Of a stretch of 64,000 bases of DNA, positions 1-64,000 are shown piece after piece. The stretch covers positions 41,272-105,271 of the forward strand of contig JAJYWB010000009.1 of the NCBI GenBank assembly GCA_021791715.1. The letters run 5' to 3'. The notes under the pieces were generated by a model, which saw only the letters and a list, made by a program, of their open reading frames with translations, ran no database searches and was not told the DNA's origin. Positions within the stretch are counted from its first letter, which is position 1. Each line of letters begins with the position of its first letter. The translations under genes were made by a program, and so were the position numbers. Origin of the DNA: Planctomycetota bacterium. Its GTDB lineage: Bacteria > Planctomycetota > Planctomycetia > Isosphaerales > Isosphaeraceae.

Positions 1-1047
1 ACCAATTCGGGTCGAAGCAAGGGGATTTACCTGCTCGAACTCGACGCCGCGACCGGGAACTTGACGTCGAAGGGGCTCGTCGCCGAATCGGCCGATCCTT
101 CGTTTTTGGCGATTCATCCCTCCAAAAACTTTTTATACGCGGTGAACGAGCTGGCGAAATTCGAGGGGGCGCCGGGAGGCGCGGTCAGCGGGTTCGCGAT
201 CGATCGCTCGACGGGAGCGCTTAAGCCGATCAATCAAAAGCCGACCAAAGGCGCCGCCCCGTGTCACCTCGTCGTCGATCGAACCGGCAAAAACGTGCTC
301 GCGGCGAATTATTATGGAGGAAGCATTACATGTTTACCGATTGACGAATCGGGAAAACTGGGCGACGCGTCGGGGTTCGTTCAACACAAAGGTACAAGCG
401 TCGATCCAAGGCGGCAGGAGGCGCCGCACGCTCATTCGATCAACGTCGACGCCGCGAACCGGTTCGCGATCGTCGCCGATCTTGGACTTGATAAAGTCTT
501 TACGTACCGATTCGATCCGGATAAGGGGACGTTCGCGGCCGGCGATCCTCCGTTCGTCGCGATCAAACCGGGTTCGGGACCTCGGCATTTCGCCTTTCAT
601 CCCGACGGCGAACACGCCTACGTGATCAACGAGATGGCTTCAACGATTACGGCGTTTCGATATCACGCGACCAATGGATCTTTGAGCGAGATTCAAACGA
701 TCGCGACGATTCCCGCCGATTTCCACGGCGACACTTCGACCGCCGACGTTCAGGTTCATCCCTCGGGCAAATTCCTCTACGGGTCGAATCGAGGACATGA
801 TAGTATCGCGATGTTTCGAATCGATCCCGCGACGGGAAAGACGACCTCGCTCGGCAACGAGCCGACGAGGGGGAAAACGCCGAGGAATTTCGGAATCGAT
901 CCGTCGGGTCGATTCCTTCTCGCCGAGAATCAAGATTCCGATACGATCGTCGTGTTCAAGATCGATCAGGAGACCGGCCGGCTCGAAGCGACGGGAAGCG
1001 CCGTAGCGGTTCCCATGCCCGTGTGCGTCAAGTTTTTGGAGAAATGA
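1..1047 (+). CDS. 6-phosphogluconolactonase-like, 7-bladed beta-propeller lactonase (YbhE/Pgl family); 5' end truncated by window
   Basis: Frame 1 is open from base 1 (TNSGRSKGIYLLELDAATGNLT...), matching the N-terminal 'GIYvfdLD..tG.L' block of this family. Later 'HPSGKFLYGSNRGHDSIAMFRID' and 'DPSGRFLLAENQDSDTIVVFKID' propeller blades. Stop at 1045-1047. Confidence 0.75.
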   Translation, partial: TNSGRSKGIYLLELDAATGNLTSKGLVAESADPSFLAIHPSKNFLYAVNELAKFEGAPGGAVSGFAIDRSTGALKPINQKPTKGAAPCHLVVDRTGKNVLAANYYGGSITCLPIDESGKLGDASGFVQHKGTSVDPRRQEAPHAHSINVDAANRFAIVADLGLDKVFTYRFDPDKGTFAAGDPPFVAIKPGSGPRHFAFHPDGEHAYVINEMASTITAFRYHATNGSLSEIQTIATIPADFHGDTSTADVQVHPSGKFLYGSNRGHDSIAMFRIDPATGKTTSLGNEPTRGKTPRNFGIDPSGRFLLAENQDSDTIVVFKIDQETGRLEATGSAVAVPMPVCVKFLEK

Positions 1048-1123
1048 CGGCCGATTCGGCCCCCCGGCGCGATCGATCGGAAAAAATCGTCGCGCCGGTG
1101 ATTCTAATACCTATATAAGTCAA

Positions 1124-2503
1124 TTATGCGATGATTTGTTCAATCGGTTCGCCGTGGGGGACGACCGCGAGGGGTCGATCGAGCTGATCCTTGAGCTCGA
1201 GATTCGCGGGAATCCCCAGCCGGCCGTAAATCGTCGCGATGATCTCGGCGGGAGTCGTCGGATCCGACGACGGATGCGCGCCGATTTTATCGGTTGATCC
1301 ATGCACATAGCCTTCTTTGATCCCGCCCCCCGCGAGAAACAGGCCGTAGCCGAAATTCCAGTGATCGCGCCCCGCCGCGGCGTTGATCTTCGGGCTCCTA
1401 CCGAACTCACCCATCACGACAACAAGCGTTCGCTTAAGCATGTCGCGAACGATGAGATCGTCGAGCAGGCTTGAAAGCGCGGCGTCGAGCTGGGGAAGGA
1501 GGGTCGATTTGAGCGTGTTGAAGTTATTCCCGTGCGTGTCCCACGTCGCGTTGGCGTCGGGCGCCCACGAGATCGTGACGACCCTCGTGCCGGCTTCGAT
1601 CAACCGCCTCGCCAGGAGCACGCTTTGTCCGTAAATATTGCGGCCGTAGCGGTCGCGAACGCGCGGATCCTCGCGATCGATCCGAAACGCGGCCTGCGTC
1701 GCCGGAGACGCGAGCATCTCGAAAGCTCGCGCTTGAAAGCGATCGAGATCGCGGAGCCGACGATCGTCGGCGAGCCCGTCGGGAAAACCCGCAAGCGTTT
1801 CTTTAAGCGACCTGCGCTTCCTGAACCGATCGCGATCGATCCCCGCGGGATGCGATAATTCGGGCATGCCGAAATCCGCCGCGTTGGGATCTTTCAGCAC
1901 GAAAAGCGGGTCGTACGATCGTCCCAGCCAGCCGCCGAAAAAGCCCGGTTGCGGCGGACCTCCAGCGCCTTCGGCGGTGATATAAGGAAGCGACACGTAG
2001 GGAACGATCGGCGTTACGGGAGGACGCCTGAGCCCGACGACCGAGCCGATCGCGGGGTTGTCGGTTCCCTTCGCTCCGCCGCCGAACTCGCCCCGATCGT
2101 GCCCGGTGAGCCCGCAATACACCGCCGCCGCGTGCGAGTTGTTCACCGAATGATGCGCCGATCGAATCAACGTACCCTTGTGTATCAACCGCGAAAATCG
2201 AGGTAAATGCTCGCAAACCTGAATTCCGGGAAGGGTCGACGCGATCGGCTTGAATTCGCCGCGGATCCCGTCGGGCGCGTTCGGCTTCATATCCCACATA
2301 TCCAGATGACTGGGACCGCCATTCAAAAAGATAATGATACAACAATCAGCCGACGGGACGATCCCGTTCCGCTCGCGCGATTCGGCTGCGTGGAGAAGCC
2401 GCGCCGCGTCGAGACCGAGGATCGCGCTCCCGCCGATTTGAATCATCCTCCGCCGCGAAATCGGCTTCGACCCGCGGTGCGCGTTCGCTTTCCCGTTCGC
2501 CAT
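1124..2503 (-). CDS. DUF1501 family protein (sulfatase-like fold) with Tat signal
   Basis: RRRMIQIGGSAILGL twin-arginine signal. DUF1501-type blocks (FLNGGPSHLDMWDMKP, VVMGEFGRSP, GRDHWN). ATG at 2503 chosen over the upstream TTG given in the ORF track. Confidence 0.7.
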   Translation of the reverse strand: MANGKANAHRGSKPISRRRMIQIGGSAILGLDAARLLHAAESRERNGIVPSADCCIIIFLNGGPSHLDMWDMKPNAPDGIRGEFKPIASTLPGIQVCEHLPRFSRLIHKGTLIRSAHHSVNNSHAAAVYCGLTGHDRGEFGGGAKGTDNPAIGSVVGLRRPPVTPIVPYVSLPYITAEGAGGPPQPGFFGGWLGRSYDPLFVLKDPNAADFGMPELSHPAGIDRDRFRKRRSLKETLAGFPDGLADDRRLRDLDRFQARAFEMLASPATQAAFRIDREDPRVRDRYGRNIYGQSVLLARRLIEAGTRVVTISWAPDANATWDTHGNNFNTLKSTLLPQLDAALSSLLDDLIVRDMLKRTLVVVMGEFGRSPKINAAAGRDHWNFGYGLFLAGGGIKEGYVHGSTDKIGAHPSSDPTTPAEIIATIYGRLGIPANLELKDQLDRPLAVVPHGEPIEQIIA

Positions 2504-2740
2504 GATCAAATCCCTCCGCGTGCGGCGATTGTTTAACAATTATCAAGCTTACCCGAACGCGAGGCGGTTCGCCAGAGGGAAAGATCGGCGCGTTCGATTC
2601 ATGTCGAATACCCGAACCCCGATCGATCGCCGAAAAGTCGCACTTAATCAATATTTGAAGACATTATTAAATCCGGTAGAAACGACGAAGCGAAAGACGG
2701 GCTTCGAGGCTTAATCGATTGTTATTGAGGAGTTAACCGG

Positions 2741-3868
2741 TCACGCCCGCGCCGGCTCGGCGAGAGCCGCGACGATCGGCCGTTCGCGGTCGCGTCGTTC
2801 GAGATACCAACGAACCGATCGCTCGATGCTTTCTTGATAACCCAGAGCGGGGAACCAGCCCAGCGTGTTTCGCGCCTTCGCCGTGCTGTAGCTGATCGAT
2901 CGACCCATCAACCACGCCGCATAACGCGTGACGAGCGGCGGCCGAGTGCTTTTCGTCAATCGCGCGATCGTTTCCAGAACCGTCGCCCCAGCGAAGATCG
3001 CCGCATAAGGCCGGATTTTCGACACGCTCGGAGCGTTCGCGGCGCGGGCGAACAGATTGATAAACTCGCGCTGAGTGATCGGCCCCTGATCGGTGATGTT
3101 AAACGCCTCGCCGATCGCCGACGGATGACAAGCCGCCAAAATCGCGGCGTCGGCGACGTTCCCAGCATAAACGGCGCTGATCGGGTTATCCCCCTTGCCG
3201 AACAACGGCACGATCCCCTTCTCGAGCCGCTCGACCAGCCGAGCCAGCGTCGTTCGATCGCGCTCGCCGTAAAGCCAGCTCGGACGAATCACCGTCAAAC
3301 GCAAACCCGCTTCTCGCTCCAATCCCCAAACGACACGCTCGGACTCCACCTTGCTACGCGTGTAAGGATCCCAAAACCAAAGGTTTTGACCGAGAGGCTC
3401 GGTCTCCTCAATCGCACCGCCCCGATCCGCGGGATGACCGTAAGCCGAAGTGGAACTGATGTGAACAAATCTTTCAACACTGGAACGCGCCGAAGCCGCG
3501 GCGATGTTTCGCGTCGCGTCGACGCAACCCGCCTGAAACTCGCTCCACGTTCCCCAATCGCCGACCTTCGCGGCGCAATGATAAACGATTCCCACTCCCT
3601 CGGTCGCGCGGAGGCAAGCGTCGCGATCGGTTAAATCCCCCACGACCTTCTCGCAACCGAGCGTATCGAGGAACGACGTATCGCTTTCCGGACGCACCAA
3701 AACGCGAACCCGCTCGCCCCGTTCGACGAGCTTTTCGGCGATATGGCCCCCCAGCAGCCCCGTCGCTCCCGTCACAAGATTCAAAACATGTTTCAACACG
3801 ATCAATATCTTCTTGCCGGGCGATTGACCCAAATGGAACGTCGCAAGCGATCTCCGCTCAATCTTCAT
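2741..3868 (-). CDS. NAD-dependent epimerase/dehydratase (extended SDR); true start probably ~3.78 kb
   Basis: Rossmann motif VTGATGLLGGHIAEKLVERG near the N-terminus; YxxxK-type region (DPYTRSK). Several GTG/TTG candidate starts just upstream of the Rossmann motif. Confidence 0.7.
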   Translation of the reverse strand: MKIERRSLATFHLGQSPGKKILIVLKHVLNLVTGATGLLGGHIAEKLVERGERVRVLVRPESDTSFLDTLGCEKVVGDLTDRDACLRATEGVGIVYHCAAKVGDWGTWSEFQAGCVDATRNIAAASARSSVERFVHISSTSAYGHPADRGGAIEETEPLGQNLWFWDPYTRSKVESERVVWGLEREAGLRLTVIRPSWLYGERDRTTLARLVERLEKGIVPLFGKGDNPISAVYAGNVADAAILAACHPSAIGEAFNITDQGPITQREFINLFARAANAPSVSKIRPYAAIFAGATVLETIARLTKSTRPPLVTRYAAWLMGRSISYSTAKARNTLGWFPALGYQESIERSVRWYLERRDRERPIVAALAEPARA

Positions 3869-4054
3869 CGATCCGCGGAGCGCCTTATCTTAACCTTTAC
3901 AATCCCCGCGGCAAAGCGACTTTGACGAAACCCGCGAACCCTCGCATGATCGTCGATTGCGATTCGCTCGCCGACCGTTAATACTATGTTTTCTCGGTAC
4001 GCTTCAATTCGTTCTCGTTTCGATCCTCCCAACATCGCGGAATCGAGGGGCTCG

Positions 4055-5026
4055 ATGACCGATATGAATACTAACGATCCTTCACATGAGGATCGCGCGC
4101 CGAACGAAGACCTGCAATTTCATAAGGCCGAGTACGCGTCCGAGGCCGCAACGACGACGTGCGTCGCGTGCGGCCGGCCGATCGATTCGATCTATTTCGA
4201 GGCGAACGGACAGATCGTGTGCGAGCCGTGCCGCGATTCGATCCGTTCGGCCGTCGCGGCGGGGTCCGCGCCGGCGCGGTTCCTTCGAGCCTCGATCCTC
4301 GGAGTCGTCGCGGGAATCGCGGGTTTCGCGATCTACTACGCGGTCATGAAATTCGCCCACATGGAAATCGGCTTGATATCCATTCTTGTAGGCTTCATGG
4401 TGGGTTCGGCGGTTCGTACCGGATCGAGAAACAAAGGGGGCGCCGTTTATCAGTTGCTCGCGGTCTTCCTTTCTTACACAGCGATCGGCGCGAGCTACTC
4501 GGCCGCGATCATCCCCGACATGCTCAAAGAACGACAAAACCGACAAAATCCCCCGATCGCCGCGGCGCCCAAAAATCAACCCGCGAACGATCTCACCAAA
4601 AACCGTCCCGACGATCCCCCAAAAGTCGCCGAAAACGACCCCAAAACCGTCGACGCCGAAAACCCCAAAACCGTCGTCAAAAACGACCCCAAAGCCGATC
4701 CCGCGGACGATCCCGATCCCGAACCGACGCCCGCCCCCAAAGCCCTAGCCGCCGCCGGCCTTCAAAATCCTAAAATCAACGCTGCGGCGGATGTTCAAAT
4801 GTCTCCCATTCGCGCCCTGGCGGTTTTGGCGGGGTTATTGATGATGTCGGTGTATGTTCTGCCGATTTTGGTCGGGTTCCAGCAGCCGATCGGCCTCTTT
4901 ATCATCGCGTTCGCGCTTTGGGAGGCGTGGAAGCTTAACGTTCGGCCCAGGTTGGAGATGCGCGGGCCGTTTCGAATCGATGAAGCGAGAGCCGCCGCGG
5001 CGAATGAGATCCCTCGCCATGGTTGA
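4055..5026 (+). CDS. hypothetical membrane protein with N-terminal CxxC...CxxC zinc ribbon
   Basis: ATG at 4055 preceded by a GAGGGG Shine-Dalgarno-like sequence. 'CVACGRPIDSIYFEANGQIVCEPC' zinc ribbon, 4-5 predicted TM helices, Pro/Asp/Lys-rich linker. Stop overlaps the next gene's start (ATGGTTGA). Confidence 0.5.
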   Translation: MTDMNTNDPSHEDRAPNEDLQFHKAEYASEAATTTCVACGRPIDSIYFEANGQIVCEPCRDSIRSAVAAGSAPARFLRASILGVVAGIAGFAIYYAVMKFAHMEIGLISILVGFMVGSAVRTGSRNKGGAVYQLLAVFLSYTAIGASYSAAIIPDMLKERQNRQNPPIAAAPKNQPANDLTKNRPDDPPKVAENDPKTVDAENPKTVVKNDPKADPADDPDPEPTPAPKALAAAGLQNPKINAAADVQMSPIRALAVLAGLLMMSVYVLPILVGFQQPIGLFIIAFALWEAWKLNVRPRLEMRGPFRIDEARAAAANEIPRHG

Positions 5027-6110
5027 ACTTATTGAATCGTTTGAATCCATCTCGTGCCCCGGTTGCGGTTCACCCGTTTCGCCTCGGCTGCTCGCTTGCC
5101 CGAGTTGCCGAGGCTTGATTCACGCCGATCGGTTGAATCGCCTCGCCTCGACCGCCGAAGCCGCCGCGGGCCAAGGAGATATAAGCACGGAGCTCGCCGC
5201 ATGGCGCGAGGCGCTCGAACTTTTACCCCCCGTAACGCGTCAACATCAGATCATTTCTCAAAAGATTGTCGAATTGGAGAAGCGACTCGAATCCGATCCG
5301 AAGCGAGCGACCTCGAAGCCGGTCTCGAAAGGTTCGGAACCCGCGGGAGGCGGCTCGGCCAAAGGCTGGAAGGGCGCCGCGGGGCTCGGTGGAATCTCGC
5401 TGATCCTCTGGAAATTCAAGTTCGTCGCGATCCTCGTGGCCACCAAGCTTAAATTCTTACTGCTGGGACTGACGAAGGCGAGTACGTTCTTTTCGATGTT
5501 TTTATCGATCGGCGTTTATTGGACGGCGTTCGGCGCCCCGCTCGCGATCGGCCTCGTTATCTCGATTTATATTCACGAAATGGGTCATGTGGCGACTTTG
5601 GCGCGTTACGGTCATCCCGCCTCGGCGCCGCTGTTTATACCGGGTTTGGGGGCTTTGATTCGGCTGCGGCGCGATATCCCCGACCCGCGCCAGGACGCTC
5701 GGATCGGCCTGGCGGGTCCGGTTTGGGGTTTGGGAGCGGCGATCGTCGCCGCGATCGTCTATTACGCGACGGCGAGGCCGATTTGGGGAGCGATCGCTCA
5801 GCTCGGCGCCTGGATCAATTTATTCAATCTGATTCCGATCTGGAGCCTCGACGGCGGCCGAGCGTTTCGTACGCTCCCGCGCCGTAGGCGTCGGCTCGCG
5901 GTCGTGGCGATCGGCGTCTTGTGGCTTCTGATCTCGACGGTCGACCCCGGATCGAAGGCCGAGGGGATGCTCGTTTTGATCGGCGCGGGCGCGATCTTCC
6001 GATCGGTCGCGGGAGAAGCTCCGCACGAGTCCGACGACGCGGCGCTCGCGACTTATATCGCTCTCGTCGCGGCGCTCGCCGCGCTCGCGTCGCTCCCCGT
6101 CTCACCGTGA
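5019..6110 (+). CDS. M50 family metallopeptidase (site-2 protease-like) with N-terminal zinc ribbon
   Basis: HEMGH (HExxH) inside a TM helix. Downstream 'NLFNLIPIWSLDGG' (NxxPxxxLDG) motif typical of S2P/SpoIVFB-type proteases. N-terminal CPGC...CPSC. Start overlaps the upstream stop by 8 bp. Confidence 0.7.
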   Translation: MVELIESFESISCPGCGSPVSPRLLACPSCRGLIHADRLNRLASTAEAAAGQGDISTELAAWREALELLPPVTRQHQIISQKIVELEKRLESDPKRATSKPVSKGSEPAGGGSAKGWKGAAGLGGISLILWKFKFVAILVATKLKFLLLGLTKASTFFSMFLSIGVYWTAFGAPLAIGLVISIYIHEMGHVATLARYGHPASAPLFIPGLGALIRLRRDIPDPRQDARIGLAGPVWGLGAAIVAAIVYYATARPIWGAIAQLGAWINLFNLIPIWSLDGGRAFRTLPRRRRRLAVVAIGVLWLLISTVDPGSKAEGMLVLIGAGAIFRSVAGEAPHESDDAALATYIALVAALAALASLPVSP

Positions 6111-6185
6111 ACCACGGATTTAGCCGTAAGAGTAACAATGCTTATTAGTTGCAATAATAGTTGTGAAGGGTTAGCTGTTTATCCA

Positions 6186-6960
6186 GTTCTCGATCGCCGC
6201 GAACCGCGAATCGAAGATTTTCACCACGGATGACACGGATTCCACGGATAAGAATAGATAAAATATATACGGTATAATGTTAGATGTCAAACGGCGATCA
6301 CCGCGCGCCGCGAACCGCGAACCGCGAATCGAAGTTTTTCACCACGGATGACACGGATTCCACGGATAAGAATAGATAGAATACATACGTTATAATGTCG
6401 AATGTCAAACGGCGATCGCCGGGCGCCGCGAACCGCGAATCGAAGTTTTTCACCACGGATGACACGGACTCCACGGATAAGAATAGATAAAATATATACG
6501 GTATAATGTTAGATGTCAAACGGCGATCACCGCGCGCCGCGAACCGCGAATCGAAGATTTTCACCACGGATGACACGGATTCCACGGATAAGAATAGAGA
6601 GAATATATACGTTATAATGTCGAATGTCAAAAGGCGATCATCGTGCGCCGCGAACCGCGAATCGAAGATTTTCACCACGGATGACACGGATTCCACGGAT
6701 AAGAATAGATAAAATATATACGGTATAATGTCGAATGTCAAACGGCGATCGCCGGGCGCCGCGAACCGCGAATCGAAGATTTTCACCACGGATGACACGG
6801 ATTCCACGGATAAGAATAGATAGAATATATACGTTATAATGTCGAATGTCAAACGGCGATCGCCGGGCGACGCGAACCGCGAACCGCGAATTGAAGAATT
6901 TCACCACGGACGACACGGACCGCACGGACAGGATAAATAATATATATTTTTTATTTTAGA
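6186..6960. repeat. intergenic tandem repeat array, 7 units of 110-119 bp (two alternating unit variants plus a degenerate terminal unit)
   Basis: Anchor 'gaatcgaag(a/t)ttttcaccacgg' recurs at 6208, 6326, 6437, 6548, 6658, 6769 and 6888. Each unit is a GC-rich block (cgatcgccgcgaaccgcgaatcgaagattttcaccacggatgacacggattccacggat) plus an AT-rich block containing 'tataatgt'. The minus-frame ORF 6298-6852 is just the repeat translated. Confidence 0.9.
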
Positions 6961-7210
6961 TAATGTATAACAATACAATGGATCGATTGATTCGCGAGGT
7001 CGCGTCGTCGAAGCCGTCGTAGTGCGCAAAATCGACGTGATGGATGAAATCGTCGCTTCAGTTCGTTTGAAATTGGAAATACACGCCCGCGGCGCCGCCG
7101 TGTGCGTGAGATCCGGAGGAACAGGAGGTCGAATCGAGCCAGCTCGAAGGAGATACCGAGACGATTCGATATCCGCCGCGTTGGAAAATCGGTTTCGATC
7201 GACTCGCCTC

Positions 7211-7502
7211 GAGCGATGATGCAAAAAATCAACACGATCGCCACGATGATTTCATAATATACGGATATTATAGCGTACAATCTCTCAAAATCCGCAGAAA
7301 AACAAGCCTTTTCATTCATCAGTAACCCCACTCCAAAAAAATCGAGAAAAACCAAAAACGGGTCTTGCAATCCGATCGCGCGGTCGTTAGCGTAAGGATT
7401 TTAGATCCATCGATGTGATTCGGAATTTCTCGATTCACCTATCGATCGATCCTCTCTCGGGCGGGCCTTCGCCGCCCCCCGCGTCGTCCTCAGGTTTGGG
7501 TC
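7211..7502 (+). promoter_or_regulatory. conserved ~290-bp non-coding leader element, copy A (second copy at 48042-48332)
   Basis: Colinear nucleotide identity with 48042-48332. Shared blocks include aaaaatcaacac, aaaaacaagc, aaaacgggt(c/a)ttgcaatcc, gatgtgattcgga, cgatcgatcctctctcgggcggg, cccccgcgtcgtc(c/t)tc(a/g)ggtttgggtc. Lies 131 bp upstream of the ATG at 7633. Confidence 0.8.
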
Positions 7503-7632
7503 AAGAGAATGTATCTCCGGGAGGGCCAGGCGTCGACCGAGCCGACATTTTTCAATTCAGGAATAAGAAACGGCACACATGACCGTTCGCTCTTACAATG
7601 AGTTCGCGTCGCATGAACTAAGGATGCAATAG

Positions 7633-9000
7633 ATGAACTCACATGAAATTGCGAATTCGAGTACGTTCGACTCTAAGGGAATGCTTTCCGATCAACATCA
7701 TTGCGCGAAAGTTTTAACCAGAATGGACGATGCTTGTACGTACACGTGGAATTATCGCAACGAGATGACGGGATTCAGCGAGAAGAATTCGTCGGGGACG
7801 GTGATCTCTTCGGGAACGTATACGTATGATTCGCTCGATCGTCGCATCGGCGTCGACGAGACATCGGGCGGAACGACGACGCAGACGTGGATCGTGTACA
7901 ACGGGAATTCAAACACGCCTTACGCGCAGTTCAACGGCTCGGGCACGCTTTTGGAGCGTTATCTCGAGGGACCGTCTTACTTTCCGGGAGTGACGGGGAT
8001 GATTGCGCGCACGAACGCCTCGGGCCTGACCGACTGGTACTTGACGGGCAAACTCGGCTCGGTGCGCGACATCGTCAATACGTCGGGGACGGTGATCGAT
8101 CACATCTCTTTCGGAGCGTTCGGTTCGATCCGCGCCGAGACCAATCCGAGCTCGAGGAGCCAATTCAAGTTCGACGGCATGCAGAACGATTCGATCACAG
8201 GGTTGTACAACGATTGGCATCGGGGGTATTCGTCCACAAATGGTAGGTTCGAATCATTCGATCCGATGTCTTTTCAATCGAAGGAGACCAATCTCTATCT
8301 CTTCGTGGAGAACGGTCCAATCAACAATCTCGATCCAACAGGAGATATCATCGATTCCATCCTCGAAATGGAATATGGATTTGCCTCACAAAATAACATT
8401 CTGGGTCATCATGGAGGATTCGGCGGTGGGCATGGCGGTATCGGCGGAGGACACGGCGGATTGGGAGGTGGGCAAGGAGCCGGAGGTGGTGGACATGTAG
8501 GGATCGGCGGTGGCCATGGAGGCTTCCCAGGAGGTGGACATGGAGGATTGCCGGGAGCTGGACATGGAGGACTTCCAGGAGGTGGTCATATCGGATCACC
8601 CCGAGTGGGAAATAACCCTGGACATCCATCGCATACACCACCATCTACTGTAACAATTGGTCTTACAGGAGGTGGAGGTACGGTTCACATCGGAATTGAT
8701 CCAGGAAGCGATGGAGCTGTTACGACCACTCCAAATGATCCAAATCCTGGAGTCACACAAATCACCGGCTCGTTAGGAGGAAGTTGGGCTCCTCCTTACG
8801 GTAATCCTTTCAATCCTAATTTTGGTGGTGGAATCTATTACAATCCTCGATGGGGGACGCCTTTTTTCCCATTCAATGTCGGCAATACACCGATCGGATT
8901 TAATCCACCTGGATTTCCTATCGCCATTCAAGGTCCATTGATTCCAATCCCTGGACCACTCGGTCCGTTCGGCCCGAACGGACCTTGGTTTGATCCTTGA
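7633..9000 (+). CDS. orphan RHS fragment: terminal YD repeats + RHS repeat-associated core + Gly/His/Pro-rich C-terminal domain
   Basis: 'YTYDSLDRRIGV' YD repeat. Core signature 'GLYNDWHRGYSSTNGRFESFDPM...NLYLFVENGPINNLDPTGD'. Then GHHGGFGGGHGGIGGGHGG... and a Pro/Gly/Asn/Phe-rich tail. No N-terminal RHS body or signal peptide; ORF opens right after a stop. Confidence 0.75.
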   Translation: MNSHEIANSSTFDSKGMLSDQHHCAKVLTRMDDACTYTWNYRNEMTGFSEKNSSGTVISSGTYTYDSLDRRIGVDETSGGTTTQTWIVYNGNSNTPYAQFNGSGTLLERYLEGPSYFPGVTGMIARTNASGLTDWYLTGKLGSVRDIVNTSGTVIDHISFGAFGSIRAETNPSSRSQFKFDGMQNDSITGLYNDWHRGYSSTNGRFESFDPMSFQSKETNLYLFVENGPINNLDPTGDIIDSILEMEYGFASQNNILGHHGGFGGGHGGIGGGHGGLGGGQGAGGGGHVGIGGGHGGFPGGGHGGLPGAGHGGLPGGGHIGSPRVGNNPGHPSHTPPSTVTIGLTGGGGTVHIGIDPGSDGAVTTTPNDPNPGVTQITGSLGGSWAPPYGNPFNPNFGGGIYYNPRWGTPFFPFNVGNTPIGFNPPGFPIAIQGPLIPIPGPLGPFGPNGPWFDP

Positions 9001-9039
9001 TTCTGATATATTTCCTTTATCCCATAAAAGGAGACTCCG

Positions 9040-11016
9040 ATGTCGATTTTATTTATATCCTTGTTCATCATTACTCAATCTTCCGACGTCGATCGGAATG
9101 ATTCAAGCTCGAACTTGATGAATGCGCCGGAAACCAAGAATTCGGTATTACAAGAGCGCATCAATCGAGCGTTATCGGCCGAATCCCAAGGTGATTCGGC
9201 GCTTCGTTCGCGAGAATTGATCAAATCGATTTTGATCGATCCGGATAACATAAAGGCTCGCGGCTTGCTCGGTTTCGTTCGATTCGATTCGAAGTGGATC
9301 AAGCCCGATCGTATCGGAGTCGATATGGCGCGATCCGCCGTGGATAGCGCGCTTTATAAAGAATATGAAACAATCAAATCCAAAACAAAAAACAACGCCG
9401 ACGATCAGTGGAAAACCGCGATTTGGTGTGAGGAACATGGATTATCCGAAGAGGCTCGGGCTCATTTTCACGTCGTCGGCTACCTCGATCCCACCAGAAC
9501 CGCGGCTTGGAATAAACTGGGATTTAAAAAATATCATGGCGAGTGGATGTCCGAATCGGATCGAAAGGAGATGATCGCCGAAGAACAAACGAGACGTAAA
9601 GCCGACGAATATTGGACGAAGCGTCTTTCGAATTGGAAAAAGATGCTGGCGATTCCTTCACAACGCGATCGAGCGCATTTATACCTTTCGACGGTCGACG
9701 ATCCGACGGCGGTTCCCTCGATTCGGCGGATCTTGATAGCGGGCGACGCGGATTGTCAGATCGAGGCGATCAAGATTTTGAAAAAAATCGACACGATCGA
9801 GGCGTCGGTCGCTTTGTCGACTTTATTGATCCACGGTCGTAATCGGGAGGTGGTCGATCGGACCTCCGATGAACTCAAAAAGAAACCTATCGATGATTAT
9901 CTACCTTTCTTAATTTCAAGATTAACGCATGAACTGAAGTACGAGATCCATTATTCCTCATTAACGGGAATGCCCGACGAAATGGTCGTCGATTTCGGAG
10001 ATTTTTTCGTTAAACGAAAATATGAATACAAAAAAAGTTTGCCTCAAGATACGATTTTTATGCTCAATAAGATGAAACGCCTCAACATCGATCCGTTCGA
10101 TCCTTCGGTTCGAAATTATCTTGAATCGCATCACGTCACAGCGCTCGAAAATTTCGTGAACGATTTTGATTTTATGAAAGACGACTACGGGTTTTTCAAT
10201 CCGAAATTCGCCGTGACCGGTAAAGCGTCGACCGGAATCCTATTCGGCAAGTCGTTTTACAACAATATCGACGAGTATCAAAGGTCCAATATGATAACTT
10301 TAAATAACATCCTGACAGACATAGAATTCATTAAGATATTCAACGGAGCGAGCCTCGTCACAAATCAAAGGATTATACATTATCTGGTCGAAATTTCGGG
10401 CAAAAATTTCGGCGCGAACTCGAAAGATTGGATGGAATGGTTTATTAAATACTCCGCGTATTCAACCGCATCGACGAACACAAGACTCTTAATTAAGCCT
10501 ATATTTGATCAGCTTGTGCCGAATTACTACACGCCGAATTACCTGAGAACACGATCGACGTTTTGTTTCGCTAAAGACACTCCGGTCGTTTGCGTTCAAG
10601 GATATAAATCGATTCAATCTTTGAAACCAGGCGATTTAATTTTGTCCCAAGACGTGACGAACGGCGAATTGAGTTTCAAGCCCGTTTTACGGGCAATAAG
10701 CAATCCGCCCCAACCCGCGATCGATATCGATTTCGGAAGAGATAAGATCACATCGACAGATATCCATCGTTTCTGGATCTCCGGCAAAGGCTGGGCGCCC
10801 GCTCGAGACTTGCATCCAGGCGATCGAATTCGCGCTTTGAACGGCGTTCTCGAGGTCAAAAAGATCGAACATCGTCCGGTTCAACCCGTTTTCAATCTCG
10901 TGGTCGCGGAGAATCACGACTTTTTCGTCGGTCATTCGGCCGCTCTCGTGCACGACAACGATTACGCTCCGCGTGTCGAGAGACCGTTCGATCGCGTCTC
11001 GAATGATTCGCGATGA
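9040..11016 (+). CDS. secreted hypothetical protein with C-terminal Hint (Hedgehog/intein-like) domain
   Basis: Signal-like N-terminus MSILFISLFIITQSS. C-terminal ~140 aa run from 'CFAKDTPVVCVQGYKSIQSLKPGDLILSQD' (Cys-1 block) through 'TDIH' (TxxH block) to 'HDFFVGHSAALVHDND' (terminal HN-like block). Only ~18 aa follow. Distinctly lower GC than the flanks. Confidence 0.6.
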   Translation: MSILFISLFIITQSSDVDRNDSSSNLMNAPETKNSVLQERINRALSAESQGDSALRSRELIKSILIDPDNIKARGLLGFVRFDSKWIKPDRIGVDMARSAVDSALYKEYETIKSKTKNNADDQWKTAIWCEEHGLSEEARAHFHVVGYLDPTRTAAWNKLGFKKYHGEWMSESDRKEMIAEEQTRRKADEYWTKRLSNWKKMLAIPSQRDRAHLYLSTVDDPTAVPSIRRILIAGDADCQIEAIKILKKIDTIEASVALSTLLIHGRNREVVDRTSDELKKKPIDDYLPFLISRLTHELKYEIHYSSLTGMPDEMVVDFGDFFVKRKYEYKKSLPQDTIFMLNKMKRLNIDPFDPSVRNYLESHHVTALENFVNDFDFMKDDYGFFNPKFAVTGKASTGILFGKSFYNNIDEYQRSNMITLNNILTDIEFIKIFNGASLVTNQRIIHYLVEISGKNFGANSKDWMEWFIKYSAYSTASTNTRLLIKPIFDQLVPNYYTPNYLRTRSTFCFAKDTPVVCVQGYKSIQSLKPGDLILSQDVTNGELSFKPVLRAISNPPQPAIDIDFGRDKITSTDIHRFWISGKGWAPARDLHPGDRIRALNGVLEVKKIEHRPVQPVFNLVVAENHDFFVGHSAALVHDNDYAPRVERPFDRVSNDSR

Positions 11017-11072
11017 GAAGGATTCGCATTATTCACCAATAACCTCGATATTATTTTCTTGGAGATTCGATT

Positions 11073-12569
11073 ATGACTCATCCTCGTTCATTTATGACAC
11101 TCTTTTTCTTCATCTTCACGATTGCATCGAACGGATTCGGGCAGACTGCGAACGATTTATTACAAAAAGCGGTCGCCTTGATAGCCGAAGACAAGATCGA
11201 CGAGGCGATCGAATCGCTCAATCGTTCTATCGCATTGGATCCTTCAATTTCAAGAGCATATAGTCACCTCGGTTTCTGTCTTATTGATAAGCAAGTATCT
11301 ACAAAAACTATCGATTGTTTCGAAAAAGCGATCAAGCTTGATCAAAAAGATTTTCTTCCTCATTTTTACCTGGGAACTTATTATATGATGCAATTGGAAA
11401 AATATGATAGCGCTCTTAATCATTTTCTACAAAGCATCGATTTATATCCGGTTTTTGATGTGTCTTATTTGTATTCTGGAATCTGCTCTTTAAATTTAAA
11501 TAAAGATGATGATGCAATGAAGTACATAATTAAAGGCTTAACTCTAATACAAAACAAGCAAAGTTCCTATAAAGGATTATTCTACTTTTATAAAGGATTA
11601 ATTGAACTTCAATCCGGTCGTTTTGATTCAGCGGAAAACGACTTGAAAAACTCGATGAAAATGATCGGAGATCCTAAAGTCTATCTTCTACTCGGCTCTT
11701 TGTCTGATATTCAAGGCGATCATTCCGAATCGATAGCATACAACGCGATTATATTAAAAAATGATATGGAACTACTAAAATCATATAATACAAAAACTAA
11801 TATAGGTGCGGTCGTGTTTAAAACCGATCGGATCAATCAGTCGAATCAACTTGTTGTTTTGGGTGCGGCGTATCATCGCATAGGAGATATGGATAAGGCG
11901 TTGAATCGACTAAATAGAGCCTTGCGGATCGTGGAAAACAACTCATTCGCGTTGACCGAACGCGCATATCTCTATTTGCATTGTGGAAATCTTGAAGCAT
12001 CTATCAATGATCTGAATAAATCCATGGAAATTTGCCCCTCCAAATCGAAAAATTACCTATTAAAATCGGCGGCGGAGATAACGATCAATCCCAAGGACGC
12101 TCCGGAACTCGCCAAAAACTTCGTCAAATTACGTTCCTGGAAGGATCCGGATTCGACGATCGCCACGATAATCGGTTCGCTCGGGGCGATTAAGGCAGGG
12201 GACAAAACGACGTCGACGTCTCTGATAGACGAGGCGATCAAACACTCCAAAAAGAACGTGTGGCCCTATCCGCTCCTCAAGTATCTTCGCGGAGAATTCG
12301 ATGAGAATCTACTCAATAAATCGGCTCGTACCCCCGATCAAAAAAGCGACGCTCAAGCCGTTATCGGTTTGATCGCGGTCGCTCGCGGTAGAAAAGACAA
12401 GGCGTCTGAGCATTTTCATTGGCTCCTCAAACAAGGAAATCCTCGATCGCTCTATTTTGATATCGCTATGAATGAATTGAGAAAAATTGAAGGAAGGAAA
12501 AGCGTCGACGACGCCGTCGCACAATATTGCTCAAAACTCTATAAATCATACATGAACACAAAAAAGTAA
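11073..12569 (+). CDS. TPR repeat protein with signal peptide
   Basis: Signal MTLFFFIFTIASNGFGQ. Multiple 34-aa TPR-like repeats (AYSHLGFCLIDKQ..., HFYLGTYYMMQLEKYDSAL..., YLLLGSLSDIQGD...). AT-rich. Confidence 0.75.
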   Translation: MTHPRSFMTLFFFIFTIASNGFGQTANDLLQKAVALIAEDKIDEAIESLNRSIALDPSISRAYSHLGFCLIDKQVSTKTIDCFEKAIKLDQKDFLPHFYLGTYYMMQLEKYDSALNHFLQSIDLYPVFDVSYLYSGICSLNLNKDDDAMKYIIKGLTLIQNKQSSYKGLFYFYKGLIELQSGRFDSAENDLKNSMKMIGDPKVYLLLGSLSDIQGDHSESIAYNAIILKNDMELLKSYNTKTNIGAVVFKTDRINQSNQLVVLGAAYHRIGDMDKALNRLNRALRIVENNSFALTERAYLYLHCGNLEASINDLNKSMEICPSKSKNYLLKSAAEITINPKDAPELAKNFVKLRSWKDPDSTIATIIGSLGAIKAGDKTTSTSLIDEAIKHSKKNVWPYPLLKYLRGEFDENLLNKSARTPDQKSDAQAVIGLIAVARGRKDKASEHFHWLLKQGNPRSLYFDIAMNELRKIEGRKSVDDAVAQYCSKLYKSYMNTKK

Positions 12570-12663
12570 AATTATAACACAATATTATTTTCTATTCTTA
12601 TCACATATTGATTAGAATGTTTTGTTTCATTAAGACCGATATTATTCGACTATCGCCGTTTTC

Positions 12664-13863
12664 ATGATGAAAATCCTCTTCGCTTCAGCCCACTGCGTGA
12701 TCGATCCATCAAGCGGCGCGGCGATAGCAACCCGCGAACTCCTCGAATCGCTCGTCGCGCTAGGAGACGATTGCCGCGCGTTCTGCATGGGAATCTTCGA
12801 TTACCACCACGAAACACGACCCGAAGACTTTTTATCGTCGCTCGAAGCCGAGATTCATATGGCGCTCGCCGAAGCCGCTTCAGGCGCCGAGGTATCGATC
12901 TTCGACCTCGCGTTAAACGGCGTGAGAACGACGATCGTTCCCACGCAATCGAGCCGCGCCGATCGATCGCCGACACACGCCGAATCGATCGCATTTCTCG
13001 ATCTCTACGAAGTCATCCTCGATCGCTTCCAACCCGACCTCGTTTTAACCTACGGCGGGCATCCCGTCGGTATCGAGCTGATGAAACGCGCTCGCAAACG
13101 GAACATCGCCGTCGTTTTCCAGATCCATAACTTCGCGTATAAAGATCGCCAGGCGTTCGCATTCGCGTCACATATCCTTGTTCCTTCACAATTCAGTCGC
13201 GATTATTATCAAAGAACGCTGGGACTCGACGCCAAGGCGATCGACCCTCCGTTTCGTCTCGATCGCACGTTCGTTGCCGAAACCGAGCGTAAACCTCGTT
13301 ATCTCACATTCGTCAATCCCGATCCTTCGAAGGGGTTCACGTTATGGGCTCGGATCGCTTATGAACTCAGTCGTCGCAGGCCCGATATCCCGCTCCTTGT
13401 CGTTGAAAGCCGTGGCAAGGCGTTCGATCTCGTTCACCTTGATATCGATCTCTCGGATCACCCCAATTTGCATCGCATGGCGAATACGCACGATCCCAGA
13501 CACTTTTATCGCGAGTCGCGCGCGATCTTAATCCCTTCGCTTTTTCTCGAATCGTTCGGCCTGACGGCGCGCGAGGAGCTCGTCAATTCGATCCCCGTGC
13601 TCGCGTCGGATCGGGGCGCCTTACCTGAAACGCTCGGATCGGCGGGATTCACATTTCCGATCCCTTCGCGATACACGCCGATTACGCTCGAAGCGCCGAC
13701 CGCCGAGGAAATCTATCCCTGGATCGATAAGATCGAACGCCTTTGGGACGATCCGGCGTTCGAGGCCAAGGCTCATGAAAAAGCGTGGAACGAATCGCTG
13801 AGATGGGATCCGATCATAATCGCAAAACGATATCACGAGCATTTTGAGTCGATCGCGCGGTGA
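12664..13863 (+). CDS. glycosyltransferase family 4 (GT-B, group 1)
   Basis: C-terminal 'PSLFLESFGLTAREELVNSIPVLASDRGALPE' matches the GT4 E-x7-E/donor-binding region. N-terminal Rossmann half. Confidence 0.7.
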   Translation: MMKILFASAHCVIDPSSGAAIATRELLESLVALGDDCRAFCMGIFDYHHETRPEDFLSSLEAEIHMALAEAASGAEVSIFDLALNGVRTTIVPTQSSRADRSPTHAESIAFLDLYEVILDRFQPDLVLTYGGHPVGIELMKRARKRNIAVVFQIHNFAYKDRQAFAFASHILVPSQFSRDYYQRTLGLDAKAIDPPFRLDRTFVAETERKPRYLTFVNPDPSKGFTLWARIAYELSRRRPDIPLLVVESRGKAFDLVHLDIDLSDHPNLHRMANTHDPRHFYRESRAILIPSLFLESFGLTAREELVNSIPVLASDRGALPETLGSAGFTFPIPSRYTPITLEAPTAEEIYPWIDKIERLWDDPAFEAKAHEKAWNESLRWDPIIIAKRYHEHFESIAR

Positions 13864-13995
13864 GAGCAATCCCGCGTCGATCTCGTTTTGAAAAATGAGC
13901 CGTTTCATGCACTGGGTATCGATATCATAAAAATTATATTCATATATTAATTACTTTTATTATTAATGATATTTCATATCTGCATTTTATCACAT

Positions 13996-14988
13996 TTAGA
14001 TTGAAGCGCACGCCGGAGTTTTGTCGCTCTTCGGGGGCGACGCCGCGGGGCGCACGGGAGCGTCGATCGTCCAATCCCACGCCCACACCTGGTTGCGGCC
14101 GGCGTTCTTGGCCGCGTAAACCGAGCGATCGGCGCGGCGGAGCAGATCGCACGGCGAATCGGCCGAAAAATCGGTCGCGCACGCGACGCCGAGGCTCGCC
14201 GTCACGGTGATCATCGATTCGTGACACGGGACGATCGTTCGCTCGAACGACTCGCGGAATCGCTCGGCGAGGTCGATCGCCCCCTCGAGACCGCACCGGG
14301 GCGCGAGAACCACAAGCTCCTCGCCGCCGTACCGAGCGACAAAATCGGCGCTCCGCGCCGTCCTCCGCAACATCCGAGCCGATTGCCGCAAAACCTCGTC
14401 CCCCGCGGCGTGACCATAACGATCGTTGATTTGCTTAAAATGATCAAGATCAATAAATAAAGCTGAGAATGGATCGTTCGTCCGTTTGCACGTGTCCCAG
14501 ATTCTCCGAGCCTGTTCCTCGAGCGCGTGGCGATTCGCCAGCCCCGTCAGGCCGTCGATGTGCGCCAGGCGTTCGAGCAGGTCTTGGAGGTATTTCGTCC
14601 GGAGCGCGGCGCGAACGCGAGCCTGGAGTTCGGTCGGATCGAACGGTTTGGAGATGAAATCGACCGATCCCGAATCGAGCCCGCGAACCTTCTCGGCGGT
14701 TGAAGCCGCGGCGGAAAGGAAGATCACCGGGATCGACCGCGATCGCGGAACTTCTTTGATCCGCTTGATCACCTCGAAGCCGCTCATTCCCGGCAGCCGC
14801 AATTCGAGCAGGATCAGGTCGGGACGATACGTCGTGCAGGCGCCCAAACCCGAGATCATATCGAGCGCTTCAAAAACCTCGCAGCCGTCGGAGGTGAGCC
14901 AGTTGCGGAGGAAGCGACGATCCGCGGCGTCGTGCTCAATCAACAGCACGCGACGCGAAAGATCCGAATCGCCAAGATCGAACGTCAT
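13996..14988 (-). CDS. response regulator receiver + GGDEF diguanylate cyclase (PleD-like)
   Basis: REC domain (VLLIEHDAADRRFL...LILLELRLPGMSGFEV...IPVIFLSA). GGDEF domain with 'RYGGEELVVL' (GGEEL variant) and RxxD-like region. Confidence 0.8.
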   Translation of the reverse strand: MTFDLGDSDLSRRVLLIEHDAADRRFLRNWLTSDGCEVFEALDMISGLGACTTYRPDLILLELRLPGMSGFEVIKRIKEVPRSRSIPVIFLSAAASTAEKVRGLDSGSVDFISKPFDPTELQARVRAALRTKYLQDLLERLAHIDGLTGLANRHALEEQARRIWDTCKRTNDPFSALFIDLDHFKQINDRYGHAAGDEVLRQSARMLRRTARSADFVARYGGEELVVLAPRCGLEGAIDLAERFRESFERTIVPCHESMITVTASLGVACATDFSADSPCDLLRRADRSVYAAKNAGRNQVWAWDWTIDAPVRPAASPPKSDKTPACASI

Positions 14989-15516
14989 GCTTGATCTCTT
15001 TCCGAATCGTCAAAGACCACAAACTCGACCACCATGCATGCATTACGTTACGCGGCGAAACGTCGTGTCAGCGATGTTGCGGAAAAACCAAGCGAAACCC
15101 GCTCGAACGGGTCGATGACGATCGATCTTCGAGACGATCGCTTGCTTTTTCGACTTCATCGGTTCGACCTTCGCTTCGATCGCGCGATCACCTTGAGCGG
15201 TAACCCGGCCTCGTTGGATTGTATCGGGCGCCTGCGGATTTTAGCGGAAAGGATGCGTTTTGTTTGCTTTTGGGTTGCGATCGGGAACGCGGACGCGGCT
15301 TCGTCAAAACCGAGGATCCGGCTTCGGGAAGATTCCAATTTTGCGTGTCCTATTGATTCGCGTGGCGTTTCGCGCGCGATTTGGTCGAAATTGGGAACGT
15401 CGCGATGCGGTTTGACGTCCCAGGGCGCGGCGGCGACGACGCGTCGATTTTTGTGCGCGAGTTCGCTCGCGGCGTGATCAGGCGACGAAGAGGCCCCCAA
15501 ACCATCCGGAATTCCC

Positions 15517-17577
15517 ATGGCTGAAGAAACGATCGACGCCGGTCTACTCGAGCAAACCAAAACTCAAATTCGCAAGCTCGTCGCCGAAATCGCCGAGCTC
15601 GCCGAATCCGACGTGCAACCTCCGGTCTTCCACACCGAGTTCCTCAATCGCGTGGTCGCCGCGGTCGCGGCTTCTGGCGGCGCGATCTGGCTGCTCGACG
15701 GTCGCAACAACCTTAGGCTCAACCATCAGGTGGAATTTCGCCTCACGGGTTTGCTCGACGGTCGCGTTCGATCGCAACCGCACGACGGCCTTTTGGGCTG
15801 CATGCTCAAGGCGACTCAACCCGTGATCATCCCGCCGGGGGCGGGAGTCGAGGGGGCTCCGGGCGCCGGCAATCCGACGGGTTTCGCGCTCATCATCGCG
15901 CCTTTGATCGTCGACAAACAGGTCGTCGGTCTGGTCGAAGTGTTGATGGACCCCAACCGCCAGGCCGCGACCCAAAAAAGCACGCTTCGGTTCATTAACG
16001 ATCTGTGCGATCTCGCCGAGGGTTATCTCAAAAATCGCCAGATGCGGCAGATTGTTTCGCAGCAGCAATTGTGGAATCAGCTCGAGGGGTTCACGCACGC
16101 GATTCACGGATCGCTCGACCTTAAAGAATCGGCTTACGCGGTCGTCAACGACGGTAAAAGGCTTGTCGGGTGCGATCGTTTGAGCGTGGCGCTCAAGATC
16201 GGCGGTCGGATCGTCATCGAGGCGGTGAGCGGTCAAGAGGTCGTCGAGCAGCGCGCCAATTTGATTCGCGAATTGACCAAGCTTTGCAAAGTCGCCGTGC
16301 TTTCGGGCGACGACCTCGTCTACACGGGCTCGACCGAAACGTTCGCTCCCGAAATTCGTGATGCGCTCGAGGCTTATGTCGACGAATCGGGGGCGAAAGC
16401 CGTCGTCATCACGCTGTTGTTCAAACCGGAAACCGATCCCACCAAAGATAAGATCGCGTTCGGCGCGTTGATCGCGGAACAAATCGGCGACGAAGTGGCG
16501 CCGACCGATATGCATGCGCGGACGGAAGTTGTGGCGCGGCACGGGTCGACGGCGCTTTGGAACGCACGCGAGCACGACAAGATCTTCCTTCGTCCGCTGC
16601 TCAAGATGATCGGTTCGCCCACCAAGTTTTTCCGGGGTAGAACGCTCGCCAAAATCGTCGCGGGGCTGGTCGCGGTCGCGGCGATCATCCTGATTCTCGC
16701 GTTCGTTCCCTGGAAACTGACGATCGAGGGGCGCGGAGCGCTTTGGCCCGATAACAAGCACAACACTTACGCGCCTTTGCCCGGCAAGGTTGTTCAGGTG
16801 TTCGCGGATCACGGGCAGAAGGTGAAAGAGGGGGATCCGCTCGTCAAGCTCGAGAGCAAAGAGATCTCGAAGAAATACTTTGAAATCATCGCTCAGCGCG
16901 AGGAATCGATCGTCAAATCGAAGAATTTGGCGAATCAGATCACCAAGGCGAAGGCCGACGATCGCGTGCAGTTGCAGGCGCAGCTCGCCGAGGAGGAGAT
17001 CAAGCTCGAAAGCGCCAAAGATCAGCTTGAAATCCTTCAGGATCAGCTCGCGTCGCTGGAGATCAAGGCGCCGCACGCGGGGATCATCACCACCTGGGAA
17101 CCGAAGAAAAACTTCATGAATCGTCCCGTCGACGTGGGAACCGAGCTCCTTTCGGTTCTTGATGTCGACGGCGAATGGGTGATGGATGTTGATGTACCCG
17201 ACGACGACATGAGCCCCGTGCGTCGAGCTTACGCTCAGCTTATGAAAGATATCGAAGCGGGACGGAAGAAGCCGGGATCGACGCTTTCGGCGTATTTCGT
17301 CTCGGCGACCGATCCCGAACACAGATATCCCGGCTACGTTCGGAAGATCTCGTCGAAAGCCGAACTTGTCGACACCAAACACGTGGTGAAGGTGACGATC
17401 GGCTTTAGCGATAAGGTTCGACGCGAATACGAGGCCAAGAACGGCCCGCTTCGGCCCGGCGCCGAGGTTCGCGCCCGGATCGATTGCGGTCAAGCGCGGC
17501 TCGCGTATGTCATCTTCCGCGACGTCATCCACGTGTTCTATGAAACCGTCTTGTTCCGATGGCCGTTTATGAACTGA
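15517..17577 (+). CDS. tandem GAF sensor domains - TM helix - HlyD-like membrane-fusion/biotin-lipoyl domain fusion protein
   Basis: Two GAF-like segments (GGAIWLLDGRNNLRL...GLVEVLMDP and VNDGKRLVGCDRLSVALKIGG...). TM helix LAKIVAGLVAVAAIILILAF. Then 'PGKVVQVFADHGQKVKEGDPLVKLES', a long coiled coil, and 'IKAPHAGIITTWEP' hairpin/beta-barrel blocks of HlyD/MFP proteins. Confidence 0.65.
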   Translation: MAEETIDAGLLEQTKTQIRKLVAEIAELAESDVQPPVFHTEFLNRVVAAVAASGGAIWLLDGRNNLRLNHQVEFRLTGLLDGRVRSQPHDGLLGCMLKATQPVIIPPGAGVEGAPGAGNPTGFALIIAPLIVDKQVVGLVEVLMDPNRQAATQKSTLRFINDLCDLAEGYLKNRQMRQIVSQQQLWNQLEGFTHAIHGSLDLKESAYAVVNDGKRLVGCDRLSVALKIGGRIVIEAVSGQEVVEQRANLIRELTKLCKVAVLSGDDLVYTGSTETFAPEIRDALEAYVDESGAKAVVITLLFKPETDPTKDKIAFGALIAEQIGDEVAPTDMHARTEVVARHGSTALWNAREHDKIFLRPLLKMIGSPTKFFRGRTLAKIVAGLVAVAAIILILAFVPWKLTIEGRGALWPDNKHNTYAPLPGKVVQVFADHGQKVKEGDPLVKLESKEISKKYFEIIAQREESIVKSKNLANQITKAKADDRVQLQAQLAEEEIKLESAKDQLEILQDQLASLEIKAPHAGIITTWEPKKNFMNRPVDVGTELLSVLDVDGEWVMDVDVPDDDMSPVRRAYAQLMKDIEAGRKKPGSTLSAYFVSATDPEHRYPGYVRKISSKAELVDTKHVVKVTIGFSDKVRREYEAKNGPLRPGAEVRARIDCGQARLAYVIFRDVIHVFYETVLFRWPFMN

Positions 17578-17694
17578 TTCACACGGCTGAAACCTCTTTT
17601 TGTTGTTACGACCCTGATTTGATTGTCGAGGTCGTCGTGATGAACGACCCGGCCGGCCTGCAATCCGTTCCATCCGATACCGGAGATCCAAGAG

Positions 17695-18696
17695 ATGTCG
17701 ACGTCCCTGAAATTCGCGATCGCGGCGGCCATGACGATCGGCGTCGTGTCGATCGCGGCGACGGCTCAAGAGATCGGCGATCGTTCCGCCGACGGCCAAA
17801 AATCGTTCATCGTGCACGACGGAGAAGTGAGCTGGCTGTCGAAATCGGACGTCGCTGCGCTCCGTGAAGGCGTGCTGGAAAAAATGGAGCTTCATGTCGG
17901 CAGCACGGTGGAAAAAGACGGAGTCGTCGGCGTTCTGAACGATCGGATGGCGAAGCTCGCGGTGCGGAAGGCGATGATCGTCGCCAAAGAAACCGCTCCT
18001 GTTGAAAAGGCCGACGCCGAACGTCAACGCGCGCTCAAATCGCTGGCGCGGATGGAACGTTTGAACGGCAAAATCCCCAACACCGCGTCGAAAGAAGAGA
18101 TCGAAAAAGCCGAGGCCGAGGTGATGGTTTCGGAAGCGGCGATTCACGAGGCGCGAGAAAAACAGACCGAGGCGCAGATCGAACTGAGCATCGCGCAGGA
18201 ATCGCTCGAGGAACACACGATCAAGGCGCCGTTTTCGGGTGTGATTATTGAGCAGCATAAGTATCCGGGCGAGAGCGTTCGAGCCAACGAGCCCGTCGTC
18301 AGGCTGGCGAATCTCGATCGATTGCGCGTTCACTGTTACGTTCCGCTCGAATACGCCTTCCGGGTTCGCGTGGGGATGCTCGTCGACGTGAAACCCTCGA
18401 TCCCCGACATCGCCTTGCCGATCGAACGCAAGCTTTTCCGCGGCAAGATCACGTTTGTGGATCCCGAGGTTCAGGTCGCGGGCGAAAAGAAACGACGCGT
18501 CTTCGTCGACGTGGAAAACAACGAGGAACGCGAACTTCAGCCGGGAATGGAAGCCGATTTGAAGATTTACATCGATCCCGAATCGGCGCCTCCGCCTCCG
18601 TCCGATATGATCAAACGAGTCGCCGAGACCGGTACCGGGGCGAAGGAACCGCTCCCGTCGAACGAAACCCAACCGGCTCGGAGCGTGAAACGATGA
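17695..18696 (+). CDS. HlyD family periplasmic adaptor (membrane fusion protein-like), signal peptide
   Basis: Signal MSTSLKFAIAAAMTIGVVSIAATAQE. Lipoyl half 'LHVGSTVEKDGVVGVL', coiled coil, 'IKAPFSGVIIEQHKYPGESVRANEPVVRLANLDRLRVHCYVPL'. Confidence 0.65.
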   Translation: MSTSLKFAIAAAMTIGVVSIAATAQEIGDRSADGQKSFIVHDGEVSWLSKSDVAALREGVLEKMELHVGSTVEKDGVVGVLNDRMAKLAVRKAMIVAKETAPVEKADAERQRALKSLARMERLNGKIPNTASKEEIEKAEAEVMVSEAAIHEAREKQTEAQIELSIAQESLEEHTIKAPFSGVIIEQHKYPGESVRANEPVVRLANLDRLRVHCYVPLEYAFRVRVGMLVDVKPSIPDIALPIERKLFRGKITFVDPEVQVAGEKKRRVFVDVENNEERELQPGMEADLKIYIDPESAPPPPSDMIKRVAETGTGAKEPLPSNETQPARSVKR

Positions 18697-18793
18697 CTTT
18701 CGCGCATCCGACCCGAGGCGACCGTTTCCACGCGATTTCGCGCATTCGCGGCCGATCGCTTTCGCTCGATCCTCGATCAAGGAGCGTCGTTTT

Positions 18794-20977
18794 ATGAGTT
18801 CGGCGCCTTCGCTAGCACCCGTCATGCCCGTCGGCCAGGCCGCGGAGGAGCTTGTCGTCAAGCTCCGTCCAGACCTCGTCGTCAGACCCCAGTTTTACGA
18901 GGGGATGACGCACTACGTGGTGAAAGATCCGATCGCGCTGAAATATTTTCGCTTCAAAATCGAAGAATATTTTTTGCTCGAGCAGTTTGACGGCAAGAAG
19001 TCGTTGCAAGACGTGAAGCGAGCGTTTGAGAAGAAATATCGCCCGCAGACGATCTCGGTCGAGGATCTCGTTCGGTTCGTTTCGCAATTGCACGAGGCGG
19101 GGATCGTTCAGCTCGATACCCCCGAGCAGGCGAAGGTGTTGATCGACCGTCGCCGCAAGCGATTCTGGAAGCAGATCGGTCAATTTTTCGCCAACATCTT
19201 ATATATCAAGATTCCCGTCTGCGACCCCGAACGACTGCTGACCTGGATGTACCCGTTTTTCCGCTGGATTTTTACGCCTTATTTCGTGGTCGCGAGTTTC
19301 GGGCTGATGTTCGCGGCTTTAACGCTGGTTTTCAGCCAGTGGTCGACGTTCGCATCGCGGCTCCCCAATTTTGAAAGCTTTTTTAATTGGCGCACGATTT
19401 TTTATTTTTGGACGAGCTTGGCGGTCGTGAAGGTGATTCACGAATTCGGCCACGGGCTGACGGCCAAGCATTACGGCGGCGAGGTTCACGAGATGGGCGC
19501 GCTGTTGCTCGTGCTCACCCCCGCGCTTTATTGCGACGTGACCGACAGTTGGCTTCTCCCCAATAAATGGCATCGCATCTGGATCTCGGCCGCGGGGATT
19601 TTCGTCGAATGTTTTCTGGCGAGCATCGCCACCTTTATTTGGTGGAACACCGAGCAGGGGCTGCTGAACAGCTTATCGTTAGCAACGATGTTCATATGCT
19701 CTGTTAACACGATCATGTTCAACGCGAATCCATTGTTGCGATACGACGGATATTACGTGATGGCCGACTGGCTTGAGATTCCCAATTTAAGGATCAAGAG
19801 CACGCAGTTTTTCAGTTATTTGTTTCAAGAGAAAGTTCTCGGGCTCGAGATTCCGGTGCAAAGTTATATGCCGCGATCGCGGCGGTTCTTGTTCGTGTTT
19901 TACGCGGTCGCGAGCTACCTGTATCGCTGGTTCGTCTCGTTCAGCATCATTTTTTTCCTGTACCGATTCCTCAAGCCGCACGGGCTCGGGTCGCTGAGCA
20001 TGTTGCTCGCGCTCGGCGCGCTCGTCCCCCTCGTCGGCATGCCTTTTTATCAAATGATCAAGTTTGCGAGAACTCCCGGGAGGCTGCGCAAGATGAAAAA
20101 AGGACGAACGTTCGCGTTCGTATCGGCCTGCGCGGCGTTGCTCGCCGCGATCATGCTGATCCCGACTCCGCTTCGCGTCCAGGGAACGCTGGTTCTCACG
20201 GTCGCCAAGCCGGCTCGGATTTACACCGAGATCCCCGGCCGGCTCGTCACTCTCAACGTGCGCGACGGCGATTGGGTGAAGAAAGACGCGGTGATCGCCA
20301 ATCTATCGAACCCGGAAAAGCAAATCGAACAGCGCGCCCAACAAGAGCTTTTCGACGCCAACATGGCCAAATACCGCTGGTTCGTCCGCGGCAGCGATCT
20401 CGCTTCACGCAAGGTCGCGATGCAATTCCTGGAACTCGCCAACAAACTCGAACCTTCGGTTGAAGAAATTAACAAGCAAGTGAATAGCTTAAATTTGATC
20501 GCTCCGCGCGAGGGGCGGGTGATCGGCCTTCCCGATTCCGACACCCTCGGCCAGTGGATCAAGCCCGATAAGCCCGTGTGCGAGGTCGGCGACCCGACCA
20601 AAATCGAGGCGCATTTGATTCTTGATCAGGGAGATATCGACCTGATCCGGGTCGGCAATGTCGCTCGCGTCAAGATCTACGGAGATTCGGAAACGACGTG
20701 GAAATCGAAGGTCGGAGAGATCGCCAAGCGAAACCGCGACGACATCCCTCCCGAACTGACGAGCAACGCCGGAGGCGAGATCGCCACCAAAAGCGACCCC
20801 AAGACGGGCCAGGCGAAACCCCTCTCGGCGGTTTACGAGGTGATCATCCCGATCGACAACCCCGAACAGATCCTTCATCCCGGCCAGCGCGGCTTCGCCA
20901 AGATCGACGGCGGCACGCATCGCCTTGGCTGGTGGCTCTGGCGGGTCGTCGCCAAAACGTTCCACTTCACGCTCTAA
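18794..20977 (+). CDS. three-part fusion: PqqD-like (RRE-like) N-domain + M50-like intramembrane metalloprotease core (HEFGH) + C-terminal HlyD-like adaptor domain
   Basis: N-terminus 'YVVKDPIALKYFRFKIEEYFLLEQFDGKKSLQDVKRAFEKKY...EDLVRFVSQLHEAGIV' is PqqD-like. Polytopic membrane region with 'VIHEFGHGLTAKHYGG' (HExxH). C-terminus 'LVLTVAKPARIYTEIPGRLVTLNVRDGDWVKKDAVIANL...IAPREGRVIGLP...VARVKI' has HlyD biotin-lipoyl/beta-barrel blocks. Confidence 0.65.
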   Translation: MSSAPSLAPVMPVGQAAEELVVKLRPDLVVRPQFYEGMTHYVVKDPIALKYFRFKIEEYFLLEQFDGKKSLQDVKRAFEKKYRPQTISVEDLVRFVSQLHEAGIVQLDTPEQAKVLIDRRRKRFWKQIGQFFANILYIKIPVCDPERLLTWMYPFFRWIFTPYFVVASFGLMFAALTLVFSQWSTFASRLPNFESFFNWRTIFYFWTSLAVVKVIHEFGHGLTAKHYGGEVHEMGALLLVLTPALYCDVTDSWLLPNKWHRIWISAAGIFVECFLASIATFIWWNTEQGLLNSLSLATMFICSVNTIMFNANPLLRYDGYYVMADWLEIPNLRIKSTQFFSYLFQEKVLGLEIPVQSYMPRSRRFLFVFYAVASYLYRWFVSFSIIFFLYRFLKPHGLGSLSMLLALGALVPLVGMPFYQMIKFARTPGRLRKMKKGRTFAFVSACAALLAAIMLIPTPLRVQGTLVLTVAKPARIYTEIPGRLVTLNVRDGDWVKKDAVIANLSNPEKQIEQRAQQELFDANMAKYRWFVRGSDLASRKVAMQFLELANKLEPSVEEINKQVNSLNLIAPREGRVIGLPDSDTLGQWIKPDKPVCEVGDPTKIEAHLILDQGDIDLIRVGNVARVKIYGDSETTWKSKVGEIAKRNRDDIPPELTSNAGGEIATKSDPKTGQAKPLSAVYEVIIPIDNPEQILHPGQRGFAKIDGGTHRLGWWLWRVVAKTFHFTL

Positions 20978-21080
20978 AACCTTTTGTAACTTGATTTAAG
21001 GTCTATTAGAACGCGGGCGGCGCGCGAAAACGATCGTTCAAAACGCGGTTATCGCGCCGCTCTTTAGAACCGGAAGTCGA

Positions 21081-21098
21081 TTCGGGCTTAAGCCCGAA
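21081..21098. terminator. palindromic hairpin between convergent genes (possible bidirectional terminator)
   Basis: ttcgggc-ttaa-gcccgaa: perfect 7-bp stem with 4-nt loop, between the + strand HlyD-M50 gene end (20977) and the - strand tRNA end (21170). No T-run, so weak. Confidence 0.3.
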
Positions 21099-21169
21099 GG
21101 ATCATGATTGAAGTTTCCGCTCGCGAATGAACTTCTCGCGCGGCATGTCATTCAAAGCAACAACAGAAG

Positions 21170-21243
21170 GGTGGGTGACGGGATTTGAACCCGCGATATC
21201 CAGATCCACAATCTGGCGCCTTAACCGCTAGGCCACACCCACC
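21170..21243 (-). tRNA. tRNA-His (anticodon GTG) with genomically encoded G-1; CCA not encoded
   Basis: Reverse complement reads G-GTGGGTG-TG-GCCT-AGCGGTTA-AGGC-G-CCAGA-TTGTGGA-TCTGG-ATATC-GCGGG-TTCAAAT-CCCGT-CACCCAC-C. Cloverleaf holds. Anticodon loop TTGTGGA has GTG in the anticodon position. The extra 5' G pairs with discriminator C. Confidence 0.9.
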
Positions 21244-21831
21244 GTAACGTTCGGGCGATTATAAAACCGCCGTGATTCGGACGTCAAGCGATCCGAGAAG
21301 GTTCACGAAAGAGAGCCGCCCGTAAGTTAACGCATCCTGACCGAAAGCCGACCGACCGACCGAATCACCTTAAAATACACACACCAAAATCACCTAAAGA
21401 ACATGCTTATTCAAATGATATTACGGAGAGTCGAGTTCCTCGCGCCTACCGGTCCACACGCCCGCGACAAGAACGGCCGCGGCGATCGAACAAACAGGTT
21501 CCTTGCGATTCGGCGCGGGGTTCGCCCAAACGAATCGCCCGACGACCGTTCGGCGATTTCTCGCGCGAGTTCATCGGCGATTCGGCGAGGGTTTCGTTCG
21601 AGAAAAACGCGTTCGAGGGAAATGTTTTCGTGGGAATCATTGAGTGGAGACACGCGAGATTCCTACGAGCGAATCGTTATGAATTACGCGACAAGCCCGG
21701 GACGACTTTGGAATCGATCTTGCGAAACCGAACGTGATGTCGATTTAATGGATTCACGCAAGCAAATCGGCGATGTCCGCGCGGATCGCTCTCGACCCCT
21801 TCGGCGCGGCCGGTTTCTGGAGGCTCCGGGC

Positions 21832-24060
21832 ATGTCGGTGCTGTTCACGATGATCGTCGCGGCGACGACGGCCTCGGCGCAATTGCCCGAGACGTCGAGG
21901 ATCGACTGGCGACCGTTCAAATCATCGCTCGGCAACTTCCGCGTCGTTCTCCCCGATTTTCCCGATGAATCGATCCGCACGATCGATTCGATCGACGGCG
22001 AGGTCGACGAGTTCGTCTATTCGTGCACGCTGGGCTGGAAACGCTATTTCGTCCGGTATTACGATCGTCCCTCGACCGCCCCTAGACGCGCGCCGGGATC
22101 GGTTCTTGATTCGGTTTACAAGCGGATGCTCGACGATCTTCAGGGGAAGATCGTCAAGCAAACCGACGTCGTCATATCGGGACATCCCGCACGCGAATAT
22201 ACGATCGAGGCGCCGACGACGTTACCGGGCGTTTTGATCGTCGTCCACGGGAGAATCCTCGTCGTCGATCGACGGGTTTATCAAGTACAAACTTCCGCAT
22301 ATAAATCGAGATGGAAAGGCGAGGACGGTACCGACGTCGTGTATTTCACGTCGTTCAAGCTGATCAATCCGCCTCCGCCTCCCGAGATTGTCGCGCCCAA
22401 GCCTTCGGATACGACGATCGACGACGACGAGGGGTCGGGAGGGCTCGCGGTTTCTCCCGCGCCCAAGCGACCGAGCTTGAATCGGCCGAGCGTCGCGGTG
22501 ATCACGCCTCCGCCTCGAAGCCCGACGATCCCGCGGCGATCGGTCCCGCGCGATCTCGCCGCCAATACCAAAGCGATCGAGCTCGATCGTCCGCGCGCGC
22601 CCAAATCGACCCGAACCGCCGCGACGCCCAAAGACGCCGCGTTCAAAAAGCTCGCGACCGAGGGGCCGCTCAAGGGCTGGAAGGCGTTCCGCTCGGCCGA
22701 AATCGGTTTTCGCGTCTACTTTCCCGAATCCCCCGAACGATCCGAGAAAAAATTCCCGTTCGCAGGCAAACCGACGATCTTCGCCAAATACTCGGTCGAA
22801 TCGCTCGCGGCGCCCACGTGCTTCGTCGTTCACGCCGATCTTACGGGCGAAGCGGCGAAATTATCTAAAAAAGAAATTATCGATAAATTTATTGATGAAT
22901 TTATCAAGCCTCCCGCGAAGCAGGTCGTCGACGAGAACGCGACCGATCGAGTCGTCGCGGGTTCGCGCGAGGTCGTTTATGAAACGAAAGATCTCGAAAC
23001 GGGCGAGGCGATCGCTCGGTCGCGGATGCTGGTCGCGGTTACATCGACCGATCTCTTCGCGATCGGCGTTTCAACCCCCGCCGACGGCTTTCGTGAGGAT
23101 CTCGCGCGAGCTTATCTCGATTCTTTTGAACTGATCGAACGTTCGCCGAAACTCGCGGCTCGATCGAGCGATTCCAAACGAAAAACCGCCGATTCGCCCG
23201 CCGAACCGATTCGACCCGCTCCCTCCGCGGCATCAAGCCGAACCGGGGCGAAGGCGAAGGCGATGCGGCCCGACCCTCCCGCGGAATCGGCGAAACAAGC
23301 CGATAGCGATCGACCTGGACGATCACCGGCGGCCGCACAGGCGTCAAACGCGATCAAAACCTCCGATAAGGCGGATCAGACTGAGGCGATCGCCGCGAAC
23401 GAATCCAAAACCGCCGATCAGGCGAATCCCACTGAGATGAAGCCCGCGAACGGAACCAAAACCGCCGATCAGGCGAATCCGCCCGACTCCCGGAAAGCGA
23501 CGACGACGATCCCCTCGGGAGAAAAACCGAACGATAAGCCGATACCCGCGGGTGAAAAAGCGAACGATAAGCCGATACCCGCGGGATTCCGGCTCTTCAC
23601 CTCGCAAGATCCGCCGTTCCACATCCTCTTTCCAGGAGAGCCCAAAACGACCGTGAAGGAAGAACCGATCGCGGCGGGCGAAGGCGCCAAACCCGCGACC
23701 AAAACCACCAGGGTGTTTAAAGCCTCGGTCGGTTCGGTCGAATATCGAGTTTATGTGAATGAATATTCTTACGATCTTAATATTGATCAACCCGACGAAT
23801 ATTTTGATCAGGCGAAAAAAGCGTCGACGAACTCGAATCTGGTCGAACTCGTCGGCGAGGCGCCCGTCCGGAGCGGCGAGATCCCCGGTCGCGAGTTTCG
23901 CCTCGACGTGAAGATTCCAGGCGCGGAAACGACTCTCAAAACAAAACAACGCATTTATTTAACAAAAAGACGTGATTACCGAGTGATGGTTTCGGCGCCC
24001 GATTCCGCCGACGCGTTCGAGAAGAACGATTTCTTTCTCGATTCGTTCACGATTGAATGA
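21832..24060 (+). CDS. secreted hypothetical protein, Pro-rich with short tandem peptide repeats
   Basis: GGAGG 8 bp upstream of the ATG at 21832. Signal MSVLFTMIVAATTASAQL. Repeats 'EKPNDKPIPAG/EKANDKPIPAG' and 'KTADQANP' x2. Long low-complexity Pro/Ala/Ser regions. The ORF-track start at 21403 is probably too far upstream. Confidence 0.5.
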   Translation: MSVLFTMIVAATTASAQLPETSRIDWRPFKSSLGNFRVVLPDFPDESIRTIDSIDGEVDEFVYSCTLGWKRYFVRYYDRPSTAPRRAPGSVLDSVYKRMLDDLQGKIVKQTDVVISGHPAREYTIEAPTTLPGVLIVVHGRILVVDRRVYQVQTSAYKSRWKGEDGTDVVYFTSFKLINPPPPPEIVAPKPSDTTIDDDEGSGGLAVSPAPKRPSLNRPSVAVITPPPRSPTIPRRSVPRDLAANTKAIELDRPRAPKSTRTAATPKDAAFKKLATEGPLKGWKAFRSAEIGFRVYFPESPERSEKKFPFAGKPTIFAKYSVESLAAPTCFVVHADLTGEAAKLSKKEIIDKFIDEFIKPPAKQVVDENATDRVVAGSREVVYETKDLETGEAIARSRMLVAVTSTDLFAIGVSTPADGFREDLARAYLDSFELIERSPKLAARSSDSKRKTADSPAEPIRPAPSAASSRTGAKAKAMRPDPPAESAKQADSDRPGRSPAAAQASNAIKTSDKADQTEAIAANESKTADQANPTEMKPANGTKTADQANPPDSRKATTTIPSGEKPNDKPIPAGEKANDKPIPAGFRLFTSQDPPFHILFPGEPKTTVKEEPIAAGEGAKPATKTTRVFKASVGSVEYRVYVNEYSYDLNIDQPDEYFDQAKKASTNSNLVELVGEAPVRSGEIPGREFRLDVKIPGAETTLKTKQRIYLTKRRDYRVMVSAPDSADAFEKNDFFLDSFTIE

Positions 24061-24251
24061 ATGGCCCCGACCGCGGGACGAATCTCACACGGTTCGGGCG
24101 AGATCGTTCTCGCGTCGATCGTCGAAGTTGGTAAACGTGCCGACCGCGGGACGATTCAACCCGGTTGTGTTAAAATCGGTTCGATCGGGTCGCCGAAGAC
24201 GCGCGGCTTGGAGGTCGACCTCCCAATAACTTCATATGGATATCAATACCA

Positions 24252-25625
24252 GTGAGCGGAATGAGGATTGAAAGCGTATCGGGGATTCGAGGGATTGTGG
24301 GCGACGGTTTCGACCCGATCGTCGCGGCGGGGTTTACCGCGGCGTACGCGTCGACGTTGGCGCCGGGTCCGATCGTCGTCGGCCACGACGGCCGCGTATC
24401 GGCCGATCTCTTTTCGAAAGCCGTGCTTTCCGCGGTCGTCGCCTCGGGGCGAGACGCGCTTTGGGCGGGGGCGGTCGCCACGCCGACGCTCGGAGTGCTC
24501 GTCCGCGATCTCGCCGCGAGCGGCGGAATTCAGATCTCGGCGTCGCACAATCCGCCCCGCTACAATGGACTCAAGTTCTTTCAACCCAAGGGGATGGTGC
24601 TAAGCCCCGCGATGGGCAAGGCGGTGATCGACGCGTTTCATCAACATCCGCCGCGCTGGTCGAAATGGGACGAACTTGGGTCGATTCAACCGATCGACGA
24701 CCCCGACCGCGATCATCTGAACGCGATTCTCGCGGTTGTCGACGCCTCGGCGATTCAATCAAGGCGCTTCCGGGTATTGGTCGACGCGTGCCACGGCGCC
24801 GGGGGTCGCCCCGCGGCGTCTCTTTTAAGAGCCCTCGGCTGCGAATTCGAGATCGTGGGAGCGAACCCCGACGGTCGCTACGATCATCCCCCCGAGCCGA
24901 CCGAAGAGAATTTGCGAGGCTTCGCCGAACAGGTCGTCGCTCACGGCGCGGCGATCGGTTTCGCTCAAGATCCGGACGCCGATCGGCTCGCGATCGTCGA
25001 CGAAACGGGACGGTATATCGGCGAGGAACTGACGCTCGCGCTCGCCGCTCTGCGCAGGCTCGATCAAGATCTGGGACCGATCGTCGTCAATTTATCAACG
25101 TCGCGCGTCGTCGAAGATCTGGCGAAGAGCAGGGGGCTCGTCACGCATCGAACTCCCGTCGGCGAAATCCACGTCGTCGAGCGCATGATCGCCGAACGCG
25201 CGCTGTTGGGAGGGGAAGGCAACGGCGGCGTGATCGACCCCCGCGTCGGCCACGTGCGCGACGGTTTCGTCGCCATGGCGCTCGTCCTCGACCTGATGGC
25301 GGCGCGGCGCGAACCGATCTCGAAAATCGTCGACTCATTACCACATTACTATATGATTAAAGAAAAACATAACTTGACAACTTTTGAGCGTTCGGGCGTG
25401 AGTTCCGCGGCGCGGTTTGATCGACTCGCGGAGCTGTTTCCGGACGCGCGGATCGACCGCCGCGACGGGATTCGGCTCGATTGGGACGACCGCTGGGTGC
25501 AGGCGCGGGCGAGCAATACCGAGCCGATCGCGCGGGTGATCGCCGAGGCGCGCGACCGAGAAACCGCGGCCGAACTGGCTCGGAAGGTCGGCGCGGCGTT
25601 GACCTCGAACGGAGGGTCGATATGA
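24252..25625 (+). CDS. alpha-D-phosphohexomutase (phosphoglucosamine mutase / phosphomannomutase family)
   Basis: 'SGIRGIVGDGFDP' N-terminal block. Active-site 'ISASHNPPRYNGLKF' phosphoserine loop. Metal-binding 'GFAQDPDADRLAI' (DxDxDR). Sugar-binding 'GGEGNGG'. Confidence 0.8.
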   Translation: MSGMRIESVSGIRGIVGDGFDPIVAAGFTAAYASTLAPGPIVVGHDGRVSADLFSKAVLSAVVASGRDALWAGAVATPTLGVLVRDLAASGGIQISASHNPPRYNGLKFFQPKGMVLSPAMGKAVIDAFHQHPPRWSKWDELGSIQPIDDPDRDHLNAILAVVDASAIQSRRFRVLVDACHGAGGRPAASLLRALGCEFEIVGANPDGRYDHPPEPTEENLRGFAEQVVAHGAAIGFAQDPDADRLAIVDETGRYIGEELTLALAALRRLDQDLGPIVVNLSTSRVVEDLAKSRGLVTHRTPVGEIHVVERMIAERALLGGEGNGGVIDPRVGHVRDGFVAMALVLDLMAARREPISKIVDSLPHYYMIKEKHNLTTFERSGVSSAARFDRLAELFPDARIDRRDGIRLDWDDRWVQARASNTEPIARVIAEARDRETAAELARKVGAALTSNGGSI

Positions 25626-26326
25626 GAGAATGGCCCGTCTTCGAGAAACCTCCCGCGATCGCCTTCGTCGACGTCGACGGCACGCTTTTGGCGGAAACGA
25701 CGACGTATCTCTTCGCGCGAATCATGCGACGGCGGGGGTTGATTCGACGTTCGTTTATCCTTCGGGCGATGTACCACGGATTACAGCATCGCTTCGGCCG
25801 GCTTGATTACGGCCGGCTGGTCGCTTTCGGTCTCAGAAGCATCGCGCGGATCCCCGTCGTCGAGCTCGAACGGATCGCTTACGAAAGCTTTGTTGAGAAC
25901 GTTAAGCCTCGGCTTTACCTCGGCGCGGTCGAGCATATGAACGCGATGCGCGAGGCGGGGACTGCGGTCGTTCTCGTTTCGTCGTCGCCTCGGATCGTGA
26001 TCGAGCCGCTCGCGATCTATTTGGGGTGCGCCGATGTTTTAACGACTCCGGTGGTGATTCAACGGGGCCGATTGATCGGAACAGGGCAGGGGCCGCCGTG
26101 TTACGGCGAGGGAAAGCTCTATTGGGCCGAGCGTTGGGCGGAGGAGCGAGGGATTTCGATGGACGAAACCGTCGCTTACGCGGATAATTGGAGTGATCGA
26201 TCGCTTTTGGAACGCGTGGGTCGCGCGATCGTCGTTCATCCGCATCGCAAGCTCAGAAGGCTCGCCAAAAAACGAGGCTGGTTGATTATCCGTCCGCGTC
26301 GACCTAGACTTAGGTCGGTACGATGA
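25622..26326 (+). CDS. HAD-IB family hydrolase (phosphoserine-phosphatase-like)
   Basis: 'IAFVDVDGTLL' (DxDGT motif I). Later 'VVLVSSSP' (motif II) and a K...(G)D(N) motif III region. ATG overlaps the upstream stop (ATGA). Confidence 0.7.
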   Translation: MREWPVFEKPPAIAFVDVDGTLLAETTTYLFARIMRRRGLIRRSFILRAMYHGLQHRFGRLDYGRLVAFGLRSIARIPVVELERIAYESFVENVKPRLYLGAVEHMNAMREAGTAVVLVSSSPRIVIEPLAIYLGCADVLTTPVVIQRGRLIGTGQGPPCYGEGKLYWAERWAEERGISMDETVAYADNWSDRSLLERVGRAIVVHPHRKLRRLAKKRGWLIIRPRRPRLRSVR

Positions 26327-26476
26327 GAATAACCGGCGCCCGCCGAACTGAAAACGTGTGTGTTAAAGCGTGGAACCGACGGGCGAGTTATAGTCGAAAC
26401 GACGTCCGATATCCAAGAGAAACGCAAGCGGACTTAACAGGAAAGCATTCTTCGCACGTACGAGGGATGATGAGTC

Positions 26477-27130
26477 ATGCAAGACGAGATTCAGGACAAT
26501 CCATCACAGCGCAAACCGAGCGTCAGCCCGACGGCGATCGCGATCGTCATGGGATTGGCCGCTCTCACCGCGTCGGCGAGCGAAACCGATCTGGTTCGCG
26601 ATATCCAACGTTACTGCGCGGTCTGTTGGCGAAACGCGCGGCTCGATCCCGGTCTTTGGGACGATTGCACGCAAGAGGTTTGCTGTCGATTGCTCACCAA
26701 GGCGCGATCGGGAGCGCTCGATCTGAACCTCGTGCTCGCCGAGGACAGCTCCGAACGCCGCGAGCTTGTGCGGGCGATCGACACGGTGCGCAAGCGTGTT
26801 CAACGTTCCAAGAAATATCAACCTTTTGACGAAAGGCTCGCCCCCGGCGACGATCGCGAGTCGAAGGCTCGATACCGGCAAGAATTGGGCGAAATCCTCG
26901 AGGCGGCCCGCCGAGCCGTTTTGACTCCCCGCCAGGATCGGATCGTCGAACTTTGGACCCGCGGTTGGAACGTCGCCGAAATCGGCGGCGAGCTCGATCT
27001 TTCGGTCGCCCGCGTGAGCGACGAAAAATACAAGGCGTTGCGCAAGCTCGAACGGCATCTCGCCGATCGACGCGACGAGTTCGATCTCGCCGCTCCCGCG
27101 AACGACGACGAGCTTCTCCACGTCGGCTAA
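26477..27130 (+). CDS. RNA polymerase sigma factor, ECF-like (sigma-70 regions 2 and 4)
   Basis: Region 4 HTH 'LTPRQDRIVELWTRGWNVAEIGGELDLSVARVSDEKYKALRKL'. Region 2-like 'DLVRDIQRYCAVCWRN...EVCCRLL'. Confidence 0.65.
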   Translation: MQDEIQDNPSQRKPSVSPTAIAIVMGLAALTASASETDLVRDIQRYCAVCWRNARLDPGLWDDCTQEVCCRLLTKARSGALDLNLVLAEDSSERRELVRAIDTVRKRVQRSKKYQPFDERLAPGDDRESKARYRQELGEILEAARRAVLTPRQDRIVELWTRGWNVAEIGGELDLSVARVSDEKYKALRKLERHLADRRDEFDLAAPANDDELLHVG

Positions 27131-27185
27131 AATCGACCGGCGTAAGAATTCATCACTCCCAAACAAGCTTTCATCCAAGGGTTTT

Positions 27186-27617
27186 TTGATGGGAGAAGCC
27201 GTCGTCTTCGAGCACACCGCCGACCTTGGGCTGAGGATCGTCGGCCGCGATTTGGCGGATCTCTTTGAATCGGCGGCGCGGGGATTGATCGCGGTGATCG
27301 TCGCCGATCCCACGACGATCGAGCCTCGCCTTGAAGAGAGTGTGAAGCTCGCCGATCAGTCGCTCGAAGGGCTGATGGCGAGCTGGTTGAACGAGCTGAT
27401 CTTTCGCGTCGAAACGCGGCGACACGTCTACGCGTCGTTTCAGGTCGAGGTAAAGACTTCGCCCGACGAATCGACGCTCGAGGGCCGAATCGCGGGCGAG
27501 CCGATCGACCGCTCGCGGCATCAAATGGATCACGAGGTCAAGGCGGCGACGCGTCATCAACTCGTCGTCGAACGAACCGCCGACGGCTGGACCGCCGAAA
27601 TCATCGTGGATATCTAA
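27186..27617 (+). CDS. archease
   Basis: Family signature 'FEHTADLGLRIVG..LADLFESAARGL' at the N-terminus and a C-terminus ending '...WTAEIIVDI'. ~140 aa, as expected. Confidence 0.75.
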   Translation: MMGEAVVFEHTADLGLRIVGRDLADLFESAARGLIAVIVADPTTIEPRLEESVKLADQSLEGLMASWLNELIFRVETRRHVYASFQVEVKTSPDESTLEGRIAGEPIDRSRHQMDHEVKAATRHQLVVERTADGWTAEIIVDI

Positions 27618-27651
27618 ATAACTATTAAATAATCATTAATGATAAATCAGC

Positions 27652-28932
27652 ATGATGAATCCGCCTCTCGAGGTCGTTCGAGCTCGGTCGCGCGTGTTGA
27701 AGGCTTCGGCGCCGACGTGTAAGCTCGGCTTTTTGGCGAAGTTGTCTCTTTTCGCGTCTGGGGAAGGGCGAATCTTGAGCGATCCGATGCGTCGAACATC
27801 ATTCACCGCGGCGCCGGCGTTGATCGCTTTCGCCTTCGTCTTTTGCGGGCTCGTCGTCGCCCGACCGGCTTACGCTCAACCCGCCGAAACGAAACAAGGC
27901 GCCAAGATCTCGGCCGAGCGCGAAGCCGACGACTCCTCCCAAGAACCCGCCGCGGGCGCCCCTAAATCGTTCCTCGAATGGATGGCCAAGGCTTCGGGAC
28001 CGATTGGAATCGTTATTTTATTACTATCTTTTTATTTGATTGCGCTCGTCGGCTGGATGTTTTTGGAATACCGCCGCGCGGTGGCGATTCCCGACTTGCT
28101 GACGCGCGAACTCGCCGAATTGCTGGCGCAAAAGCGATTCAACGACGCTTTCCAGCGACTCGCGGGGGATCGATCGTTTTTATCTCGAGCCGTCGCCGCG
28201 GGCGCCCGCAAGCTCGATCGCGGCCGCGACGAGGCGATCCGAGCGATCGAACTCGTCGTCGACGACGTCACCATGGAAATGGAACACCGATCCACATATC
28301 TGGCCACCGTCGGAACGCTCGGCCCGATGATCGGACTTGTGGGAACGGTTTACGGTATGATTATGAGCTTTCGCGAGATGGCGGTCGAGGGGGTTTCGCC
28401 CCAGGCGAGCAGGCTCGCCGAGGGAATCTCGACGGCGCTCTTCGCCACGCTTGAAGGGATCGCGATATCAATACCTGCAATTTATTTTCATGCGTTTTTC
28501 CGTAATCGGATCGCTCGGCTTTCGCTCGAGGTCGCGATCGTCGCCGAGGCGATGCTCGATCAGTTCGCGGTCGGAAGCCGTCCGGGACGCGCCGCGGCGC
28601 TCATCTCCCATGCGTTTCAGAGCACGACGCGAAACTCGAGGCCGCCGATTCCCCCGCCCCCCACGCTCTCGGTCCATGTCCAATCGTCGAATGAAGACGA
28701 CTCGGGCGATTCCGATCCCCCGGCGATCGACGGCCCAAGAATCGACATGTCCGCCGCGATCGACGATCTTCGCATCGAAAACGGAGACGATCGCCGCGAC
28801 GATCCAAACGACGACGAAGGCCGAAACGTTCCCCGTGATCCGGCAAATCGTGTCGATACGACGATCGAAAACGGCCCCGCGAATCCGGGCGATTCGGCGT
28901 CCGAATCCGCCGAGAATTCCGCAGAACGTTGA
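27652..28932 (+). CDS. MotA/TolQ/ExbB proton-channel family protein with long N- and C-terminal extensions
   Basis: Core 'TYLATVGTLGPMIGLVGTVYGMIMSF...GISTALFATLEGIAISIPAIYFHAFFRNRIARL'. Signal/TM N-terminus. Acidic ~130-aa C-terminal tail. Confidence 0.8.
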   Translation: MMNPPLEVVRARSRVLKASAPTCKLGFLAKLSLFASGEGRILSDPMRRTSFTAAPALIAFAFVFCGLVVARPAYAQPAETKQGAKISAEREADDSSQEPAAGAPKSFLEWMAKASGPIGIVILLLSFYLIALVGWMFLEYRRAVAIPDLLTRELAELLAQKRFNDAFQRLAGDRSFLSRAVAAGARKLDRGRDEAIRAIELVVDDVTMEMEHRSTYLATVGTLGPMIGLVGTVYGMIMSFREMAVEGVSPQASRLAEGISTALFATLEGIAISIPAIYFHAFFRNRIARLSLEVAIVAEAMLDQFAVGSRPGRAAALISHAFQSTTRNSRPPIPPPPTLSVHVQSSNEDDSGDSDPPAIDGPRIDMSAAIDDLRIENGDDRRDDPNDDEGRNVPRDPANRVDTTIENGPANPGDSASESAENSAER

Positions 28933-29003
28933 GCTCGAACGGCAAAAACTCCGAACGCGAAAGACTTTTCAAATAAAATGGCGATTACTAAAGGTTTATC
29001 GTT

Positions 29004-29477
29004 ATGCCTCGTTATTCAAGATATCGTTTAAAAAGCGATCAGACGCTCGAACTGAATTTGACTCCGCTGCTCGACGTTGTTTTACAATTGATTACTTTTT
29101 TTATGATGCTCGTCCATTTCGGGACGAAACTCGAAGGCGCGACGAAAACCGCGCGGCTGCCGATCGCCGCGGCGGGGACGCCGAAAAGCGATCTCGGACT
29201 CGATCGGCTCGTCGTCGTGATCGACGCTCGCGGCGGAATCGTCTCGGGCGATCAATCGCTCTCCGATCGCGCCTCCGAGGCCTGGTGGAACGAGCGGGCC
29301 GAAAAACGCCGCCGCGGCGCCGAGCTGATCGGAGCAGCGAGCCGCGATCTCCCCACCCGCGTCATCGTCCGCGCCGATCGCGACGCTCCCTACGGCGAGG
29401 TGCGCAGACGATTGGCCGAGGCGAGACGAGCCGGATTCGCCAAATTCACCCTCGTCGTTCTACGGAGTCGAAAATAA
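29004..29477 (+). CDS. ExbD/TolR biopolymer transport protein
   Basis: 'LNLTPLLDVVLQLITFFMM' N-terminal TM signature. Periplasmic domain 'VIVRADRDAPYGEVRRRLAEARRAGFAKFTLVV'. Confidence 0.8.
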   Translation: MPRYSRYRLKSDQTLELNLTPLLDVVLQLITFFMMLVHFGTKLEGATKTARLPIAAAGTPKSDLGLDRLVVVIDARGGIVSGDQSLSDRASEAWWNERAEKRRRGAELIGAASRDLPTRVIVRADRDAPYGEVRRRLAEARRAGFAKFTLVVLRSRK

Positions 29478-30005
29478 ATGAATTCACGCATACGAACACG
29501 ATCGAGACGATCGAAAACCGAGCAATCCAAGGTTCTCTTCCCCGTCACCCCCATGCTTGATATGGCTTTTCAATTGTTGGCTTTCTTCATCCTTTCGTTT
29601 CAGGCGCCGACGCGCGAGTCGAGAATCGATTTATACCTCCCCGCCGAACCTCAGGCCGTCCTTCAAAGCGACTCGGCGAAAGCGACCGCGGCCGATACCG
29701 AGCGAGGAACGAACGACCTCGAAATCGATCTCGAAACCGAACTCGTCGTCCACGCCCGCGCCGACGATCTGGGGGATCTCAAAACCCTCATGCTCGGCGA
29801 TGTGACTCTTGATAATGTTGATGTGTTAAGCACACGATTGAGTCGATACCGCGAGGTCGTACGCGATAAACCCCTCAGAATCGTGCTTTACGCCGACGAT
29901 TCGCTCCGCTACCAAGCCGCCGCGCAAATCATGGGGGCGTGTTCGAGGGCTCGCGTCGAAACGATCCGCCTCGCCGACGCTCAAGCACAAGGAAACGATC
30001 GGTGA
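29478..30005 (+). CDS. ExbD/TolR biopolymer transport protein (second copy)
   Basis: 'FPVTPMLDMAFQLLAFFILSF'; 'LRIVLYADDSLRYQAAAQIMGACSRARVETIRL'. Start immediately follows the upstream stop. Confidence 0.75.
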   Translation: MNSRIRTRSRRSKTEQSKVLFPVTPMLDMAFQLLAFFILSFQAPTRESRIDLYLPAEPQAVLQSDSAKATAADTERGTNDLEIDLETELVVHARADDLGDLKTLMLGDVTLDNVDVLSTRLSRYREVVRDKPLRIVLYADDSLRYQAAAQIMGACSRARVETIRLADAQAQGNDR

Positions 30006-30703
30006 ATCTTTCACTCATCAATTTAATTATTTTTTTAATTGCTTTTGATTCGAAATCGGTTTCCAATCGAAACGATCGACCGATCGCGATCGAACCGCGA
30101 GCCGATTCTTCGACCGAAAAAGACGACCGCCGCGGGTCTCAGCTGACGATCGCCGATCTCGACGCGTACCTCGGAGCGTTGCGAGGCGATACCAATACCG
30201 AACCGGCGGAACGCGTTTCGTTCCGCGATCTCTGGAATCGACCCGACGATTATCAAGGTAAGCGCGTCGAAATCGAGGCGAGTATCGAACAAATATTTGA
30301 ACAAAAAGCGGTCGGCGCCTTTCCTGTTTTGATCGAGATCTGGGGATTCTCGCGCGTCGGCGATCCGTTCTGTCTCGTTTATCCGCGCGCGAACGAGAGT
30401 CGTCGATTCGAGCGCGGAACGAGGGTTCGATTCCGCGGGGTTTTCCTCAAACTCCTCGAATACAAAGCCCGCGACGCAGATCGGATCGCGCCTTTGATCG
30501 TCGGCGCCGAGCCCCCGACGACAGTCGGAAACGACGCCTCGCGAAACCTTCGATCGACCCGCCTCGATAAAAAACGCCTCGATCGCGCCTTCACGGCGAT
30601 CGCAATCGTATTTACAATCTTATTTATATTGATTCAAATGCGCGGAAGAACGAAACGTATTCCCTTATCGGAGAACGACGATCCGCCGCGATTCGTCGGC
30701 TGA
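30002..30703 (+). CDS. hypothetical membrane-anchored protein (ExbBD-operon member)
   Basis: GTG at 30002 overlaps the upstream TGA. N-terminal TM 'LSLINLIIFLIAF'. C-terminal TM 'AFTAIAIVFTILFILI'. No recognisable TonB C-terminal motif. Confidence 0.4.
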   Translation: MNLSLINLIIFLIAFDSKSVSNRNDRPIAIEPRADSSTEKDDRRGSQLTIADLDAYLGALRGDTNTEPAERVSFRDLWNRPDDYQGKRVEIEASIEQIFEQKAVGAFPVLIEIWGFSRVGDPFCLVYPRANESRRFERGTRVRFRGVFLKLLEYKARDADRIAPLIVGAEPPTTVGNDASRNLRSTRLDKKRLDRAFTAIAIVFTILFILIQMRGRTKRIPLSENDDPPRFVG

Positions 30704-30818
30704 ACGACAATTTATGCTTTACACATTATGTTTGTATTTAAAAACAAAAGCGCCGCGTCGCCGCGAGGAGACGCGAACGCTTCGAGTATTTAACCGCTTT
30801 GATTCATCGCCGATTCGT

Positions 30819-33182
30819 TTACGGACCGCGATACGCGTCGAAGAGCGTCTCGGCGTCGGCGTTATCCGCGGGCTCGACCGTCCGATAACCGGAAAAGCCG
30901 GGAGCGGGCTCGGAAGCTGCCGAGGGGGGCTCGACGACCGCCTGCGCGACGACCGTCGGCGGTGCGATCGTCGCGGGAGCGACCGCGATCTCACGCGTCG
31001 AGGGGTCGAGGTCCGCGGGTTCGATCGTGAAATCGGCGCTTCCGTTCTTCTCCGACCCCTGACGAATCATCCGATCGGCGAACTCTTTAAGGCTCGCCGC
31101 GGCCGCCTGATTCTCGGCGAGATGGAACCCCGATTTTTCGGCGACGAGCAGGCTTACAAGCGTTCCCAGCATGCCCGAAACCGCCGACGCCTGGTGATCG
31201 CCGTCGCCGTTCGCGCCTCCCGACCCTCCCGCCAAAAACACCTGGCGCGGAACGAGCGGCTGGGCGCTCTTCGACAAATGTTCGGCCGTTTGCGCCAAAG
31301 CGAACAGCCGAGGATCCCCCATCGATTGGATCTTCCGCAGCATCACCGAAGCCTCGGACATCCCCACCTGGAGAATTCGCGACCCTTCACCCTTGCCCGC
31401 GAGCATCCGTTGCCGACTCTCGGCCTCCGCCGTGACGATCGTCTTCTCGGCCTCCTTGCGGGCGAACGCGAGCGAGGCGTCTCCTTTGTTCTCCGCAATC
31501 TGAATTTGAACATGCGAGTTCGTAAGCTGGGTTTGCATCGCGGCGAGAGCCTGCGCGTCGTTCAACGACTTGAGCTTTTCGGAAGCGGCTCGCTGACGTT
31601 CATACGTTTCGATTTGTTCAATCGAAAGTTGCCGCAGCCGAAGTTGCTCGAGCAGCGTCTCGATCTTATCGCCCGCCCCCGCGGTATCGGGCTTGCCGAT
31701 CAAAACGTCGACGCATTCGATGTCGAAATCGTGGAACTTGCGGCAAAGCTCGTCGCGCGATTCGTGCTGGATGCTGTCGCGTTCATGAAGCAACTGAAGC
31801 ATCGTCTTCTTATGCGCGACGTCGCGGAAATACGCGCTCAACATCGGGTCGAGCGTCTGCGTGATCAGCTTCTTCACATCGCCGAACCGCTGAATCACGC
31901 TCGGCGCCTTCTGGTAATCGATGTGAACGACGACCGAAAGCGGCAACGACGGCTCATATGCGTCGAACGTAACAAGATCGATCGATTTCAAACTCTCGTC
32001 GTATCGATGCGATTCGGATCGTCCCGTCACCCAGTGCAAAACGAAGTTCGTGGTCGGCACCAAGATAATATTACCCGCATATGTATTAAACGGATACTTG
32101 CCGGGACCGAGAGGACGTTCCCACACGCCCCGCTCCCCCTCGGCCACGCGTTCGCCGTGGCGGAAGGCGTCGCCCGAAAGATCATGACCCGTTTGCCCGT
32201 AATAACTGATCACGACTCCCACATAACCGATCGGCACGACCGTTTTGGGAATGATCTCGATCGTCGCGAACCATCTGTTGATGAAATACGTGCCGTCGGT
32301 GAGCGGTACGTATTGCCGACCGCGACGGCCGCCGGCTCGCAGAAACGCCTCGGGATCCTGGAAATTGTTGTGATAATTCTTGTCGGCGCGATCGATCCCC
32401 ACCGCGGGAGCGATGATTTCACCCGGGCCGAGCGAGGGACCGTCGTGCACCGTCACGATCCCGATCGAATCGACGCTCAGCTCTTTGCCCGGATTGAGCT
32501 GATCGGGCGCCGAAACGGGCGCGCCGATCACGACGGGCGAAAATCCGTCGATCTCACGCAGTTTTTTCTGCCACGCGACAATCGTCTCAAGCTCTTTTTG
32601 CCCCTGAAAATTGAGCCGATAAACCGAATCTTCAGAAATCACCACGAAGAGCGCCGGATTAATCGCATAAACGCCTTCACGCAAAATCATCCGTTGACGT
32701 CCGCGCCGGCCGAGCGCCGGCTCGCTTTCGCCCGCTCCGGCTCGACCGATCAAAAATGTACGCGCGTCTTGAAAGTTGTTGCAATCGACCCGTCCGCCGA
32801 GCGTCTGACTCGGCTCCAACGGCTCGCCGTCGCGTGCATAAACGTAACCGATCTTCCCCTGTGCAATCGTAACAAGTGACACTTTATGGATCCGATATTG
32901 CCAGACCCAATAGTTGAAATGGACGCCTCCGCGGAGGACGTCGACCTGAAAACCCGCCTCTCCGGCGAGCGCCAGAATCCTTCCCTCGGGTACCGAACCC
33001 TTCGACGACCAAAGCTTCTCGACGATCCCCACGCGATTGTTCGGGATATATCGCATTCCCGATACGATCGCCGCGGCGATCATCAAGAGAGCCAAATAAA
33101 ACAAAAAGTAAACGAGCCCCTCGAACGTCACCGCGGCAAAAAGCGGCGTCGCCGAGTTGAAACTCACGAGCGGCGTTCCCAT
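30819..33182 (-). CDS. SPFH/band-7 family protein, flotillin-like with two SPFH domains and long coiled-coil/low-complexity C-terminus
   Basis: N-terminal TM FLFYLALLMIAAAIV. Two SPFH-like segments (GIVEKLWSS... and TYFINRWFATIEIIPKT...). Flotillin-like coiled coil 'LEQLRLRQLSIEQIETYERQRAASEKL...AEAESRQRMLAGKGE'. Confidence 0.75.
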   Translation of the reverse strand: MGTPLVSFNSATPLFAAVTFEGLVYFLFYLALLMIAAAIVSGMRYIPNNRVGIVEKLWSSKGSVPEGRILALAGEAGFQVDVLRGGVHFNYWVWQYRIHKVSLVTIAQGKIGYVYARDGEPLEPSQTLGGRVDCNNFQDARTFLIGRAGAGESEPALGRRGRQRMILREGVYAINPALFVVISEDSVYRLNFQGQKELETIVAWQKKLREIDGFSPVVIGAPVSAPDQLNPGKELSVDSIGIVTVHDGPSLGPGEIIAPAVGIDRADKNYHNNFQDPEAFLRAGGRRGRQYVPLTDGTYFINRWFATIEIIPKTVVPIGYVGVVISYYGQTGHDLSGDAFRHGERVAEGERGVWERPLGPGKYPFNTYAGNIILVPTTNFVLHWVTGRSESHRYDESLKSIDLVTFDAYEPSLPLSVVVHIDYQKAPSVIQRFGDVKKLITQTLDPMLSAYFRDVAHKKTMLQLLHERDSIQHESRDELCRKFHDFDIECVDVLIGKPDTAGAGDKIETLLEQLRLRQLSIEQIETYERQRAASEKLKSLNDAQALAAMQTQLTNSHVQIQIAENKGDASLAFARKEAEKTIVTAEAESRQRMLAGKGEGSRILQVGMSEASVMLRKIQSMGDPRLFALAQTAEHLSKSAQPLVPRQVFLAGGSGGANGDGDHQASAVSGMLGTLVSLLVAEKSGFHLAENQAAAASLKEFADRMIRQGSEKNGSADFTIEPADLDPSTREIAVAPATIAPPTVVAQAVVEPPSAASEPAPGFSGYRTVEPADNADAETLFDAYRGP

Positions 33183-33271
33183 CGGAACCCCCGATATGCG
33201 GTGGACGAAGCCCGACTCAAGAACAAACTCGCGTCCGGTTCATCCTTGAGAGTGTCTTTCGCTTCCCGGGA

Positions 33272-33853
33272 TCAATTATTCGATCGATCGCCGCCGCCGA
33301 TCGCGGACGATCCCCCTCCCTCGTTTAACGACGCCGATTCGCTCGAATCACCCCCGGAGGCCTCGAACCGAAAATCACAGTGCGAAGCACCCTCCATTAT
33401 GGTTTGCGTGCGTGCCAGCTTGATGTTGGAATTGAATCCTTCGACAAGCGAAAAATCGCGTCGGCAAGAGAGAGTCGATCCCAGATCGCCGAGGCCGAGC
33501 GCATGATACATCTCGGCGTAGCGGCAGCGGATGACGTTGAACGCGAGTCGGTTCTCGGTCGATTCGAGCGTCTCGATTTCGAGAGCGTTTCCCTCGGTCC
33601 AGCGATCGAGGCAAGACGCGAACGCTTGAAGACTCGCCTCGGCGACCGAACGAGCGAGTTCGCCTCCCGCTCGTCGCGCCAGCGAATCGATCACCCCCCG
33701 GACGATCGCGACCGCGCGCTCCTCGCCGATTTCGGCGGCGAACGCGCGAACGAGCGGCGCCGTGATCTCGGCCTCGATCTTACGCCGTTCCAATAAAGTA
33801 ATCGGCGATCGTTTACTAGATTCGGAATCGTCATCGCATTTTGGATTTAACAT
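33272..33853 (-). CDS. L-2-amino-thiazoline-4-carboxylic acid hydrolase (ATC hydrolase)-like family protein
   Basis: ~190 aa with C-terminal 'TQTIMEGASHCDFRFE' matching the family's conserved Cys-containing block. Confidence 0.55.
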   Translation of the reverse strand: MLNPKCDDDSESSKRSPITLLERRKIEAEITAPLVRAFAAEIGEERAVAIVRGVIDSLARRAGGELARSVAEASLQAFASCLDRWTEGNALEIETLESTENRLAFNVIRCRYAEMYHALGLGDLGSTLSCRRDFSLVEGFNSNIKLARTQTIMEGASHCDFRFEASGGDSSESASLNEGGGSSAIGGGDRSNN

Positions 33854-33898
33854 AAGATTTACCCTTAAGCAAAAGTCGACTTTATGGGTCTCATGAAT

Positions 33899-34651
33899 TT
33901 ACAACACGACTCTTTTAAATCGTGTTCGTTCGTCGTCGTTATCGAGCGCGATTCGACTCGCCCGCGCGAGCTTGACGACGCGGTCGAGTTCGATCTCGCG
34001 AATGCGATCGCCGCCTCGGCACGCCGCGCCTCGCACCGCGAAAAGATCGGGGCGAAGCGAGGCGAGCCCGCCGATCGCTCGATCGTCGAGCCCTCCCGCG
34101 AGAGCGATGAAGCGCCCGCTCGATCGTATCGCGTCGATCGTAGGTTTCCAAGAAATGTCGATCGCCGTTCCGTCGCGAACGCCCTTCGCCCACGTATCGA
34201 ACAAAACCCCCACGCATTCGTCGAGCGCGATCGCCTCGGCGACGATCTCGTCGGGGTGGGGAGATTCCGCTCGCTCGTGATCGACATAAATCGCCGCGAC
34301 CCAGCGTCGACCCGCCGAAACCGCTTTGCGAACCTCGCGCCACCGCGTTCGCCAATCGGAACCGGTTCTTGCAAATCCTATTTTTATATAATTGATATTA
34401 TAAAGAGATCGTTTGATTTCTGCGAGATCGATTCGGTCGTTCCAATCGGCGATTTCGCCGAGCGCAACGCTCATCGGTATCGCCGCGGGGACGGCGCGTC
34501 TCGTTTCGCGCCAAACCGCGGCGTCTGCGCGCCCGAGCGGCCCGCGAAGCGGCTCCTTAAGGTCGACGACCGAAGCGCCGCCGAGAACCGCGACGACCCC
34601 CTCCGAGGCCGACCGAACGCTCACGAGCAAACCCGACGGGGTTCTATCCAT
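33899..34651 (-). CDS. (5-formylfuran-3-yl)methyl phosphate synthase MfnB-like (DUF556)
   Basis: 'LLVSVRSASEGVVAVLGGASVVDLKEPLRGPLG' aligns with MfnB 'LLVSP..EA..A..GGADIIDVKNP.EGSLG' (Schiff-base Lys conserved). 'YIKIGF' and C-terminal 'FAVRGAACRGGDRIREIELDRVVKL' also align. ATG at 34651 chosen over the upstream TTG. Confidence 0.7.
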   Translation of the reverse strand: MDRTPSGLLVSVRSASEGVVAVLGGASVVDLKEPLRGPLGRADAAVWRETRRAVPAAIPMSVALGEIADWNDRIDLAEIKRSLYNINYIKIGFARTGSDWRTRWREVRKAVSAGRRWVAAIYVDHERAESPHPDEIVAEAIALDECVGVLFDTWAKGVRDGTAIDISWKPTIDAIRSSGRFIALAGGLDDRAIGGLASLRPDLFAVRGAACRGGDRIREIELDRVVKLARASRIALDNDDERTRFKRVVL

Positions 34652-35231
34652 CTCCGTCACATCCCGGACCCGCGGATAAACGACGATCAATCGGTTTTTA
34701 GCGATCAAGCTCGAAGGCGAATCGAGCCGTCTTCTTAACGATTTTCGATTCGATTGTCGCGAATTTCAACGACCGGGTCGAGCGTCGAGATCGGAATAAA
34801 ATATTATGATATTTATATACTATTCTATCGCATATTCTATATATTATGTTTTAGACTCCTCCCGCCTCAAGTTATTAAACGAACAAACATATTTCATTAA
34901 TTTGTAATATTATTAAAATCGAACGATTTCAGCGCCGAAGCCCGCAGGCCGTCAATCAATGAATGCATCCTTTCTTGATTACTATCGTAACCATAATTGT
35001 AATGATAGCGGCGATTTCGAAGTGATTCGTGGAGTTAAAAAAAGCGAGCCGAATCGCCGTAATACGCTATTTTATAACGAGTAAAAAAAAAATCGTCGGA
35101 GCGTCGGTCCTCAGTCACAAACGTTCGCCCGTGCTCGTAGCCTTTTTATCCAGGCATCAAGCTCTATCGTCGCGGTCGGGTCGTCTCGTCAATTCGCTCG
35201 TCCCGCACGATAAGCCCGTCATGACGTCTCT

Positions 35232-35978
35232 ATGAATGAGATGCAACACATGAAAGGATTATTCACCATGTTCCAATTGAAATCGAGGCGACGATCGAGA
35301 AGAACGACGCTCGAGGTATCGAGACTGGAGGATCGCGACCTTTTATCGGCTGCGCCGATCGCGGGACCGGCCGAGTTTTTTTCGTTCCGCTTCGCGCACG
35401 ACCGGTTCCACGGTCCGGTTCACGTGATCGGCAATCTTTACGAATATCGATTTAATAACAAGTTCTCGGGTCGGAATATCCGATTCCAACAGAACGTCTT
35501 CCAGGGGGGTCAAGGATCGGTTTCTTTGGGAGGGACCGACTTCGGTCGCGCCGATCAAAATCCGGGCAATCCCCCCGGACCGCCGCCGGGGCCGGGACAT
35601 GGACCGGGACCTCGACCTCCCGGACCTCCGGGGCCGGGACCGGGAGGACCGGGACCAGGAGGACCGGGACCAGGAGGACCGGGACCAAGAATGGGACTTC
35701 CTCCAGGACCGCCTCCGGGTCCAGGACATGGACCGGGACCAAGGCCGGGCGGCCCCGGACAAGGCCCGCAAGGACCCGGAGCGGGTCAAATCTCAGGACC
35801 GAGCGATCGTTACAGCTATCGCTTCTCGCACGATCGGTTTTACGGCCCTGTTTATATTATCGGAAACCTCTACGAAGATCGTTTCAACAATAACTTCTCG
35901 GGACGACGAATCCGCGTCCAACAGAACCTCTTCCAGGGGGGCCAGGGATCGGTGAACCTGGGCGGAACGTTCTTCTAA
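35232..35978 (+). CDS. secreted protein with an internally duplicated ~60-aa module separated by a poly-Pro/Gly linker
   Basis: Module 1 'FSFRFAHDRFHGPVHVIGNLYEYRFNNKFSGRNIRFQQNVFQGGQGSVSLGGTDF'. Module 2 'YSYRFSHDRFYGPVYIIGNLYEDRFNNNFSGRRIRVQQNLFQGGQGSVNLGGTFF'. Linker PGPPPGPGHGPGPRPPGPPGPGPGGPGPGG... The basic N-terminus 'RRRSRRTTLEVSRLEDRDLLSA' resembles a lineage-specific export signal. Confidence 0.5.
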   Translation: MNEMQHMKGLFTMFQLKSRRRSRRTTLEVSRLEDRDLLSAAPIAGPAEFFSFRFAHDRFHGPVHVIGNLYEYRFNNKFSGRNIRFQQNVFQGGQGSVSLGGTDFGRADQNPGNPPGPPPGPGHGPGPRPPGPPGPGPGGPGPGGPGPGGPGPRMGLPPGPPPGPGHGPGPRPGGPGQGPQGPGAGQISGPSDRYSYRFSHDRFYGPVYIIGNLYEDRFNNNFSGRRIRVQQNLFQGGQGSVNLGGTFF

Positions 35979-36346
35979 ATCGGGTCGATCGCGACGCTCG
36001 ACATCGAATCGACCGCGCGATATCGACGAAAAAAAATCGACCCGGTCCTCAGGGGACGAGAGCGCCGGGTCTAGCATGATATCTTTATTTGTAAACTCCA
36101 TTATTCGGAACGCTCGACTTGGATGAATAACTATACCCATTTGCATGCAAATCTATTTGTGTTATTTTATTATCTTATATATTTTTTGTTTCGTTTGAGA
36201 GCAAGTATTTTTGGCGCTAACGAGCGCGAGGATCGTCGCCGCCTCGTTCAAATATCACGAAGGGGATGGACGAATCGACGCGATGATCTAGCGGGCAGGA
36301 ATCGATGCGCCGGCCGGCTTTTGATCCGCGATCGAACGTATCGTCC

Positions 36347-37342
36347 TTATGTGAATTCCACGATCGCCTTGATGTAATTCGCGCGTTCGAAACCCGCGGG
36401 ATCGGGAGCGTGAACGCGGCTCATGCTTCCTTTCGCCTGAGCGACCGAACAATACCCTTTTTCTTCAAGCCAGCCGCGAGTTCCTTCAATAAGTTTTCGT
36501 ATATGATCCACACCGTGTTGATAAAGCGCCGAAGCCGTCGTCACGATATCGGCGCCCGCGAGAATCAGCTTGACGACGTCTTCGGCGGCGTGAACCCCCG
36601 AAGTCGCCGCGAGCGAAACGTCGAAATGCGGACGGAGAATCGCGATCCACCGCAACGGCGTACGCAACTCGTCGCGAGTGCTGGGATTAAGCCTGGGAGT
36701 GATCGCGAGCGTCTCGATATCAAGATCGGGCTGGAGGTAACGATTAAACAGCACGAGCCCGTTCGCACCGGCTTGAACAAGCTTGCGAGCCATGTTGGGA
36801 GTCGAGCTGAAATACGGGCCGATCTTCACCGCGAGCGGAATCGAAACGACGTCGCGCACCGCCGCGACAAGATCGACATATCGACGCTCGACATCCTCTC
36901 CGGTCTCGTCGGGATCGGTGGGAACAAAATAAATGTTGAGTTCGAGCGCCGCGGCGCCCGCCTCCTCGATCCTCCGCGCATGCCGAACCCAACCCCCCGG
37001 AGTGCACCCGTTCAAACTCCCGATCAGCGGAATCGAAACCTTGCGCCTGGATTCCTCGATATATTTGAGATACGATTCCAAACCGTCGTTGTATCGCCTC
37101 ATCTCGGGGAAAAAATCGTTCGCCTCCGGAAAGCGATCGGTCGTCGATTCAAACAGATCGGCGAGCGCCGATTCGTCGCGATCGATCTGCTCCTCAAAAA
37201 GCGAAGGCATCACCGCCGCGGCCGCCCCCGCCTGCTCGATCCGTCGCAACGTGTCGGCGTGCGCCACGAGCGGACACGCCGATACGACGACGGGATTCGC
37301 CAGTTCCATCCCCAGGTATTTGGTTTTCATATTAACGCTCAT
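36347..37342 (-). CDS. dihydroorotate dehydrogenase-like (class 1 DHOD/DHPD-like TIM barrel) protein
   Basis: 'LANPVVVSACPL' N-terminal block. 'IPLIGSLNG', 'ELNIYFVP', 'IPLAVKIGP', 'ATSGVHAAEDVVKLILAGADIV' blocks typical of the DHOD/DHPD family. Start overlaps the PFOR stop (ATGA). Confidence 0.7.
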   Translation of the reverse strand: MSVNMKTKYLGMELANPVVVSACPLVAHADTLRRIEQAGAAAAVMPSLFEEQIDRDESALADLFESTTDRFPEANDFFPEMRRYNDGLESYLKYIEESRRKVSIPLIGSLNGCTPGGWVRHARRIEEAGAAALELNIYFVPTDPDETGEDVERRYVDLVAAVRDVVSIPLAVKIGPYFSSTPNMARKLVQAGANGLVLFNRYLQPDLDIETLAITPRLNPSTRDELRTPLRWIAILRPHFDVSLAATSGVHAAEDVVKLILAGADIVTTASALYQHGVDHIRKLIEGTRGWLEEKGYCSVAQAKGSMSRVHAPDPAGFERANYIKAIVEFT

Positions 37343-40300
37343 GATTCAATCTCCAACACGTGACGACCGCTCGGCGCCATGCGCTCGGGCGCCGATCGCT
37401 CGATCCCGGCCATCTGAGTATAAAAATGCATTCGTTCATTAATATCTTTTTGCGCGAGTTCGAGCAGCCGCGCCGCGCGCTCGGGGTCGGACCGCATCAG
37501 CATCGCGAACCGCGCCTCTTTGGCCGCGAAAGCCTGGAACGGGATCGTCGGCTCGCGACTATCGAGATGAAACGGATGTTTCCCCTCCCCCGCAAGCCGC
37601 GGATCGTAGCGGAACAACGGCCAATAACCGCTTTGTGTCGCTTCTTTTTGATGCGTCATCGAGGTCGACATGTCGATCCCGTGCGCAATGCAATGACTGT
37701 ACGCGATGATCAACGAAACGCCGCGGTACGACTCGGCCTCGTGGAACGCGCGGATCGTCTGGAGCGGATTCGCGCCGATCGCGACCTGCGCCGTATAAAC
37801 GCTTCCGTAATCGACCGCGATCATTCCCAAATCTTTCTTGCCGATCGCCTTCCCCTCCGCGGCGAACTTGGCGACCGCTCCCCGCGGAGTCGCCTTCGAA
37901 GCCTGTCCACCCGTGTTCGAATAAACCTCGGTATCGAGAACAAGAATGTTAACATCTCGACCCGAAGCGAGAACGTGATCGAGCCCGCCGAAACCGATGT
38001 CGTACGCCCAGCCGTCCCCCCCGACGATCCAAACGCTCTTGCGCACGAGCGCGTCGGCGACGTTGAGCAAAGCCTTCGCCGCGGCTTCTTCGCATCCCGC
38101 GAGCTTTTCTTTGAGCGCGGAAACGCGCCTTCGCTGCTCGGCGATATCGGCCTCGGTTTCTTGTTCGGCTTCAAGAATCGACGCGACGAGATCCCCCCCC
38201 GCGATCCCCGCGACCTCGGCCGTGAGTCGACGCGCATAAGCCTGTTGATGATCGAGCGCGAGCCTCATTCCCAGGCCGAATTCGGCGTTATCCTCGAACA
38301 ACGAATTCGACCAGGCGGGACCGCGACCTTCGGCGTTCTTCGCCCACGGCGTCGTCGGCAAATTGCCGCCGTAAATCGACGAACAACCCGTCGCGTTGGC
38401 GATCACCGTCCGATCGCCGAAAAGCCGGCTCAACAACGAAAGATACGGCGTTTCGCCGCACCCCGCGCACGCTCCCGAATACTCGAACAAAGGCTCGAGC
38501 AACTGCGACCCCTTCACCGTGTCGGTCTTCACCTCGGTCCGATCGATCTCGGGAATGTCAAGAAAGAACGCGAAGCTCGGCCGCTCGAGCTCGACGAGTT
38601 CATCGGTTACGGCTTGCATATTGATCGCCTTATGTTTAGCGATCTCCTTGCTTCTCGCGGGACAAACGTCGACGCAAACTCCGCACCCCGTGCAATCGTC
38701 GGGGGCGACCTGAATCGTCAACCGATAATCATGAAACGCTTTATCGTCCCAGGCGATCGAGCGGAATCCCGCGGGAGCTCCGGCGAGCGCAGCGGGAGCG
38801 TACGCCTTGGCGCGGATCGCGGTGTGCGGGCACACGAGCGCGCACAGGCCGCACGCGATGCAGATATCCGGATCCCACACGGGGATCTCGGCCGCGATCG
38901 ATCTTTTCTCATATTTCGATGTTCCTGTCTCGAAAGCGCCGTCGACCGGCAGCGCGCTCACGGGGAGGAGATCCCCTTTCCCCGCGAGCATCATCGAGGT
39001 GACGCGTTCGACGAAATCGGTCGTCGCTCCGACGACCGCCGAGCGTCGCCGCCGGGTCGAAGTCGCCCGGTCTGGAACCTTCACCTCGTGAAGCGAAGCG
39101 AGCGCCGAATCGACCGCGGCGAAGTTCTTTCGGATAATCGATTCACCGCGCTTGCCGTATGTTTTTTCAATCGATTTCTTGATCGAATCGATCGCGTGAT
39201 CGAGCGGAATCACCCCCGAAAGCGCGAAGAAACACGTTTGCATCACCGTGTTGATTCGAGAACCGAGCCCCGCGTCCTCGGCGACCTTATATCCGTCGAC
39301 CACATAAAAACGCAATCGCTTCTCTATAATCCGTTCCTGCATCTCGCGCGGCAGTTCGTCCCAAACCTCTTCGGGTCCGCGCCTGCAGTTGAGCAAAAAA
39401 ATCGCCCCCGGCTCGGCGAGCTCGAGAACGTCGATCCTATCTATAAATGTGAACTGATGACATGCGATAAAATTCGCTTTTTGAATCAGATAAGTCGATT
39501 TGATCGGCCTGGGACCGAAACGAAGGTGCGAGATCGTCGTCGAGCCCGATTTCTTCGAGTCGTAAACGAAGTAGCCTTGCGCGTAAAGCGGAGTGTTCTC
39601 GCCGACGATCTTGACCGAATTTTTATTCGCGCCGACCGTGCCGTCGCTTCCCAGGCCGTAGAACACCGCGCGAAGGACGTCGGCGGGCTCGTCGTGGAAC
39701 GCGGGATCCCATTTGAGGCTCGTCCCGCTCACGTCGTCAATGATTCCAATTGTGAACCTTCGTTTGGGTCGATCGCGGCCGAGTTCGTCGAAAATCGCGT
39801 GCGCCATCGCCGGGGTGAACTCTTTCGACGAAAGCCCGTATCGTCCGCCGATCACCCTTGGAAGCGGTTTCGAGTGGGATTCTCCGATTCGTTCCTCCCA
39901 ATGATCGGCGATCGAGGCGACGACGTCGAGATAAAGCGGCTCGCCGACCGAACCCGGCTCCTTCGTTCTGTCGAGCGCGGCGATCGCTCGAACCGAGGGG
40001 GGTAAAGCGGCGACGAACGCTCGCGCGTCGAAAGGACGATATAACCGTACTTTGATAAGGCCGACCTTTTCGCCGCGACCTACGAGCGTCTCGACCGCCT
40101 CCTCGACGGCGCCCGCTCCCGATCCCATCAACACGATCACGCGCTCGGCGTCGGCCGCGCCGATGTAATCAAAAAGCCCGTAACGCCTGCCGACACGCTC
40201 GGCGAAACGATCCATCGTCTTCAACACGACACCCGGAACCGCTTGATAAATCGGATTGATCGCCTCCCGAGCCTGAAAGAAAACGTCGGGGTTTTGCGCC

Positions 40301-40953
40301 GAGCCTCGCAAAATTGGACGATCGGGCGAAAGGGCGCGGTCGCGATGAGCGCGCACAAGTTTATCGTCAATCATATAACGGAGATCGTCGTCTGAAAGTT
40401 GCTCAATTTTGTTGATCTCGTGAGAAGTCCGAAAACCGTCCATCACATGTAAAAACGGAACGCGCGATTCGAGCGCGATCGCCTGCGCGATCAGCGAAAA
40501 ATCGTGAGCCTCCTGAACCGTCGCGGCGAACAACATCCCCCAACCCGTCGAACGCGCCGCCATCACGTCGGAATGATCGCCGAAAATCGAAAGCGCGTGA
40601 GTCGCCACCGTCCGCGCCGCGATGTGAAAAACCGTGGATGTGAGCTCTCCCGCGATCTTGAACATATTCGGAATCATTAAGAGGAGCCCCTGCGACGCGG
40701 TGAACGTCGTCGCGAGCGCCCCCGCCTGCAAAGCCCCGTGCACCGCCCCCGCGGCGCCCCCCTCGCTTTGCATCTCGATCACCTCGGGAACCACCCCGAA
40801 GATGTTCTCGACCCCGGCGGCCGATAACGCGTCGGCGAGTTCTCCCATCGGCGACGCGGGAGTGATCGGATAAATCGCGATCACCTCGTTGACGCGATGC
40901 GCCGGTCGAGCCGCGGCCTCATTGCCGTCGACCGTCGTCAGTCGTCGCTCCAT
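37339..40953 (-). CDS. nifJ: pyruvate:ferredoxin (flavodoxin) oxidoreductase, single-polypeptide NifJ/PFOR type
   Basis: 1204 aa. N-terminus 'DGNEAAARPAHRVNEVIAIYPITPASPMGE'. Two 4Fe-4S ferredoxin motifs (CIACGLCALVCP, CTGCGVCVDVCP). TPP-binding 'GGDGWAYDIGFGGLDH'. Confidence 0.9.
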   Translation of the reverse strand: MERRLTTVDGNEAAARPAHRVNEVIAIYPITPASPMGELADALSAAGVENIFGVVPEVIEMQSEGGAAGAVHGALQAGALATTFTASQGLLLMIPNMFKIAGELTSTVFHIAARTVATHALSIFGDHSDVMAARSTGWGMLFAATVQEAHDFSLIAQAIALESRVPFLHVMDGFRTSHEINKIEQLSDDDLRYMIDDKLVRAHRDRALSPDRPILRGSAQNPDVFFQAREAINPIYQAVPGVVLKTMDRFAERVGRRYGLFDYIGAADAERVIVLMGSGAGAVEEAVETLVGRGEKVGLIKVRLYRPFDARAFVAALPPSVRAIAALDRTKEPGSVGEPLYLDVVASIADHWEERIGESHSKPLPRVIGGRYGLSSKEFTPAMAHAIFDELGRDRPKRRFTIGIIDDVSGTSLKWDPAFHDEPADVLRAVFYGLGSDGTVGANKNSVKIVGENTPLYAQGYFVYDSKKSGSTTISHLRFGPRPIKSTYLIQKANFIACHQFTFIDRIDVLELAEPGAIFLLNCRRGPEEVWDELPREMQERIIEKRLRFYVVDGYKVAEDAGLGSRINTVMQTCFFALSGVIPLDHAIDSIKKSIEKTYGKRGESIIRKNFAAVDSALASLHEVKVPDRATSTRRRRSAVVGATTDFVERVTSMMLAGKGDLLPVSALPVDGAFETGTSKYEKRSIAAEIPVWDPDICIACGLCALVCPHTAIRAKAYAPAALAGAPAGFRSIAWDDKAFHDYRLTIQVAPDDCTGCGVCVDVCPARSKEIAKHKAINMQAVTDELVELERPSFAFFLDIPEIDRTEVKTDTVKGSQLLEPLFEYSGACAGCGETPYLSLLSRLFGDRTVIANATGCSSIYGGNLPTTPWAKNAEGRGPAWSNSLFEDNAEFGLGMRLALDHQQAYARRLTAEVAGIAGGDLVASILEAEQETEADIAEQRRRVSALKEKLAGCEEAAAKALLNVADALVRKSVWIVGGDGWAYDIGFGGLDHVLASGRDVNILVLDTEVYSNTGGQASKATPRGAVAKFAAEGKAIGKKDLGMIAVDYGSVYTAQVAIGANPLQTIRAFHEAESYRGVSLIIAYSHCIAHGIDMSTSMTHQKEATQSGYWPLFRYDPRLAGEGKHPFHLDSREPTIPFQAFAAKEARFAMLMRSDPERAARLLELAQKDINERMHFYTQMAGIERSAPERMAPSGRHVLEIES

Positions 40954-41345
40954 CCCGATCCCCTTTATCGATATATATTTATCATGTCATGTTTTCAATA
41001 CGATGAATCAGGAACGACTTCGAGGGTCGCTTCTCGCGAAAGTCGCGCCTATCGAGGCGCGATCGATTGATCGTCCGATCGTCGGACCGCATGCGCAAGG
41101 CCCCGAGCGATGGAGCTGGAAGATATGGCGGTCGTCGCCGCTCGGTTTCCCGTCGCGAGAAACCGAACTTTATTTAACGCCGGCTTACCGCTCGGGTCAA
41201 TCGGGACGCGTCGGTCGGTAGGGGAATGTTGATCGCAACCGACGCGCCGGCTATCCTCAAAGAGCGACGTGGATCGCTCGCCTCGACGTTCGAGGGTCGA
41301 TCGCGGCGACAATCTCCCCAATCTTCCGTTTTTCAGGAGCCGAGC

Positions 41346-42326
41346 GTGCCCGCGCGCGTACTGATCACTCGACCGATTCCAGAACCGGGAGCGTCGCTGA
41401 TCGAACGCGTCGCCGATGTCTCGATGTGCGTCCGCGACGATCGATCGCCGACTCGCGCCGAATTGATCGCCGCGATCTCCGACGCCGATATTATTTTATG
41501 TCTATTAACCGAGACGATCGACGCCGAGATCCTCGAAGCGGCGCCCAGATGCAAGCTCGTCGCGAACATGGCGGTCGGGTACAACAACATCGACGTCGCC
41601 GCCGCGACCCGCCGCGGAATCATCGTGACGAACACCCCCGGAGTTCTCACCGAGGCGACCGCCGACCTGACCTGGGCTCTCATCCTCGCCTCGGCGCGCC
41701 GAGTCGTCGAAGGGGATGAAGAAATGCGAACAGGTCGATTCCACGGCTGGGGTCCGTTTTACATGCTCGGAATCGACGTTTTCGGCAAGACGCTCGGCCT
41801 CGTCGGCCCAGGTCGGATCGCGCAAGCCGTGGCGCGCCGAGCCGTCGGGTTTCGAATGAACCTCCTCTACCGAGGCAGGAAAACCTCTCCCGAGCTCGAA
41901 GAACTGGGAGCCAGACATGTCGAGCTTGACGAACTTTTACGCGAAAGCGATTTTGTAAGTTTGCATACCCCGCTCAACGCCGACACGCGCGGGCTGATCG
42001 ATCGCCGCGCGCTCGAGCTGATGAAGCCGACGGCTTACCTGATCAACACGGCGCGCGGTCCCGTCGTCGACGAGAAGGCTCTCGTCGAGGCCCTCAAAAA
42101 CGGGACGATCGCGGGGGCGGGGCTCGACGTTTACGAAGACGAACCGCGCATGGCCGAGGGGCTCGCCGGCTGTCGCAACGCGACGCTTCTCCCCCATCTC
42201 GGCAGCGCGACCGCCGAAACGAGGTCGGCGATGGCGCGGATCGCCGCCGAGAACGTCGTCGCGTTCCTCAACGGTTCGAGACCTTCCAACACCGTCAATC
42301 CCGAGGTGTACGCGAAGATCGATTAA
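41346..42326 (+). CDS. D-isomer-specific 2-hydroxyacid dehydrogenase (glyoxylate/hydroxypyruvate reductase / glycerate dehydrogenase-like)
   Basis: AGGAG 7 bp upstream of the GTG at 41346. 'GKTLGLVGPGRIAQAVARRA' NAD-binding GxGxxG. Catalytic region 'NTARGPVVDEKALVEALKNGTIAGAGLDVYEDEP' and 'LLPHLGSAT'. Confidence 0.8.
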   Translation: MPARVLITRPIPEPGASLIERVADVSMCVRDDRSPTRAELIAAISDADIILCLLTETIDAEILEAAPRCKLVANMAVGYNNIDVAAATRRGIIVTNTPGVLTEATADLTWALILASARRVVEGDEEMRTGRFHGWGPFYMLGIDVFGKTLGLVGPGRIAQAVARRAVGFRMNLLYRGRKTSPELEELGARHVELDELLRESDFVSLHTPLNADTRGLIDRRALELMKPTAYLINTARGPVVDEKALVEALKNGTIAGAGLDVYEDEPRMAEGLAGCRNATLLPHLGSATAETRSAMARIAAENVVAFLNGSRPSNTVNPEVYAKID

Positions 42327-42405
42327 CGTTCATTGATTCGCTACATCCTTTTACATTTTTTCATCATTATGATATAATCCATAAATAAATGAATCCAACA
42401 ACGTC

Positions 42406-42621
42406 GTGAACTCCGAATTCGTCGAAAGCGTCGGCTTGGATGTTGTGATGATCAAGACGACTTTGAAAATATGCGATTGGATCGCCGGAGCGACCGCGCC
42501 GTTTCTCCCGGGTTTGGGCGCCTTTTGGGTCTCAAAGGTCTATAAGATATCGACAAATATTGATCGATTAACTTATCGAATCGACGCGATCGAGAAACGA
42601 ATCGATTCTTTCGAAATGTGA
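42406..42621 (+). CDS. small hypothetical membrane protein (AT-rich)
   Basis: One TM segment 'KICDWIAGATAPFLPGLGAFWVSKV' followed by a short coiled-coil-like tail. Start ambiguous (GTG at 42406 or ATG ~42448). A 28-codon ORF follows, overlapping ATGTGA. Confidence 0.3.
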   Translation: MNSEFVESVGLDVVMIKTTLKICDWIAGATAPFLPGLGAFWVSKVYKISTNIDRLTYRIDAIEKRIDSFEM

Positions 42622-42942
42622 ATGGCGTTCGTCGGGGAGACGCTCGCGAAAATCGATCGGAAGCTCGATTCCCAAATCGAATTAAAACGACAGGATGCTT
42701 CGAAATGACGCGCGAACCGATCGGGGGTTCAACGGCGATCGTACGACGTTTTTCCGCGCGATCGAGGCGGATTGGAGGTCGGATCTCGCCCTGATCGTTT
42801 CGATTTTCACCTTATCGCTCGACGCTTCGGTTTCATGTACATTAAGACGAAGTATCGACGAACGGTCGTGATCGGCCGGACGCGGAACGGTCCACATCGG
42901 CTTGCGATCACGTCGAATCGTCGATCGGTCGAGGGCGTTGTC

Positions 42943-43155
42943 ATGAAATACCGAGTCTTGATCGAGACGGATGAAGACGGCGCGTTCACCGCGGAGGTAC
43001 CGGCGTTGCCGGGTTGCGTTTCTCAGGGGAAGACGCGAGCCGAGGCGATTGAAACGATCAAAGAGGCGATCACGGCGTATCTTTCAAGCCTCGATGCGCG
43101 CGGCGAGCCGATTCCGCCGCCGATCACCGAAGAGATCGTGGAGGTGATCGTATGA
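42943..43155 (+). CDS. hicB: HicB family antitoxin (UPF0150)
   Basis: 'MKYRVLIETDEDGAFTAEVPALPGCVSQGKTRAEAIETIKEAITAYL' matches HicB 'y.v.ie.dedG.y.a.vPdLPGC.sqGeT.eEAl.n.keAi'. Stop overlaps the hicA start (ATGA). Confidence 0.7.
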   Translation: MKYRVLIETDEDGAFTAEVPALPGCVSQGKTRAEAIETIKEAITAYLSSLDARGEPIPPPITEEIVEVIV

Positions 43156-43376
43156 AATTCGTGCCTCACGCGAAGGCCGAGAACGTCGTCAAGGCGCTCA
43201 CGAAGGCGGGGTATGAGATTGACGATCGTCAACAGGATTACGTCGTCCTCCGCCATCCCGATCCGCCACATCGTCGGCTGACGACTCCGACCGAAGGCGT
43301 GGCGACTCTGGGACTGATTCGAAAGATCATCCGCCAGTCTGGGATGACTGTTGAAGAATTTCGCAAGTTGCTCTGA
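43152..43376 (+). CDS. hicA: HicA family mRNA interferase toxin (YcfA-like)
   Basis: 74 aa. 'KALTKAGYEIDDRQQDYVVLRHPD....TTPTEGVATLGLIRKIIRQSGMTVEEFRKLL' fits the HicA dsRBD-like pattern (GSH.h..h......vP.H...i..GtlrsIlkqagi). Confidence 0.65.
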   Translation: MKFVPHAKAENVVKALTKAGYEIDDRQQDYVVLRHPDPPHRRLTTPTEGVATLGLIRKIIRQSGMTVEEFRKLL

Positions 43377-43795
43377 TTCGATTTTCCGGGCCGCCGAGTG
43401 CGGATTGGAACGGAATTCGCTAAGAGTTTCGCGGCGGTTTCGGATCGCGTTCGACCGCGGCCCCGGTCGGCGAAAATCGCCCAATTCGCACGGATTTCGG
43501 CTCGATTTCTCGAATCACCGCGGTTCATCAATGAATTCCATAGGTGTTCGGAACGAGGGCGAGCGACTTGAAATCTTCAAGAAAACGGATACCTTTAACA
43601 GTCTCGAACGCATGCGCGGACGGGGCGCCTTCGGCCGACTTCATTCGTGAATTCGCGATCGGTCACGGATCGTCGGGCGCTGCGTAACCAATCCGCATTG
43701 AAACGACCGCGGAGCGAAGCGAACGTCTTGCACGCCGATCGCCCCGCGTCGCCTGAGACTCCGACCGACACTCCAGACTCCGGACAGAAATTAGG

Positions 43796-45286
43796 ATGAG
43801 CGTCCTCAAGTTTCGCCTTAATCAATCGAATATGGGGACGCGGTACCCCGAGCTAAAAAAAGCTTACGTCACGGGGCTCGATCGAGCTCCAGGACGGACG
43901 CAGGTCGAGCTAAAACCTCACCTATTAATATGCAAAAAAGAAGCATGTGAAAGCGGCCGCATTTTTCTTCCCTGGCCGGTCGACGGTTTCGGCATGCCGA
44001 TGGTGGGTACCGCGACTTTGGTCGAACGCGATCAACCCTATGATTTGGCGGTCGAACTCGCTCGGGGCAAGCTGAACGACGTGCGGAATCAATTGGCCGA
44101 TTGGCGTTTGATGGGGCTCAAATCGACCGCCGACCTCGACGCCTTGATTCACCTGGCGCAGTCGACCTTCGCCAAGGCTGCGACCTCTCAAGACGATCCC
44201 GCGGCGTCGCTCGCGGCGTCGCAGGAATGCCTGACCGCGGCGCACCGCGCCAGCATGCTCCTCGTCGAAACGTATACGAATCAAGTTTTGCACAAGCGTT
44301 TAGGACACGCGGCGAAGTTGAGCACGCTGGTGGCGACGGAAGTCGCCGGCGATCCGCGTTCCACGCCGTATTCGCATTCGATCACACGGGCGACGAACGC
44401 CGCGGTGATCGGTCAGCATTGGCGCGATCTCGCCCCCGTCGAGGGGAAATACCGCTGGGACGATTTCGACCTGCAACTCGCGTGGTGCCGCAGACGCCGT
44501 TTGACGCCGATCGCCCGGCCGATCCTCGAATTCCGCAACGCGGCGCTACCCGATTGGCTCTGGCTTTGGGAGGGGGATTTTGAAGCGATCGTGGGGATGA
44601 TCGGCGAACTCGTGAAGCAAGCGGTGCACCGTTACCGCGGCAAACTTCCGATCTGGCGGCTCGTCGGCCGCCCCGCGACCAACGACGTGCTGGGGCTCTC
44701 CGAAGAACAACAAATACAAATCACCGCATACGCTTTGCAAACGGCGCGCGAGATCGCCCCCAACACGCAGTTCGTGATCGACTTCGACCGCCCCTGGGCC
44801 GAATGGATGGGCTCGAGGAACTTCCAGCTCGGTCCGCTCCACGTCGCCAATTCGCTGGCGCAGGCCGATCTCAACCTCGCGGGAATCGGCCTCGAGATCG
44901 CCCCCGGGTTCGACCCTCCCGGCAGCCATCTCCACGAGATCCTCGATTTTTCTCGCATGCTAGATTTATATGCTCTTATTAACTTACCGCTTCATGTGAG
45001 TCTCTTTTTTCCGTCTTCGAGCAAGCCCGATTCGCAGGCGGATCAATCGATCAAGGTCGACACGCGTCAATGGGGGGGCGATCCGACCGAGGAATCGCAG
45101 CGTCAGTGGGCGGCGCGGTGGATTTCGCTCGCGGTGGCGAAGCCGTTCGTCAAATCGGTGACGATCTCGCACGCGGGAGACGCGCAACCGCATGTTTATC
45201 CTAATTCGGGTTTGATGCGACACGATTTCTCCTCCAAGCCGCTCTTCGAGTGGCTGAAGGGATTCCGAACGAAATACATCGAATAA
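43796..45286 (+). CDS. hypothetical protein
   Basis: Long ORF with normal codon usage for this genome. No motif I can confidently assign. Start could be an internal Met. Confidence 0.45.
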   Translation: MSVLKFRLNQSNMGTRYPELKKAYVTGLDRAPGRTQVELKPHLLICKKEACESGRIFLPWPVDGFGMPMVGTATLVERDQPYDLAVELARGKLNDVRNQLADWRLMGLKSTADLDALIHLAQSTFAKAATSQDDPAASLAASQECLTAAHRASMLLVETYTNQVLHKRLGHAAKLSTLVATEVAGDPRSTPYSHSITRATNAAVIGQHWRDLAPVEGKYRWDDFDLQLAWCRRRRLTPIARPILEFRNAALPDWLWLWEGDFEAIVGMIGELVKQAVHRYRGKLPIWRLVGRPATNDVLGLSEEQQIQITAYALQTAREIAPNTQFVIDFDRPWAEWMGSRNFQLGPLHVANSLAQADLNLAGIGLEIAPGFDPPGSHLHEILDFSRMLDLYALINLPLHVSLFFPSSSKPDSQADQSIKVDTRQWGGDPTEESQRQWAARWISLAVAKPFVKSVTISHAGDAQPHVYPNSGLMRHDFSSKPLFEWLKGFRTKYIE

Positions 45287-45330
45287 TCGTCGCATTTGGA
45301 ATGATCAACGACGAATTATTTTTGGATGAC

Positions 45331-45900
45331 GAACCGAATTTGGGAGGGCGAACCTCCTGGTGAGCCATATTTATATTATAATAGATAAATCTCTCGACCG
45401 ATCATGAATAATTAAATGAACCGATCTCGGGTGGGCGAACCGTTTTTGGGAGGGCGAACCTCTTGGTGAGCAGGCTTCATATTTCGATTGACGATTTACT
45501 CGGCCGACCATGCATGAGAAAATGATCCGATCCTCAGATGGCGATCCATTTTTGGGTGGGCGAACCAATTATGGGGGGCGAACCGAATTTGGGAGGGCGA
45601 ACCTCCTGGTGAGCCAAATTTATATTATAATAGATAAATCTCTCGACCGATCATGAATAATTAAATGAACCGATCTCGGGTGGGCGAACCGTTTTTGGGA
45701 GGGCGAACCTCTTGGTGAGCCATTCTCATATATAGATTGAAAATTCGCCCGGCCGACCATGCATGAGAAAATGATCCGACCATCAGATGGCGAACCGAAT
45801 TTGTGAGGGCGAACCTCCCGGTGATCCGTCTATATATTACGATTGATAATTCGCTCCGCCCAACAAACATGAGAAAATGAACGATTTTTGGGAGGGCTCA
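45331..45900. repeat. intergenic higher-order tandem repeat: 36-bp core motif recurring every ~105-110 bp, organised in ~249-bp super-units (2.4 copies)
   Basis: Core 'gaaccg(aa/tt)tttgggagggcgaacctc(c/t)tggtgagc' at 45331, 45436, 45580, 45685 and 45792, plus degenerate copies near 45540 and 45880. The AT-rich inter-core segments are themselves repeated pairwise (A,B,A',B'). So the structure is a duplicated super-unit, not unique spacers. Confidence 0.85.
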
Positions 45901-46140
45901 CCCCTTTGCTATTTACCTCGATATGAATGATTATTTTAAAATGCCGGCTCGGTCGGCGCCTCGCCCTCCCGACAAACACCCTCCATGTTGTAACTTACCG
46001 CGATATTCGGCGCGTCGCCCCCGCTGTAAACGTACTCCTATGTAAATCATATCGCGAAATACGCCGATTAAAAATAATCGGACAATTCGCGGGCGAACCG
46101 CGATCGCGCCTCACCCGCATCATAAAATCCACTCGCTTGA

Positions 46141-46758
46141 TCATTCGTTTCGATCGGGAGGAGGACCGCCGCCGGGACCGCCGGGGCGACCGCCGCGCGG
46201 GCCGCCGAATCCGCCCCCCGGACCGCGCCGACGCATCTCCTCGAGCGTCTTCCGCTGCTTGTCGTTAAGAATCTTTTCCAGTTTGGAATCGACTTCTTTT
46301 TGAAGCGCTTCGATCTCTTTCTTTTGATCAGGCGTTAATTTCAGCCGATTTTGAACCATCATCGGCAGGATCTCGCCGGGACGCGGCGGAGGCCCCATGA
46401 ATCCCCCCGGGCCGCCCCCGGGCCCTCCCGGACCGAAACCTCCAGGTCCGCCGCGACCGAATCGGTCGTTCGCTCGTTCCTTCGACGCCAATGCGTTCAA
46501 TTCGTCGTTCGTCACCACGCCGTCCTTGTCGGCGTCGGCGCGGTGAAAAAGCCGAATCAATCGCGCGTCGGTGATCTCGCCCTCGGTCAATTTGCCGTCC
46601 TTGTTCGCGTCAAACGCCATCATCCGAGAAGCCAGATCGTCGCCGACCGACGACGAATTCGCGATCGTTCCGCGACCCCCGTCGGGTCGTTGAGCCGTCG
46701 CAATCGTCGCCGCGATCGCCAATCCCGCGATCGCCGACACGGAGAGAATCATTCGCAT
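46141..46758 (-). CDS. secreted EF-hand domain protein with Gly/Pro-rich segments
   Basis: Signal MRMILSVSAIAGLAIAATIATA. Two canonical 12-residue EF-hand loops, 'DANKDGKLTEGE' and 'DADKDGVVTNDE'. GGPGGFGPGGPGGGPGG low-complexity. Confidence 0.7.
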   Translation of the reverse strand: MRMILSVSAIAGLAIAATIATAQRPDGGRGTIANSSSVGDDLASRMMAFDANKDGKLTEGEITDARLIRLFHRADADKDGVVTNDELNALASKERANDRFGRGGPGGFGPGGPGGGPGGFMGPPPRPGEILPMMVQNRLKLTPDQKKEIEALQKEVDSKLEKILNDKQRKTLEEMRRRGPGGGFGGPRGGRPGGPGGGPPPDRNE

Positions 46759-46816
46759 CGCTTCCCTTTCATCATACCAGTATTATGATAAGTTATGAAT
46801 CAGATAGAATTTTCGA

Positions 46817-47521
46817 TCACTTGTTCGTCGTTCGATTCGATTGCAGATCGCGTTCGTCGGGGGTTTTGCCCAGGACGATCTCGAAATGAGCCGAGAGCTC
46901 GCCGACCTTCGAATCTTTAATCGGCTTGAACTCGACGCGAAGCAGCTCGCGATCGAAAACGCCGATTCCTCCGCTCGCGATTCCGTCGACGTCGTTGCCG
47001 GGATGTCCCGCGATGTTCATCTGGGTGGTGAGGATCTCGCGTCCTCCTTTTTTAATCTTGAAGTGAATGTGAGGCGCGGGCCTGCCGGGATAAGGGACGG
47101 GCTTGATCGTACGGAAGTAGTATTCGCCTTTCGAACCCGTGGTGAACCTGCCGAAGCCCTGAAAATTGGGGTCCCAGCGGTCTTTGTTTTGATCGGAGTC
47201 TCCCGAGTGGTGGTAAACCTGTTTGGCGTCGCACTGCCAGATCTCGACGGTCGCGTTTCGGATCGGATCGCCGTTCGGGCCGAGGATTCTGCCCGTCAGA
47301 TGCGTGATCTCGCCGACCGCTGGAGTGAGCGAATCGTTGACGACGATCAGATCGTTATCGGTATCGAGCGGCAATTTATCAGGATAAAACGGCCCCTCCT
47401 CGCGCGGAGGGGTCGCCGCGAGCTGTTCGGCGAAGAGCCCGCGGGTCGTGAAAAACGCGGCGCTCGCGGCCATCGTCCCCAAAAAGGCGCGCCGGCGACG
47501 GATTGACAAATGCGAGTTCAT
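46817..47521 (-). CDS. intradiol ring-cleavage dioxygenase (protocatechuate 3,4-dioxygenase beta-subunit-like) with Tat signal
   Basis: ATG at 47521 with GGAG ~10 bp upstream. 'MNSHLSIRRRRAFLGTMAASAAFF' Tat motif. 'GRILGPNGDPIRNATVEIWQCDAKQVYHH' and 'PAPHIHFKI' iron-ligand blocks. Confidence 0.75.
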   Translation of the reverse strand: MNSHLSIRRRRAFLGTMAASAAFFTTRGLFAEQLAATPPREEGPFYPDKLPLDTDNDLIVVNDSLTPAVGEITHLTGRILGPNGDPIRNATVEIWQCDAKQVYHHSGDSDQNKDRWDPNFQGFGRFTTGSKGEYYFRTIKPVPYPGRPAPHIHFKIKKGGREILTTQMNIAGHPGNDVDGIASGGIGVFDRELLRVEFKPIKDSKVGELSAHFEIVLGKTPDERDLQSNRTTNK

Positions 47522-48041
47522 GGAAGAGATCTCCTCGATTCGGAAACACGCGAGACGCCGGAACGCGCGACACGACGCCGCTCGACATTGACGACTCGTC
47601 GAAAAACTCCGAAAAAACCGCGATTCCAAGGTGATTCGCTCGAGATCACAGTTTATTAGCTCATGTTCAAGAAATTTTAGTGAAATATCATGATTCGATG
47701 AATCCGATTGGAAATCGACCCGCACGCGATCGATGCGGCGAGATCGGGTCCGAGCCGAACGGCGCGGGAAATGGCTTCAAGACCGACCCCCGAACTCAAA
47801 TCGACGACCTTCCTCGTAAGAGAAAGCGTCGATTCGGCGGCGATCGTCACGGCAATTTTCCAAAGGCTGCGATTTCGAATCGCGGATCGAAAGCAACCGA
47901 AGGCTTGATTGAATCAAGCGGGCGATCAGCTCGATTGCGATCACTCGCATCATCGATGAACAACGCCCTCGCTTGGATGCATGCGTTCGATCACTCCGGA
48001 TTTTGTATGGCTTCGATTGCCGGCGACTTGATCTTCGCCGC

Positions 48042-48332
48042 GAGCGATGTTTCCAAAAATCAACACCATCGCGACAATCTATTCATGATATAAGACATTT
48101 TCCCTAGATAATCGCCGGCTAAACTCTGAAAAACAAGCGTTTTTATGCATCCCGAACCCGCGTGCAAAAAAATGAGAAAATCGGAAAACGGGTATTGCAA
48201 TCCAATGGCGCCGCCGTAACGTTATGGAATTTAGACCGATCGACGTGATTCGGATCTCCATGATTCACCAACCGATCGATCCTCTCTCGGGCGGGATTTT
48301 CATCGCCCCCGCGTCGTCTTCGGGTTTGGGTC
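48042..48332 (+). promoter_or_regulatory. conserved ~290-bp non-coding leader element, copy B (see 7211-7502)
   Basis: Colinear with copy A; 124 bp upstream of the ATG at 48456. The small ORFs overlapping it on both strands differ between the copies and are probably not coding. Confidence 0.8.
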
Positions 48333-48455
48333 GATCGTTAAGGATCATTCGATCATAGCGATGATTCCTTGCGAAAATAGGATTGGCCTCGTTCAATAAT
48401 CCTCAGCGCACCAAAACGTTCAATTTCGCGTACTTCCATTCGAATAGCGCTTTGA

Positions 48456-49535
48456 TTGAGGCTGGATGAAATGATAACGCATCATGATTCGGATTCCGGT
48501 TTTATAATCGATCAACCATCCTACATGATTGCTTTTTCGAGTGTACTCGCATTTGTTGTGATTTTGTCGATTATCCATTGCTTCGCACCACGATTATTGA
48601 GCAGATCGTCCACCATTCATGGAGACCGAACGCCTAAAATGGTGTTACCGGACGAACCTCTCATGTTATCACATCGAGTTCCCGGAGAACTGGTTGAAGG
48701 TACATTTAATATACGAAATGTCGGTAAGGCGCCGTTGGAATATCAGCTCTTTCCATCGTGTGGTTGCGTCATCCTCACCCCGCTCGATGGACGGATAGCA
48801 TCCTCAGAATTCCAGCCTATTCGCGTCGGAATGAAAACACTGGGATACGGTCAGGAAAAAAGTGTTCTCATTCACCTCAAAACAAACGATCTATCGTTGG
48901 TTGAGACTGATTATCGTGTTACAGCATTCTGTCCGTCGCCTCTTGAAACGACTCCGAGTGTGATCAATTTGGGGAGGATACCACCGGCTGTCGAGAAAAA
49001 CATTCGATTGACAGTCGCTTATAAGTCGGCTCAATCTTACGCGATGACGACTTCCAATCACGAGCGAATCGGGATGCACCGGATAAGCTCGAAGGGACTC
49101 GTTGACGAATGGGATCTAAGAATACATGCCGGATCAAAGATAGGATTTGTAACCGATCAGATCCGGATCGATATCGAAGGCTATTCGGTTCCGATGACGA
49201 TCCCAATCGTTGGAGAAATTGTCGATGAGATGATCATTTCTCCATCATATGTGGCCTTGATGAAGAAACAGAGAGGGAAAGGATATCGCGATGTGATTTT
49301 GATCGCGTCTCGGAGGGATGGCGAACCGTTTGGAAGAATCGACAGGATCGATAAACCTGATCATATCTTATTTCATGAGATAGATCGGGAAGAATCGATC
49401 AAACGTCGACGCATACGAGTCGAATTTCGCGGAGATCATCCGCAAGATTTATCGGAACCGTCGATCGTCCGCTTCTATTTTATGGGAATGAAACGGCCCG
49501 TGGTCGTTCGATTCCAGCCTTGCCGTGATCGTTGA
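48456..49535 (+). CDS. DUF1573-like secreted/membrane-anchored protein
   Basis: Signal anchor IAFSSVLAFVVILSII. 'GTFNIRNVGKAPLEYQLFPSCGCVILTP' matches the DUF1573 F.F.N.G..PL.I....SCGCT block. AT-richer than the genome average. Confidence 0.55.
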   Translation: MRLDEMITHHDSDSGFIIDQPSYMIAFSSVLAFVVILSIIHCFAPRLLSRSSTIHGDRTPKMVLPDEPLMLSHRVPGELVEGTFNIRNVGKAPLEYQLFPSCGCVILTPLDGRIASSEFQPIRVGMKTLGYGQEKSVLIHLKTNDLSLVETDYRVTAFCPSPLETTPSVINLGRIPPAVEKNIRLTVAYKSAQSYAMTTSNHERIGMHRISSKGLVDEWDLRIHAGSKIGFVTDQIRIDIEGYSVPMTIPIVGEIVDEMIISPSYVALMKKQRGKGYRDVILIASRRDGEPFGRIDRIDKPDHILFHEIDREESIKRRRIRVEFRGDHPQDLSEPSIVRFYFMGMKRPVVVRFQPCRDR

Positions 49536-49567
49536 CGTTGGACACGTTTCAACAAGGAGAGCAATCC

Positions 49568-50044
49568 ATGTCGGTTTCATCTTCGGCGCCAATTCGGATG
49601 ATCGTTATCGTCGGATTCATCGCATCGGCGAGTTTGGCGATTTTCGCCGCGGGATCTCCTCCCATCGGCCCGGCGAACTGCAAGACTTCGGGGAACAACT
49701 GCTCCGACTGCATGGTCACTCTTGAAGCGACACAAAACCAAATGTGCACGAATAACAACATCTTTAAAGGATGTTTTATCACTGTTTGCCAAGCGGCGTC
49801 ATTGAGTTCTGTGTCAATCTGCGTCTATAACGGCGCTCAAAAACCGCCTGGGTGCACGCCGAAGACGACGAACAATATGGCGTCATGCAGCAATTGCGCA
49901 TTTTCTCTATGCTCCTGCGCAACCGGGACAGGTACATGCCCTATCGCGGGATTCAATTCTTTAGGGAATTGTTTCATTCCTGGAGGCGGTTGCGCCGGGA
50001 TCACTGTACTTGGAACTTGGAATTCAATCCCTCAGTGTTCCTGA
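49568..50044 (+). CDS. small secreted cysteine-rich protein (about 17% Cys in the mature part)
   Basis: GGAG 8 bp upstream of the ATG at 49568. Signal MSVSSSAPIRMIVIVGFIASASLAIFAAG. Mature part is Cys/Gly/Asn/Thr/Ser-rich (CKTSGNNCSDC..., CSNCAFSLCSCATGTGTCP...). Confidence 0.5.
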   Translation: MSVSSSAPIRMIVIVGFIASASLAIFAAGSPPIGPANCKTSGNNCSDCMVTLEATQNQMCTNNNIFKGCFITVCQAASLSSVSICVYNGAQKPPGCTPKTTNNMASCSNCAFSLCSCATGTGTCPIAGFNSLGNCFIPGGGCAGITVLGTWNSIPQCS

Positions 50045-50166
50045 GCGTTCGAGTTGCACACCATCGTTCGATCGCCGATACACCTGGAAAGCTCTCGTAT
50101 CGGCGAATCCATTCATCATTCTCTTGAGTCAATCGCTCCGCTGAATGATCTATACAGGATTAAATC

Positions 50167-51327
50167 ATGAAGCAATCAAATCGATCGATCGTTGCTCTTT
50201 CCTCGATCTGTGTCTTTCTCGCGTCGATCGTCGTCGACCCGTCACGGTCGTTCGGCGATATCGACGACGTCGACGCGATCGTGTCCAATATTCGTTCGAG
50301 CGAAGCTTTATATAAGAACATCGAACTGCAATGGGTTTTTCAATATCGCCTGGGAGACGTGAAGTACATGATCAAAGACAAGACTTTAAAGAATTCCACC
50401 GAATTTGTACGAGTTGTGAAACAAGGCGATTATCTTTACAGCAAGTATAACGAGAGTAGTTATAGGATCGACAAACAAAGCAAGGATTTTCAGGTTGAGT
50501 GCGGATTCGACGGCGCGACGAGTCGAATCGTCGATCTCGGCGCAGCGGCGAACATCACCGACGAGGTATTCGATGGTAACTCGGTTCGAGAAGCCGATCC
50601 GTTTCGTATGCTAATGAAGTGGGATTATGTAAGACATCTTAACATAAGTTTATCAGCATTTTTATCAAGCGGAGAAAGCATCAAACAATACCATGGATAT
50701 GAGCATACAAATATTAAGATCGTTCACGAGCTAGACGAGACGATCGACGGACTCGATTGTATAAAACTTGGAATCTATTTATGGTTTATCGGAACGACTA
50801 TCGACGACGGACAGGTTACATATATTTGGCTGGCGCGTGAACGTAATCTGATTCCTGTCAAATACACGATGTACTTTCCAAAAGTGAGAAAGATTCATCC
50901 GACCTTGATCGGTTATTCGTCGGATTTTCGCGAGATCGCCCCCGGAGTCTGGTTTCCGCATCGATATGAGATTAATACATACGATAACGAGTATATGACT
51001 GAGGACAATAAGATTGTGAAAGGAAACAATCTATTGACCACGATCGTCAAAGCCGAACTCGATCCCGATTATCCGCGATCGTTTTTTCAAAATATCCCCA
51101 TTCCCGACGGGACCATGGTGTATGAGATCAAAAAGAAAGAGACGGTCGCCAAGTATGTTCAGGGATTACCGCGTAAGATTCATCCCAATGACAATGCGCG
51201 ATCATCGGCGAGCATTTGGCTGGTAATCGGCGCGATCGTCTCTTTTTCGATCGCATTCGTCGCCTGGAAACGAATCTCGCGTCGAGTGCCGATCGTTCCG
51301 ATCGATCCATTCGATACAAAAGCGTAA
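50167..51327 (+). CDS. hypothetical secreted protein with C-terminal TM anchor and basic tail (paralog of 51874-52920)
   Basis: Signal IVALSSICVFLASIVV. C-terminus 'IWLVIGAIVSFSIAFVAWKRISRRVP'. Shares 'C.FDG...+IVD' and overall architecture with the next gene but one. Confidence 0.5.
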   Translation: MKQSNRSIVALSSICVFLASIVVDPSRSFGDIDDVDAIVSNIRSSEALYKNIELQWVFQYRLGDVKYMIKDKTLKNSTEFVRVVKQGDYLYSKYNESSYRIDKQSKDFQVECGFDGATSRIVDLGAAANITDEVFDGNSVREADPFRMLMKWDYVRHLNISLSAFLSSGESIKQYHGYEHTNIKIVHELDETIDGLDCIKLGIYLWFIGTTIDDGQVTYIWLARERNLIPVKYTMYFPKVRKIHPTLIGYSSDFREIAPGVWFPHRYEINTYDNEYMTEDNKIVKGNNLLTTIVKAELDPDYPRSFFQNIPIPDGTMVYEIKKKETVAKYVQGLPRKIHPNDNARSSASIWLVIGAIVSFSIAFVAWKRISRRVPIVPIDPFDTKA

Positions 51328-51679
51328 CAGTCATCCGCATACGGATAATACCCGGAAGCTCATAACATAGTATTGGACCGGGGTTTGATCGTCACTCTTC
51401 GGGTTTGAACCGTATTTGAAAGAAAAGGTTGGATCGATATGTCGCCGAACGGATATTCAAGGATGATTGATCGTTAACGAATTGACCCAGGGATTCATCC
51501 CGGCCCGAGATCTCCCACCCCCGCGGACTGGATGCCGGTAAAACAGGGAACCGGGTTGATCGGAAAAAAAGCTACCAAGATCAACAAGATCCGTAGCTTG
51601 ATCGATTCGAATGTCTTATCAACTCATCCCTCGAGACTCTCCACAACACCGAAATGGTTACTCCCAGCCTTGAATGCAT

Positions 51680-51808
51680 TCCAACGAATTGGGGTCGATC
51701 AAACCCGCGATTTCCCTTATGATCGTACGGTATCGAGAACCCGCGTGAAAGTTCGGTCAAGGAAGACAAGGCGATGCTCGCAGGGATACGCGACGAGACG
51801 ATCGATCA
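51680..51808 (+). promoter_or_regulatory. ~130-bp duplicate of the leader and first 11 codons of the GT39 gene at 53549, placed upstream of the gene at 51874
   Basis: Near-identical to 53457-53588: 'tccaacgaattggggtcgatc...atcgagaacccgcgtgaaagttcggtcaaggaagacaaggcgATGctcgcagggatacgcgacgagacgatcgatca'. The copied reading frame (MLAGIRDETID...) runs into a different frame from the downstream gene. Confidence 0.8.
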
Positions 51809-51873
51809 AGACCCCCGATCGACGACCCGATGTACATCGACGAAACTCCCATTTGTCAGAAACGAGATATATT

Positions 51874-52920
51874 ATGAACCTTATTATGATTATTGCGACG
51901 ATCTTCGCCGCGGTATCGGGCGAGAAGCCCGGTCATACCGACTCGACGTTGTCGCGATGCGTGAGAGAGCGAATGACCGTCGATTCGGGAGAACTGATCA
52001 TCAAAGCAAAATTCCTCGTGCTCAAAGACATCCCCCAGGCGCAAGGCTCTTCGCGGAAATTCCACATTTGGTTCCAATCTTATCCAAAGATGTATCGATT
52101 TGATATTGAAGTTGAGAATGATCGCGATTACGACAAAAGCTTTCATTCCGAGCGATTCTGTTATGACGGCACGATATTTAAAATCGTCGACGATATGAAT
52201 TCCCATAAACCGCTTCGCCAATATTCCTACATTCCGAATCCGGCTCCGAGCGTCTTCGACCCGAGAATACTAGGTCTACACTTCGGTCCGATCTTATGGA
52301 TGGCGCCGTTCCATCTCGATGGCCTTCTTAAACTTATTGATGAATCTACATTAGTCGAATCAACCCGATCGAACGGCGGCAAGAGAGAGATTTATATCGC
52401 GGATAAAGAACGTAAACTCATATATGATTTTGATGATAACGGCCAACCCGCCGCGGCGGAATACTTACGTGGAGAAGGAGGGTCGGAGGAACATTACAAG
52501 TTGGATATCACGACGCAAGTTTACAAAAACACACTACATTTTCCGAAATCGATTCACCTCGTCGAGTACAAGGGGTCGACGGTCCAAACAGATGAAAAAA
52601 TAGATATTGATGTGATTCAACTCAATGAGCGTCTCGATTCGTCGGTGTTCTCTTGGAAATCTCTCTCACCCAAACCCGGTTCGAGGCTTGTCTTCGATCA
52701 CGATTACAAGACGCAATCGGTATACTGGAACGGCGAGCGAATCCAGAACATTCCCAAGGAGCTTTTACACAATCTTTCAGCCGATTTGATGCGGTATGAA
52801 TATCGATCATGGAGGCGGATCATCGTCGCAGCCTGTCTCCTCGTCGTCTCCGTATTTTTACTAATCGCGTATCGATACCGATTAAAACGTTCCCGTCTCC
52901 CACGAAACAACGTCGAGTAG
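51874..52920 (+). CDS. hypothetical secreted protein with C-terminal TM anchor and basic tail (paralog of 50167-51327)
   Basis: Signal MNLIMIIATIFAAVSG. C-terminus 'IIVAACLLVVSVFLLIAYRYRLKRSRLP'. The ORF-track start at 51532 is upstream of a more plausible ATG at 51874. Confidence 0.5.
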   Translation: MNLIMIIATIFAAVSGEKPGHTDSTLSRCVRERMTVDSGELIIKAKFLVLKDIPQAQGSSRKFHIWFQSYPKMYRFDIEVENDRDYDKSFHSERFCYDGTIFKIVDDMNSHKPLRQYSYIPNPAPSVFDPRILGLHFGPILWMAPFHLDGLLKLIDESTLVESTRSNGGKREIYIADKERKLIYDFDDNGQPAAAEYLRGEGGSEEHYKLDITTQVYKNTLHFPKSIHLVEYKGSTVQTDEKIDIDVIQLNERLDSSVFSWKSLSPKPGSRLVFDHDYKTQSVYWNGERIQNIPKELLHNLSADLMRYEYRSWRRIIVAACLLVVSVFLLIAYRYRLKRSRLPRNNVE

Positions 52921-53548
52921 TTTCCCCGCGATTGAATTACGGTCGTCTCGATCGATCCTCGTGTTTGATTCTCGTCGTCTCGACGGATCGATCACCATCG
53001 TCTCGAAGGCGTTCCAGAAGAAACGCCGAGATTTTTGCGGAATTTGTGCGAGAATCTTCAATCGAGTCCGCAAATCGTGTTCTTCCAAATGGATCCGTCG
53101 ATTTTCAAGTCGTGATTTATCTTCGTTCCCTCATGGAATTATCCAATTGAGAGTCGTCGCGAAGTCGCGCCCCGAGCAACAAGAATAACTAGATATTTTA
53201 TATTAATAGTTTCTAGTTCTGATTGACGGGAATTGATCCACGGTTCATCTCGCCCAGATCGTTTTGATGGATCTTTTCATAAATCCACCAGGAGGCGCCG
53301 GTTTTTTTCCATCTTTCGCCGTCGCGATATACCTCATAAGAACAATTAATCTTTGATCCTATTACGAATCCGCGATTGTTCGGCTTTTGTAATATCTCTT
53401 AACCTGCGTCTCGATCCGAACCCAACATGGCCGCACACATCCATTCCTTGAGTCGATCCAACGAATTGGGGTCGATCGATCCCGCGATTTCCCATATAAT
53501 CGAATTATCGAGAACCCGCGTGAAAGTTCGGTCAAGGAAGACAAGGCG

Positions 53549-55225
53549 ATGCTCGCAGGGATACGCGACGAGACGATCGATCATGATTCCAGATCGGCGA
53601 TCACGCGACTCATTCGATCGAATCCGGCCGCGGCGCTCGCGGCGCTCGTCGTCGTTTCGGCGACGGTTCGATTAATCCTCGCAATCGTCGCCCCTCTCGG
53701 CAACGACGAAGCATATCACTATTTATTTACAGTTCATCGCGATTGGAGCTATTTCGATCATCCGCCGATGACGGCGTGGGTTGAAGATTTGGGCCTCGCG
53801 GTCGCTGGGGGACGCGTTTCGGCGATCGCGCTGCGGCTGGGGTTCATCGCGCTCTTCGCGGGATCGACCTGGCTTTTAGCGAGGCTCACGAATCGATTAT
53901 TCGGCGGCGATCGACCATACGCGGGTTTCCTGGCGGCTTTGGCGCTCAACGTCACCGCTTATTACGGAGCGGCCGCGGCGACGTTCGCTCTCCCCGACGG
54001 CCCGCTCCTCTTCTTTTGGCTCCTCACGCTCGATCAACTCGACAGGGCGCGGCGGAAACCCGAATCGATCACGCGCTGGGTCGGCGTCGGCCTCGCTTGG
54101 GGCGGCGCGCTCTTAAGCAAATACCACGCGGTTTTTCTTCCCGTCGGTATGTTCATTTATCTTCTTATAGAACCTTCGGCGCGACGCTTGTTTCTTAAAC
54201 CGGGACCGTATCTGGCGATCGTGATCGGTATCCTCGCGTTTTCGCCGGCGATTTACTGGAATTATGAACACGGATGGGCTTCGTTTTTGTTTCAGGGGGG
54301 TCGCGCGGCGGGATCGGCGCTGTTTCGGCCCGATCTCCTGGCGCGGGCGATCGGCGAACAGGCTCTTTATTTATTGCCGTGGATCTGGTGGCCGCTCGTC
54401 GTCGCGCTGGTTCATGGGGTTCGGTCGGCGACGCGGCGCGACGGGTCGAACGAGCGATTTCTGACGAGCCAGGCGATCGTTCCGCTGTTGCTTTTCGCGT
54501 GGGTCGCTTGCCGAGGGAGGGTGCTGCCGCATTGGTCGCTGATCGGGTTCGTTTCGATCTTTCCCTTGCTCGGCGCGGCGCTCGCCGATCGGCTCGCGAC
54601 CGAACCCAAAAGACTCAAAACCAAACTTATCGTCGCGTGCTTATTACCAGTTCTATTTATATTAGCATTTATGACGATAACTTCAAGTCGATTATTGGAA
54701 AGGGTTAAGCCGGCACGTCTGGGCGAGATCGCGGCGAGCGCCGATCCGTTGTTGGACCAGGAGGGTTGGAGCGAGTTGAGCAGGGTTCTCAGGGATCGGG
54801 GGGTGTTAAACGATCCCGCGGTATTCCTGGTGACGACGCGGTGGTATCAGAGCGGCCAGCTCGCGTATGCGACGCGTCGCGGCGGGGATATCGCGTGTTA
54901 CAGCGCGTTCGACGCGCGCGGGTTCGCTTATTGGAACAGGCCCGAGGAATGGGTGGGTCGCGATGCGATTTTGGTGACGGTCGACGATACGACGACCGAT
55001 CCCGAGCTGATGAGGCCCTGGTTTGATCGGATCGACCCGATCGCGCAGGTGACGCTCGAGCGATCGGGGAAGCGGGTTCGAACGTTGAACGCATTTCGAT
55101 GCGTCCGTCAACGCGTTCCGTTTCCGTATGCGAACGTATCGGCGCGGGAGATTCGTCGGCGGGTGATCGCCGGGAGAGGTGCGTTGCATTCGACGAGCGA
55201 CGCGAACGAGCGGGTTCGGAAGTAA
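53549..55225 (+). CDS. glycosyltransferase family 39 (ArnT / protein-O-mannosyltransferase-like, polytopic)
   Basis: 'GNDEAYHYLFTVHRDWSYFDHPPMTAWV' matches the ArnT/PMT 'DEayY...a...w..yfdhPP' loop-1 signature. ~11 predicted TM helices. C-terminal soluble domain. Confidence 0.75.
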   Translation: MLAGIRDETIDHDSRSAITRLIRSNPAAALAALVVVSATVRLILAIVAPLGNDEAYHYLFTVHRDWSYFDHPPMTAWVEDLGLAVAGGRVSAIALRLGFIALFAGSTWLLARLTNRLFGGDRPYAGFLAALALNVTAYYGAAAATFALPDGPLLFFWLLTLDQLDRARRKPESITRWVGVGLAWGGALLSKYHAVFLPVGMFIYLLIEPSARRLFLKPGPYLAIVIGILAFSPAIYWNYEHGWASFLFQGGRAAGSALFRPDLLARAIGEQALYLLPWIWWPLVVALVHGVRSATRRDGSNERFLTSQAIVPLLLFAWVACRGRVLPHWSLIGFVSIFPLLGAALADRLATEPKRLKTKLIVACLLPVLFILAFMTITSSRLLERVKPARLGEIAASADPLLDQEGWSELSRVLRDRGVLNDPAVFLVTTRWYQSGQLAYATRRGGDIACYSAFDARGFAYWNRPEEWVGRDAILVTVDDTTTDPELMRPWFDRIDPIAQVTLERSGKRVRTLNAFRCVRQRVPFPYANVSAREIRRRVIAGRGALHSTSDANERVRK

Positions 55226-55313
55226 CGCGGTTTGAGCCGATCGTCGATCTCGAGACGCGGTTTCGGGGGATCGACGCGAGGTTTTTCGACGCGGGGCGTG
55301 CGATTCGATTTTC

Positions 55314-56858
55314 ATGTCGAAAGGTTTGCGGTCTTCCGGCGTGGAAGTTGCTAGAATACGGGCCGAGCGGAGGGCGCTCGGACTCGAGGGCTTCATGATC
55401 GTACGCGACCGACACGACGGATCAATCGACAACGCCGCGATCTCGGCCGGAGACGCGACCAAGGGGCGCGCGTCCAAAGTGATCGGTTTATACCAGATCA
55501 TGCTCAAGCGAGTTCTTGAGCATTTTTTTCCAGAAGGTCGATTGGATCCCGCGGAGGATCGGAGTTCGATCGAGTTCGATTGGGGGGGTAGGCGGGCGAA
55601 TTTCGTGATCGGCGAGGATCCCGACGGATTGGGGGTATCGATCGAGTGGTTTCGCTCGCGTTATTTTTTTCGGCCGACGAGTCCGACGCCTTTTTCGGCT
55701 TCGGAGCGTCGGCTGATTCAGGTCGCGGCGCACGTGCTCGACGCTCGGTTTCGGACGATGTTTGATTTGGGGACGGCGACGCGTCCCGAGCTGTTTCATT
55801 ACGCGGTCGAGGATTTCGTCGTCGGCGAGTTTCTCAGTCCGCCGAATTTATTAAGGGTGCCGATCGCGCTCGAGACGTTGCGCGTGGCGGCTTTATCAAC
55901 GTACGAGGCGCGGCGGGTATCGACGGGGGTGATGTTGTTGGGGACGACGCACGATCCTTCGTTCCCGCGGCACGGCGTTCCGGAATCGGCGACGCCTTTC
56001 GATATACGTTTATCTTCGCTCAAGAGCTTTCATCGTCTGTGCGACGGCCTGAGAACGCTGTTTTTGGTGAATCGCGACGGGATGTTGGGTTCGGTGGTCG
56101 ACGTCGAGCGGTGGTCGCGGCGGGTCGAGTTCGACGAGCCGAACATCGCGTGTTGTCCACGTATTTACGCGCATCATTCACGAGCGACATTATCAGGTCA
56201 GCATATCGGGATGGTATTAACACCTTGGCAAGAGATCAAGGTGTTCGCGGGGGGGCAGTTGGCGTTCGCGTTCAGCGACGCGCGGTGGCGTTTGCTCGAT
56301 ATACCCGCGAAGTTCGCGGTTTGGAAGCAAGCCGCGGGGGAGACGACGCCTTCGGATCTGGCGGATCGGATTTTCCACGCGGCGCTGAATTTAAGCGAGG
56401 ATCATATCGGCGCGTTGATCGTGGTGTTGCGCGATCCCGAACATTCGTTCACGCGACTCGTCGCTCCCGGGGATCGGATTCACGACGGCGCGGCGCGAGC
56501 CGGCGACGACGACGCGGAGCAAGAGGGGGGGTTCCACGGTTTTTCCTCGCAACAGATCGCGGGGAAGCACTTGTTGCATCAACTTGTGAGAGATCAGAAC
56601 ATCGACGACATGGATCCCGCGGTGTTGGAGGCGCTGGCGGGGGTCGACGGCGCGGTGGTGACCGATCGTCGCGGCAGGCTCTTGTCGTTCGGTGCGATTC
56701 TGCGAATTCCACCCGAAACGATGCTGCCGGCCCGCGCCGTCGAGGGCGCCCGCACGACGGCTTCGCTCGTCGCCTCGTTCTACGGACCCGTGCTCAAGGT
56801 GAGCGAGGACGGCTTTCTCACGATGTATCTCGGCGGTCGGCGCATCTGGGAGATTTAA
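55314..56858 (+). CDS. protein with C-terminal DisA_N (diadenylate cyclase, DAC)-like domain carrying a degenerate RHR motif; N-terminal ~330 aa unknown
   Basis: 'SEDHIGALIVVLRDPE', 'VDGAVVTDRRGRLLSFGAILRI' (DGA motif present), 'GARTTASLVASFYGPVLKVSEDGFLTMY'. This aligns with the CdaA/DisA DAC domain, but the canonical GTRHRAA is GARTTAS here. Confidence 0.55.
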   Translation: MSKGLRSSGVEVARIRAERRALGLEGFMIVRDRHDGSIDNAAISAGDATKGRASKVIGLYQIMLKRVLEHFFPEGRLDPAEDRSSIEFDWGGRRANFVIGEDPDGLGVSIEWFRSRYFFRPTSPTPFSASERRLIQVAAHVLDARFRTMFDLGTATRPELFHYAVEDFVVGEFLSPPNLLRVPIALETLRVAALSTYEARRVSTGVMLLGTTHDPSFPRHGVPESATPFDIRLSSLKSFHRLCDGLRTLFLVNRDGMLGSVVDVERWSRRVEFDEPNIACCPRIYAHHSRATLSGQHIGMVLTPWQEIKVFAGGQLAFAFSDARWRLLDIPAKFAVWKQAAGETTPSDLADRIFHAALNLSEDHIGALIVVLRDPEHSFTRLVAPGDRIHDGAARAGDDDAEQEGGFHGFSSQQIAGKHLLHQLVRDQNIDDMDPAVLEALAGVDGAVVTDRRGRLLSFGAILRIPPETMLPARAVEGARTTASLVASFYGPVLKVSEDGFLTMYLGGRRIWEI

Positions 56859-56982
56859 TTCGTCGAAACCGGGTTCTTACAAGCGAGTGATCGGTTGCCG
56901 TTCGAGTTCGCGGGCGCGATAATCCGGTTTGATCGCGCCGGCTATCCGCGATATTTTATTGTTTATATGGAGTATTAATATT

Positions 56983-57978
56983 ATGACTCATCCGATTCGC
57001 GTCGCCGTGACGGGAGCGGGGGGCCAGATCGGCTACGCCTTGATTTTCCGGATCGCGTCGGGGGGGATGTTCGGACCGAATCAACCCGTCGCGCTTAGCT
57101 TGCTTGAGATCACACCGGCGCTTCCCGCGCTCAACGGCACGCTGATGGAGCTCGAGGATTGCGCGTTCCCGTTGCTGGGAGACGTGATCGCGACCGACCG
57201 CGCCGAGCAGGCGTTCGCCGGCGCGGATTGGGTGATTCTGGTCGGCGGCTTGCCGCGTAAAGAGGGGATGACCCGCGGCGATCTCATTCGCGCGAACGGG
57301 CCGATCTTCACCACGCAAGGGAAGGCGATCAACGACGCGGCGGCTTCGGGGGTGCGGATTCTCACGGTCGCCAACCCGTGCAACACCAACTGCCTGATCG
57401 CGCGATCGCACGCCCCCAAAGTTCCCGCTGAAAATTGGTTCGCGATGACTCGACTCGACCAGAATCGAGCGACGGCTCAACTCGCCAAAAAGGCGGGCGC
57501 AGCGATTCGAGACGTTACGAACGTGACGATCTGGGGCAACCACAGCGACACACAGTATCCCGATTTTCGTCACGCCAAAATCGGCGGAAAACCGACGACG
57601 GACGTCATTAAAGACGCGACCTGGCTCAACGAAACGTTCGTGCCGACTGTCGCCAAGCGCGGCGCAGCGGTGATCAAAGCTCGCGGAGCGTCGTCGGCGG
57701 CTTCGGCGGCGAACGCGATCATCGACAGCGTCCGCTCGATCGTCAATCCCACGCCCGAAAACGATTGGTTCAGCGCGGGGGTCGTTTCCGAGGGCGCGTA
57801 CGGCGTTCCCAAAGGGGTCGTTTACAGCTACCCGCTCCGCACCGACGACGGAAAATCGTGGAAGATCGTCGAGGGAATCGAACTCGACGCCAACGATCGA
57901 ACCCGACTCGACGCCTCGGCGGCCGAACTCGTCTCGGAACGCGACGCCGTCAAAGATTTACTCGGCAAAGCGCTTTAA
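56983..57978 (+). CDS. mdh: malate dehydrogenase (NAD-dependent, LDH-like/cytosolic-type family)
   Basis: '[23 protein letters not shown]' NAD-binding. Substrate/catalytic blocks '[16 protein letters not shown]' and '[12 protein letters not shown]...TRLDQNRA', '[12 protein letters not shown]'. GGAG ~10 bp upstream of the ATG at 56983. Confidence 0.85.
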
Positions 57979-58056
57979 AACCGATTATCTTTGAATATTA
58001 TGACAAGAACGCCTCGTTGATTTTTCAATCGTCGAGGCGTTTTTCGCGCGCGTCGA

Positions 58057-58731
58057 TCAATCGAGAAACGTCACCTCGGATCGATCGGCGCCGATCGGGC
58101 GACGGCCGCGGGGGGAAGGCTCGTCGTCGTCGAGTTCGAGCCTGATCTCGAGATCGGGAACGACGGCGATATCGCCGAGGGGCGCGAGCGAACGAGACGA
58201 TCGGTTCGGGTCGCGTTCGAGATCGGGTTCGACCCGGCCGAGCGACGCGCGGATATCCGCGAGCGGTCGATGATCGACCGGAAACGTGAAGTTCCGTTGA
58301 TGCGCCGTCCAAAGCGCCGCGTCGCGATTGTAAGGGCTCCGAATATCATAATTATGATAACGCGCCATATCCCAGATCATCACGCATAAATCCGCGAGCG
58401 AAACTCCCGGCGCCCAGTGCGCCGCGTACGCTCCCAGACACACCATCCCCGTTTCGGATATATTGGGATGATAAATCGGCGTGAGCCAACGGAGAGCCGG
58501 AGGAGTGCGCGGGTAAGCCGCGGCGAGTTCGACCTCGACCTGATGCGAACTCCGCACAATCACGCGATCTCCCTCGCGCGCCAGGGATTTCCCGTGAAAC
58601 TCCAGCATGTACATACGAGGAGGTGAGCCGTTCGCCTGAAATCGAAAGATCGTGCTCTCTTCGCTCAGCCGAACGAGGGCTGCGTGATCGGATCGTAATC
58701 GTCTTATATGAGGCGATTCATAAGCCGCCAT
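58057..58731 (-). CDS. ubiquitin-conjugating enzyme E2-like (UBC fold) protein
   Basis: 'PPALRWLTPIYHPNISETGMVCLGAYAAHWAPGVSLADLCVMIWDMARYHNYDIRSPYNRDAALW' carries the UBC active-site signature HPN(I/V)x3-4Gx(I/V)CL with the catalytic Cys, followed by the W.P..s+..vl pattern. N-terminal half fits the UBC alpha1-beta-sheet (RRLRSDHAALVRL...). Confidence 0.7.
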   Translation of the reverse strand: MAAYESPHIRRLRSDHAALVRLSEESTIFRFQANGSPPRMYMLEFHGKSLAREGDRVIVRSSHQVEVELAAAYPRTPPALRWLTPIYHPNISETGMVCLGAYAAHWAPGVSLADLCVMIWDMARYHNYDIRSPYNRDAALWTAHQRNFTFPVDHRPLADIRASLGRVEPDLERDPNRSSRSLAPLGDIAVVPDLEIRLELDDDEPSPRGRRPIGADRSEVTFLD

Positions 58732-58834
58732 GTTCTTTGGTTCTCAAATGTGCTTCAGGACGAAACGAAGCCGCCTCTCGGCGACGTTTCGACCGGACGA
58801 CGAATCATTCGCAATTCGTACGATCCGAAACGTT

Positions 58835-59167
58835 TCAACCGATTCGACGAGCAAATCGTCGACGCCCGGCGTCCGCGCCCGCGACGACCTCGGGGTAGAC
58901 GATCAGGTGATCGCCGCTTTGAACCCCCGCCTCGACGAGCGTATGGCTTTCGAGCAGTCGACGACCGCCTTCTTTATGATCGAGCGCGTAGCTCATCGGC
59001 TGACCGTCGGGGCTCAGCGTCGGTAAGCTCATTTTGGTGATAATGTTGGGCAAAATACGGCTCACGGGCACGCTGAAAGCGATGACCGCTCGAACCGATT
59101 TCGAACCCGTTTGGTCCAGGAAGGTTACCTGAACTCCGTTGGGATCCGCCGACCCGCCTTGCGACAT
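58835..59167 (-). CDS. small beta-grasp / ubiquitin-like candidate protein ending in Gly
   Basis: 110 aa. GGAGG 9 nt upstream of the ATG. 'VQVTFLDQTGSKSVRAVIAFSVPVSRILPNIITKMSLP...LVEAGVQSGDHLIVYPEVVAG' fits a Ub-like beta-beta-alpha-beta-beta layout, with the 'SGDHLIV' penultimate strand. 13-aa tail ends ...RRIG. Confidence 0.5.
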   Translation of the reverse strand: MSQGGSADPNGVQVTFLDQTGSKSVRAVIAFSVPVSRILPNIITKMSLPTLSPDGQPMSYALDHKEGGRRLLESHTLVEAGVQSGDHLIVYPEVVAGADAGRRRFARRIG

Positions 59168-59333
59168 TTTCCAATGCCTCCTCTTTCGCTATTCGCTCAT
59201 TCCGCTTGAATATTGCGTCAAATCGCCGTCGGTCCGCGCGATCTCGTCAAAAAGCGTGCGCCCCGCGATCGATCGTACCAGGAAATCGATCCGATCGGCG
59301 TGATTCGCTTATCGACGCCATGCGAAAGCCCCG

Positions 59334-60278
59334 TTAAACAGCGACGCTCATCTTCCCCTGACAGCCGAAAATTGAACACCCGCCGATGTATTCCCAACAA
59401 TCGTGATGATAAGGAGTTCGGCACGCCGCGCAGACGACTCGACGCGTTTTGGGAAGGATCGGATCGCCGCAGACCTTGCAAATCGGCGGCCCGGTCTCGG
59501 CGAAATTCGCCGCTCCCACTTCCTTGATCGTAATCCCCTTCGACATCCTCGCCTGAATGCTTTTCCCGAGCGCGTCGAGCAAAACGAGCGACTCGTAAAC
59601 CATCCGTCCCAGGAGCTCGTCGTCGGTCCCCATATCGCGATCGATCTGGATCATCATCCGATCGGGATCGATCGAGACGAGAAAACTCGCGGGAAACGCC
59701 AGCCTGCCAAGATTCTCGACGGCGCGCCGACCCGAAAGCTCAAACACGCTCGTCGCAAGCTCGGGATCGTTGGAGAAAAGCTGAAAGGATCGATCGAAAT
59801 CGACGTCGCCGATCGGCACTTGACGAGCGCCTCGAGGCGATCGATGAATCGCATCGGGCGAAACCGGGGTCAACTCCATACGAAACGATTTATTCAATCG
59901 GCCGATCCGCGCGACGACACGCGACCGAGGATACGAGGGCCCTCGACGCGGTACCACGGGCGCCAGTCCAACGCGAACGAGAGCGCCGTTGTACAAAAAG
60001 CCGACGGTCGGCGGCTCACCAAACCCCCTCGGTTCGTATCGTCCCCGATACCGCTTCGCCAAACGCCGATACGCTCGGTAACGACGCTCGGACAACCGGC
60101 TCACGAAGAACGACGCGGCGCGAAGCACGAAATAGAGAAGGAGAAAAACTCCCCCCGTCCCGACCAATGAAATGATTGAAGAAGCCATGTGTTTGATCGG
60201 CCGACGCGACTCCCCGCGATCACGGCGAACGAGCCTTGATGAATCTCGATTGTATCGCGAACGAGGCTCACGCCGCAA
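59334..60278 (-). CDS. membrane-anchored protein with C-terminal C4HC3-type zinc finger (RING/PHD-like cysteine spacing)
   Basis: TM 'IISLVGTGGVFLLLYFVLRAASFFV'. C-terminus 'CKVCGDPILPKTRRVVCAACRTPYHHDCWEYIGGCSIFGC' = C-x2-C-x12-C-x2-C-x4-H-x2-C-x7-C-x4-C. True start may be the internal ATG at 60188. Confidence 0.5.
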   Translation of the reverse strand: MRREPRSRYNRDSSRLVRRDRGESRRPIKHMASSIISLVGTGGVFLLLYFVLRAASFFVSRLSERRYRAYRRLAKRYRGRYEPRGFGEPPTVGFLYNGALVRVGLAPVVPRRGPSYPRSRVVARIGRLNKSFRMELTPVSPDAIHRSPRGARQVPIGDVDFDRSFQLFSNDPELATSVFELSGRRAVENLGRLAFPASFLVSIDPDRMMIQIDRDMGTDDELLGRMVYESLVLLDALGKSIQARMSKGITIKEVGAANFAETGPPICKVCGDPILPKTRRVVCAACRTPYHHDCWEYIGGCSIFGCQGKMSVAV

Positions 60279-60398
60279 CGTGTTGAACGAACGCGCGGAA
60301 AAGGATCGGCGAGAAATCGCGAACGTCGCCGATCCGCTCAGGCGCGCGATCGAACTAGATTATTGAAATTAATAATCCAACGCGCGATCATGATTTAT

Positions 60399-61514
60399 TC
60401 ACGTCGTCTCCCGCGCCAATTCGCGGAGGACGTCGAGGCCGCGAGCCAAAACGTCGTCGGCGACGGCGTACGAGATTCGAAAATGCGTATCGCGATCGCT
60501 GAAAACCGACCCCGGAATGACGAGCAAATTGCGTTCGATCGCCCGCGCCGTGAACGGCGTCGCGGCGTTCCCCGGCGCTCGCGGAAACGCGTAAAACGCG
60601 CCTTGAGGACGCGCCAGATCATAAAGCTCGGCGAGCGCGTCGACGAGCAAATCGCGTTTGGCCTGATATTTCGCGCGGATCTCCCCCATATCGAACCCGA
60701 CCGCGGCGACACCGCCGTATTGTGAAACGCTCGGAGCGCAAACATAACTAAATTGCTGAAGCTTGGCCATTTCTTGAATCAACCGAGCCGGCCCGTGCGC
60801 GTAGCCGAGACGCCATCCCGTCATCCCGTGAGACTTGCTAAAACCGTCGATCACGAGCGTATCGGGATTCCACCGAGCCGGCGATTCGGAAGGAAAGTCG
60901 TAGGAGAACGATCGATAAACTTCGTCGCTGATCAAGAGAACGTCGCGTTTCCGACACAACTCGGCGAGAGAGCGCATCTCGTCGGGCGATGCGACGACGC
61001 CGGTCGGATTCGCGGGCGAATTCACGACGACGCACTTCGTTTTGGGACCGATCGCGGCGTTCACTCGTTCAATGTCGATGCGAAAATGAGGATATGTATC
61101 GACCGTTACCGATACGCCCCCCGCGAGAGTCGCCAGGTGACGATACATCGAGAAGCAAGGGTCGAAGACGATCATCTCGTCGCCCGGATCGAGGATCGAG
61201 CAAACCCCAAGCAAAAGCCCCCCCGAACTCCCCGACGTGATCAGAACTTGCCGATCCTGATGACCGTAAGCCGAATCAACCTCTTTCTGGAGGAGTTCGC
61301 GAAGCTCGGGAATGCCCTGGGTCACGGTGTACGCGTTGTGACCCGCCTCGATCGCGGCGATCGCGGCCGCCTTAACCGGGTTGGGAACGTCGAAATCGGG
61401 AAGACCGATCGAAAGATTGATCGGATCAACCATCGTCTTGGCCATGTCGAACGCCTTGCGGATTCCCGAGGCGTCGATTCGACGCATCCGCGCCGCGATC
61501 CAAGCTTCGTTCAC
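60399..61514 (-). CDS. pyridoxal-phosphate-dependent aminotransferase, class I/II (AspC-like)
   Basis: PLP-lysine block 'DGFSKSHGMTGWRLGYAHG'. 'VVVNSPANPTG' and 'LLISDEVY' blocks. Confidence 0.8.
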   Translation of the reverse strand: MNEAWIAARMRRIDASGIRKAFDMAKTMVDPINLSIGLPDFDVPNPVKAAAIAAIEAGHNAYTVTQGIPELRELLQKEVDSAYGHQDRQVLITSGSSGGLLLGVCSILDPGDEMIVFDPCFSMYRHLATLAGGVSVTVDTYPHFRIDIERVNAAIGPKTKCVVVNSPANPTGVVASPDEMRSLAELCRKRDVLLISDEVYRSFSYDFPSESPARWNPDTLVIDGFSKSHGMTGWRLGYAHGPARLIQEMAKLQQFSYVCAPSVSQYGGVAAVGFDMGEIRAKYQAKRDLLVDALAELYDLARPQGAFYAFPRAPGNAATPFTARAIERNLLVIPGSVFSDRDTHFRISYAVADDVLARGLDVLRELARETT

Positions 61515-62194
61515 GTTCCCGATCCTTCCAGGTCTTTCATCGGTGATCTTAAAGCAAACACCCGCGCGGCGATCGTTCGAGGCGGGTCGAGTTCGTCGCG
61601 CCGATAACCCTTAAAAAACGCGAGGAATCGACCTTCGATTAATATGGATCGAACCCCGAACATCGGCCGGATCGCTCGGGAGCGTCTCTCCTCACGCCGA
61701 CGAAGAATCATCGGCGCTCGAGCGTGTTCGGTCAAGTCTCGGACGTTGAGGAAAGCGAGACGGTTGGGAAGACGTTTGTATAGTCAGTATTTTCATTGAT
61801 TTTAATTGAATCAGTCGGTTTCAAATCAAGATCTGGCCAATATGATAGCGCGGTTGAATCGCGGGGACGCATAAGTCGGCGGAATTCGACCGGGTGGTAC
61901 GATAAGCCGGCAAGATTGGTCCGACTGACCTGTTTTGAGCGTTTTATCGGGATAATCGTCGCGTTCAGCCGGCCGAATTCGACCGACTCATGTCTTTTTG
62001 ATGAGAAATCCTGGAATTTTTACGCCCTCACTTCACATCGATCAAGCGGGCGGAATAATATCAGGGTGTCGAACGATCCGTTCGTCGGACGAACGATTTT
62101 TCGATCAGCGTGTCGACGTTACTGATAGTGAACAGTAGACTAGCAAGGAGGTGAATAAGTCGCCGACGGTTCCGAGCCTGGGGGGCCTGGGACG

Positions 62195-63187
62195 ATGGTG
62201 GATATCGCGACGCAACTACCAAACACGAACGAACCTCGCAAACATTCGACGATCCGTCCTGGCTGGACGAAGGTTCGGCGGCGTGGACCGTTGTTAAAAC
62301 CTTCGCGGTCCGCGGTTGAAGTGTACGGTCTCGACATCACCGCGGGATGTGCACACCGGTGCGGATACTGTTACATCCGAGGCTCCGCGGTTTATCCCGG
62401 AGAAGACAAGCTCCTGTTCGACCCCGACGTCGTCGAACGGTTGAGAAAGAATCTGGATTCGCTCGACGAGGCGCCTCGGCAGGTCGTCCTTTGTCCCAGT
62501 TGCGATCCCTTGCCGCCGATTCGTGAGATTCGCCGAGCGACGCTTCAAGTCGTCGAATTACTGCTGAGCCGCGGCATCCCGATCTCGATCATGACTCGCG
62601 GACGCATCGACAACGATCTGATCGAAGTGCTCGCCAAGCGGCGCGATCTCGTTCAAACCGCGATCGGCGTGACGACTCTCGACCGCAAACTGAGCAGAAC
62701 TCTTGAACCGTGGGCCGCGCCTCCGTGGAAACGGTGCCAGGGAATCAAACGACTGATCGCCGCCGAAATCCCGGTTGAAATCCGTCTCGAACCGATGATC
62801 GCGGGACTCACCGACACCCGCGAAAACCTTCGGCCTCTCTTCGGCGCCCTGGCGCGGCTCGGGGCGCGGCGTGTCGTCGCGCATTATTTATTCTTGCATA
62901 ATTCAATGGTTACTTCGCTGACCGAAGCGCTCGATACGCTCCGCGGCGGCGAGAAACTGCTTGAAGCTTATCAGGAAGGGCCGGAGTTCGCGCTCGGGTC
63001 GATCGGTCAAACGCGGCACCTACCCGTCGAGGATCGCCGCGCCGGGCTCGCTCGACTGACGGCGTGGGGCTCGGAGTTCGGCCTTTCGATCGAAACGGGA
63101 TCGACCCAAAATCCCGATCTCCGTCGCGCCGAACCGCAAGCGAAGCCGCAACCGCCGATCACGCCGATCATTCCCGCTCCCACATAA
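62195..63187 (+). CDS. radical SAM protein (spore-photoproduct-lyase / DNA-repair-photolyase-like family)
   Basis: 'GCAHRCGYCYIRG' CxxxCxxC cluster-binding motif near the N-terminus. TIM-barrel-like remainder. Confidence 0.65.
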   Translation: MVDIATQLPNTNEPRKHSTIRPGWTKVRRRGPLLKPSRSAVEVYGLDITAGCAHRCGYCYIRGSAVYPGEDKLLFDPDVVERLRKNLDSLDEAPRQVVLCPSCDPLPPIREIRRATLQVVELLLSRGIPISIMTRGRIDNDLIEVLAKRRDLVQTAIGVTTLDRKLSRTLEPWAAPPWKRCQGIKRLIAAEIPVEIRLEPMIAGLTDTRENLRPLFGALARLGARRVVAHYLFLHNSMVTSLTEALDTLRGGEKLLEAYQEGPEFALGSIGQTRHLPVEDRRAGLARLTAWGSEFGLSIETGSTQNPDLRRAEPQAKPQPPITPIIPAPT

Positions 63188-63351
63188 GCGGAATCGGCCC
63201 CACGCGATCGACCGAACTCGATATACGCATAATTATCATTGCAATCTCATGTAAATTGATTCGCGGACGGCGTTACGCGCCGATTGAAACACGGATAACG
63301 CGGCGTATGCGATTTCATGTATTTGAATAATATTAGGTCATCATATGCCCT

Positions 63352-64000
63352 TTAGTCGATCGCCACAATCGGAGCCAGGTCGCCGTCGGCGTTGAACTTG
63401 GCCAAAAGGAACGACGACCCGACATAATGGCCGAGAACCGCGCGGAGCGATTTCTTGGCGAGCGATCGATAAATCAAAAGCGAATCGCCGACTCCCCACG
63501 GCAACCGCGCCGCGAAAGCGATCCCGGGACGACACACCGACGATTTCTCGGAGACCGTCAGCTTCTTCCGACGTAAGATCGTCCGAGAAGGTATCGGACG
63601 CCAGACGATCGCGAGAGGAAGCCACAATCGACGTGCGCCTGGAATCGACGGCTGATTGAGGACCAGATATCTTTTTCCAGAATATTCCTCGACGCCAAGA
63701 CTTCCTTGATCGCTCGTACCGGGAAACGGGGATAACGCGAGCGGAACGACGACGACGCTCGCTCCTCGCTTCGCGATCAGTCGAATCGACGAACTTTCGG
63801 GTATCGATACCGCTTCGATCCCCTCCGGAATCTCGACGCGCAGGACCGCGCCTTGGCCTCGATTATCGACCTCCTCGGCGAGGATCGCGACCCCTTCGTT
63901 CCCGAGCAAAGCCGCGGTTCGCGTGACGTTGTTTCCTTTGGAACGCCACGTCCATTCAAACAGATGCGCGTTCGGTCCTTGAACCCAATGGATCGTCGGA
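63352..64000 (-). CDS. hypothetical protein, N-terminus runs off the window end
   Basis: The minus-strand frame stays open upstream of the Met at 63909 to base 64000. The segment 'SKGNNVTRTAALLGNEGVAILAEEVDN' loosely resembles the PfkB sugar-kinase N-terminus, but there is no C-terminal GAGD motif. Confidence 0.3.
   Translation of the reverse strand, partial: PTIHWVQGPNAHLFEWTWRSKGNNVTRTAALLGNEGVAILAEEVDNRGQGAVLRVEIPEGIEAVSIPESSSIRLIAKRGASVVVVPLALSPFPGTSDQGSLGVEEYSGKRYLVLNQPSIPGARRLWLPLAIVWRPIPSRTILRRKKLTVSEKSSVCRPGIAFAARLPWGVGDSLLIYRSLAKKSLRAVLGHYVGSSFLLAKFNADGDLAPIVAID

Follow-up and report, generated by a model that had tools for sequence, protein, structure and literature searches.

The window analysed here, a stretch of 64,000 nucleotides, contains two copies of a non-coding element, copy A at 7204–7502 and copy B at 48035–48332, which are colinear, lie on the same (plus) strand and are 74–76% identical. 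By blastn the copies matched with 76.3% identity over 304 columns (E 5e-37), and MAFFT aligned them with 220 of 299 positions identical and a single 1-nt indel. This confirms the colinear, co-oriented repeat described in an earlier sequence-only reading, whose coordinates (7211–7502 and 48042–48332) were off by at most 7 nt. The conserved blocks named there were all found in A and B, namely TTGCAA at 7365 and 48195, GTGATTCGGA at 7415 and 48245, CGATCGATCCTCTCTCGGGCGGG at 7443 and 48273, and GGTTTGGGTC at 7493 and 48323. The edges of the repeat are abrupt on both sides and the flanking DNA cannot be aligned; an nhmmer profile of the A/B pair detected no third copy in the 64-kb window (next match E 0.12). 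The genes upstream encode an M50 peptidase (A) and a dioxygenase (B), and the downstream proteins have different Pfam matches. The spacing to the downstream gene, given earlier as 131 and 124 bp, is indeed similar, but the exact values differ: copy A ends 130 nt before the ATG, and copy B ends 138 nt before the ATG at 48471 called by both ENA and NCBI, or 123 nt before a TTG at 48456.

The gene identities proposed earlier, an orphan RHS fragment after copy A and a DUF1573-like protein after copy B, hold. The gene at 7633–9000 (plus strand) encodes an orphan, truncated Rhs/YD-repeat protein of 455 aa with a C-terminal toxin part, recognised by a weak TEN_YD-shell match and named an RHS repeat-associated protein by JGI. 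Its Shine-Dalgarno (SD) sequence AAGGA and ATG (7620–7635, plus strand) were placed by alignment of the start regions, in which the N-termini read MNAH or MNSH. The first ~238 aa form a conserved Rhs core ending in ...NNLDPTG, and the C-terminus is variable: the protein shares 78% identity with the homologue P0006 over residues 1–240 and is unrelated to it beyond, and among 60 homologues about 25 of 370–460 aa resemble it in the N-terminal half alone. The product of this gene had earlier been called secreted, but inspection by eye showed neither a signal peptide nor a hydrophobic N-terminus. The possibility that 7633–9000 and 9040–11016 represent one stop-broken gene was rejected, as they are separated by three stops and a ribosome-binding site of its own precedes the second gene. 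The Rhs gene is followed by ORFs without a domain match in the fetched loci and by a PT-HINT protein in the window. The first gene after copy B (48471–49535, plus strand) encodes a DUF1573/HYDIN-Ig-like membrane-anchored protein with an N-terminal hydrophobic anchor, the matches to DUF1573 and HYDIN-type Ig domains being just below threshold; only three homologues were found among 5.8 billion proteins. A second duplication comparable to that of copy B lies 3 kb further on in the copy B operon.

While the element had been described as present twice, its family comprises at least seven distinct copies, at least three of them in one MAG. The five additional copies, C (L019), D (L022–L024), E (L025), F (L029) and G (L030), represent all five fetchable loci of Rhs-gene homologues (originating from the same MAG or samples or from relatives), and each is located about 430 nt upstream of the ATG of an orphan Rhs gene of the MNAH/MNSH type (nhmmer E 1e-48 to 1e-93). 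Copies D and B belong to the same NCBI MAG, GCA_027435715.1. Given that copies C–G were identified by a search for Rhs-gene homologues, the apparent ratio of six Rhs genes to one other gene is biased, and the element could front many unrelated genes. Copy A matches the five-copy and seven-copy family profiles at E 2.6e-86 and copy B at E 7e-83. In the seven-copy comparison B is a full family member, with 64–70% identity to A, C, E and F and 54–59% to D and G, which lies within the range of the Rhs-linked copies. The element is co-oriented with the downstream gene and similarly positioned in all seven copies, and the upstream neighbours are all different; those of the cassettes include an M50 peptidase, a Kdo hydroxylase, a tRNA synthetase and a pseudouridine synthase. 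Three shorter and distant leaders, termed class 2 here, keep the promoter core only.

In the six Rhs-linked copies of the seven, homology is unbroken from the element through the spacer, the SD sequence and the ATG into the Rhs core, and AAGGA or GAGGA together with the ATG is conserved in all of them. A and C are 83.6% identical across window positions 7213–8264. Copy A is embedded in a longer repeated unit made up of the element, the spacer, the SD/ATG region and ~600–1000 nt of Rhs core. The sequence-only reading had weighed membership in a longer mobile element as evidence against its own proposal; a longer unit does exist and is common to the orphan Rhs cassettes, but it is a gene cassette and not a transposon. 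Copy B consists of the element alone, the spacer of the repeat unit and the Rhs gene being missing. Its homology to the Rhs leaders past 48334 is not significant window-wide, and its start region shows a weak in-register match to the Rhs start region over the SD sequence, the ATG and ~9 codons (E 0.82 window-wide, E 0.003 within the 228-nt spacer). The 3' end of copy B is also present at the orthologous site of a relative (L012), in which the protein is 82% identical; the contigs carrying homologues of the copy B gene end at or after the element.

The spacer of copy A (7512–7607, plus strand) is one unit of an intergenic repeat family of ~95–130 nt with a REP-like core, CGGGAGGGC.AGGCG.CGACCGAGCC, at 7518–7543. 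A profile of this segment matches tandem arrays in the window (45329–45971, minus strand) and in L022, L024, L025 and L030; copy F has two spacer units, and none is detectable in copy B. The array in the window extends over 45325–45971 (minus strand) with units of ~106 bp, and a contig of the NCBI MAG (L005) carries one unit at this site and a different upstream flank. Another tandem array at 6195–6947 (plus strand, 111 bp × ~6.8) lies 250 bp upstream of copy A, belongs to a separate unit family and differs in copy number between assemblies. Like REP, BIME and REPIN repeats, the spacer unit and the arrays are short, GC-rich, hairpin-capable, multi-copy and tandem. The 290-nt element differs from them in that it has neither a palindromic core nor terminal repeats, has a fixed orientation and is much longer.

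The earlier proposal that conservation acts at the DNA or RNA level was borne out by the coding tests. The mismatches between A and B are evenly distributed over the codon phases (27/26/26), the open frames differ among all seven copies, and no conserved ORF was found in the element. The sole frame common to A and B shows ~50% amino acid identity at ~75% nucleotide identity, which corresponds to the neutral expectation. As a gene, the plus-strand frame common to both copies (VIR...IDPLSGG...PASSSGLG) was rejected because it has no ribosome-binding site, diverges at the element boundary and is closed in the other copies; a minus-strand frame was discarded on the same ~50% amino acid identity at ~75% nucleotide identity. 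In the class-2 leaders an upstream ORF of 80 aa had been called, but the third copy has a stop codon within it. The arrangement is not a template/variable pair of a DGR, since the mismatches lack an adenine bias (mismatch bases in A: A 19, C 25, G 15, T 20; B similar); the neighbours scanned contained no recognisable reverse transcriptase. The mismatches comprise 24 transitions versus 54 transversions, which looks saturated, and they are clustered (P 0.013–0.05), so that the shared positions are either constrained or homogenised. Some 30-nt windows inside the element are 83–87% identical between A and B. A perfect 23-mer common to A and B only, in a region with 81% identity between the two and 33–57% to every other copy, looks like a shared recombination tract rather than a universally constrained motif.

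Read from 5' to 3', the element first presents a weaker promoter-like box, TCAACA-N18-CATAAT at 7229–7258 (plus strand; TCAACA-N18-CATGAT at 48060–48089 in B), which was found by a consensus scan, is 83–86% conserved over the seven copies and may represent either a second promoter or a binding site. It is followed by a palindrome, (T/A)GAAAA-N7-TTTTCA at 7296–7314 (plus strand; 48127–48145 in B), ~95 nt upstream of the putative start site. This is the most conserved block in the seven copies (0.91–0.94, compared with 0.91 for the -35 hexamer and 0.89 for two leader blocks), and its form TGAAAA-N7-TTTTCA probably marks a candidate site for a dimeric regulator. An A-tract block (CAAAAAAATCGAGAAAAACC...) at 7334–7358 (plus strand; 48165–48190 in B) abuts the -35 hexamer and resembles an UP element, a function it may have. 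The core is a sigma-70-like promoter, TTGCAA-N17-TAGCGT, at 7365–7393 (plus strand), which reads TTGCAA-N17-AACGTT or N16-TAACGT at 48195–48223 in B. All seven class-1 copies contain TTGnnn, a spacer of 16–18 nt and TAnnnT, with the A-tract and the palindrome retained upstream. The -35 variants, all close to TTGACA, are TTGCAA, TTGCAC, TTGTAA and TTGCTA, and those of the -10 hexamer, the inner positions of which vary, are TAGCGT, TAGCAT, TAATCT, TAGTGT, TAAACT, TACAAT and TAACGT; the class-2 leaders have TTGAAA-N17-TATAAT or TATTAT. The critical -10 positions A2 and T6 are kept in the seven copies and in the three distant class-2 leaders. Transcription would be expected to start near 7400 in A and near 48230 in B. 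The core was not listed by a generic promoter scan because its hexamers fall below the 9-of-12 hexamer score required there. A sigma-54 promoter (GG-N10-GC, TGGCAC-N5-TTGCA) was dismissed, since TTGCA is present but the upstream GG is 11–12 nt distant and absent in A, and an ECF-type reading misfits in its spacing. The earlier suggestion of a shared promoter plus 5' UTR is the best-supported one, based on TTGCAA-N17-TAnnnT with A2 and T6 kept in seven plus three leaders; a regulon-specific leader, also suggested there, is conceivable. It is likely to be a promoter by comparison with consensus motifs, the promoter rules of planctomycetes being poorly known. The ~160 nt of conserved DNA upstream of the -35 hexamer exceed the needs of a simple promoter.

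The 5' leader deduced from this start site would be ~235 nt long, with its first ~100 nt within the element. It includes a GC hairpin, GGGCGG-loop-CCGCCC, at 7459–7477 (plus strand; GGGCGG...TCGCCC at 48289–48308 in B), which in the other copies is formed by GGCGAA/TTCGCC or GGCGAT/ATCGCC with C-rich loops of 7–11 nt and appears in the local minimum-energy fold of every copy. Four of its six pairs are changed on both sides, and 90.5% of cells are paired. It had been claimed that the stem is kept while the loop length varies; the stem is indeed retained, and the loop varies across the wider family (~7–11 nt) but has the same length in A and B, where no indel occurs. The hairpin does not qualify as an intrinsic terminator, as it is followed by CCCGCGTCGTCC without a U-tract and the terminator scan lists nothing at the site. 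A stem between the two GATCGATCG blocks was also rejected, because its changes in B, D, E and F are uncompensated and the motif is a common palindrome in the genome.

Similarity outside the lineage was sought in public collections. The search for TCGATCCTCTCTCGGGCGGG in GTDB species-representative genomes yielded two chance matches only, in Prevotella and Kitasatospora, and that for GATCGATCCTCTCTCGGGCG in JGI metagenome contigs yielded five matches with similarity confined to the seeded block. One of the latter (L014) covers, according to our own translation, the start of a ferredoxin-like gene on the opposite strand together with its ribosome-binding site. Two looser patterns applied to viral contigs returned 104 loci, all attributable to chance, the best of which (L121, E 7e-5) lies inside a 427-aa ORF. 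Being confined to the A/B pair, the 20-mer proved poorly suited as a probe; as the 20-mer scans gave chance matches only, conservation beyond a narrow lineage is unsupported.

Taken as a whole, the element is fairly probably the conserved 5' control region, consisting of a promoter and the start of a leader, of multi-copy orphan Rhs toxin cassettes in an uncultivated bacterium, presumably a planctomycete, with copy B captured by an unrelated operon. Family membership, architecture, the lack of coding function, motif conservation and hairpin covariation are demonstrated, whereas promoter activity, the start site, regulator binding, co-regulation and the direction of the capture are deduced. The functional core might instead be a structured cis-regulatory RNA, such as a riboswitch, an attenuator or an RNA thermometer-like leader, with the promoter being incidental. 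The length of the putative leader, the compensatory changes in the hairpin, whose G-U pairs in B and E fit the plus strand only, and the conservation of the two leader blocks argue for it, and the CU-rich tracts (CCUCUCUC and the C-rich loops) might pair with the SD sequence AAGGA or GAGG. We nevertheless regard this as unlikely. Of the structured 5' UTR or cis-regulatory RNA envisaged earlier, the one hairpin stands, but folding, covariation and Rfam gave nothing further: the folds are not significantly better than those of shuffled sequences (z-scores -0.86 and +0.87), the alifold covariation term is 0.06 kcal/mol and thus close to zero, and three other predicted helices (1–3) show no pair changed on both sides among only seven related sequences. 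The GATCGATCG stem is uncompensated as described above, copy F carries GACGAC in place of GTCGTC without a compensating change, and the leader segment adjoining the start codon consists of a generic repeat unit, which is undetectable in B. The Rfam scan that the sequence-only reading had proposed produced no match for the element; with Rfam 15 at the gathering threshold the window contains only a tRNA-His, and at E <= 10 only noise of 10–14 bits appears against thresholds of 50–64. A stand-alone small RNA gene, in which TTGCAA-N17-TAnnnT drives an RNA of ~100 nt ending in the GC hairpin as a terminator and the location before a gene is incidental, is very unlikely. The A/B homology stops ~25 nt past the hairpin, so that promoter, RNA and hairpin would form a self-contained module, and C-rich loops are typical seed regions in some small RNAs. 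Opposed to this are the CCCGCGTCGTCC sequence without a U-tract and the empty terminator scan, the homology of six of the seven copies straight into the downstream gene and the fixed position relative to the ATG.

Conservation for movement or cassette exchange rather than expression, either as a MITE-like element or in a transposable toxin cassette whose left boundary or recombination site it would form, is consistent with the scattered location of the copies, which have unrelated upstream neighbours and share one sharp 5' boundary. It is also consistent with the tandem arrays that flank the cassettes, the pairwise similarity that makes the seven copies mosaics of one another, the three-way mosaic of the window, L019 and L020 around the cassette, and an IS66 transposase located between class-2 cassettes. 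This explanation is quite unlikely, however, as the copies share no terminal inverted repeats, no target-site duplication was seen by eye at the junctions and no recombinase is consistently adjacent; in addition, the orientation to the downstream start codon is constant with a similar distance, and the best-conserved positions are the promoter hexamers and not the ends. Another possibility is that the element has no present function and is a gene-converted passenger of cassette duplication, with B being what is left of a decaying Rhs cassette after replacement of its gene. Gene conversion could hold paralogous copies alike without any function, and the 23-mer of A and B suggests such tracts. 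The mosaic similarity, the tracts specific to A and B, the weak in-register resemblance of the B start to an Rhs start, and the faster divergence of the leader (53–77% identity) versus the Rhs core (73–84%) all fit this possibility. It is highly improbable given that 74% identity is left despite a saturated mismatch spectrum with clustered conserved positions, that the hexamer positions are selectively kept even in the class-2 leaders, and that the 3' end of B is retained at the orthologous site of the relative.

Several features of the locus have counterparts in known systems. Propagated promoters in front of non-homologous genes are widespread, while most duplicated promoters move together with their gene (Matus-Garcia, Nijveen & van Passel 2012, PMC3488235). 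Like the putative mobile promoters of that study, A and B are homologous non-coding DNA before non-homologous genes with unrelated upstream neighbours in one genome, and like its majority the Rhs-linked copies travel with their gene. The study required at least 80% identity over at least 50 nt within -150 to -50 of the start codon (PMC3488235). A and B, in contrast, share about -430 to -130 at 74–76% identity over ~300 nt, and since the shared segment ends 130 nt (A) or 138 nt (B) before the ATG, its overlap with -150 to -50 is too short; the pair therefore falls outside the identity and position rule, although its upstream regions are homologous and its coding regions are not. A further difference is that a long leader accompanies the promoter here, which is that of a toxin cassette family. 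The cassettes resemble the enterobacterial orphan rhs-CT/rhsI modules (Poole et al. 2011, PMC3150448; Koskiniemi et al. 2014, PMC3967940) in combining an Rhs-core end up to a DPxG-type motif with a variable toxin end, in occurring several times per genome and in being prone to recombination. The gene after copy A is an orphan rhs-CT in this sense, with a core end that reaches to a DPxGL-type motif, a C-terminal domain that varies and no delivery shell. Whereas the enterobacterial orphans are located directly downstream of a full-length rhs gene (PMC3150448, PMC3967940), the cassettes described here are dispersed, and each has a conserved SD sequence and ATG of its own, as well as ~32 specific codons at the N-terminus and ~430 nt of conserved DNA upstream. 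In Salmonella and its relatives, a conserved internal promoter, P2, drives Rhs-CT toxins, which allows toxin and immunity proteins to be produced in the absence of the delivery shell (Starsta et al. 2020, PMC7043789). The common feature is one conserved promoter before many Rhs toxin ends. P2 is located within the rhs coding sequence, 89 nt ahead of the part that encodes PxxxxDPxGL, and uses a CTG start (PMC7043789), whereas the element is non-coding, stands upstream of a proper ATG and also precedes a non-Rhs operon; the two have no sequence relationship.

Under the favoured interpretation as a cassette control region, the element would comprise the weaker promoter-like box, the palindrome, the A-tract, the sigma-70-type core and the first ~100 nt of a leader with the hairpin. 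In an Rhs cassette it would then be followed by one or two REP-like units, the SD sequence, the ATG, ~32 codons specific to the cassettes, the final ~200 codons of the Rhs core and a toxin end that varies. This complete unit would have been duplicated at dispersed loci, with segments exchanged by recombination, and a recombination event may have placed copy B before the unrelated operon that encodes the DUF1573/Ig-like protein and the genes after it. The promoter and the regulator of the cassettes would then presumably also govern the transcription of this operon. Copy B would be a case of lineage-specific promoter reuse and no new kind of element. A more far-reaching version would regard the element, the hairpin leader and the minisatellite-like arrays as a portable expression platform, through which shell-less Rhs-CT genes are independently transcribed under one regulator, acting at the palindrome, and one leader RNA, and which recombination donates to other operons. 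This would constitute a lineage-specific toxin regulon with a new cis-regulatory RNA or operator as opposed to passive promoter duplication, and we consider it rather improbable.

The finding gives no indication of a new element class. Should the promoter reading be right, the truncated Rhs toxin genes of this lineage would each be expressed on their own and would not be silent spares awaiting recombination into a full-length gene. This would parallel the internally transcribed Rhs toxins of Salmonella and bear on the role of shell-less Rhs toxins inside the producer cell. Copy B represents a clean natural case of an operon with the control region of another gene family and, together with the second duplication 3 kb further on, suggests that regulation in this genome has repeatedly changed through the reuse of promoters and 5' ends. 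The alignment of the seven copies provides a profile for counting the element in planctomycete genomes, and the element is one of few conserved and alignable promoter candidates in a phylum whose promoters are poorly described.

The sequence-only reading had described two copies of an element, and the repeat itself was confirmed as two colinear stretches on the plus strand, 7204-7502 (copy A) and 48035-48332 (copy B), with 76.3% identity over 304 columns in blastn (E 5e-37) and, in the MAFFT alignment, 220 identities among 299 columns and a single 1-nt indel. Outside the element both flanks were unalignable between A and B, and a profile of the pair revealed no third copy in the 64-kb window (next match E 0.12). 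The mismatches are distributed evenly over the codon phases (27/26/26), comprise 24 transitions versus 54 transversions, as at saturated sites, and are clustered (longest perfect run 23 nt, P 0.05; sum of squared run lengths, P 0.013). This saturation and clustering suggest that the copies are old and that their common positions were kept by constraint or by exchange between copies. A coding element was rejected, as no frame is open across all copies and the frame common to A and B behaves neutrally.

For the gene following copy A (7633-9000, 455 aa), 60 homologues were found, about 25 of them small (370-460 aa), and about half of the N-termini listed among these homologues start with MNAH or MNSH. 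Identity of the small homologues (65-80%) is limited to the first ~240 residues, up to the end of the Rhs/YD core at ...NNLDPTG, beyond which they are unrelated; judged by sequence, this is the anatomy of predicted 'orphan' Rhs C-terminal toxin modules. The element was found at all five fetched MNAH/MNSH homologues, oriented alike and with its start ~430 nt before the ATG, at nhmmer E values of 1e-48 to 1e-93. Rather than being present twice, the element thus forms a multi-copy family, with five further copies in front of orphan Rhs genes: C (locus L019, 9570-9869, on another contig of ERZ27237285; also in L020 and L021), D (L022, 9568-9865, GCA_027351595.1; also in L023 from ERZ27237285 and L024, which shares its NCBI MAG with copy B), E (L025, 9566-9867, JGI 3300054988), F (L029, 9467-9754, ERZ27237090) and G (L030, 6384-6681, JGI 3300054988). 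Copies C-G were retrieved via the Rhs gene, so that their six-to-one excess of Rhs-linked members, with A and B counted in, is uninformative on the true proportion. 20-mers from the perfect A/B block yielded chance matches only in GTDB representative genomes and in JGI metagenomes. The A/B 23-mer recurs by chance in an unrelated JGI contig (L014, 119-173), where its reverse complement forms the ribosome-binding site and start codon region of a ferredoxin-like gene; read on the minus strand, GAGAGAGGATCGATCG looks like a strong Shine-Dalgarno (SD) region, with no conserved ORF there in A or B.

The best-supported reading is that the element is a putative promoter and 5' leader belonging to a dispersed family of orphan Rhs C-terminal toxin (Rhs-CT) cassettes. 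Across the seven-copy alignment, conservation is highest in a palindrome TGAAAA-N7-TTTTCA (A 7296-7314; 0.91-0.94) and the -35 region (A 7362-7371; 0.91), followed by TTAGATCGAT (7401-7410) and CGTCGTCCTC (7482-7491), both at 0.89. TTGnnn, N16-18 and TAnnnT occur in 7/7 copies, with A2 and T6 constant and the inner -10 bases free to vary; an A-tract lies immediately 5' of the -35 hexamer, and a weaker box, TCAACA-N18-CAT(A/G)AT, 135 nt further 5'. In three shorter leaders of a second group of orphan Rhs genes (class 2, locus L027), the match is confined to profile positions ~151-282, and these read TTGAAA-N17-TATAAT or TATTAT. Such a pattern is expected for a sigma-70-type promoter with upstream regulatory sites, and transcription is predicted to start near 7400 (A) and near 48230 (B), giving leaders of about 235 nt. 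The class-2 genes (L027 4559-5949, 9762-11170 and 12746-12940) start with MNLEPF or MNFETF, and their leaders hold the core promoter and first leader blocks only; two of the cassettes flank an IS66-family transposase (6695-8215). An 80-aa upstream ORF called across the class-2 leaders was dismissed, being interrupted by a stop codon in the third of the three copies.

A structured cis-regulatory RNA would be an alternative explanation for the leader, and it draws its support from a GC hairpin found in every copy, with mostly C-rich loops of 7-11 nt. Its stem reads GGGCGG/CCGCCC in A, GGGCGG/UCGCCC in B and GGCGAU/AUCGCC in D; in the remaining copies, GGCGAA stands opposite UUCGCC (C and F), UUCGCU (E) or UUCGCA (G). 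In the seven-copy alignment, both partners have changed in four of the six pairs, and paired cells make up 90.5%, compared with 33-45% in slid controls. The G-U pairs in B and E, which would be C-A mismatches on the opposite strand, argue for a plus-strand RNA, and the variable loop length together with the covarying stems argues against a double-stranded protein binding site. However, the other three RNAalifold helices contain no compensatory pairs, the covariation term amounts to 0.06 kcal/mol, and as single sequences the copies fold no better than their shuffles. The Rfam scan that the sequence-only reading had proposed returned no match for the element, whether the gathering threshold or a cut-off of E <= 10 was applied. 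One leader hairpin is therefore supported and a larger riboswitch-like fold is not, and we regard this alternative as unlikely; of the earlier proposal, the promoter and leader part stands as putative, whereas the structured-RNA part is reduced to the single hairpin. A stand-alone small RNA, for which the same hairpin could speak, is very improbable: no U-tract follows, which makes the hairpin unlike an intrinsic terminator, and in six of the seven copies the homology passes unbroken into the gene downstream.

An orientation relative to the downstream gene that is identical in all seven copies speaks against the view of the element as a mobile or recombination site, as do the lack of terminal inverted repeats common to the copies and of a visible target-site duplication; a classical mobile repeat was rejected on these three points. 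In favor of this view, the 5' neighbours differ at every copy (M50 peptidase with an array, Kdo hydroxylase, repeat array, tRNA synthetase, pseudouridine synthase and others), and the copies exchange segments, since in 40-column windows the sequence closest to A, and likewise that closest to B, shifts along the element. Columns 261-300, which hold the hairpin variant with CCTCTCTCGGGCGGG, unite A and B (81% identity) and set both apart from all others (33-57%); the perfect 23-mer highlighted in the sequence-only reading is a tract specific to this pair rather than a universal motif. In columns 61-100, the nearest relatives of B are F and G (75-78%), with A at just 45%, and in columns 221-260, F is nearest to both A and B (85-90%). 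Overall, we consider a mobile or recombination site rather improbable. On a larger scale, L020 shares the downstream flank of the window at 99.4% identity (12658-18698) but carries cassette C and a different upstream flank, while L019 has the upstream flank and cassette of L020 but differs downstream, where it contains a split GT4 gene (92.7% identical). L019, L020/L021 and window 7200-18700 together make up a three-way mosaic, and this locus acts like a rearrangement hot spot. PSCyt/PSD, DUF1501 and HXXSHH domains are encoded by nearby genes in the related loci, which suggests a planctomycete host. Directly behind the orphan Rhs gene, after three stop codons and with its own ribosome-binding site, lies a gene (9040-11016) whose 658-aa product has a hydrophobic N-terminus and, towards the C-terminus (residues 517-633), a pretoxin-HINT domain; it is an unusual occupant of the place in which one would look for an immunity gene.

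The element ends sharply on its 3' side because the ~100 nt that part it from the SD in Rhs-linked copies (A: ~7512-7607) represent a single unit of another intergenic repeat family, undetectable in B; copy F has two units. The unit combines a REP-like core, CGGGAGGGC.AGGCG.CGACCGAGCC, with a GGCTCACCAGGAGGTTCGCCCTCCCAAA segment. Tandem arrays of this family, with ~95-130-nt units, a GC-rich REP-like core and a GGAGG-TTCGC-CCTCC hairpin, often flank toxin cassettes (L022 8975-9527 and 13288-13816; L025 13509-14013; L030 9903-10132; also L024) and yield spurious ORFs such as a '199-aa' gene at L022 8975-9574. In the window, one lies on the minus strand at 45325-45971 (profile match 45329-45971). 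An NCBI MAG contig (L005) matches the window from 45939 onward only (L005 3677); 5' of this point, a BamA-type gene and a single unit replace the array and a 496-aa gene, and the change-over, which coincides exactly with the array, reflects either a rearrangement or a join made during assembly. A HicB/HicA toxin-antitoxin pair (~42940-43380; 4473-4906 in locus L004) is located 5' of the 496-aa gene and array. A different array (6195-6947; 111-bp unit, ~6.8 copies, 91% matches), with a TATAAT-like box in each unit, ends 250 bp 5' of copy A; its unit was not found in the other fetched loci, and a near-identical ENA contig (L003) differs 5' of copy A by 12 mismatches and ~five fewer units.

Pairwise identities of copy B to the rest of the family (54-70%) lie in the range found between Rhs-linked copies, but its homology is confined to the element (profile match 48041-48334). 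The gene behind it (ATG 48471) has three homologues among 5.8 billion proteins, two of them orthologues from a relative (81-82% identity) on ~1.8-kb contigs that end at or just after the element. One of these loci (L012) retains the last 12 nt of the element and the conserved downstream spacer, which indicates that copy B was at this site before the two lineages split. A weak in-register resemblance of the start codon region to that of the Rhs genes (E 0.82 window-wide, E 0.003 within the 228-nt spacer) is suggestive only. In the Rhs-linked copies, by contrast, the homology runs past the element (A and C are 83.6% identical over 7213-8264). A functionless passenger would agree with the mosaic similarity of the copies and with a leader that diverges faster (53-77% identity between copies) than the Rhs core (73-84%); with the promoter-like hexamers kept even in the class-2 leaders, we judge it highly unlikely. 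The genes after A and B both occur, as exact protein matches, on the 214-kb ENA contig ERZ27237285 k141_73372, and the one after B has further matches on NCBI MAG GCA_027435715.1 as well as JGI and Logan contigs. Downstream, another 5' region is duplicated (51680-51825 and 53457-53600; 146 bp, 91% identity). It spans a TATGAT/TATAAT box, followed by an SD and the 12 initial codons (MLAGIRDETID) of a PMT_2 glycosyltransferase gene (53549); the copy at 51680-51825 precedes a non-homologous 348-aa gene (called start 51874), with which its ATG (51774) is out of frame.

Propagation of promoters before non-homologous genes is widespread in prokaryotes (PMC3488235), a concept that A and B fit, although not with the formal window and identity cut-offs of that study. 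Orphan rhs-CT modules are well described in Enterobacteria; the cassettes here are instead dispersed, with their own SD, ATG and upstream region. The closest functional analogue is a conserved internal promoter 5' of at least 50 Rhs toxin ends in Salmonella, which lets toxin and immunity proteins work as an intracellular toxin-antitoxin pair (PMC7043789), but which lies inside coding sequence and has no sequence relationship to the element. Given these precedents, we file the element as a lineage-specific case of known kinds, namely a promoter-leader that was duplicated or captured, together with orphan Rhs cassettes that carry a promoter themselves. In copy B, one member of the family has probably been recombined in front of an unrelated operon, which begins with a DUF1573/Ig-like membrane protein and a 158-aa protein and is followed, after longer gaps, by more co-oriented genes including the PMT_2 glycosyltransferase; this operon would then be under the same transcriptional control as the Rhs cassettes.

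What the first reader, a model, noticed from the sequence alone, without database searches (positions are those of the whole stretch)
7633..9000. Orphan RHS core + Gly/His-rich C-terminal module without the RHS body
The ORF starts directly after a stop. It contains only the last YD repeats, the canonical RHS repeat-associated core ending DPTGD, and a ~225-aa tail. The tail is dominated by (G-H-G-G) repeats followed by a Pro/Gly/Asn/Phe-rich segment. This composition is unlike common nuclease, deaminase or ADP-ribosyltransferase toxin tips. Orphan RHS C-terminal modules are normally found downstream of a full-length rhs gene with an immunity gene after them. Here the upstream neighbour is the conserved leader and tandem array, and no small immunity-like ORF follows.
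Basis: partly seen in the sequence, partly recalled or inferred. Interest (0 to 1): 0.55.

Follow-up and report, generated by a model that had tools for sequence, protein, structure and literature searches.

The report
Stored Rhs toxin tip, Gly/His-rich
This is a spare, body-less copy of the end of an Rhs toxin gene in a planctomycete (family Isosphaeraceae): a known kind of swappable toxin cassette, unusual only in its glycine/histidine-repeat tip, which has no detectable relatives and is conserved by selection.

Summary
ORF 7633-9000 (455 aa) starts right after a TAG. It has a few YD hairpins, an Rhs-associated core (TIGR03696, E 8e-15) ending DPTGD, and a 217-aa tail of nine GGGHGG[ILF](P) units followed by a Pro/Gly/Asn/Phe-rich stretch. 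No RHS body lies elsewhere in the 64 kb, in any frame.

It is one of about 20 short (370-460 aa) Isosphaeraceae proteins that share the first ~200 residues and carry unrelated tips, so it is an orphan rhs cassette.

The same tail, followed by the same two downstream genes (a 658-aa protein ending in a PT-HINT domain, and a TPR protein), occurs twice more:
- on a longer RHS body (L002);
- 100% identical in another MAG behind a different leader and left flank (L095), with a sharp breakpoint in the conserved YD segment.

This indicates exchange by homologous recombination.

The tail matches no Pfam family or PDB sequence, and nothing real among 1.84 billion representative proteins. AlphaFold gives no fold. 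Yet dN/dS is 0.075 in the repeats.

A 420-bp leader shared with the lineage's longer rhs gene supplies the ATG. The 35 codons it contributes evolve neutrally.

Verdict: a new member of a known kind. The tip's activity is unknown. Interest is modest.

The parts
7213..7632 (+). Conserved 420-bp leader. It holds a promoter-like TCAACA-18-CATAAT at 7229-7258 and an SD-like AAGGA at 7621-7625.
   Evidence: It is 70-80% identical and collinear upstream of short rhs genes in L003/4/5, L008 and L011, and upstream of the longer gene in L009 (7994-8380). The 5' boundary is sharp at 7210-7213. There is no Rfam hit, the fold z-score is 0.28, and there is no covariation support.
7633..7737 (+). 35 leader-derived codons with no RHS homology
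   Evidence: The ATG is conserved in the L009 leader but is out of frame with the long ORF there; by my reading of the alignment it opens a 22-codon uORF. dN/dS is 0.62-1.54 in six pairwise comparisons, yet the frame is open in all four DNA copies. AlphaFold pLDDT is 34-42. There is no hydrophobic segment.
7738..8223 (+). Conserved recombination block: the last YD hairpins and the 5' part of the Rhs core (residues 36-197)
   Evidence: It is 83-93% identical in DNA to 12 other loci, including the longer genes in L009 (89%) and L002 (84%). dN/dS is 0.13-0.26. The breakpoint against L095 falls at about 7760-7790.
8224..8346 (+). Variable 3' part of the Rhs core, with the two protease aspartates (D210 at 8260-8262, D234 at 8332-8334) and the DPTGD motif
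   Evidence: BLAST matches to paralogues end at 8174-8268. Amino-acid identity drops from 0.90 to 0.46. D210, D234 and G237 are at least 90% conserved among 31 homologues. They correspond to D1407 and D1429 of TseI, where cleavage follows DPLGL (PMC7070923 is not the id; the paper is PMC7170923).
8347..8598 (+). Start of the tip (IIDSILEMEYGFASQNNIL) and the nine Gly/His repeat units GGGHGG[ILF](P), residues 239-322
   Evidence: The repeat units are listed. dN/dS against the L002 allele is 0.075 with dS 0.84. Eight of the nine repeat His residues are conserved, and there is a single one-codon indel. pLDDT is below 50.
8599..9000 (+). Pro/Gly/Asn/Phe-rich C-terminal part of the tip (residues 323-455) and the stop codon
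   Evidence: dN/dS is 0.16 for residues 323-424. The last ~30 residues have diverged, with indels (dN/dS about 0.65). No homologue was found.
9040..11016 (+). 658-aa protein with a hydrophobic N-terminus and a C-terminal PT-HINT domain, co-inherited with the tip
   Evidence: PF07591 matches residues 517-633 at E=3.5e-14. The gene follows the tip in the window, L002 and L095. It is only 31% identical between the window and L002 alleles. GC is 0.46 against 0.58-0.60 in the flanks.
11073..12569 (+). 498-aa TPR protein with a signal-peptide-like N-terminus, co-inherited with the tip
   Evidence: TPR families match at E down to 1e-24. It is 39% identical to the L002 allele overall, but the last ~130 aa are highly conserved. 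GC is 0.40.
12658..13863 (+). Right-hand anchor of the variable island: a GT4 glycosyltransferase gene
   Evidence: From 12658 onward, L004 is 99.4% identical to the window although it carries a different cassette and a different left flank. L003 matches at 92.7% and L002 at 85%.

Best explanation
This is an orphan (5'-truncated) rhs toxin cassette of an Isosphaeraceae planctomycete.

Shown:
- A 420-bp leader is fused to about four YD hairpins. The same leader precedes the lineage's longer rhs gene.
- The Rhs core keeps both autoprotease aspartates.
- The tip is lineage-restricted, of low complexity, and predicted to be unstructured.
- The gene belongs to a population of such cassettes. They share a ~0.5-kb YD/core segment and differ completely downstream of it.
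- The identical cassette (tip plus the PT-HINT and TPR genes) is found behind a different leader and left flank. A diverged allele of it is found on a longer RHS body.

Inferred:
- With no shell, no signal peptide and no trafficking domain, the 455-aa product cannot deliver anything on its own.
- The locus is therefore a stored tip. Homologous recombination through the conserved segment moves it on and off the longer, signal-peptide-bearing rhs gene and between orphan loci, carrying the downstream genes along.
- The differing left flanks are the rearrangements such crossovers leave.
- Once on a long body, the core protease would cut after DPTGD and free the 217-aa tip.
- The tip most likely acts without enzymatic activity at the cell envelope, through its regularly spaced His residues (metal binding or self-assembly) and its aromatic/Pro-rich end.
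- The exported HINT and TPR proteins are the best candidates for protection.
For: Family with a constant 5' part and unrelated tips:
- The hit list and sequences show it.
- Both catalytic aspartates and the core are conserved.

Same tip elsewhere:
- It sits on a longer RHS body followed by the same gene trio and the GT4 gene (L002).
- L095 is 100% identical from about 7783 to 12460. Its leader and first 35 codons are only 55-70% identical, and its left flank is different.
- L004 has a 99.4% identical right flank with another cassette and another left flank.

Selection and recombination signals:
- dS in the shared YD block (0.35) is less than half that in the tail (0.84-1.47), as expected if paralogues homogenise the block.
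- The tail is under purifying selection: dN/dS 0.075 and 0.16.

Export:
- The short form has no hydrophobic N-terminus.
- The longer L009 gene has a signal-peptide-like segment, and both downstream proteins have hydrophobic N-termini.

Precedent:
- Orphan rhs fragments are activated by recombination with the main gene in Salmonella (PMC3967940).
- Standalone toxin-immunity cassettes are a general feature of polymorphic toxins (PMC3482391).
Against: - No intact long rhs gene with this tip has been seen. The L002 body carries an in-frame TGA where L009 has GGC, and it runs off the contig.
- Even the 'long' L009 gene has only about 350 aa of YD repeats plus core, too little for a usual cocoon.
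- No rhs gene lies within 7.6 kb upstream or 55 kb downstream.
- Unlike Salmonella orphans, this one has a promoter-like leader, an SD-like site, an ATG and an open frame.
- HINT and TPR are only 31-39% identical between alleles whose tips are 71-88% identical. That is odd for cognate immunity proteins.
- Toxicity, metal binding and cleavage are all untested. The P1 residue is Asp rather than the usual Leu/Trp.
- L095 is a single metagenome assembly, so a chimeric join inside the repeat cannot be excluded.
Confidence: 0.65

Rival explanations
1. The short gene is expressed in its own right from the leader's promoter and ATG and acts inside the producing cell, like the internally expressed Rhs toxin/antitoxin pairs of Salmonella. 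It would not be only a silent reserve.
For: - A promoter-like TCAACA-18-CATAAT sits at the 5' edge of the leader and is conserved in six copies.
- The SD-like AAGGA and the ATG are conserved.
- The 35 linking codons stay open in all four DNA copies, while the other two frames hold 1-3 stops each.
- Twelve database proteins start MNAH/MNSH.
- Precedent: PMC7043789.
Against: - The 35 N-terminal codons evolve neutrally (dN/dS 0.6-1.5).
- The open frame could reflect ascertainment, because only intact ORFs are called as proteins.
- There is no small cytoplasmic antitoxin. Both neighbours look exported.
- There are no expression data.
- A promoter would equally serve to express the downstream genes.
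Confidence: 0.2
2. The Gly/His tail is not a toxin. It would be a linker, an adhesive, a metal-binding stretch or a filler. The conflict-relevant pair would be the downstream HINT protein and its TPR partner, which merely sit next to an rhs stub.
For: - The strongly diverged, low-GC block between alleles runs from the last ~60 tail residues through HINT and two thirds of TPR (window ~8808-12109). It does not cover the repeats.
- The tail is predicted to be unstructured and has no catalytic motif.
- PT-HINT is a polymorphic-toxin processing domain.
Against: - The tail occupies exactly the tip position after DPxG, as toxin tips do in all siblings.
- Toxins inside Rhs shells are held unfolded (PMC11461821 abstract).
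- Strong purifying selection on the repeats argues against filler.
- The HINT domain is at the extreme C-terminus with no toxin domain after it.
Confidence: 0.15
3. The locus is a decaying remnant: a deletion derivative of an L002-type gene on its way to loss.
For: - The leader is joined directly to the last YD repeats, as an internal deletion of about 1.7 kb relative to L009 would produce.
- The L002 body already carries a nonsense codon.
Against: - The ORF is intact.
- dN/dS is 0.075-0.16 across 186 tail codons.
- The 4.7-kb cassette is 100% identical in two contexts.
- The same junction is shared by more than 12 paralogues or alleles with other tips, so it predates this tip.
Confidence: 0.05

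Closest known systems
Orphan rhs-CT/immunity cassettes (Salmonella Typhimurium LT2 rhs-orphan, Koskiniemi et al. 2014, PMC3967940; standalone cassettes of polymorphic toxin systems, Zhang et al. 2012, PMC3482391)
   Same: - It is 5'-truncated and keeps only a stretch of conserved core-coding DNA homologous to a longer rhs gene.
- The tip is unrelated to those of its siblings.
- Linked downstream genes travel with the tip.
- There is no export signal.
- Comparative evidence shows exchange by homologous recombination through the conserved stretch.
   Different: - It is not arrayed behind a main rhs gene. The copies are dispersed across the genome (seven loci on separate contigs in one MAG).
- It carries the main gene's upstream leader with a promoter-like site, an SD-like site and an in-frame ATG.
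- The downstream genes are large exported repeat/HINT proteins (658 and 498 aa), not a small immunity protein.
- The 'main' gene seen in this lineage is itself short (about 715 aa).
Internally expressed Rhs toxin-antitoxin modules (Starsta et al. 2020, PMC7043789)
   Same: An rhs fragment lacking the delivery part, with its own transcription and translation signals.
   Different: Expression is not shown here. There is no recognisable cytoplasmic antitoxin, and the tip is not a known toxin.
Self-cleaving Rhs/Tc core (TseI, Pei et al. 2020, PMC7170923)
   Same: Both catalytic aspartates and the D-P-x-G motif are present, with spacing close to TseI (24 against 22 residues).
   Different: P1 is Asp (DPTGD) instead of Leu. 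The cocoon that holds the cleaved tip is absent.
Gly/His-rich metal-dependent antimicrobial peptides (shepherin I, GYGGHGGHGG..., PMC10698721); from my own knowledge also the Cu-binding PHGGGWGQ octarepeats of prion protein
   Same: Regularly spaced His residues in a poly-Gly background. The 7-8-residue unit has one His, one hydrophobic residue and often one Pro.
   Different: The resemblance is in composition only, with no homology. The tail is 31% Gly and 5.5% His, against 68% and 29% in shepherin I. It is ten times longer and has an extra Pro/Asn/Phe-rich half. Metal binding is untested.

Membership tests
Rhs / YD-repeat polymorphic toxin (full-length) | Rhs repeat-associated core domain (TIGR03696) ending in a DPxG motif | tested here: met
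   E=8e-15, 55.1 bits against a cut-off of 32.5, residues 162-237. The core ends DPTGD.
Rhs / YD-repeat polymorphic toxin (full-length) | Two catalytic aspartates of the core autoprotease | tested here: met
   D210 and D234 are at least 90% conserved in 31 homologues. They align with the TPDP...DPLGL consensus and with D1407/D1429 of TseI. Cleavage itself was not tested.
Rhs / YD-repeat polymorphic toxin (full-length) | Long run of YD repeats forming a closed beta-cocoon | tested here: not met
   Only about 170 residues of hairpins are present (AlphaFold strands 34-208). PF05593 is below threshold (E 0.049). No other RHS sequence is in the window. Distant relatives have 1955-2721-aa ORFs.
Rhs / YD-repeat polymorphic toxin (full-length) | N-terminal trafficking or secretion domain | tested here: not met
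   The first 35 residues are leader-derived, hydrophilic (best 15-residue KD window -0.02) and evolve neutrally.
Rhs / YD-repeat polymorphic toxin (full-length) | Homologues alike over the body but differing in the C-terminal tip | tested here: met
   About 20 proteins are 60-82% identical over residues 1-240 and have unrelated tails.
Orphan rhs-CT cassette | 5'-truncated fragment retaining core-coding DNA homologous to a longer rhs gene | tested here: met
   Window 7734-8231 is 89% identical to the L009 long gene. Window 7734-8808 is 84% identical to L002.
Orphan rhs-CT cassette | Located downstream of a main rhs gene | tested here: not met
   No rhs lies within 7.6 kb upstream or 55 kb downstream. 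Sibling orphans are likewise isolated on their contigs.
Orphan rhs-CT cassette | Lacks translation initiation and export signals | tested here: inconclusive
   There is no export signal. However, an ATG, an SD-like AAGGA and a promoter-like site are present and conserved. Expression is unknown.
Orphan rhs-CT cassette | Cognate immunity gene immediately downstream | tested here: inconclusive
   Two co-inherited genes follow (HINT 658 aa, TPR 498 aa) in all three instances. They match no immunity family and are only 31-39% identical between alleles.
Orphan rhs-CT cassette | Exchange by recombination through the conserved segment | tested here: met
   The breakpoint against L095 is at about 7760-7790, with 100% identity downstream and 55-70% upstream. 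The tip is also found on the longer L002 body. This evidence is comparative only.
Known toxin domain families (Pfam, NCBIfam, PDB) | Significant sequence match of the tip | tested here: not met
   Pfam gave 0 families at E<=1. PDB phmmer gave 0 at E<=10. Among 1.84 billion representatives only the tail's own cluster and two spurious hits appeared. No plasmid record matches beyond residue 257.
Gly/His-rich metal-binding antimicrobial peptides | Metal-dependent activity of GGH-type repeats | not testable with these tools
   Only composition and repeat spacing could be compared.

The most novel reading that the evidence does not exclude
The GGGHGG[ILF](P) repeats plus the Pro/Asn/Phe-rich end would be a new class of non-enzymatic Rhs payload. 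This would be a disordered, His-spaced polypeptide that binds metal and self-assembles, or inserts into the envelope. It would be neutralised by exported HINT/TPR proteins whose hypervariable block co-evolves with the tail's C-terminus. The leader-fused short genes would be expressed on their own rather than being silent spares.
Probability: 0.15. Interest if true: 0.6.

Novelty: new member of a known kind. Interest (0 to 1): 0.3.

Why it matters
The finding adds a planctomycete example of Rhs tip-swapping, a group where these systems are barely studied. Recombination breakpoints are visible directly in natural populations.

It also flags a selected but fold-less Gly/His-repeat tip. That tip would broaden the range of Rhs payloads if it proves toxic.

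Otherwise this is an ordinary orphan cassette, and it explains why the gene looks incomplete.

Tried and rejected
It is uninformative. The exhaustive HMMER scan replaced it.
2. The two non-self HMMER hits are a repeat ORF and a metazoan EGF protein, so both are spurious.
3. A JGI metagenome scan with tail peptides found no relative.
4. By eye the mid-tail (TVHIGIDPGS...GSWAPP) resembled the ends of the P0007/P0008/P0010 tips. hhalign gave a probability of 1.8%, so this was rejected.
5. The leader as a structured RNA: no Rfam match, fold z-score 0.28, and an unfavourable alifold covariation term with five sequences. It is not supported, though too few sequences were available to exclude it.
6. 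The AlphaFold models of the tail have pLDDT 31-45. No fold search was run, because matches to such a model would be meaningless. A polyglycine-II type fold cannot be excluded from a two-sequence alignment.
7. A frameshifted longer RHS upstream was rejected.
8. A search with the L009 N-terminal domain found no further long genes of this lineage apart from P0002.
9. The weak GT4-conflict Pfam hit of the right-flank glycosyltransferase (26.4 bits against a cut-off of 26) was not relied on.

Full report
**1. What is there**

The ORF 7633-9000 (+) encodes 455 aa. A TAG lies in frame directly before the ATG, and AAGGA lies 8-12 nt upstream.

NCBIfam TIGR03696 (Rhs-associated core) matches residues 162-237 at E=8e-15. 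Pfam RHS_repeat is sub-threshold. AlphaFold nevertheless models a run of beta-hairpins over residues 34-208, confident for 30-110.

The core ends NNLDPTGD. The remaining 217 residues are 31% Gly and 14% Pro, with 12 His (5.5% of the tail), and have no Lys or Cys. They comprise nine GGGHGG[I/L/F](P) units and then a Pro/Gly/Asn/Phe-rich stretch.

tblastn with a 713-aa relative and with a 2622-aa RHS protein finds RHS sequence only at 7633-8349 in the whole 64 kb. No frameshifted body is therefore hidden upstream.

**2. Organism and family**

The window is part of a 214-kb ENA metagenome contig. Its close relatives in the species-representative genome set all come from one Isosphaeraceae MAG. 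The closest named protein is from Aquisphaera.

The protein search returned about 20 proteins of 370-460 aa that are 60-82% identical over the first ~240 residues and then completely different. Most begin MNAH/MNSH, followed by ~30 variable residues, and enter RHS sequence at the same point (TYTWNYRNEMTGF). Two other classes join RHS sequence at other points (FSEKNSSG; VDETSGG). These are 5'-truncated rhs modules with polymorphic tips.

More distant relatives include full-length RHS ORFs of 1955-2721 aa and tandem arrays of short modules.

**3. The leader**

Window 7213-7632 is 70-80% identical and collinear with the sequence upstream of the short genes in L003/4/5, L008 and L011. It also matches the sequence upstream of the one longer gene of this lineage, L009 (7994-8380), with a sharp 5' edge.

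In L009 the homologous ATG is out of frame with the long ORF. By my reading of the alignment it opens a 22-codon uORF. The long ORF starts further on (MDQMEPRN...) with a signal-peptide-like segment, a ~320-aa Ser/Thr/Gly-rich region, about 350 aa of YD repeats plus core, and a tip that runs off the contig.

The short genes therefore read from the leader's ATG straight into the last YD repeats. The 35 linking codons have dN/dS 0.62-1.54 in six comparisons, against 0.13-0.26 for the RHS part. Even so, the frame is open in all four DNA copies.

A promoter-like TCAACA-18-CATAAT lies at the leader's 5' edge and is conserved. There is no evidence for a structured RNA. The first 290 bp of the leader also occur at 48044-48332 before an unrelated gene, so that part is a dispersed upstream element.

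**4. Evidence for cassette exchange**

- **L002.** This contig carries a longer RHS body, orthologous to L009. It is followed by an allele of the same Gly/His tip, a PT-HINT protein, a TPR protein and the start of the same GT4 gene as in the window. The body has an in-frame TGA where L009 has GGC.
- **L095.** This contig, from another MAG, carries a cassette 100% identical to the window from about 7783 to its end (window 12460). Its leader and first 35 codons are only 55-70% identical, and its left flank is unrelated.
- **L004.** This contig is 99.4% identical to the window from 12658 onward. It holds another short rhs gene with another tip, a second rhs fragment and different small genes, behind yet another left flank.
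- **Edge of the conserved block.** Matches to paralogues end at 8174-8268, inside the core. The last ~40 core residues, including both aspartates, therefore belong to the variable part.
- **Divergence.** dS in the shared block is 0.35, against 0.84-1.47 in the tail.

Together these show recombination through the conserved 0.5-kb block. It reshuffles tips and flanks, which is what gave rhs ('rearrangement hot spot') its name. It is also the mechanism shown experimentally in Salmonella (PMC3967940) and generalised by Zhang et al. (PMC3482391).

One caveat applies. These are metagenome assemblies. The window's arrangement was assembled independently at least twice, but L095 only once.

**5. The tip**

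The tip matches no Pfam family and no PDB sequence. An exhaustive HMMER scan of 1.84 billion representative proteins found only its own cluster plus two spurious hits. No plasmid record extends past residue 257.

AlphaFold gives pLDDT 31-45 and no secondary structure. The alignment there has only two sequences, so this is weak evidence of disorder.

Against the L002 allele, the repeats have dN/dS 0.075 (dS 0.84) and residues 323-424 have 0.16. Eight of the nine repeat His residues are conserved, and the unit number differs by one codon. The last ~30 residues have diverged, with indels.

The tail is therefore a translated, selected polypeptide and not filler.

D210 and D234 align with the catalytic D1407 and D1429 of TseI. 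The P1 residue is Asp rather than Leu.

**6. The neighbours**

The next gene starts 39 nt after the stop, behind AAGGAG. It encodes 658 aa with a hydrophobic N-terminus and a PT-HINT domain at the extreme C-terminus. A 498-aa TPR protein with a signal-peptide-like N-terminus follows.

Both genes accompany the tip in all three instances. Between the window and L002, however, they are only 31% and 39% identical. Their GC is 0.36-0.46 against 0.58-0.60 for the genome.

The hypervariable block thus runs from the tail's last ~60 residues through two thirds of the TPR gene. Sibling orphans are followed by ordinary small ORFs of 184-343 aa.

**7. Interpretation**

Best supported, at 0.65: this is a stored rhs tip cassette that cannot deliver by itself and is exchanged by homologous recombination. 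Its tip is a new, probably non-enzymatic payload acting at the envelope. The exported neighbours are candidate protectors.

The first clause rests on comparative evidence. The activity of the tip and the role of the neighbours are inference.

Rivals:
- autonomous expression from the leader, as in PMC7043789 (0.2);
- the tail is not the toxin and HINT/TPR are a separate pair (0.15);
- a decaying remnant (0.05).

**8. Novelty and score**

The kind is known: orphan cassettes of Rhs polymorphic toxins. New here are the tip family, the dispersed leader-fused arrangement and the large exported neighbours.

None of these is surprising enough, or well enough supported functionally, to rank high. I file it as a new member of a known kind, interest 0.3.

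Noticed in passing
window 6195-6883: A 111-bp tandem array of 6.1 copies at 91% identity. Five units carry a near-consensus TTGACA-17-TATATT on the minus strand, pointing away from the rhs gene toward the M50 peptidase gene. The array is absent from the other rhs loci, so it is not part of the cassette.
   Followed up: partly
window 48044-48332: A second copy (75%) of the first 290 bp of the rhs leader. It lies upstream of an unrelated gene (48456-49535) with weak DUF1573/Ig-like hits. The leader's 5' part is therefore a dispersed upstream element.
   Followed up: partly
window 7516-7551; window 45938-45971 (-); L014 503-782: A 35-nt motif, CCGGGAGGGCGAGGCGCCGACCGAGCCGGCATTTT, lies inside the leader. 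It recurs on the other strand at 45.9 kb and as five copies, four of them in tandem, in L014. It is often followed by CACACGG.GGTTCGCCCTCCC, which could pair with its GGGAGGGCGA. It may be a small dispersed repeat or hairpin element.
   Followed up: partly
window 9040-11016: The PT-HINT domain sits at the extreme C-terminus of a 658-aa protein with no toxin domain after it. This is a Hedgehog-like layout in which cleavage would release the N-terminal 500 aa. The alleles are only 31% identical and GC is low.
   Followed up: partly
window 9000-12600: A low-GC island (0.37-0.48 against 0.58-0.60) coincides with the block that is hypervariable between alleles.
   Followed up: partly
L002 48-50: An in-frame TGA interrupts a YD repeat (GYDS*GRL) of the longer RHS body, where L009 has GGC. 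That is two substitutions, so it is unlikely to be a read error.
   Followed up: yes
L006 4559-11170: Two short rhs genes of another junction class lie on one contig. Each is preceded by an 80-aa ORF overlapping its start, and an IS66 transposase gene lies between them.
   Followed up: no
L095 2282-6285: The left flank of the identical cassette in the other MAG holds a run of unannotated genes ending in an AAA_22 ATPase. It may be a mobile element.
   Followed up: no
window 8962-8984: A perfect 10-bp hairpin (GGTCCGTTCG/CGAACGGACC) lies within the last codons of the ORF, just before the stop and the next gene.
   Followed up: no

Follow-up and report, generated by a model that had tools for sequence, protein, structure and literature searches.

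Architecture of the three-gene locus

In the 64,000-nt window, i.e., the whole stretch of planctomycete DNA analyzed here, three consecutive open reading frames lie on the plus strand at positions 15517–17577 (g1, 686 aa), 17695–18696 (g2, 333 aa) and 18794–20977 (g3, 727 aa), with gaps of 117 nt (g1/g2) and 97 nt (g2/g3). The C-terminal part of each product is a periplasmic-adaptor (HlyD/PAP) module, and all three exceed the Pfam cut-offs for such domains (HlyD_D23/HlyD_3); these are exactly the three successive HlyD-domain genes that the initial annotation had read from the sequence. The domain annotation it proposed matched GAF, HlyD_D23/HlyD_3, Biotin_lipoyl_2 and Peptidase_M50 in the window proteins and PqqD through homologues. 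Overall, g1 is a GAF-GAF-TM-PAP protein, g2 a plain PAP, and g3 an RRE–site-2 protease (S2P)–TM–PAP fusion.

The cytoplasmic part of g1 contains a GAF domain at aa 43–168 (15643–16020; Pfam GAF 27.2 bits, cut-off 22.4) and a second, membrane-proximal GAF-like domain at approximately aa 195–345 (16099–16551). Two GAF domains and a single TM helix had been claimed for this protein; the first GAF and the helix were recovered, whereas the second gave no Pfam GAF match in the window protein itself and was seen through orthologues. GAF matched this region in six of eight planctomycete orthologues, two of them above the cut-off, and in the Methylosinus and Pseudosulfitobacter orthologues (50.1 and 26.9 bits); similarity to the first GAF domain was not detectable with hhalign. 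Region B of g1 shares homology with the domain that the PAPs of 430–480 aa have in the cytoplasm (hhalign 96–98%). The TM helix, aa 380–398 (16654–16710; Kyte-Doolittle peak 2.95), is the sole strong hydrophobic segment outside the GAF core and is followed by an adaptor module of lipoyl, hairpin and β-barrel elements (16711–17574; HlyD_D23 at aa 419–569, HlyD_3, Biotin_lipoyl_2), g1 matching NCBIfam RND_mfp with E 1.7e-15. The GAF-type domains of g1 are located on the cytoplasmic/membrane side of its own PAP module.

The g2 product is a small periplasmic adaptor with an N-terminal signal or anchor, hydrophobic at aa 5–27, and scores 111 bits against NCBIfam RND_mfp (cut-off 94.9). A 284-aa PAP adjoining TolC in Methylosinus is its homologue (E 1.5e-11). 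The TolC-contacting hairpin motif R-x3-L-x6-S/T is not conserved in g2, occurring in 4 of 38 orthologues at scattered positions, and it was not present in the PAP modules of g1 and g3.

The g3 protein begins with a cytoplasmic RRE/PqqD-like winged-helix domain at approximately aa 20–110 (18851–19123). In the window protein this domain is below the Pfam PqqD cut-off (14.9–18.5 versus 23.4); 28 of 35 family members match PqqD (best E 5e-9), and the family profile of the domain matches TfuB1 and PqqD in the PDB, which bears out the PqqD-like N-terminus originally proposed. The polytopic S2P/M50 core, approximately aa 145–426 (19226–20071), passes the Pfam Peptidase_M50 cut-off (29.2 versus 27.2). 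Its HEFGH zinc-binding motif at aa 216–220 (19439–19453) and the NxNPLLRYDG motif at aa 310–319 (19721–19750), the third zinc ligand region of S2Ps, were assigned by invariance: across 62 diverse homologues H216, E217 and H220 of HExxH, and N310, N312, P313, D318 and G319 of the NPxxxxDG region, do not vary, and the M50 assignment of the initial annotation is confirmed. The structural model of the protease core is of moderate confidence, with pLDDT <50 at aa 238–252. The cytoplasmic loop at aa 423–438 carries eight K/R residues and precedes the last TM helix (aa 439–457; 20108–20164), and the PAP module (20165–20974; HlyD_3/HlyD_D23) is therefore placed in the periplasm, with the RRE and the S2P catalytic core on the cytoplasmic/membrane side of it. 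In the model this module, with hairpin helices at aa 507–531 and 536–564, resembles MacA, AcrA, MexA and EmrA (Foldseek E 2e-12 to 1e-9). Full-length g3 homologues form 4,485 clusters at 50% identity (E ≤ 1e-30).

Genomic context in Planctomycetota and Proteobacteria

Of 80 Planctomycetota loci, at least 50, belonging to several orders, keep the g1–g2–g3 arrangement on a single strand, at 25–40% identity and with variable flanks. None of the 80 has an ABC, RND or MFS pump next to the triad or a TolC gene within 10 kb of it. A conserved small ORF or tailoring enzyme was likewise not found with the triad in these loci, DUF3467 and antisense shadows being set aside and a few clusters of 3–7 loci left out. 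DUF3467 adjoins the triad on the same strand in 15 planctomycete loci, on a side that varies by clade, and a SecA-like gene does so in about six. In Singulisphaera acidiphila the triad is preceded by an ECF sigma gene; a sigma/anti-sigma pair conserved beside the triad was not observed.

In the window, BLAST returned no homologue of TolC, the SecA-like protein or DUF3467, there is no giant ORF, no ABC signature falls within a real gene, and no transporter or outer-membrane factor occurs among the ten largest other ORFs; to this extent the reported lack of a pump and of TolC is upheld. As to the companion statement that the window holds no precursor gene, one ORF with a candidate export leader is present (see below). 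The GGDEF response regulator upstream, which had been suggested as a functional partner, is absent from all other loci except a near-identical contig, and this link is not retained.

Triads with the same three subunit types are present in Alpha-, Beta- and Gammaproteobacteria. The set of ten comprised an Escherichia coli IncF replicon, Methylosinus, Azospirillum, Pseudosulfitobacter, Ensifer, Magnetospirillum, Variovorax, Alisedimentitalea, Phyllobacterium and Cupriavidus. Full-length g3 homologues (94–99% coverage) are encoded on proteobacterial replicons, GAF-PAPs of 617–629 aa are g1 orthologues (BLAST E 5e-17 and 1e-10), and cross-phylum matches were obtained for g1, g2, g3, DUF3467 and the SecA-like protein (hhalign 96–98%). 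Large to giant repeat proteins are encoded just ahead of the proteobacterial triad, in many cases along with a TolC gene: all ten sets are immediately downstream of a same-strand ORF of 492–16,239 aa (at least 1,400 aa in nine, the longest in Variovorax), and TolC is encoded in six. The E. coli module reads 4,459-aa DUF4347/cadherin protein, TolC, PAP, PAP and g3-like, with IS elements on both sides of these five genes and no space for a further one. In one subtype the triad is joined by a SecA-like ATPase (4/10), sometimes with DUF3467 (2/10), as in Methylosinus, where the order is 8,847-aa protein, DUF3467, GAF-PAP, g3-like, SecA-like, PAP and TolC. This paralogue lacks the C-terminal third of SecA, because its coverage spans only approximately positions 20–550 of the roughly 790-position SecA models, and it is under every SecA and SecA2 cut-off. 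No ATPase of any kind is encoded in the operon type that contains TolC. Across about 90 loci in two phyla, no pump was linked to the triad.

The possibility raised initially that the triad is a well-characterized efflux-adaptor set with a standard pump elsewhere was not borne out: no locus has a linked pump, and a search for literature describing the triad system found none. The triad has the look of a core, located in the inner membrane and periplasm, that belongs to an export apparatus which is widespread and apparently undescribed.

Candidate cargo and N-terminal leaders

A LEPR-XLL-type leader is visible in five of seven proteobacterial cargo N-termini and missing, as annotated, from the other two; two cargo proteins exceed the NCBIfam LEPR-8K cut-off and a third is slightly under it. 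No Sec-type hydrophobic region was found in the cargo N-termini. Large proteins with a similar N-terminus, basic and followed by LExRxLL, are encoded in the planctomycete flanks. Among 774 flank ORFs, 11 carry the composite motif in their 90 N-terminal residues, whereas shuffled N-termini yielded 1.8 on average and 6 at most, the comparison being confined to flank ORFs. The motif-bearing ORFs have a median length of 1,203 aa, compared with 410 aa overall, and three of them directly adjoin a triad (loci L020, L069 and L012). The planctomycete motif stays under the LEPR-8K cut-off.

In the window, one ORF bears the motif, at 35232–35978 on the plus strand. Its 248-aa product has a basic N-terminus followed by LEVSRLEDRDLLSA, the same composite motif as in the 11 large proteins flanking planctomycete triads, and has no match to LEPR-8K. 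On this basis it may tentatively be tied to the triad as cargo. Gene neighborhood, the basis for pairing the RRE with the cargo leader, suggests that the two may interact.

Proposed function and relation to known systems

We lean, with some reserve, towards an ABC-less apparatus of the TolC type that spans the envelope and has the triad as its inner-membrane and periplasmic core; it would secrete large proteins bearing a leader and process them at the N-terminus. The N-terminal leader of the cargo (basic stretch plus LEPR-XLL or LExRxLL motif) would dock on the RRE of g3 in the cytoplasm, and the g3 S2P would cut it off at the membrane. The three PAPs could form a mixed ring bridging to an outer-membrane duct, which in Proteobacteria would be TolC, while assembly or gating may be coupled through the GAF-PAP subunit to a ligand in the cytoplasm. 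In loci that have them, the SecA-like motor might provide energy and DUF3467 chaperoning; for the planctomycete of the window, the genes for the duct, the motor and most cargo would lie in other parts of the genome. Points that speak against this reading are the lack of TolC, the SecA-like gene, DUF3467 and a giant ORF in the window and of TolC near the 80 planctomycete triads, the sub-threshold planctomycete leader motif, the two cargo N-termini that lack the leader, the poorly conserved TolC-contacting hairpin motif and the TolC operons devoid of an ATPase. Of the signal-gated peptide processing and export machine initially envisaged, pumpless processing coupled to export survives, with a TolC duct in proteobacterial sets, but the small-peptide cargo finds no support: proteins of 492–16,239 aa are encoded directly upstream in all ten proteobacterial loci, and the 80 planctomycete loci share no conserved small ORF or tailoring enzyme.

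The same proteobacterial neighborhoods also fit a controller acting on a giant surface protein that leaves the cell by a different route, with the complex retaining or processing its N-terminus. A regulated cut by the S2P, under cytoplasmic control via the GAF-PAP, would then release or mature that protein, an inside-out logic comparable to the way LapD/LapG governs LapA. The ATPase-free TolC operons, the fusion of a cytoplasmic sensor domain to a periplasmic module and the GGDEF regulator adjoining the triad in this window would suit such a role, which we nevertheless regard as unlikely, given that the cargo N-termini lack a Sec-type hydrophobic region, no other secretion system is linked, one subtype has a dedicated SecA-like motor and the GGDEF neighbor is not conserved. 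A RiPP-like machine, in which a short precursor is held by the RRE and trimmed of its leader by the S2P before the PAPs pass the product to an outer-membrane channel, draws on the homology of the g3 RRE-S2P to the daptide leader peptidase (NCBIfam NF041824, E 8e-52), on a weaker relationship to YydH/LiaK epipeptide proteases and on weak matches to bacteriocin and NHLP-type HlyD accessory proteins. It is distinctly improbable: g3 reaches 176.6 bits where NF041824 requires 300, the 80 loci share neither a family-wide small ORF besides DUF3467 and antisense shadows nor tailoring enzymes, a phylum-wide triad with about 70% identity within the family and variable flanks is atypical of specialized-metabolite clusters, and the proteobacterial upstream gene encodes no peptide.

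RIP signaling, with the S2P cutting a regulator tethered to the membrane (an anti-sigma factor, for example), the PAPs as periplasmic sensors or size filters and GAF as the cytoplasmic input, would agree with RseP and SpoIVFB, canonical S2Ps, being the closest solved folds and with the Singulisphaera ECF sigma gene; since no conserved sigma/anti-sigma pair adjoins the triad, the RRE is a peptide-leader-binding module foreign to signaling S2Ps, and TolC, the SecA-like gene and the giant-protein linkage would be left unexplained, its probability is very low. Hardly any weight is given to ordinary efflux adaptors working with a pump (ABC, RND or MFS) whose gene lies elsewhere, despite source annotations as “HlyD family efflux transporter periplasmic adaptor subunit” or “AcrA” and a PAP fold like that of MacA, AcrA and EmrA: a pump is missing from the vicinity of the triad in about 90 loci of the two phyla, the IS-bracketed E. 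coli module has its own TolC, g3 carries its own polytopic membrane domain, and the neighboring genes code for proteins of 492–16,239 aa.

For the export apparatus that we favor, the daptide leader peptidase, an RRE fused N-terminally to an S2P, offers a precedent for g3 (10.1101/2023.03.08.531785). The g3 protein shares the RRE-S2P module order of this peptidase, MpaP, with clear homology over aa 44–416, but falls short of its family cut-off and has an additional TM helix and PAP module; daptide precursors and MpaBCDM enzymes are lacking, and its partners are two further PAPs. Unlike the canonical S2Ps RseP, SpoIVFB and MjS2P, g3 has no PDZ or CBS domain, and an N-terminal RRE and a C-terminal PAP are found instead. 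Accessory SecA2 systems employ a second SecA-like ATPase for particular cargo (TIGR03714, TIGR04221, TIGR04397), and a SecA-like ATPase similarly joins the triad in one subtype and several planctomycete loci; however, this paralogue is C-terminally truncated and no SecY2 or Asp genes accompany it. The giant adhesin LapA is controlled in an inside-out manner by LapD/LapG, a GGDEF-EAL-HAMP protein and a periplasmic cysteine protease. Common to this pair and the triad are a ligand-binding domain in the cytoplasm that connects across the membrane with a periplasmic module, and N-terminal proteolysis of a giant adhesin, but the proteins are unrelated (GAF-PAP versus GGDEF-EAL-HAMP, S2P versus cysteine protease), making this an analogy only.

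Peptidase-containing ABC exporters with an accessory HlyD-type protein (CvaAB-TolC, ComAB and NHLP systems; TIGR01000, TIGR03794) carry a C39 cysteine peptidase on the ABC transporter and act on small peptides with GG-type leaders. They likewise tie leader removal to export via an adaptor, with TolC in Gram-negatives, whereas in g3 a metalloprotease and an RRE are fused to the adaptor itself, with no ABC domain. Giant adhesins are secreted by type I systems (HlyBD-TolC; LapBCE and SiiCDF types; review PMC8277102), with which the triad systems share adaptors of the HlyD type anchored by a TM helix, an operon-encoded duct of the TolC family (in six of ten proteobacterial loci) and co-encoded giant cargo that is repeat-rich, Ca-binding or cadherin/Ig-like. 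In contrast to type I secretion, the triad systems have no ABC transporter anywhere, three different adaptors rather than one, an RRE-S2P fused to an adaptor as the inner-membrane component, a SecA-like protein as the optional motor, and a candidate signal that is N-terminal (LEPR-XLL type) instead of C-terminal.

Domain architecture of the triad proteins

The triad is encoded by three consecutive + strand genes, g1 (15517-17577, 686 aa), g2 (17695-18696, 333 aa) and g3 (18794-20977, 727 aa), separated by gaps of 117 nt (g1-g2) and 97 nt (g2-g3), with no intergenic terminator found between them. All three proteins carry a C-terminal periplasmic adaptor (PAP) module: HlyD_D23 and HlyD_3 exceed the Pfam cut-offs in each, the lipoyl and β-barrel (barrel-sandwich) domains are recognized by family models in g1, g2 and g3, and g2 passes NCBIfam RND_mfp (TIGR01730). 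The α-helical hairpin is formed in the g3 model by helices at aa 507-531 and 536-564 (pLDDT 85-90); in g1 and g2 it was judged on sequence only. An R-x3-L-x6-S/T (RLS) motif at the tip of the PAP hairpin contacts TolC. This motif was matched once in g2 of the window and in 4 of 38 g2 orthologues, at differing positions, and no match was found in the PAP modules of g1 and g3 of the window. The triad modules are bona fide PAPs, yet they have neither a conserved RLS tip motif nor a linked pump.

In g1, a first GAF domain (aa 43-168; Pfam GAF 27.2 vs a cut-off of 22.4) is followed by another GAF-like domain, the second, close to the membrane (about aa 195-345), and then by one strong TM helix (aa 380-398), which separates the GAF-type domains from the PAP module. 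The second domain was not detected in the window sequence itself; it was recognized in 6 of 8 orthologues and also in proteobacterial orthologues (50 bits). Its origin as a duplicate of GAF1 was considered and rejected (hhalign probability of 1%). The g2 protein consists of a PAP and a hydrophobic N-terminus, either a signal or an anchor, with no further domain. A similar conserved, aromatic and amphipathic C-terminal tail is present in g1 (17502-17574, ...YVIFRDVIHVFYETVLFRWPFMN) and g3 (20927-20974, ...GWWLWRVVAKTFHFTL), not in g2, and the BLAST match between the g1 and g3 PAPs takes in this tail together with the β-barrel strands before it.

The g3 protein combines an RRE (a PqqD-like RiPP recognition element), a site-2 protease (S2P, M50) core and a PAP. 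The family profile of its N-terminal domain of about 90 residues matches the lasso-peptide RRE TfuB1 (E 6.8e-4) and PqqD, and Pfam PqqD is matched by 28 of 35 family members (E<=1, best 5e-9), with the window sequence alone scoring 14.9-18.5 bits, under the gathering score of 23.4. A first full-length AF2 model built from 35 close homologues gave a poor protease core (pLDDT 66), and aa 1-435 were remodelled from a 72-sequence alignment (pLDDT 77.7). The predicted N-terminal fold is that of an RRE, a three-stranded sheet followed by three helices (winged helix) that superposes on known RREs, and the polytopic core is likewise predicted to adopt the S2P fold. This core scores 29.2 against Pfam Peptidase_M50 (cut-off 27.2), and its HEFGH (aa 216-220; HExxH) and NANPLLRYDG (aa 310-319; NPxxxxDG) motifs are invariant across 62 diverse homologues. 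A K/R-rich loop then leads into the last TM helix (aa 439-457), an arrangement that makes the RRE cytoplasmic and the PAP module periplasmic. Foldseek matched the last 270 residues of the model to MacA, AcrA, MexA, ZneB and EmrA (E 2e-12 to 1e-9). The initial annotation had described the triad in these terms, including the PqqD-like N-terminus and the M50 core of g3, and its description is borne out by the Pfam and NCBIfam matches, the invariant motifs and the TM/topology analysis.

The nearest g3 relatives are Isosphaeraceae proteins with 70-79% identity, Singulisphaera acidiphila among them, and the window accordingly derives from an Isosphaeraceae-like planctomycete. At 50% identity the family falls into 13,099 clusters with E<=1e-3, or 4,485 with E<=1e-30; among the top 150, almost every one is full length. 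Its present names are "efflux adaptor", "hemolysin D" and "putative peptide zinc metalloprotease".

Genomic context in Planctomycetota

In the window, a response-regulator-GGDEF diguanylate cyclase gene (13996-14988, - strand) and g1 are divergently oriented, with 528 bp between them. No ABC, RND or MFS transporter was found among the ORFs checked, and no TolC, SecA-like or DUF3467 gene was found in the window. A search of the 14-22 kb region for regulatory RNAs and terminators returned only a tRNA-His (GTG; 21169-21242, - strand) just downstream of g3, with a sigma-70-like promoter close to consensus ahead of it (TTGACG, 18 nt, TATAAT; 21169-21287 on the - strand, tRNA included). A 1,105-aa antisense ORF (15544-18861, - strand) spanning g1, g2 and the start of g3 was rejected as a gene; it is arginine-rich, has no independent support and is thus a shadow ORF, as is typical of coding DNA with high G+C. 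PADLOC gave no match for g1, g2 or g3 as anti-phage defence. About 7 kb downstream of the triad lie a MotA/ExbB-family proton channel protein (27652-28932, +) and, after it, three short ORFs (29004-29477, 29478-30005 and 29939-30703, +), and nothing ties any of these to the triad. The G+C content is markedly lower at 6001-14000 and 48001-54000 (0.41-0.50 vs about 0.58 elsewhere), and these stretches may be acquired islands; the first contains a PT-HINT (pretoxin) protein (9040-11016) and an ORF that reads as TPR-like (11073-12569).

A one-genome-per-species scan yielded 497 g3 relatives, of which the best 80 were examined as loci. These 80 are labelled Planctomycetota, apart from one "Bacteroidales" MAG and one unclassified bin, and include Isosphaeraceae, Pirellulales, Gemmataceae, Planctomycetales and Kuenenia-labelled MAGs; the top 120 profile matches are Planctomycetota throughout. 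The g1-g2-g3 order on one strand is retained in at least 50 of the best 80 loci at only 25-40% identity. The remaining loci are mostly contigs cut at an edge, and about seven are g3 paralogues without g1. One such paralogue lies directly downstream of a secretin-domain protein (locus L071:8665-9666) and another directly downstream of a protein of DUF481 (L061:8821-9951), a putative outer-membrane β-barrel family; both neighbors are possible alternative outer-membrane partners. In Limnoglobus, a Gemmataceae MAG and several unclassified Planctomycetota MAGs, the middle adaptor in the g2 position is 590-800 aa long (L013:3532-5604, L018:2038-4350, L043:7488-9824, L050:7442-9856, L055:7790-9940 and L067:3954-5981), and in both cases scanned (L013 and L050) it bears a C-terminal WD40 β-propeller, presumably periplasmic.

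The genes flanking the triad vary from locus to locus, and clustering of the flank ORFs of the 80 planctomycete loci revealed no conserved ABC, RND, MFS or TolC gene. Three distinct PAPs, one with an RRE-S2P module and one with GAF-type domains, are conservedly co-encoded with no classical pump. The initial annotation had read the triad as a signal-gated machine for peptide processing and export, possibly linked to the GGDEF regulator. To look for precursors, 2,188 small ORFs (15-120 aa) from the flanks and intergenic gaps of all loci were clustered. No widely conserved precursor-like small ORF emerged: the sole cluster present in many loci was DUF3467 with its antisense shadows, and clusters covering 3-7 loci look like shadow ORFs, save one found upstream of g1 in three Isosphaeraceae loci. 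No daptide precursor and no daptide-modifying enzyme was found near the triad either. The GGDEF regulator adjoins the triad only in the window and a near-identical contig, and Singulisphaera has an ECF sigma gene at that position. The variable flanks, the lack of a widely conserved precursor and the non-conserved GGDEF gene together argue against a RiPP cluster and against the GGDEF link, so that neither the peptide cargo nor the regulatory connection was retained.

Two neighbors recur. In 15 planctomycete loci, a DUF3467 protein (about 105-125 aa; Pfam 88.7 bits) is encoded no more than 310 bp from the triad and in the same orientation; it may act as a chaperone, an adaptor or a substrate. 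It is downstream of g3 in L019, L020, L022, L024, L027, L033, L042, L049, L059 and L082, and upstream of g1 in L030, L039, L045, L048 and L054. Its side goes with clade, the downstream position belonging to Pirellulaceae-like loci and the upstream one to a second group that includes two Kuenenia-labelled MAGs, and these differing positions suggest selection for linkage, not frozen synteny. Neither single-sequence nor profile searches retrieved a DUF3467 relative of known structure. In about six planctomycete loci, the triad has as its neighbor a SecA-like protein of some 630-830 aa (L020:4499-6520, L022:4471-6507, L033:4180-6429, L074:2435-4489, L043:12330-14528 and L083:5777-7657; further copies, in proteobacterial operons, at L085:11168-13084, L087:14102-16084 and L095:14087-16045). 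It comprises a DEAD motor, a preprotein cross-linking domain and a second nucleotide-binding domain, aligns only to approximately positions 20-550 of SecA models of about 790 positions, its C-terminal third being absent, and scores under every SecA and SecA2 cut-off.

Proteobacterial operons and the candidate cargo leader

Homologous operons were sought with tblastn of g3 against plasmids and secondary replicons, and ten loci were read. Full-length g3 homologues (94-99% coverage, 25-28% identity) occur in Alpha-, Beta- and Gammaproteobacteria, in two gene orders, each opening with a large or giant protein (the candidate cargo). In type A, the cargo is followed by TolC, a small PAP, a mid-size PAP (430-480 aa) and the g3-like gene; examples are E. 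coli IncF plasmids (cargo of 4,459 aa, DUF4347 and cadherin-like), Azospirillum (3,489 aa, DUF4347), Variovorax (16,239 aa), Cupriavidus metallidurans CH34 (at least 2,760 aa), Magnetospirillum (492 aa) and Phyllobacterium (1,412 aa, no TolC listed). In type B, the order is cargo, DUF3467 in some cases, a GAF-PAP (about 620 aa), the g3-like gene and a SecA-like gene, as in Methylosinus (8,847 aa; the operon continues with a small PAP and TolC), Pseudosulfitobacter (12,737 aa; small PAP divergent upstream), Ensifer (at least 3,345 aa) and Alisedimentitalea (8,148 aa). DUF3467 was located in two proteobacterial operons (L085:6690-7010 and L087:9711-10052). The name "prepilin peptidase" given to the Methylosinus SecA-like copy is apparently an annotation error. 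Of the 10 operons, 6 include TolC, and in none of the ten loci does the system operon contain an ABC, RND or MFS gene; the only such ABC seen nearby belongs to a separate T1SS ABC/HlyD pair in Phyllobacterium, on the opposite strand at a distance of about 5 kb.

The correspondence with the planctomycete genes extends beyond g3. The g1 protein can be aligned through its cytoplasmic region with the proteobacterial PAPs of 621 and 629 aa (E 5e-17 and 1e-10), and g2 with the proteobacterial small PAP (E 1.5e-11). DUF3467 and the SecA-like protein also match between Planctomycetota and Proteobacteria, with 43-47% identity for the SecA-like proteins. The second GAF-like domain of g1 has a homologue in the cytoplasmic domain of the mid-size PAP of type A (hhalign 96%, E 4.8e-9) and another in the type B domain (98%). 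In E. coli, the system is a module of five abutting genes (DUF4347/cadherin-like giant, TolC, PAP, PAP, RRE-S2P-PAP; L084, NZ_CP081687.1 44829-64580) bracketed by IS5 and IS1. It was detected in 24 of 5,426 complete E. coli genomes, with 21 of 25 places on plasmids, and its g3-like gene also occurs on Citrobacter and Hafnia plasmids; given this distribution and an identity of at least 99% wherever it is found, the module looks mobile.

A short motif following a basic stretch is common to the cargo N-termini of E. coli (ALESRQLFDGAAL), Azospirillum (ALEPRFMFDAAGA), Variovorax (ALEARYMFDAAA), Methylosinus (TLEPRVLLNAD) and Pseudosulfitobacter (FEPRVLLSAD), and is absent from the annotated N-termini of the Alisedimentitalea and Magnetospirillum cargos. 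NCBIfam NF012209, the 24-residue LEPR-XLL domain (cut-off 17 bits), scores 31.0 in Methylosinus, 33.2 in Pseudosulfitobacter and 16.4 in Azospirillum. Direct reading of the proteobacterial cargo N-termini revealed no Sec-type hydrophobic core. In Proteobacteria, the system is genetically coupled to TolC and to large or giant proteins with a conserved N-terminal motif, and in one subtype also to a SecA-like ATPase and DUF3467.

The same kind of pattern was sought in Planctomycetota by scanning 774 gene-like ORFs flanking triads for at least four K/R followed by [LFMIV]E.R.[LMFIV][LMFIV]. Within the first 90 residues, this basic plus LExRxLL pattern occurs in 11 of the 774 ORFs (mean 1.8 and maximum 6 in 200 N-terminus shuffles), and its rate at N-termini is four-fold above that in the rest of the same proteins. 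The ORFs bearing it are large (median 1,203 aa vs 410 aa overall), with RTX-type repeats or subtilisin-like or metzincin domains. One of them (L020:13000-16476) directly follows a run of SecA-like, g1, g2, g3 and DUF3467 genes, another (L069:13359-16970) comes immediately after g3, and a third, in L012, is immediately beside the triad and convergent with g3. In the window, a 248-aa ORF (35232-35978, +) starts ...QLKSRRRSRRTTLEVSRLEDRDLLSAAP... and combines a basic N-terminus with LEVSRLEDRDLLSA; it contains two copies of a unit of about 50 residues (FRFxHDRFxGPVxxIGNLYExRFNNxFSGRxIRxQQNxFQGGQGSVxLGG) joined by a Pro/Gly-rich linker and is a candidate substrate of the triad. NF012209 does not reach its cut-off in the planctomycete leader-like sequences (one scores 13.9; the window ORF and most others have no match), so that the LEPR-XLL and LExRxLL motifs are only putatively equivalent.

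Proposed apparatus and comparison with known systems

Taken together, the comparisons point towards a widespread and unannotated apparatus of TolC type that lacks a pump and serves large proteins with a leader, and we consider that, on balance, the triad is probably an apparatus that secretes and processes such proteins. RREs recognize RiPP leaders. By analogy, the cytoplasmic RRE of g3 would recognize the N-terminal leader of the cargo, as has been proposed for the daptide RRE-S2P peptidase (10.1101/2023.03.08.531785). The S2P of g3 would then cut the leader off, the three PAPs may form a mixed ring reaching an outer-membrane duct, and the GAF-PAP subunit could pass on a cytoplasmic signal; where present, the SecA-like motor and DUF3467 would energize and chaperone translocation. 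A fuller version, which we advance tentatively as possible rather than probable, is that of an unrecognized secretion class for giant extracellular proteins, found in Planctomycetota and Proteobacteria and built from three PAPs and a TolC-type duct. In this class, the RRE-guided S2P would replace the ABC transporter, reading and removing an N-terminal LEPR-XLL-type leader, with the truncated SecA-like motor and DUF3467 as optional parts; in Planctomycetota, it would be the general route taken by the many large proteins with the basic plus LExRxLL pattern.

Other roles were weighed against this assignment. That the triad is a variant serving as a retention and release device for its cargo is unlikely. 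A small-peptide exporter would suit the RRE-S2P module of g3, but no widely conserved precursor-like gene was found among the small ORFs of the loci, and this role is decidedly doubtful. An S2P acting in signaling, a role in which the GAF-type domains of g1 could be accommodated, is very improbable, and ordinary efflux adaptors, as the current names of the family would have it, are more improbable still.

If the secretion and processing role holds, a very large unannotated family would gain a function, and an exit route would be explained for LEPR-XLL giants, some exceeding 16,000 aa, and for leader-bearing large planctomycete proteins. The role of RREs would widen from RiPP biosynthesis to protein secretion, and no transporter of the ABC, RND or MFS type would be needed to build a TolC-type tripartite assembly. 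A direct test is feasible: versions exist in E. coli (the IS-bracketed five-gene module), C. metallidurans CH34 and Azospirillum. In the literature accessible to the search, nothing was found on the system, on DUF3467 or on LEPR-XLL function, and a prior description may exist.

The RRE-S2P module of g3 is homologous to the daptide peptidase (NF041824), from which g3 differs in score (176.6 bits, under the cut-off of 300) and in gene context. The proposed apparatus would be of the tripartite, envelope-spanning secretion kind, and there is a substantial chance that it deserves the name of a new secretion system. It works most like type I secretion for giant adhesins. Adaptors are shared with that system and TolC is shared in 6 of the 10 proteobacterial operons, but an ABC transporter occurs in no homologous operon, and the triad is therefore not type I secretion; it differs further in the apparent signal of its cargo, which is N-terminal.
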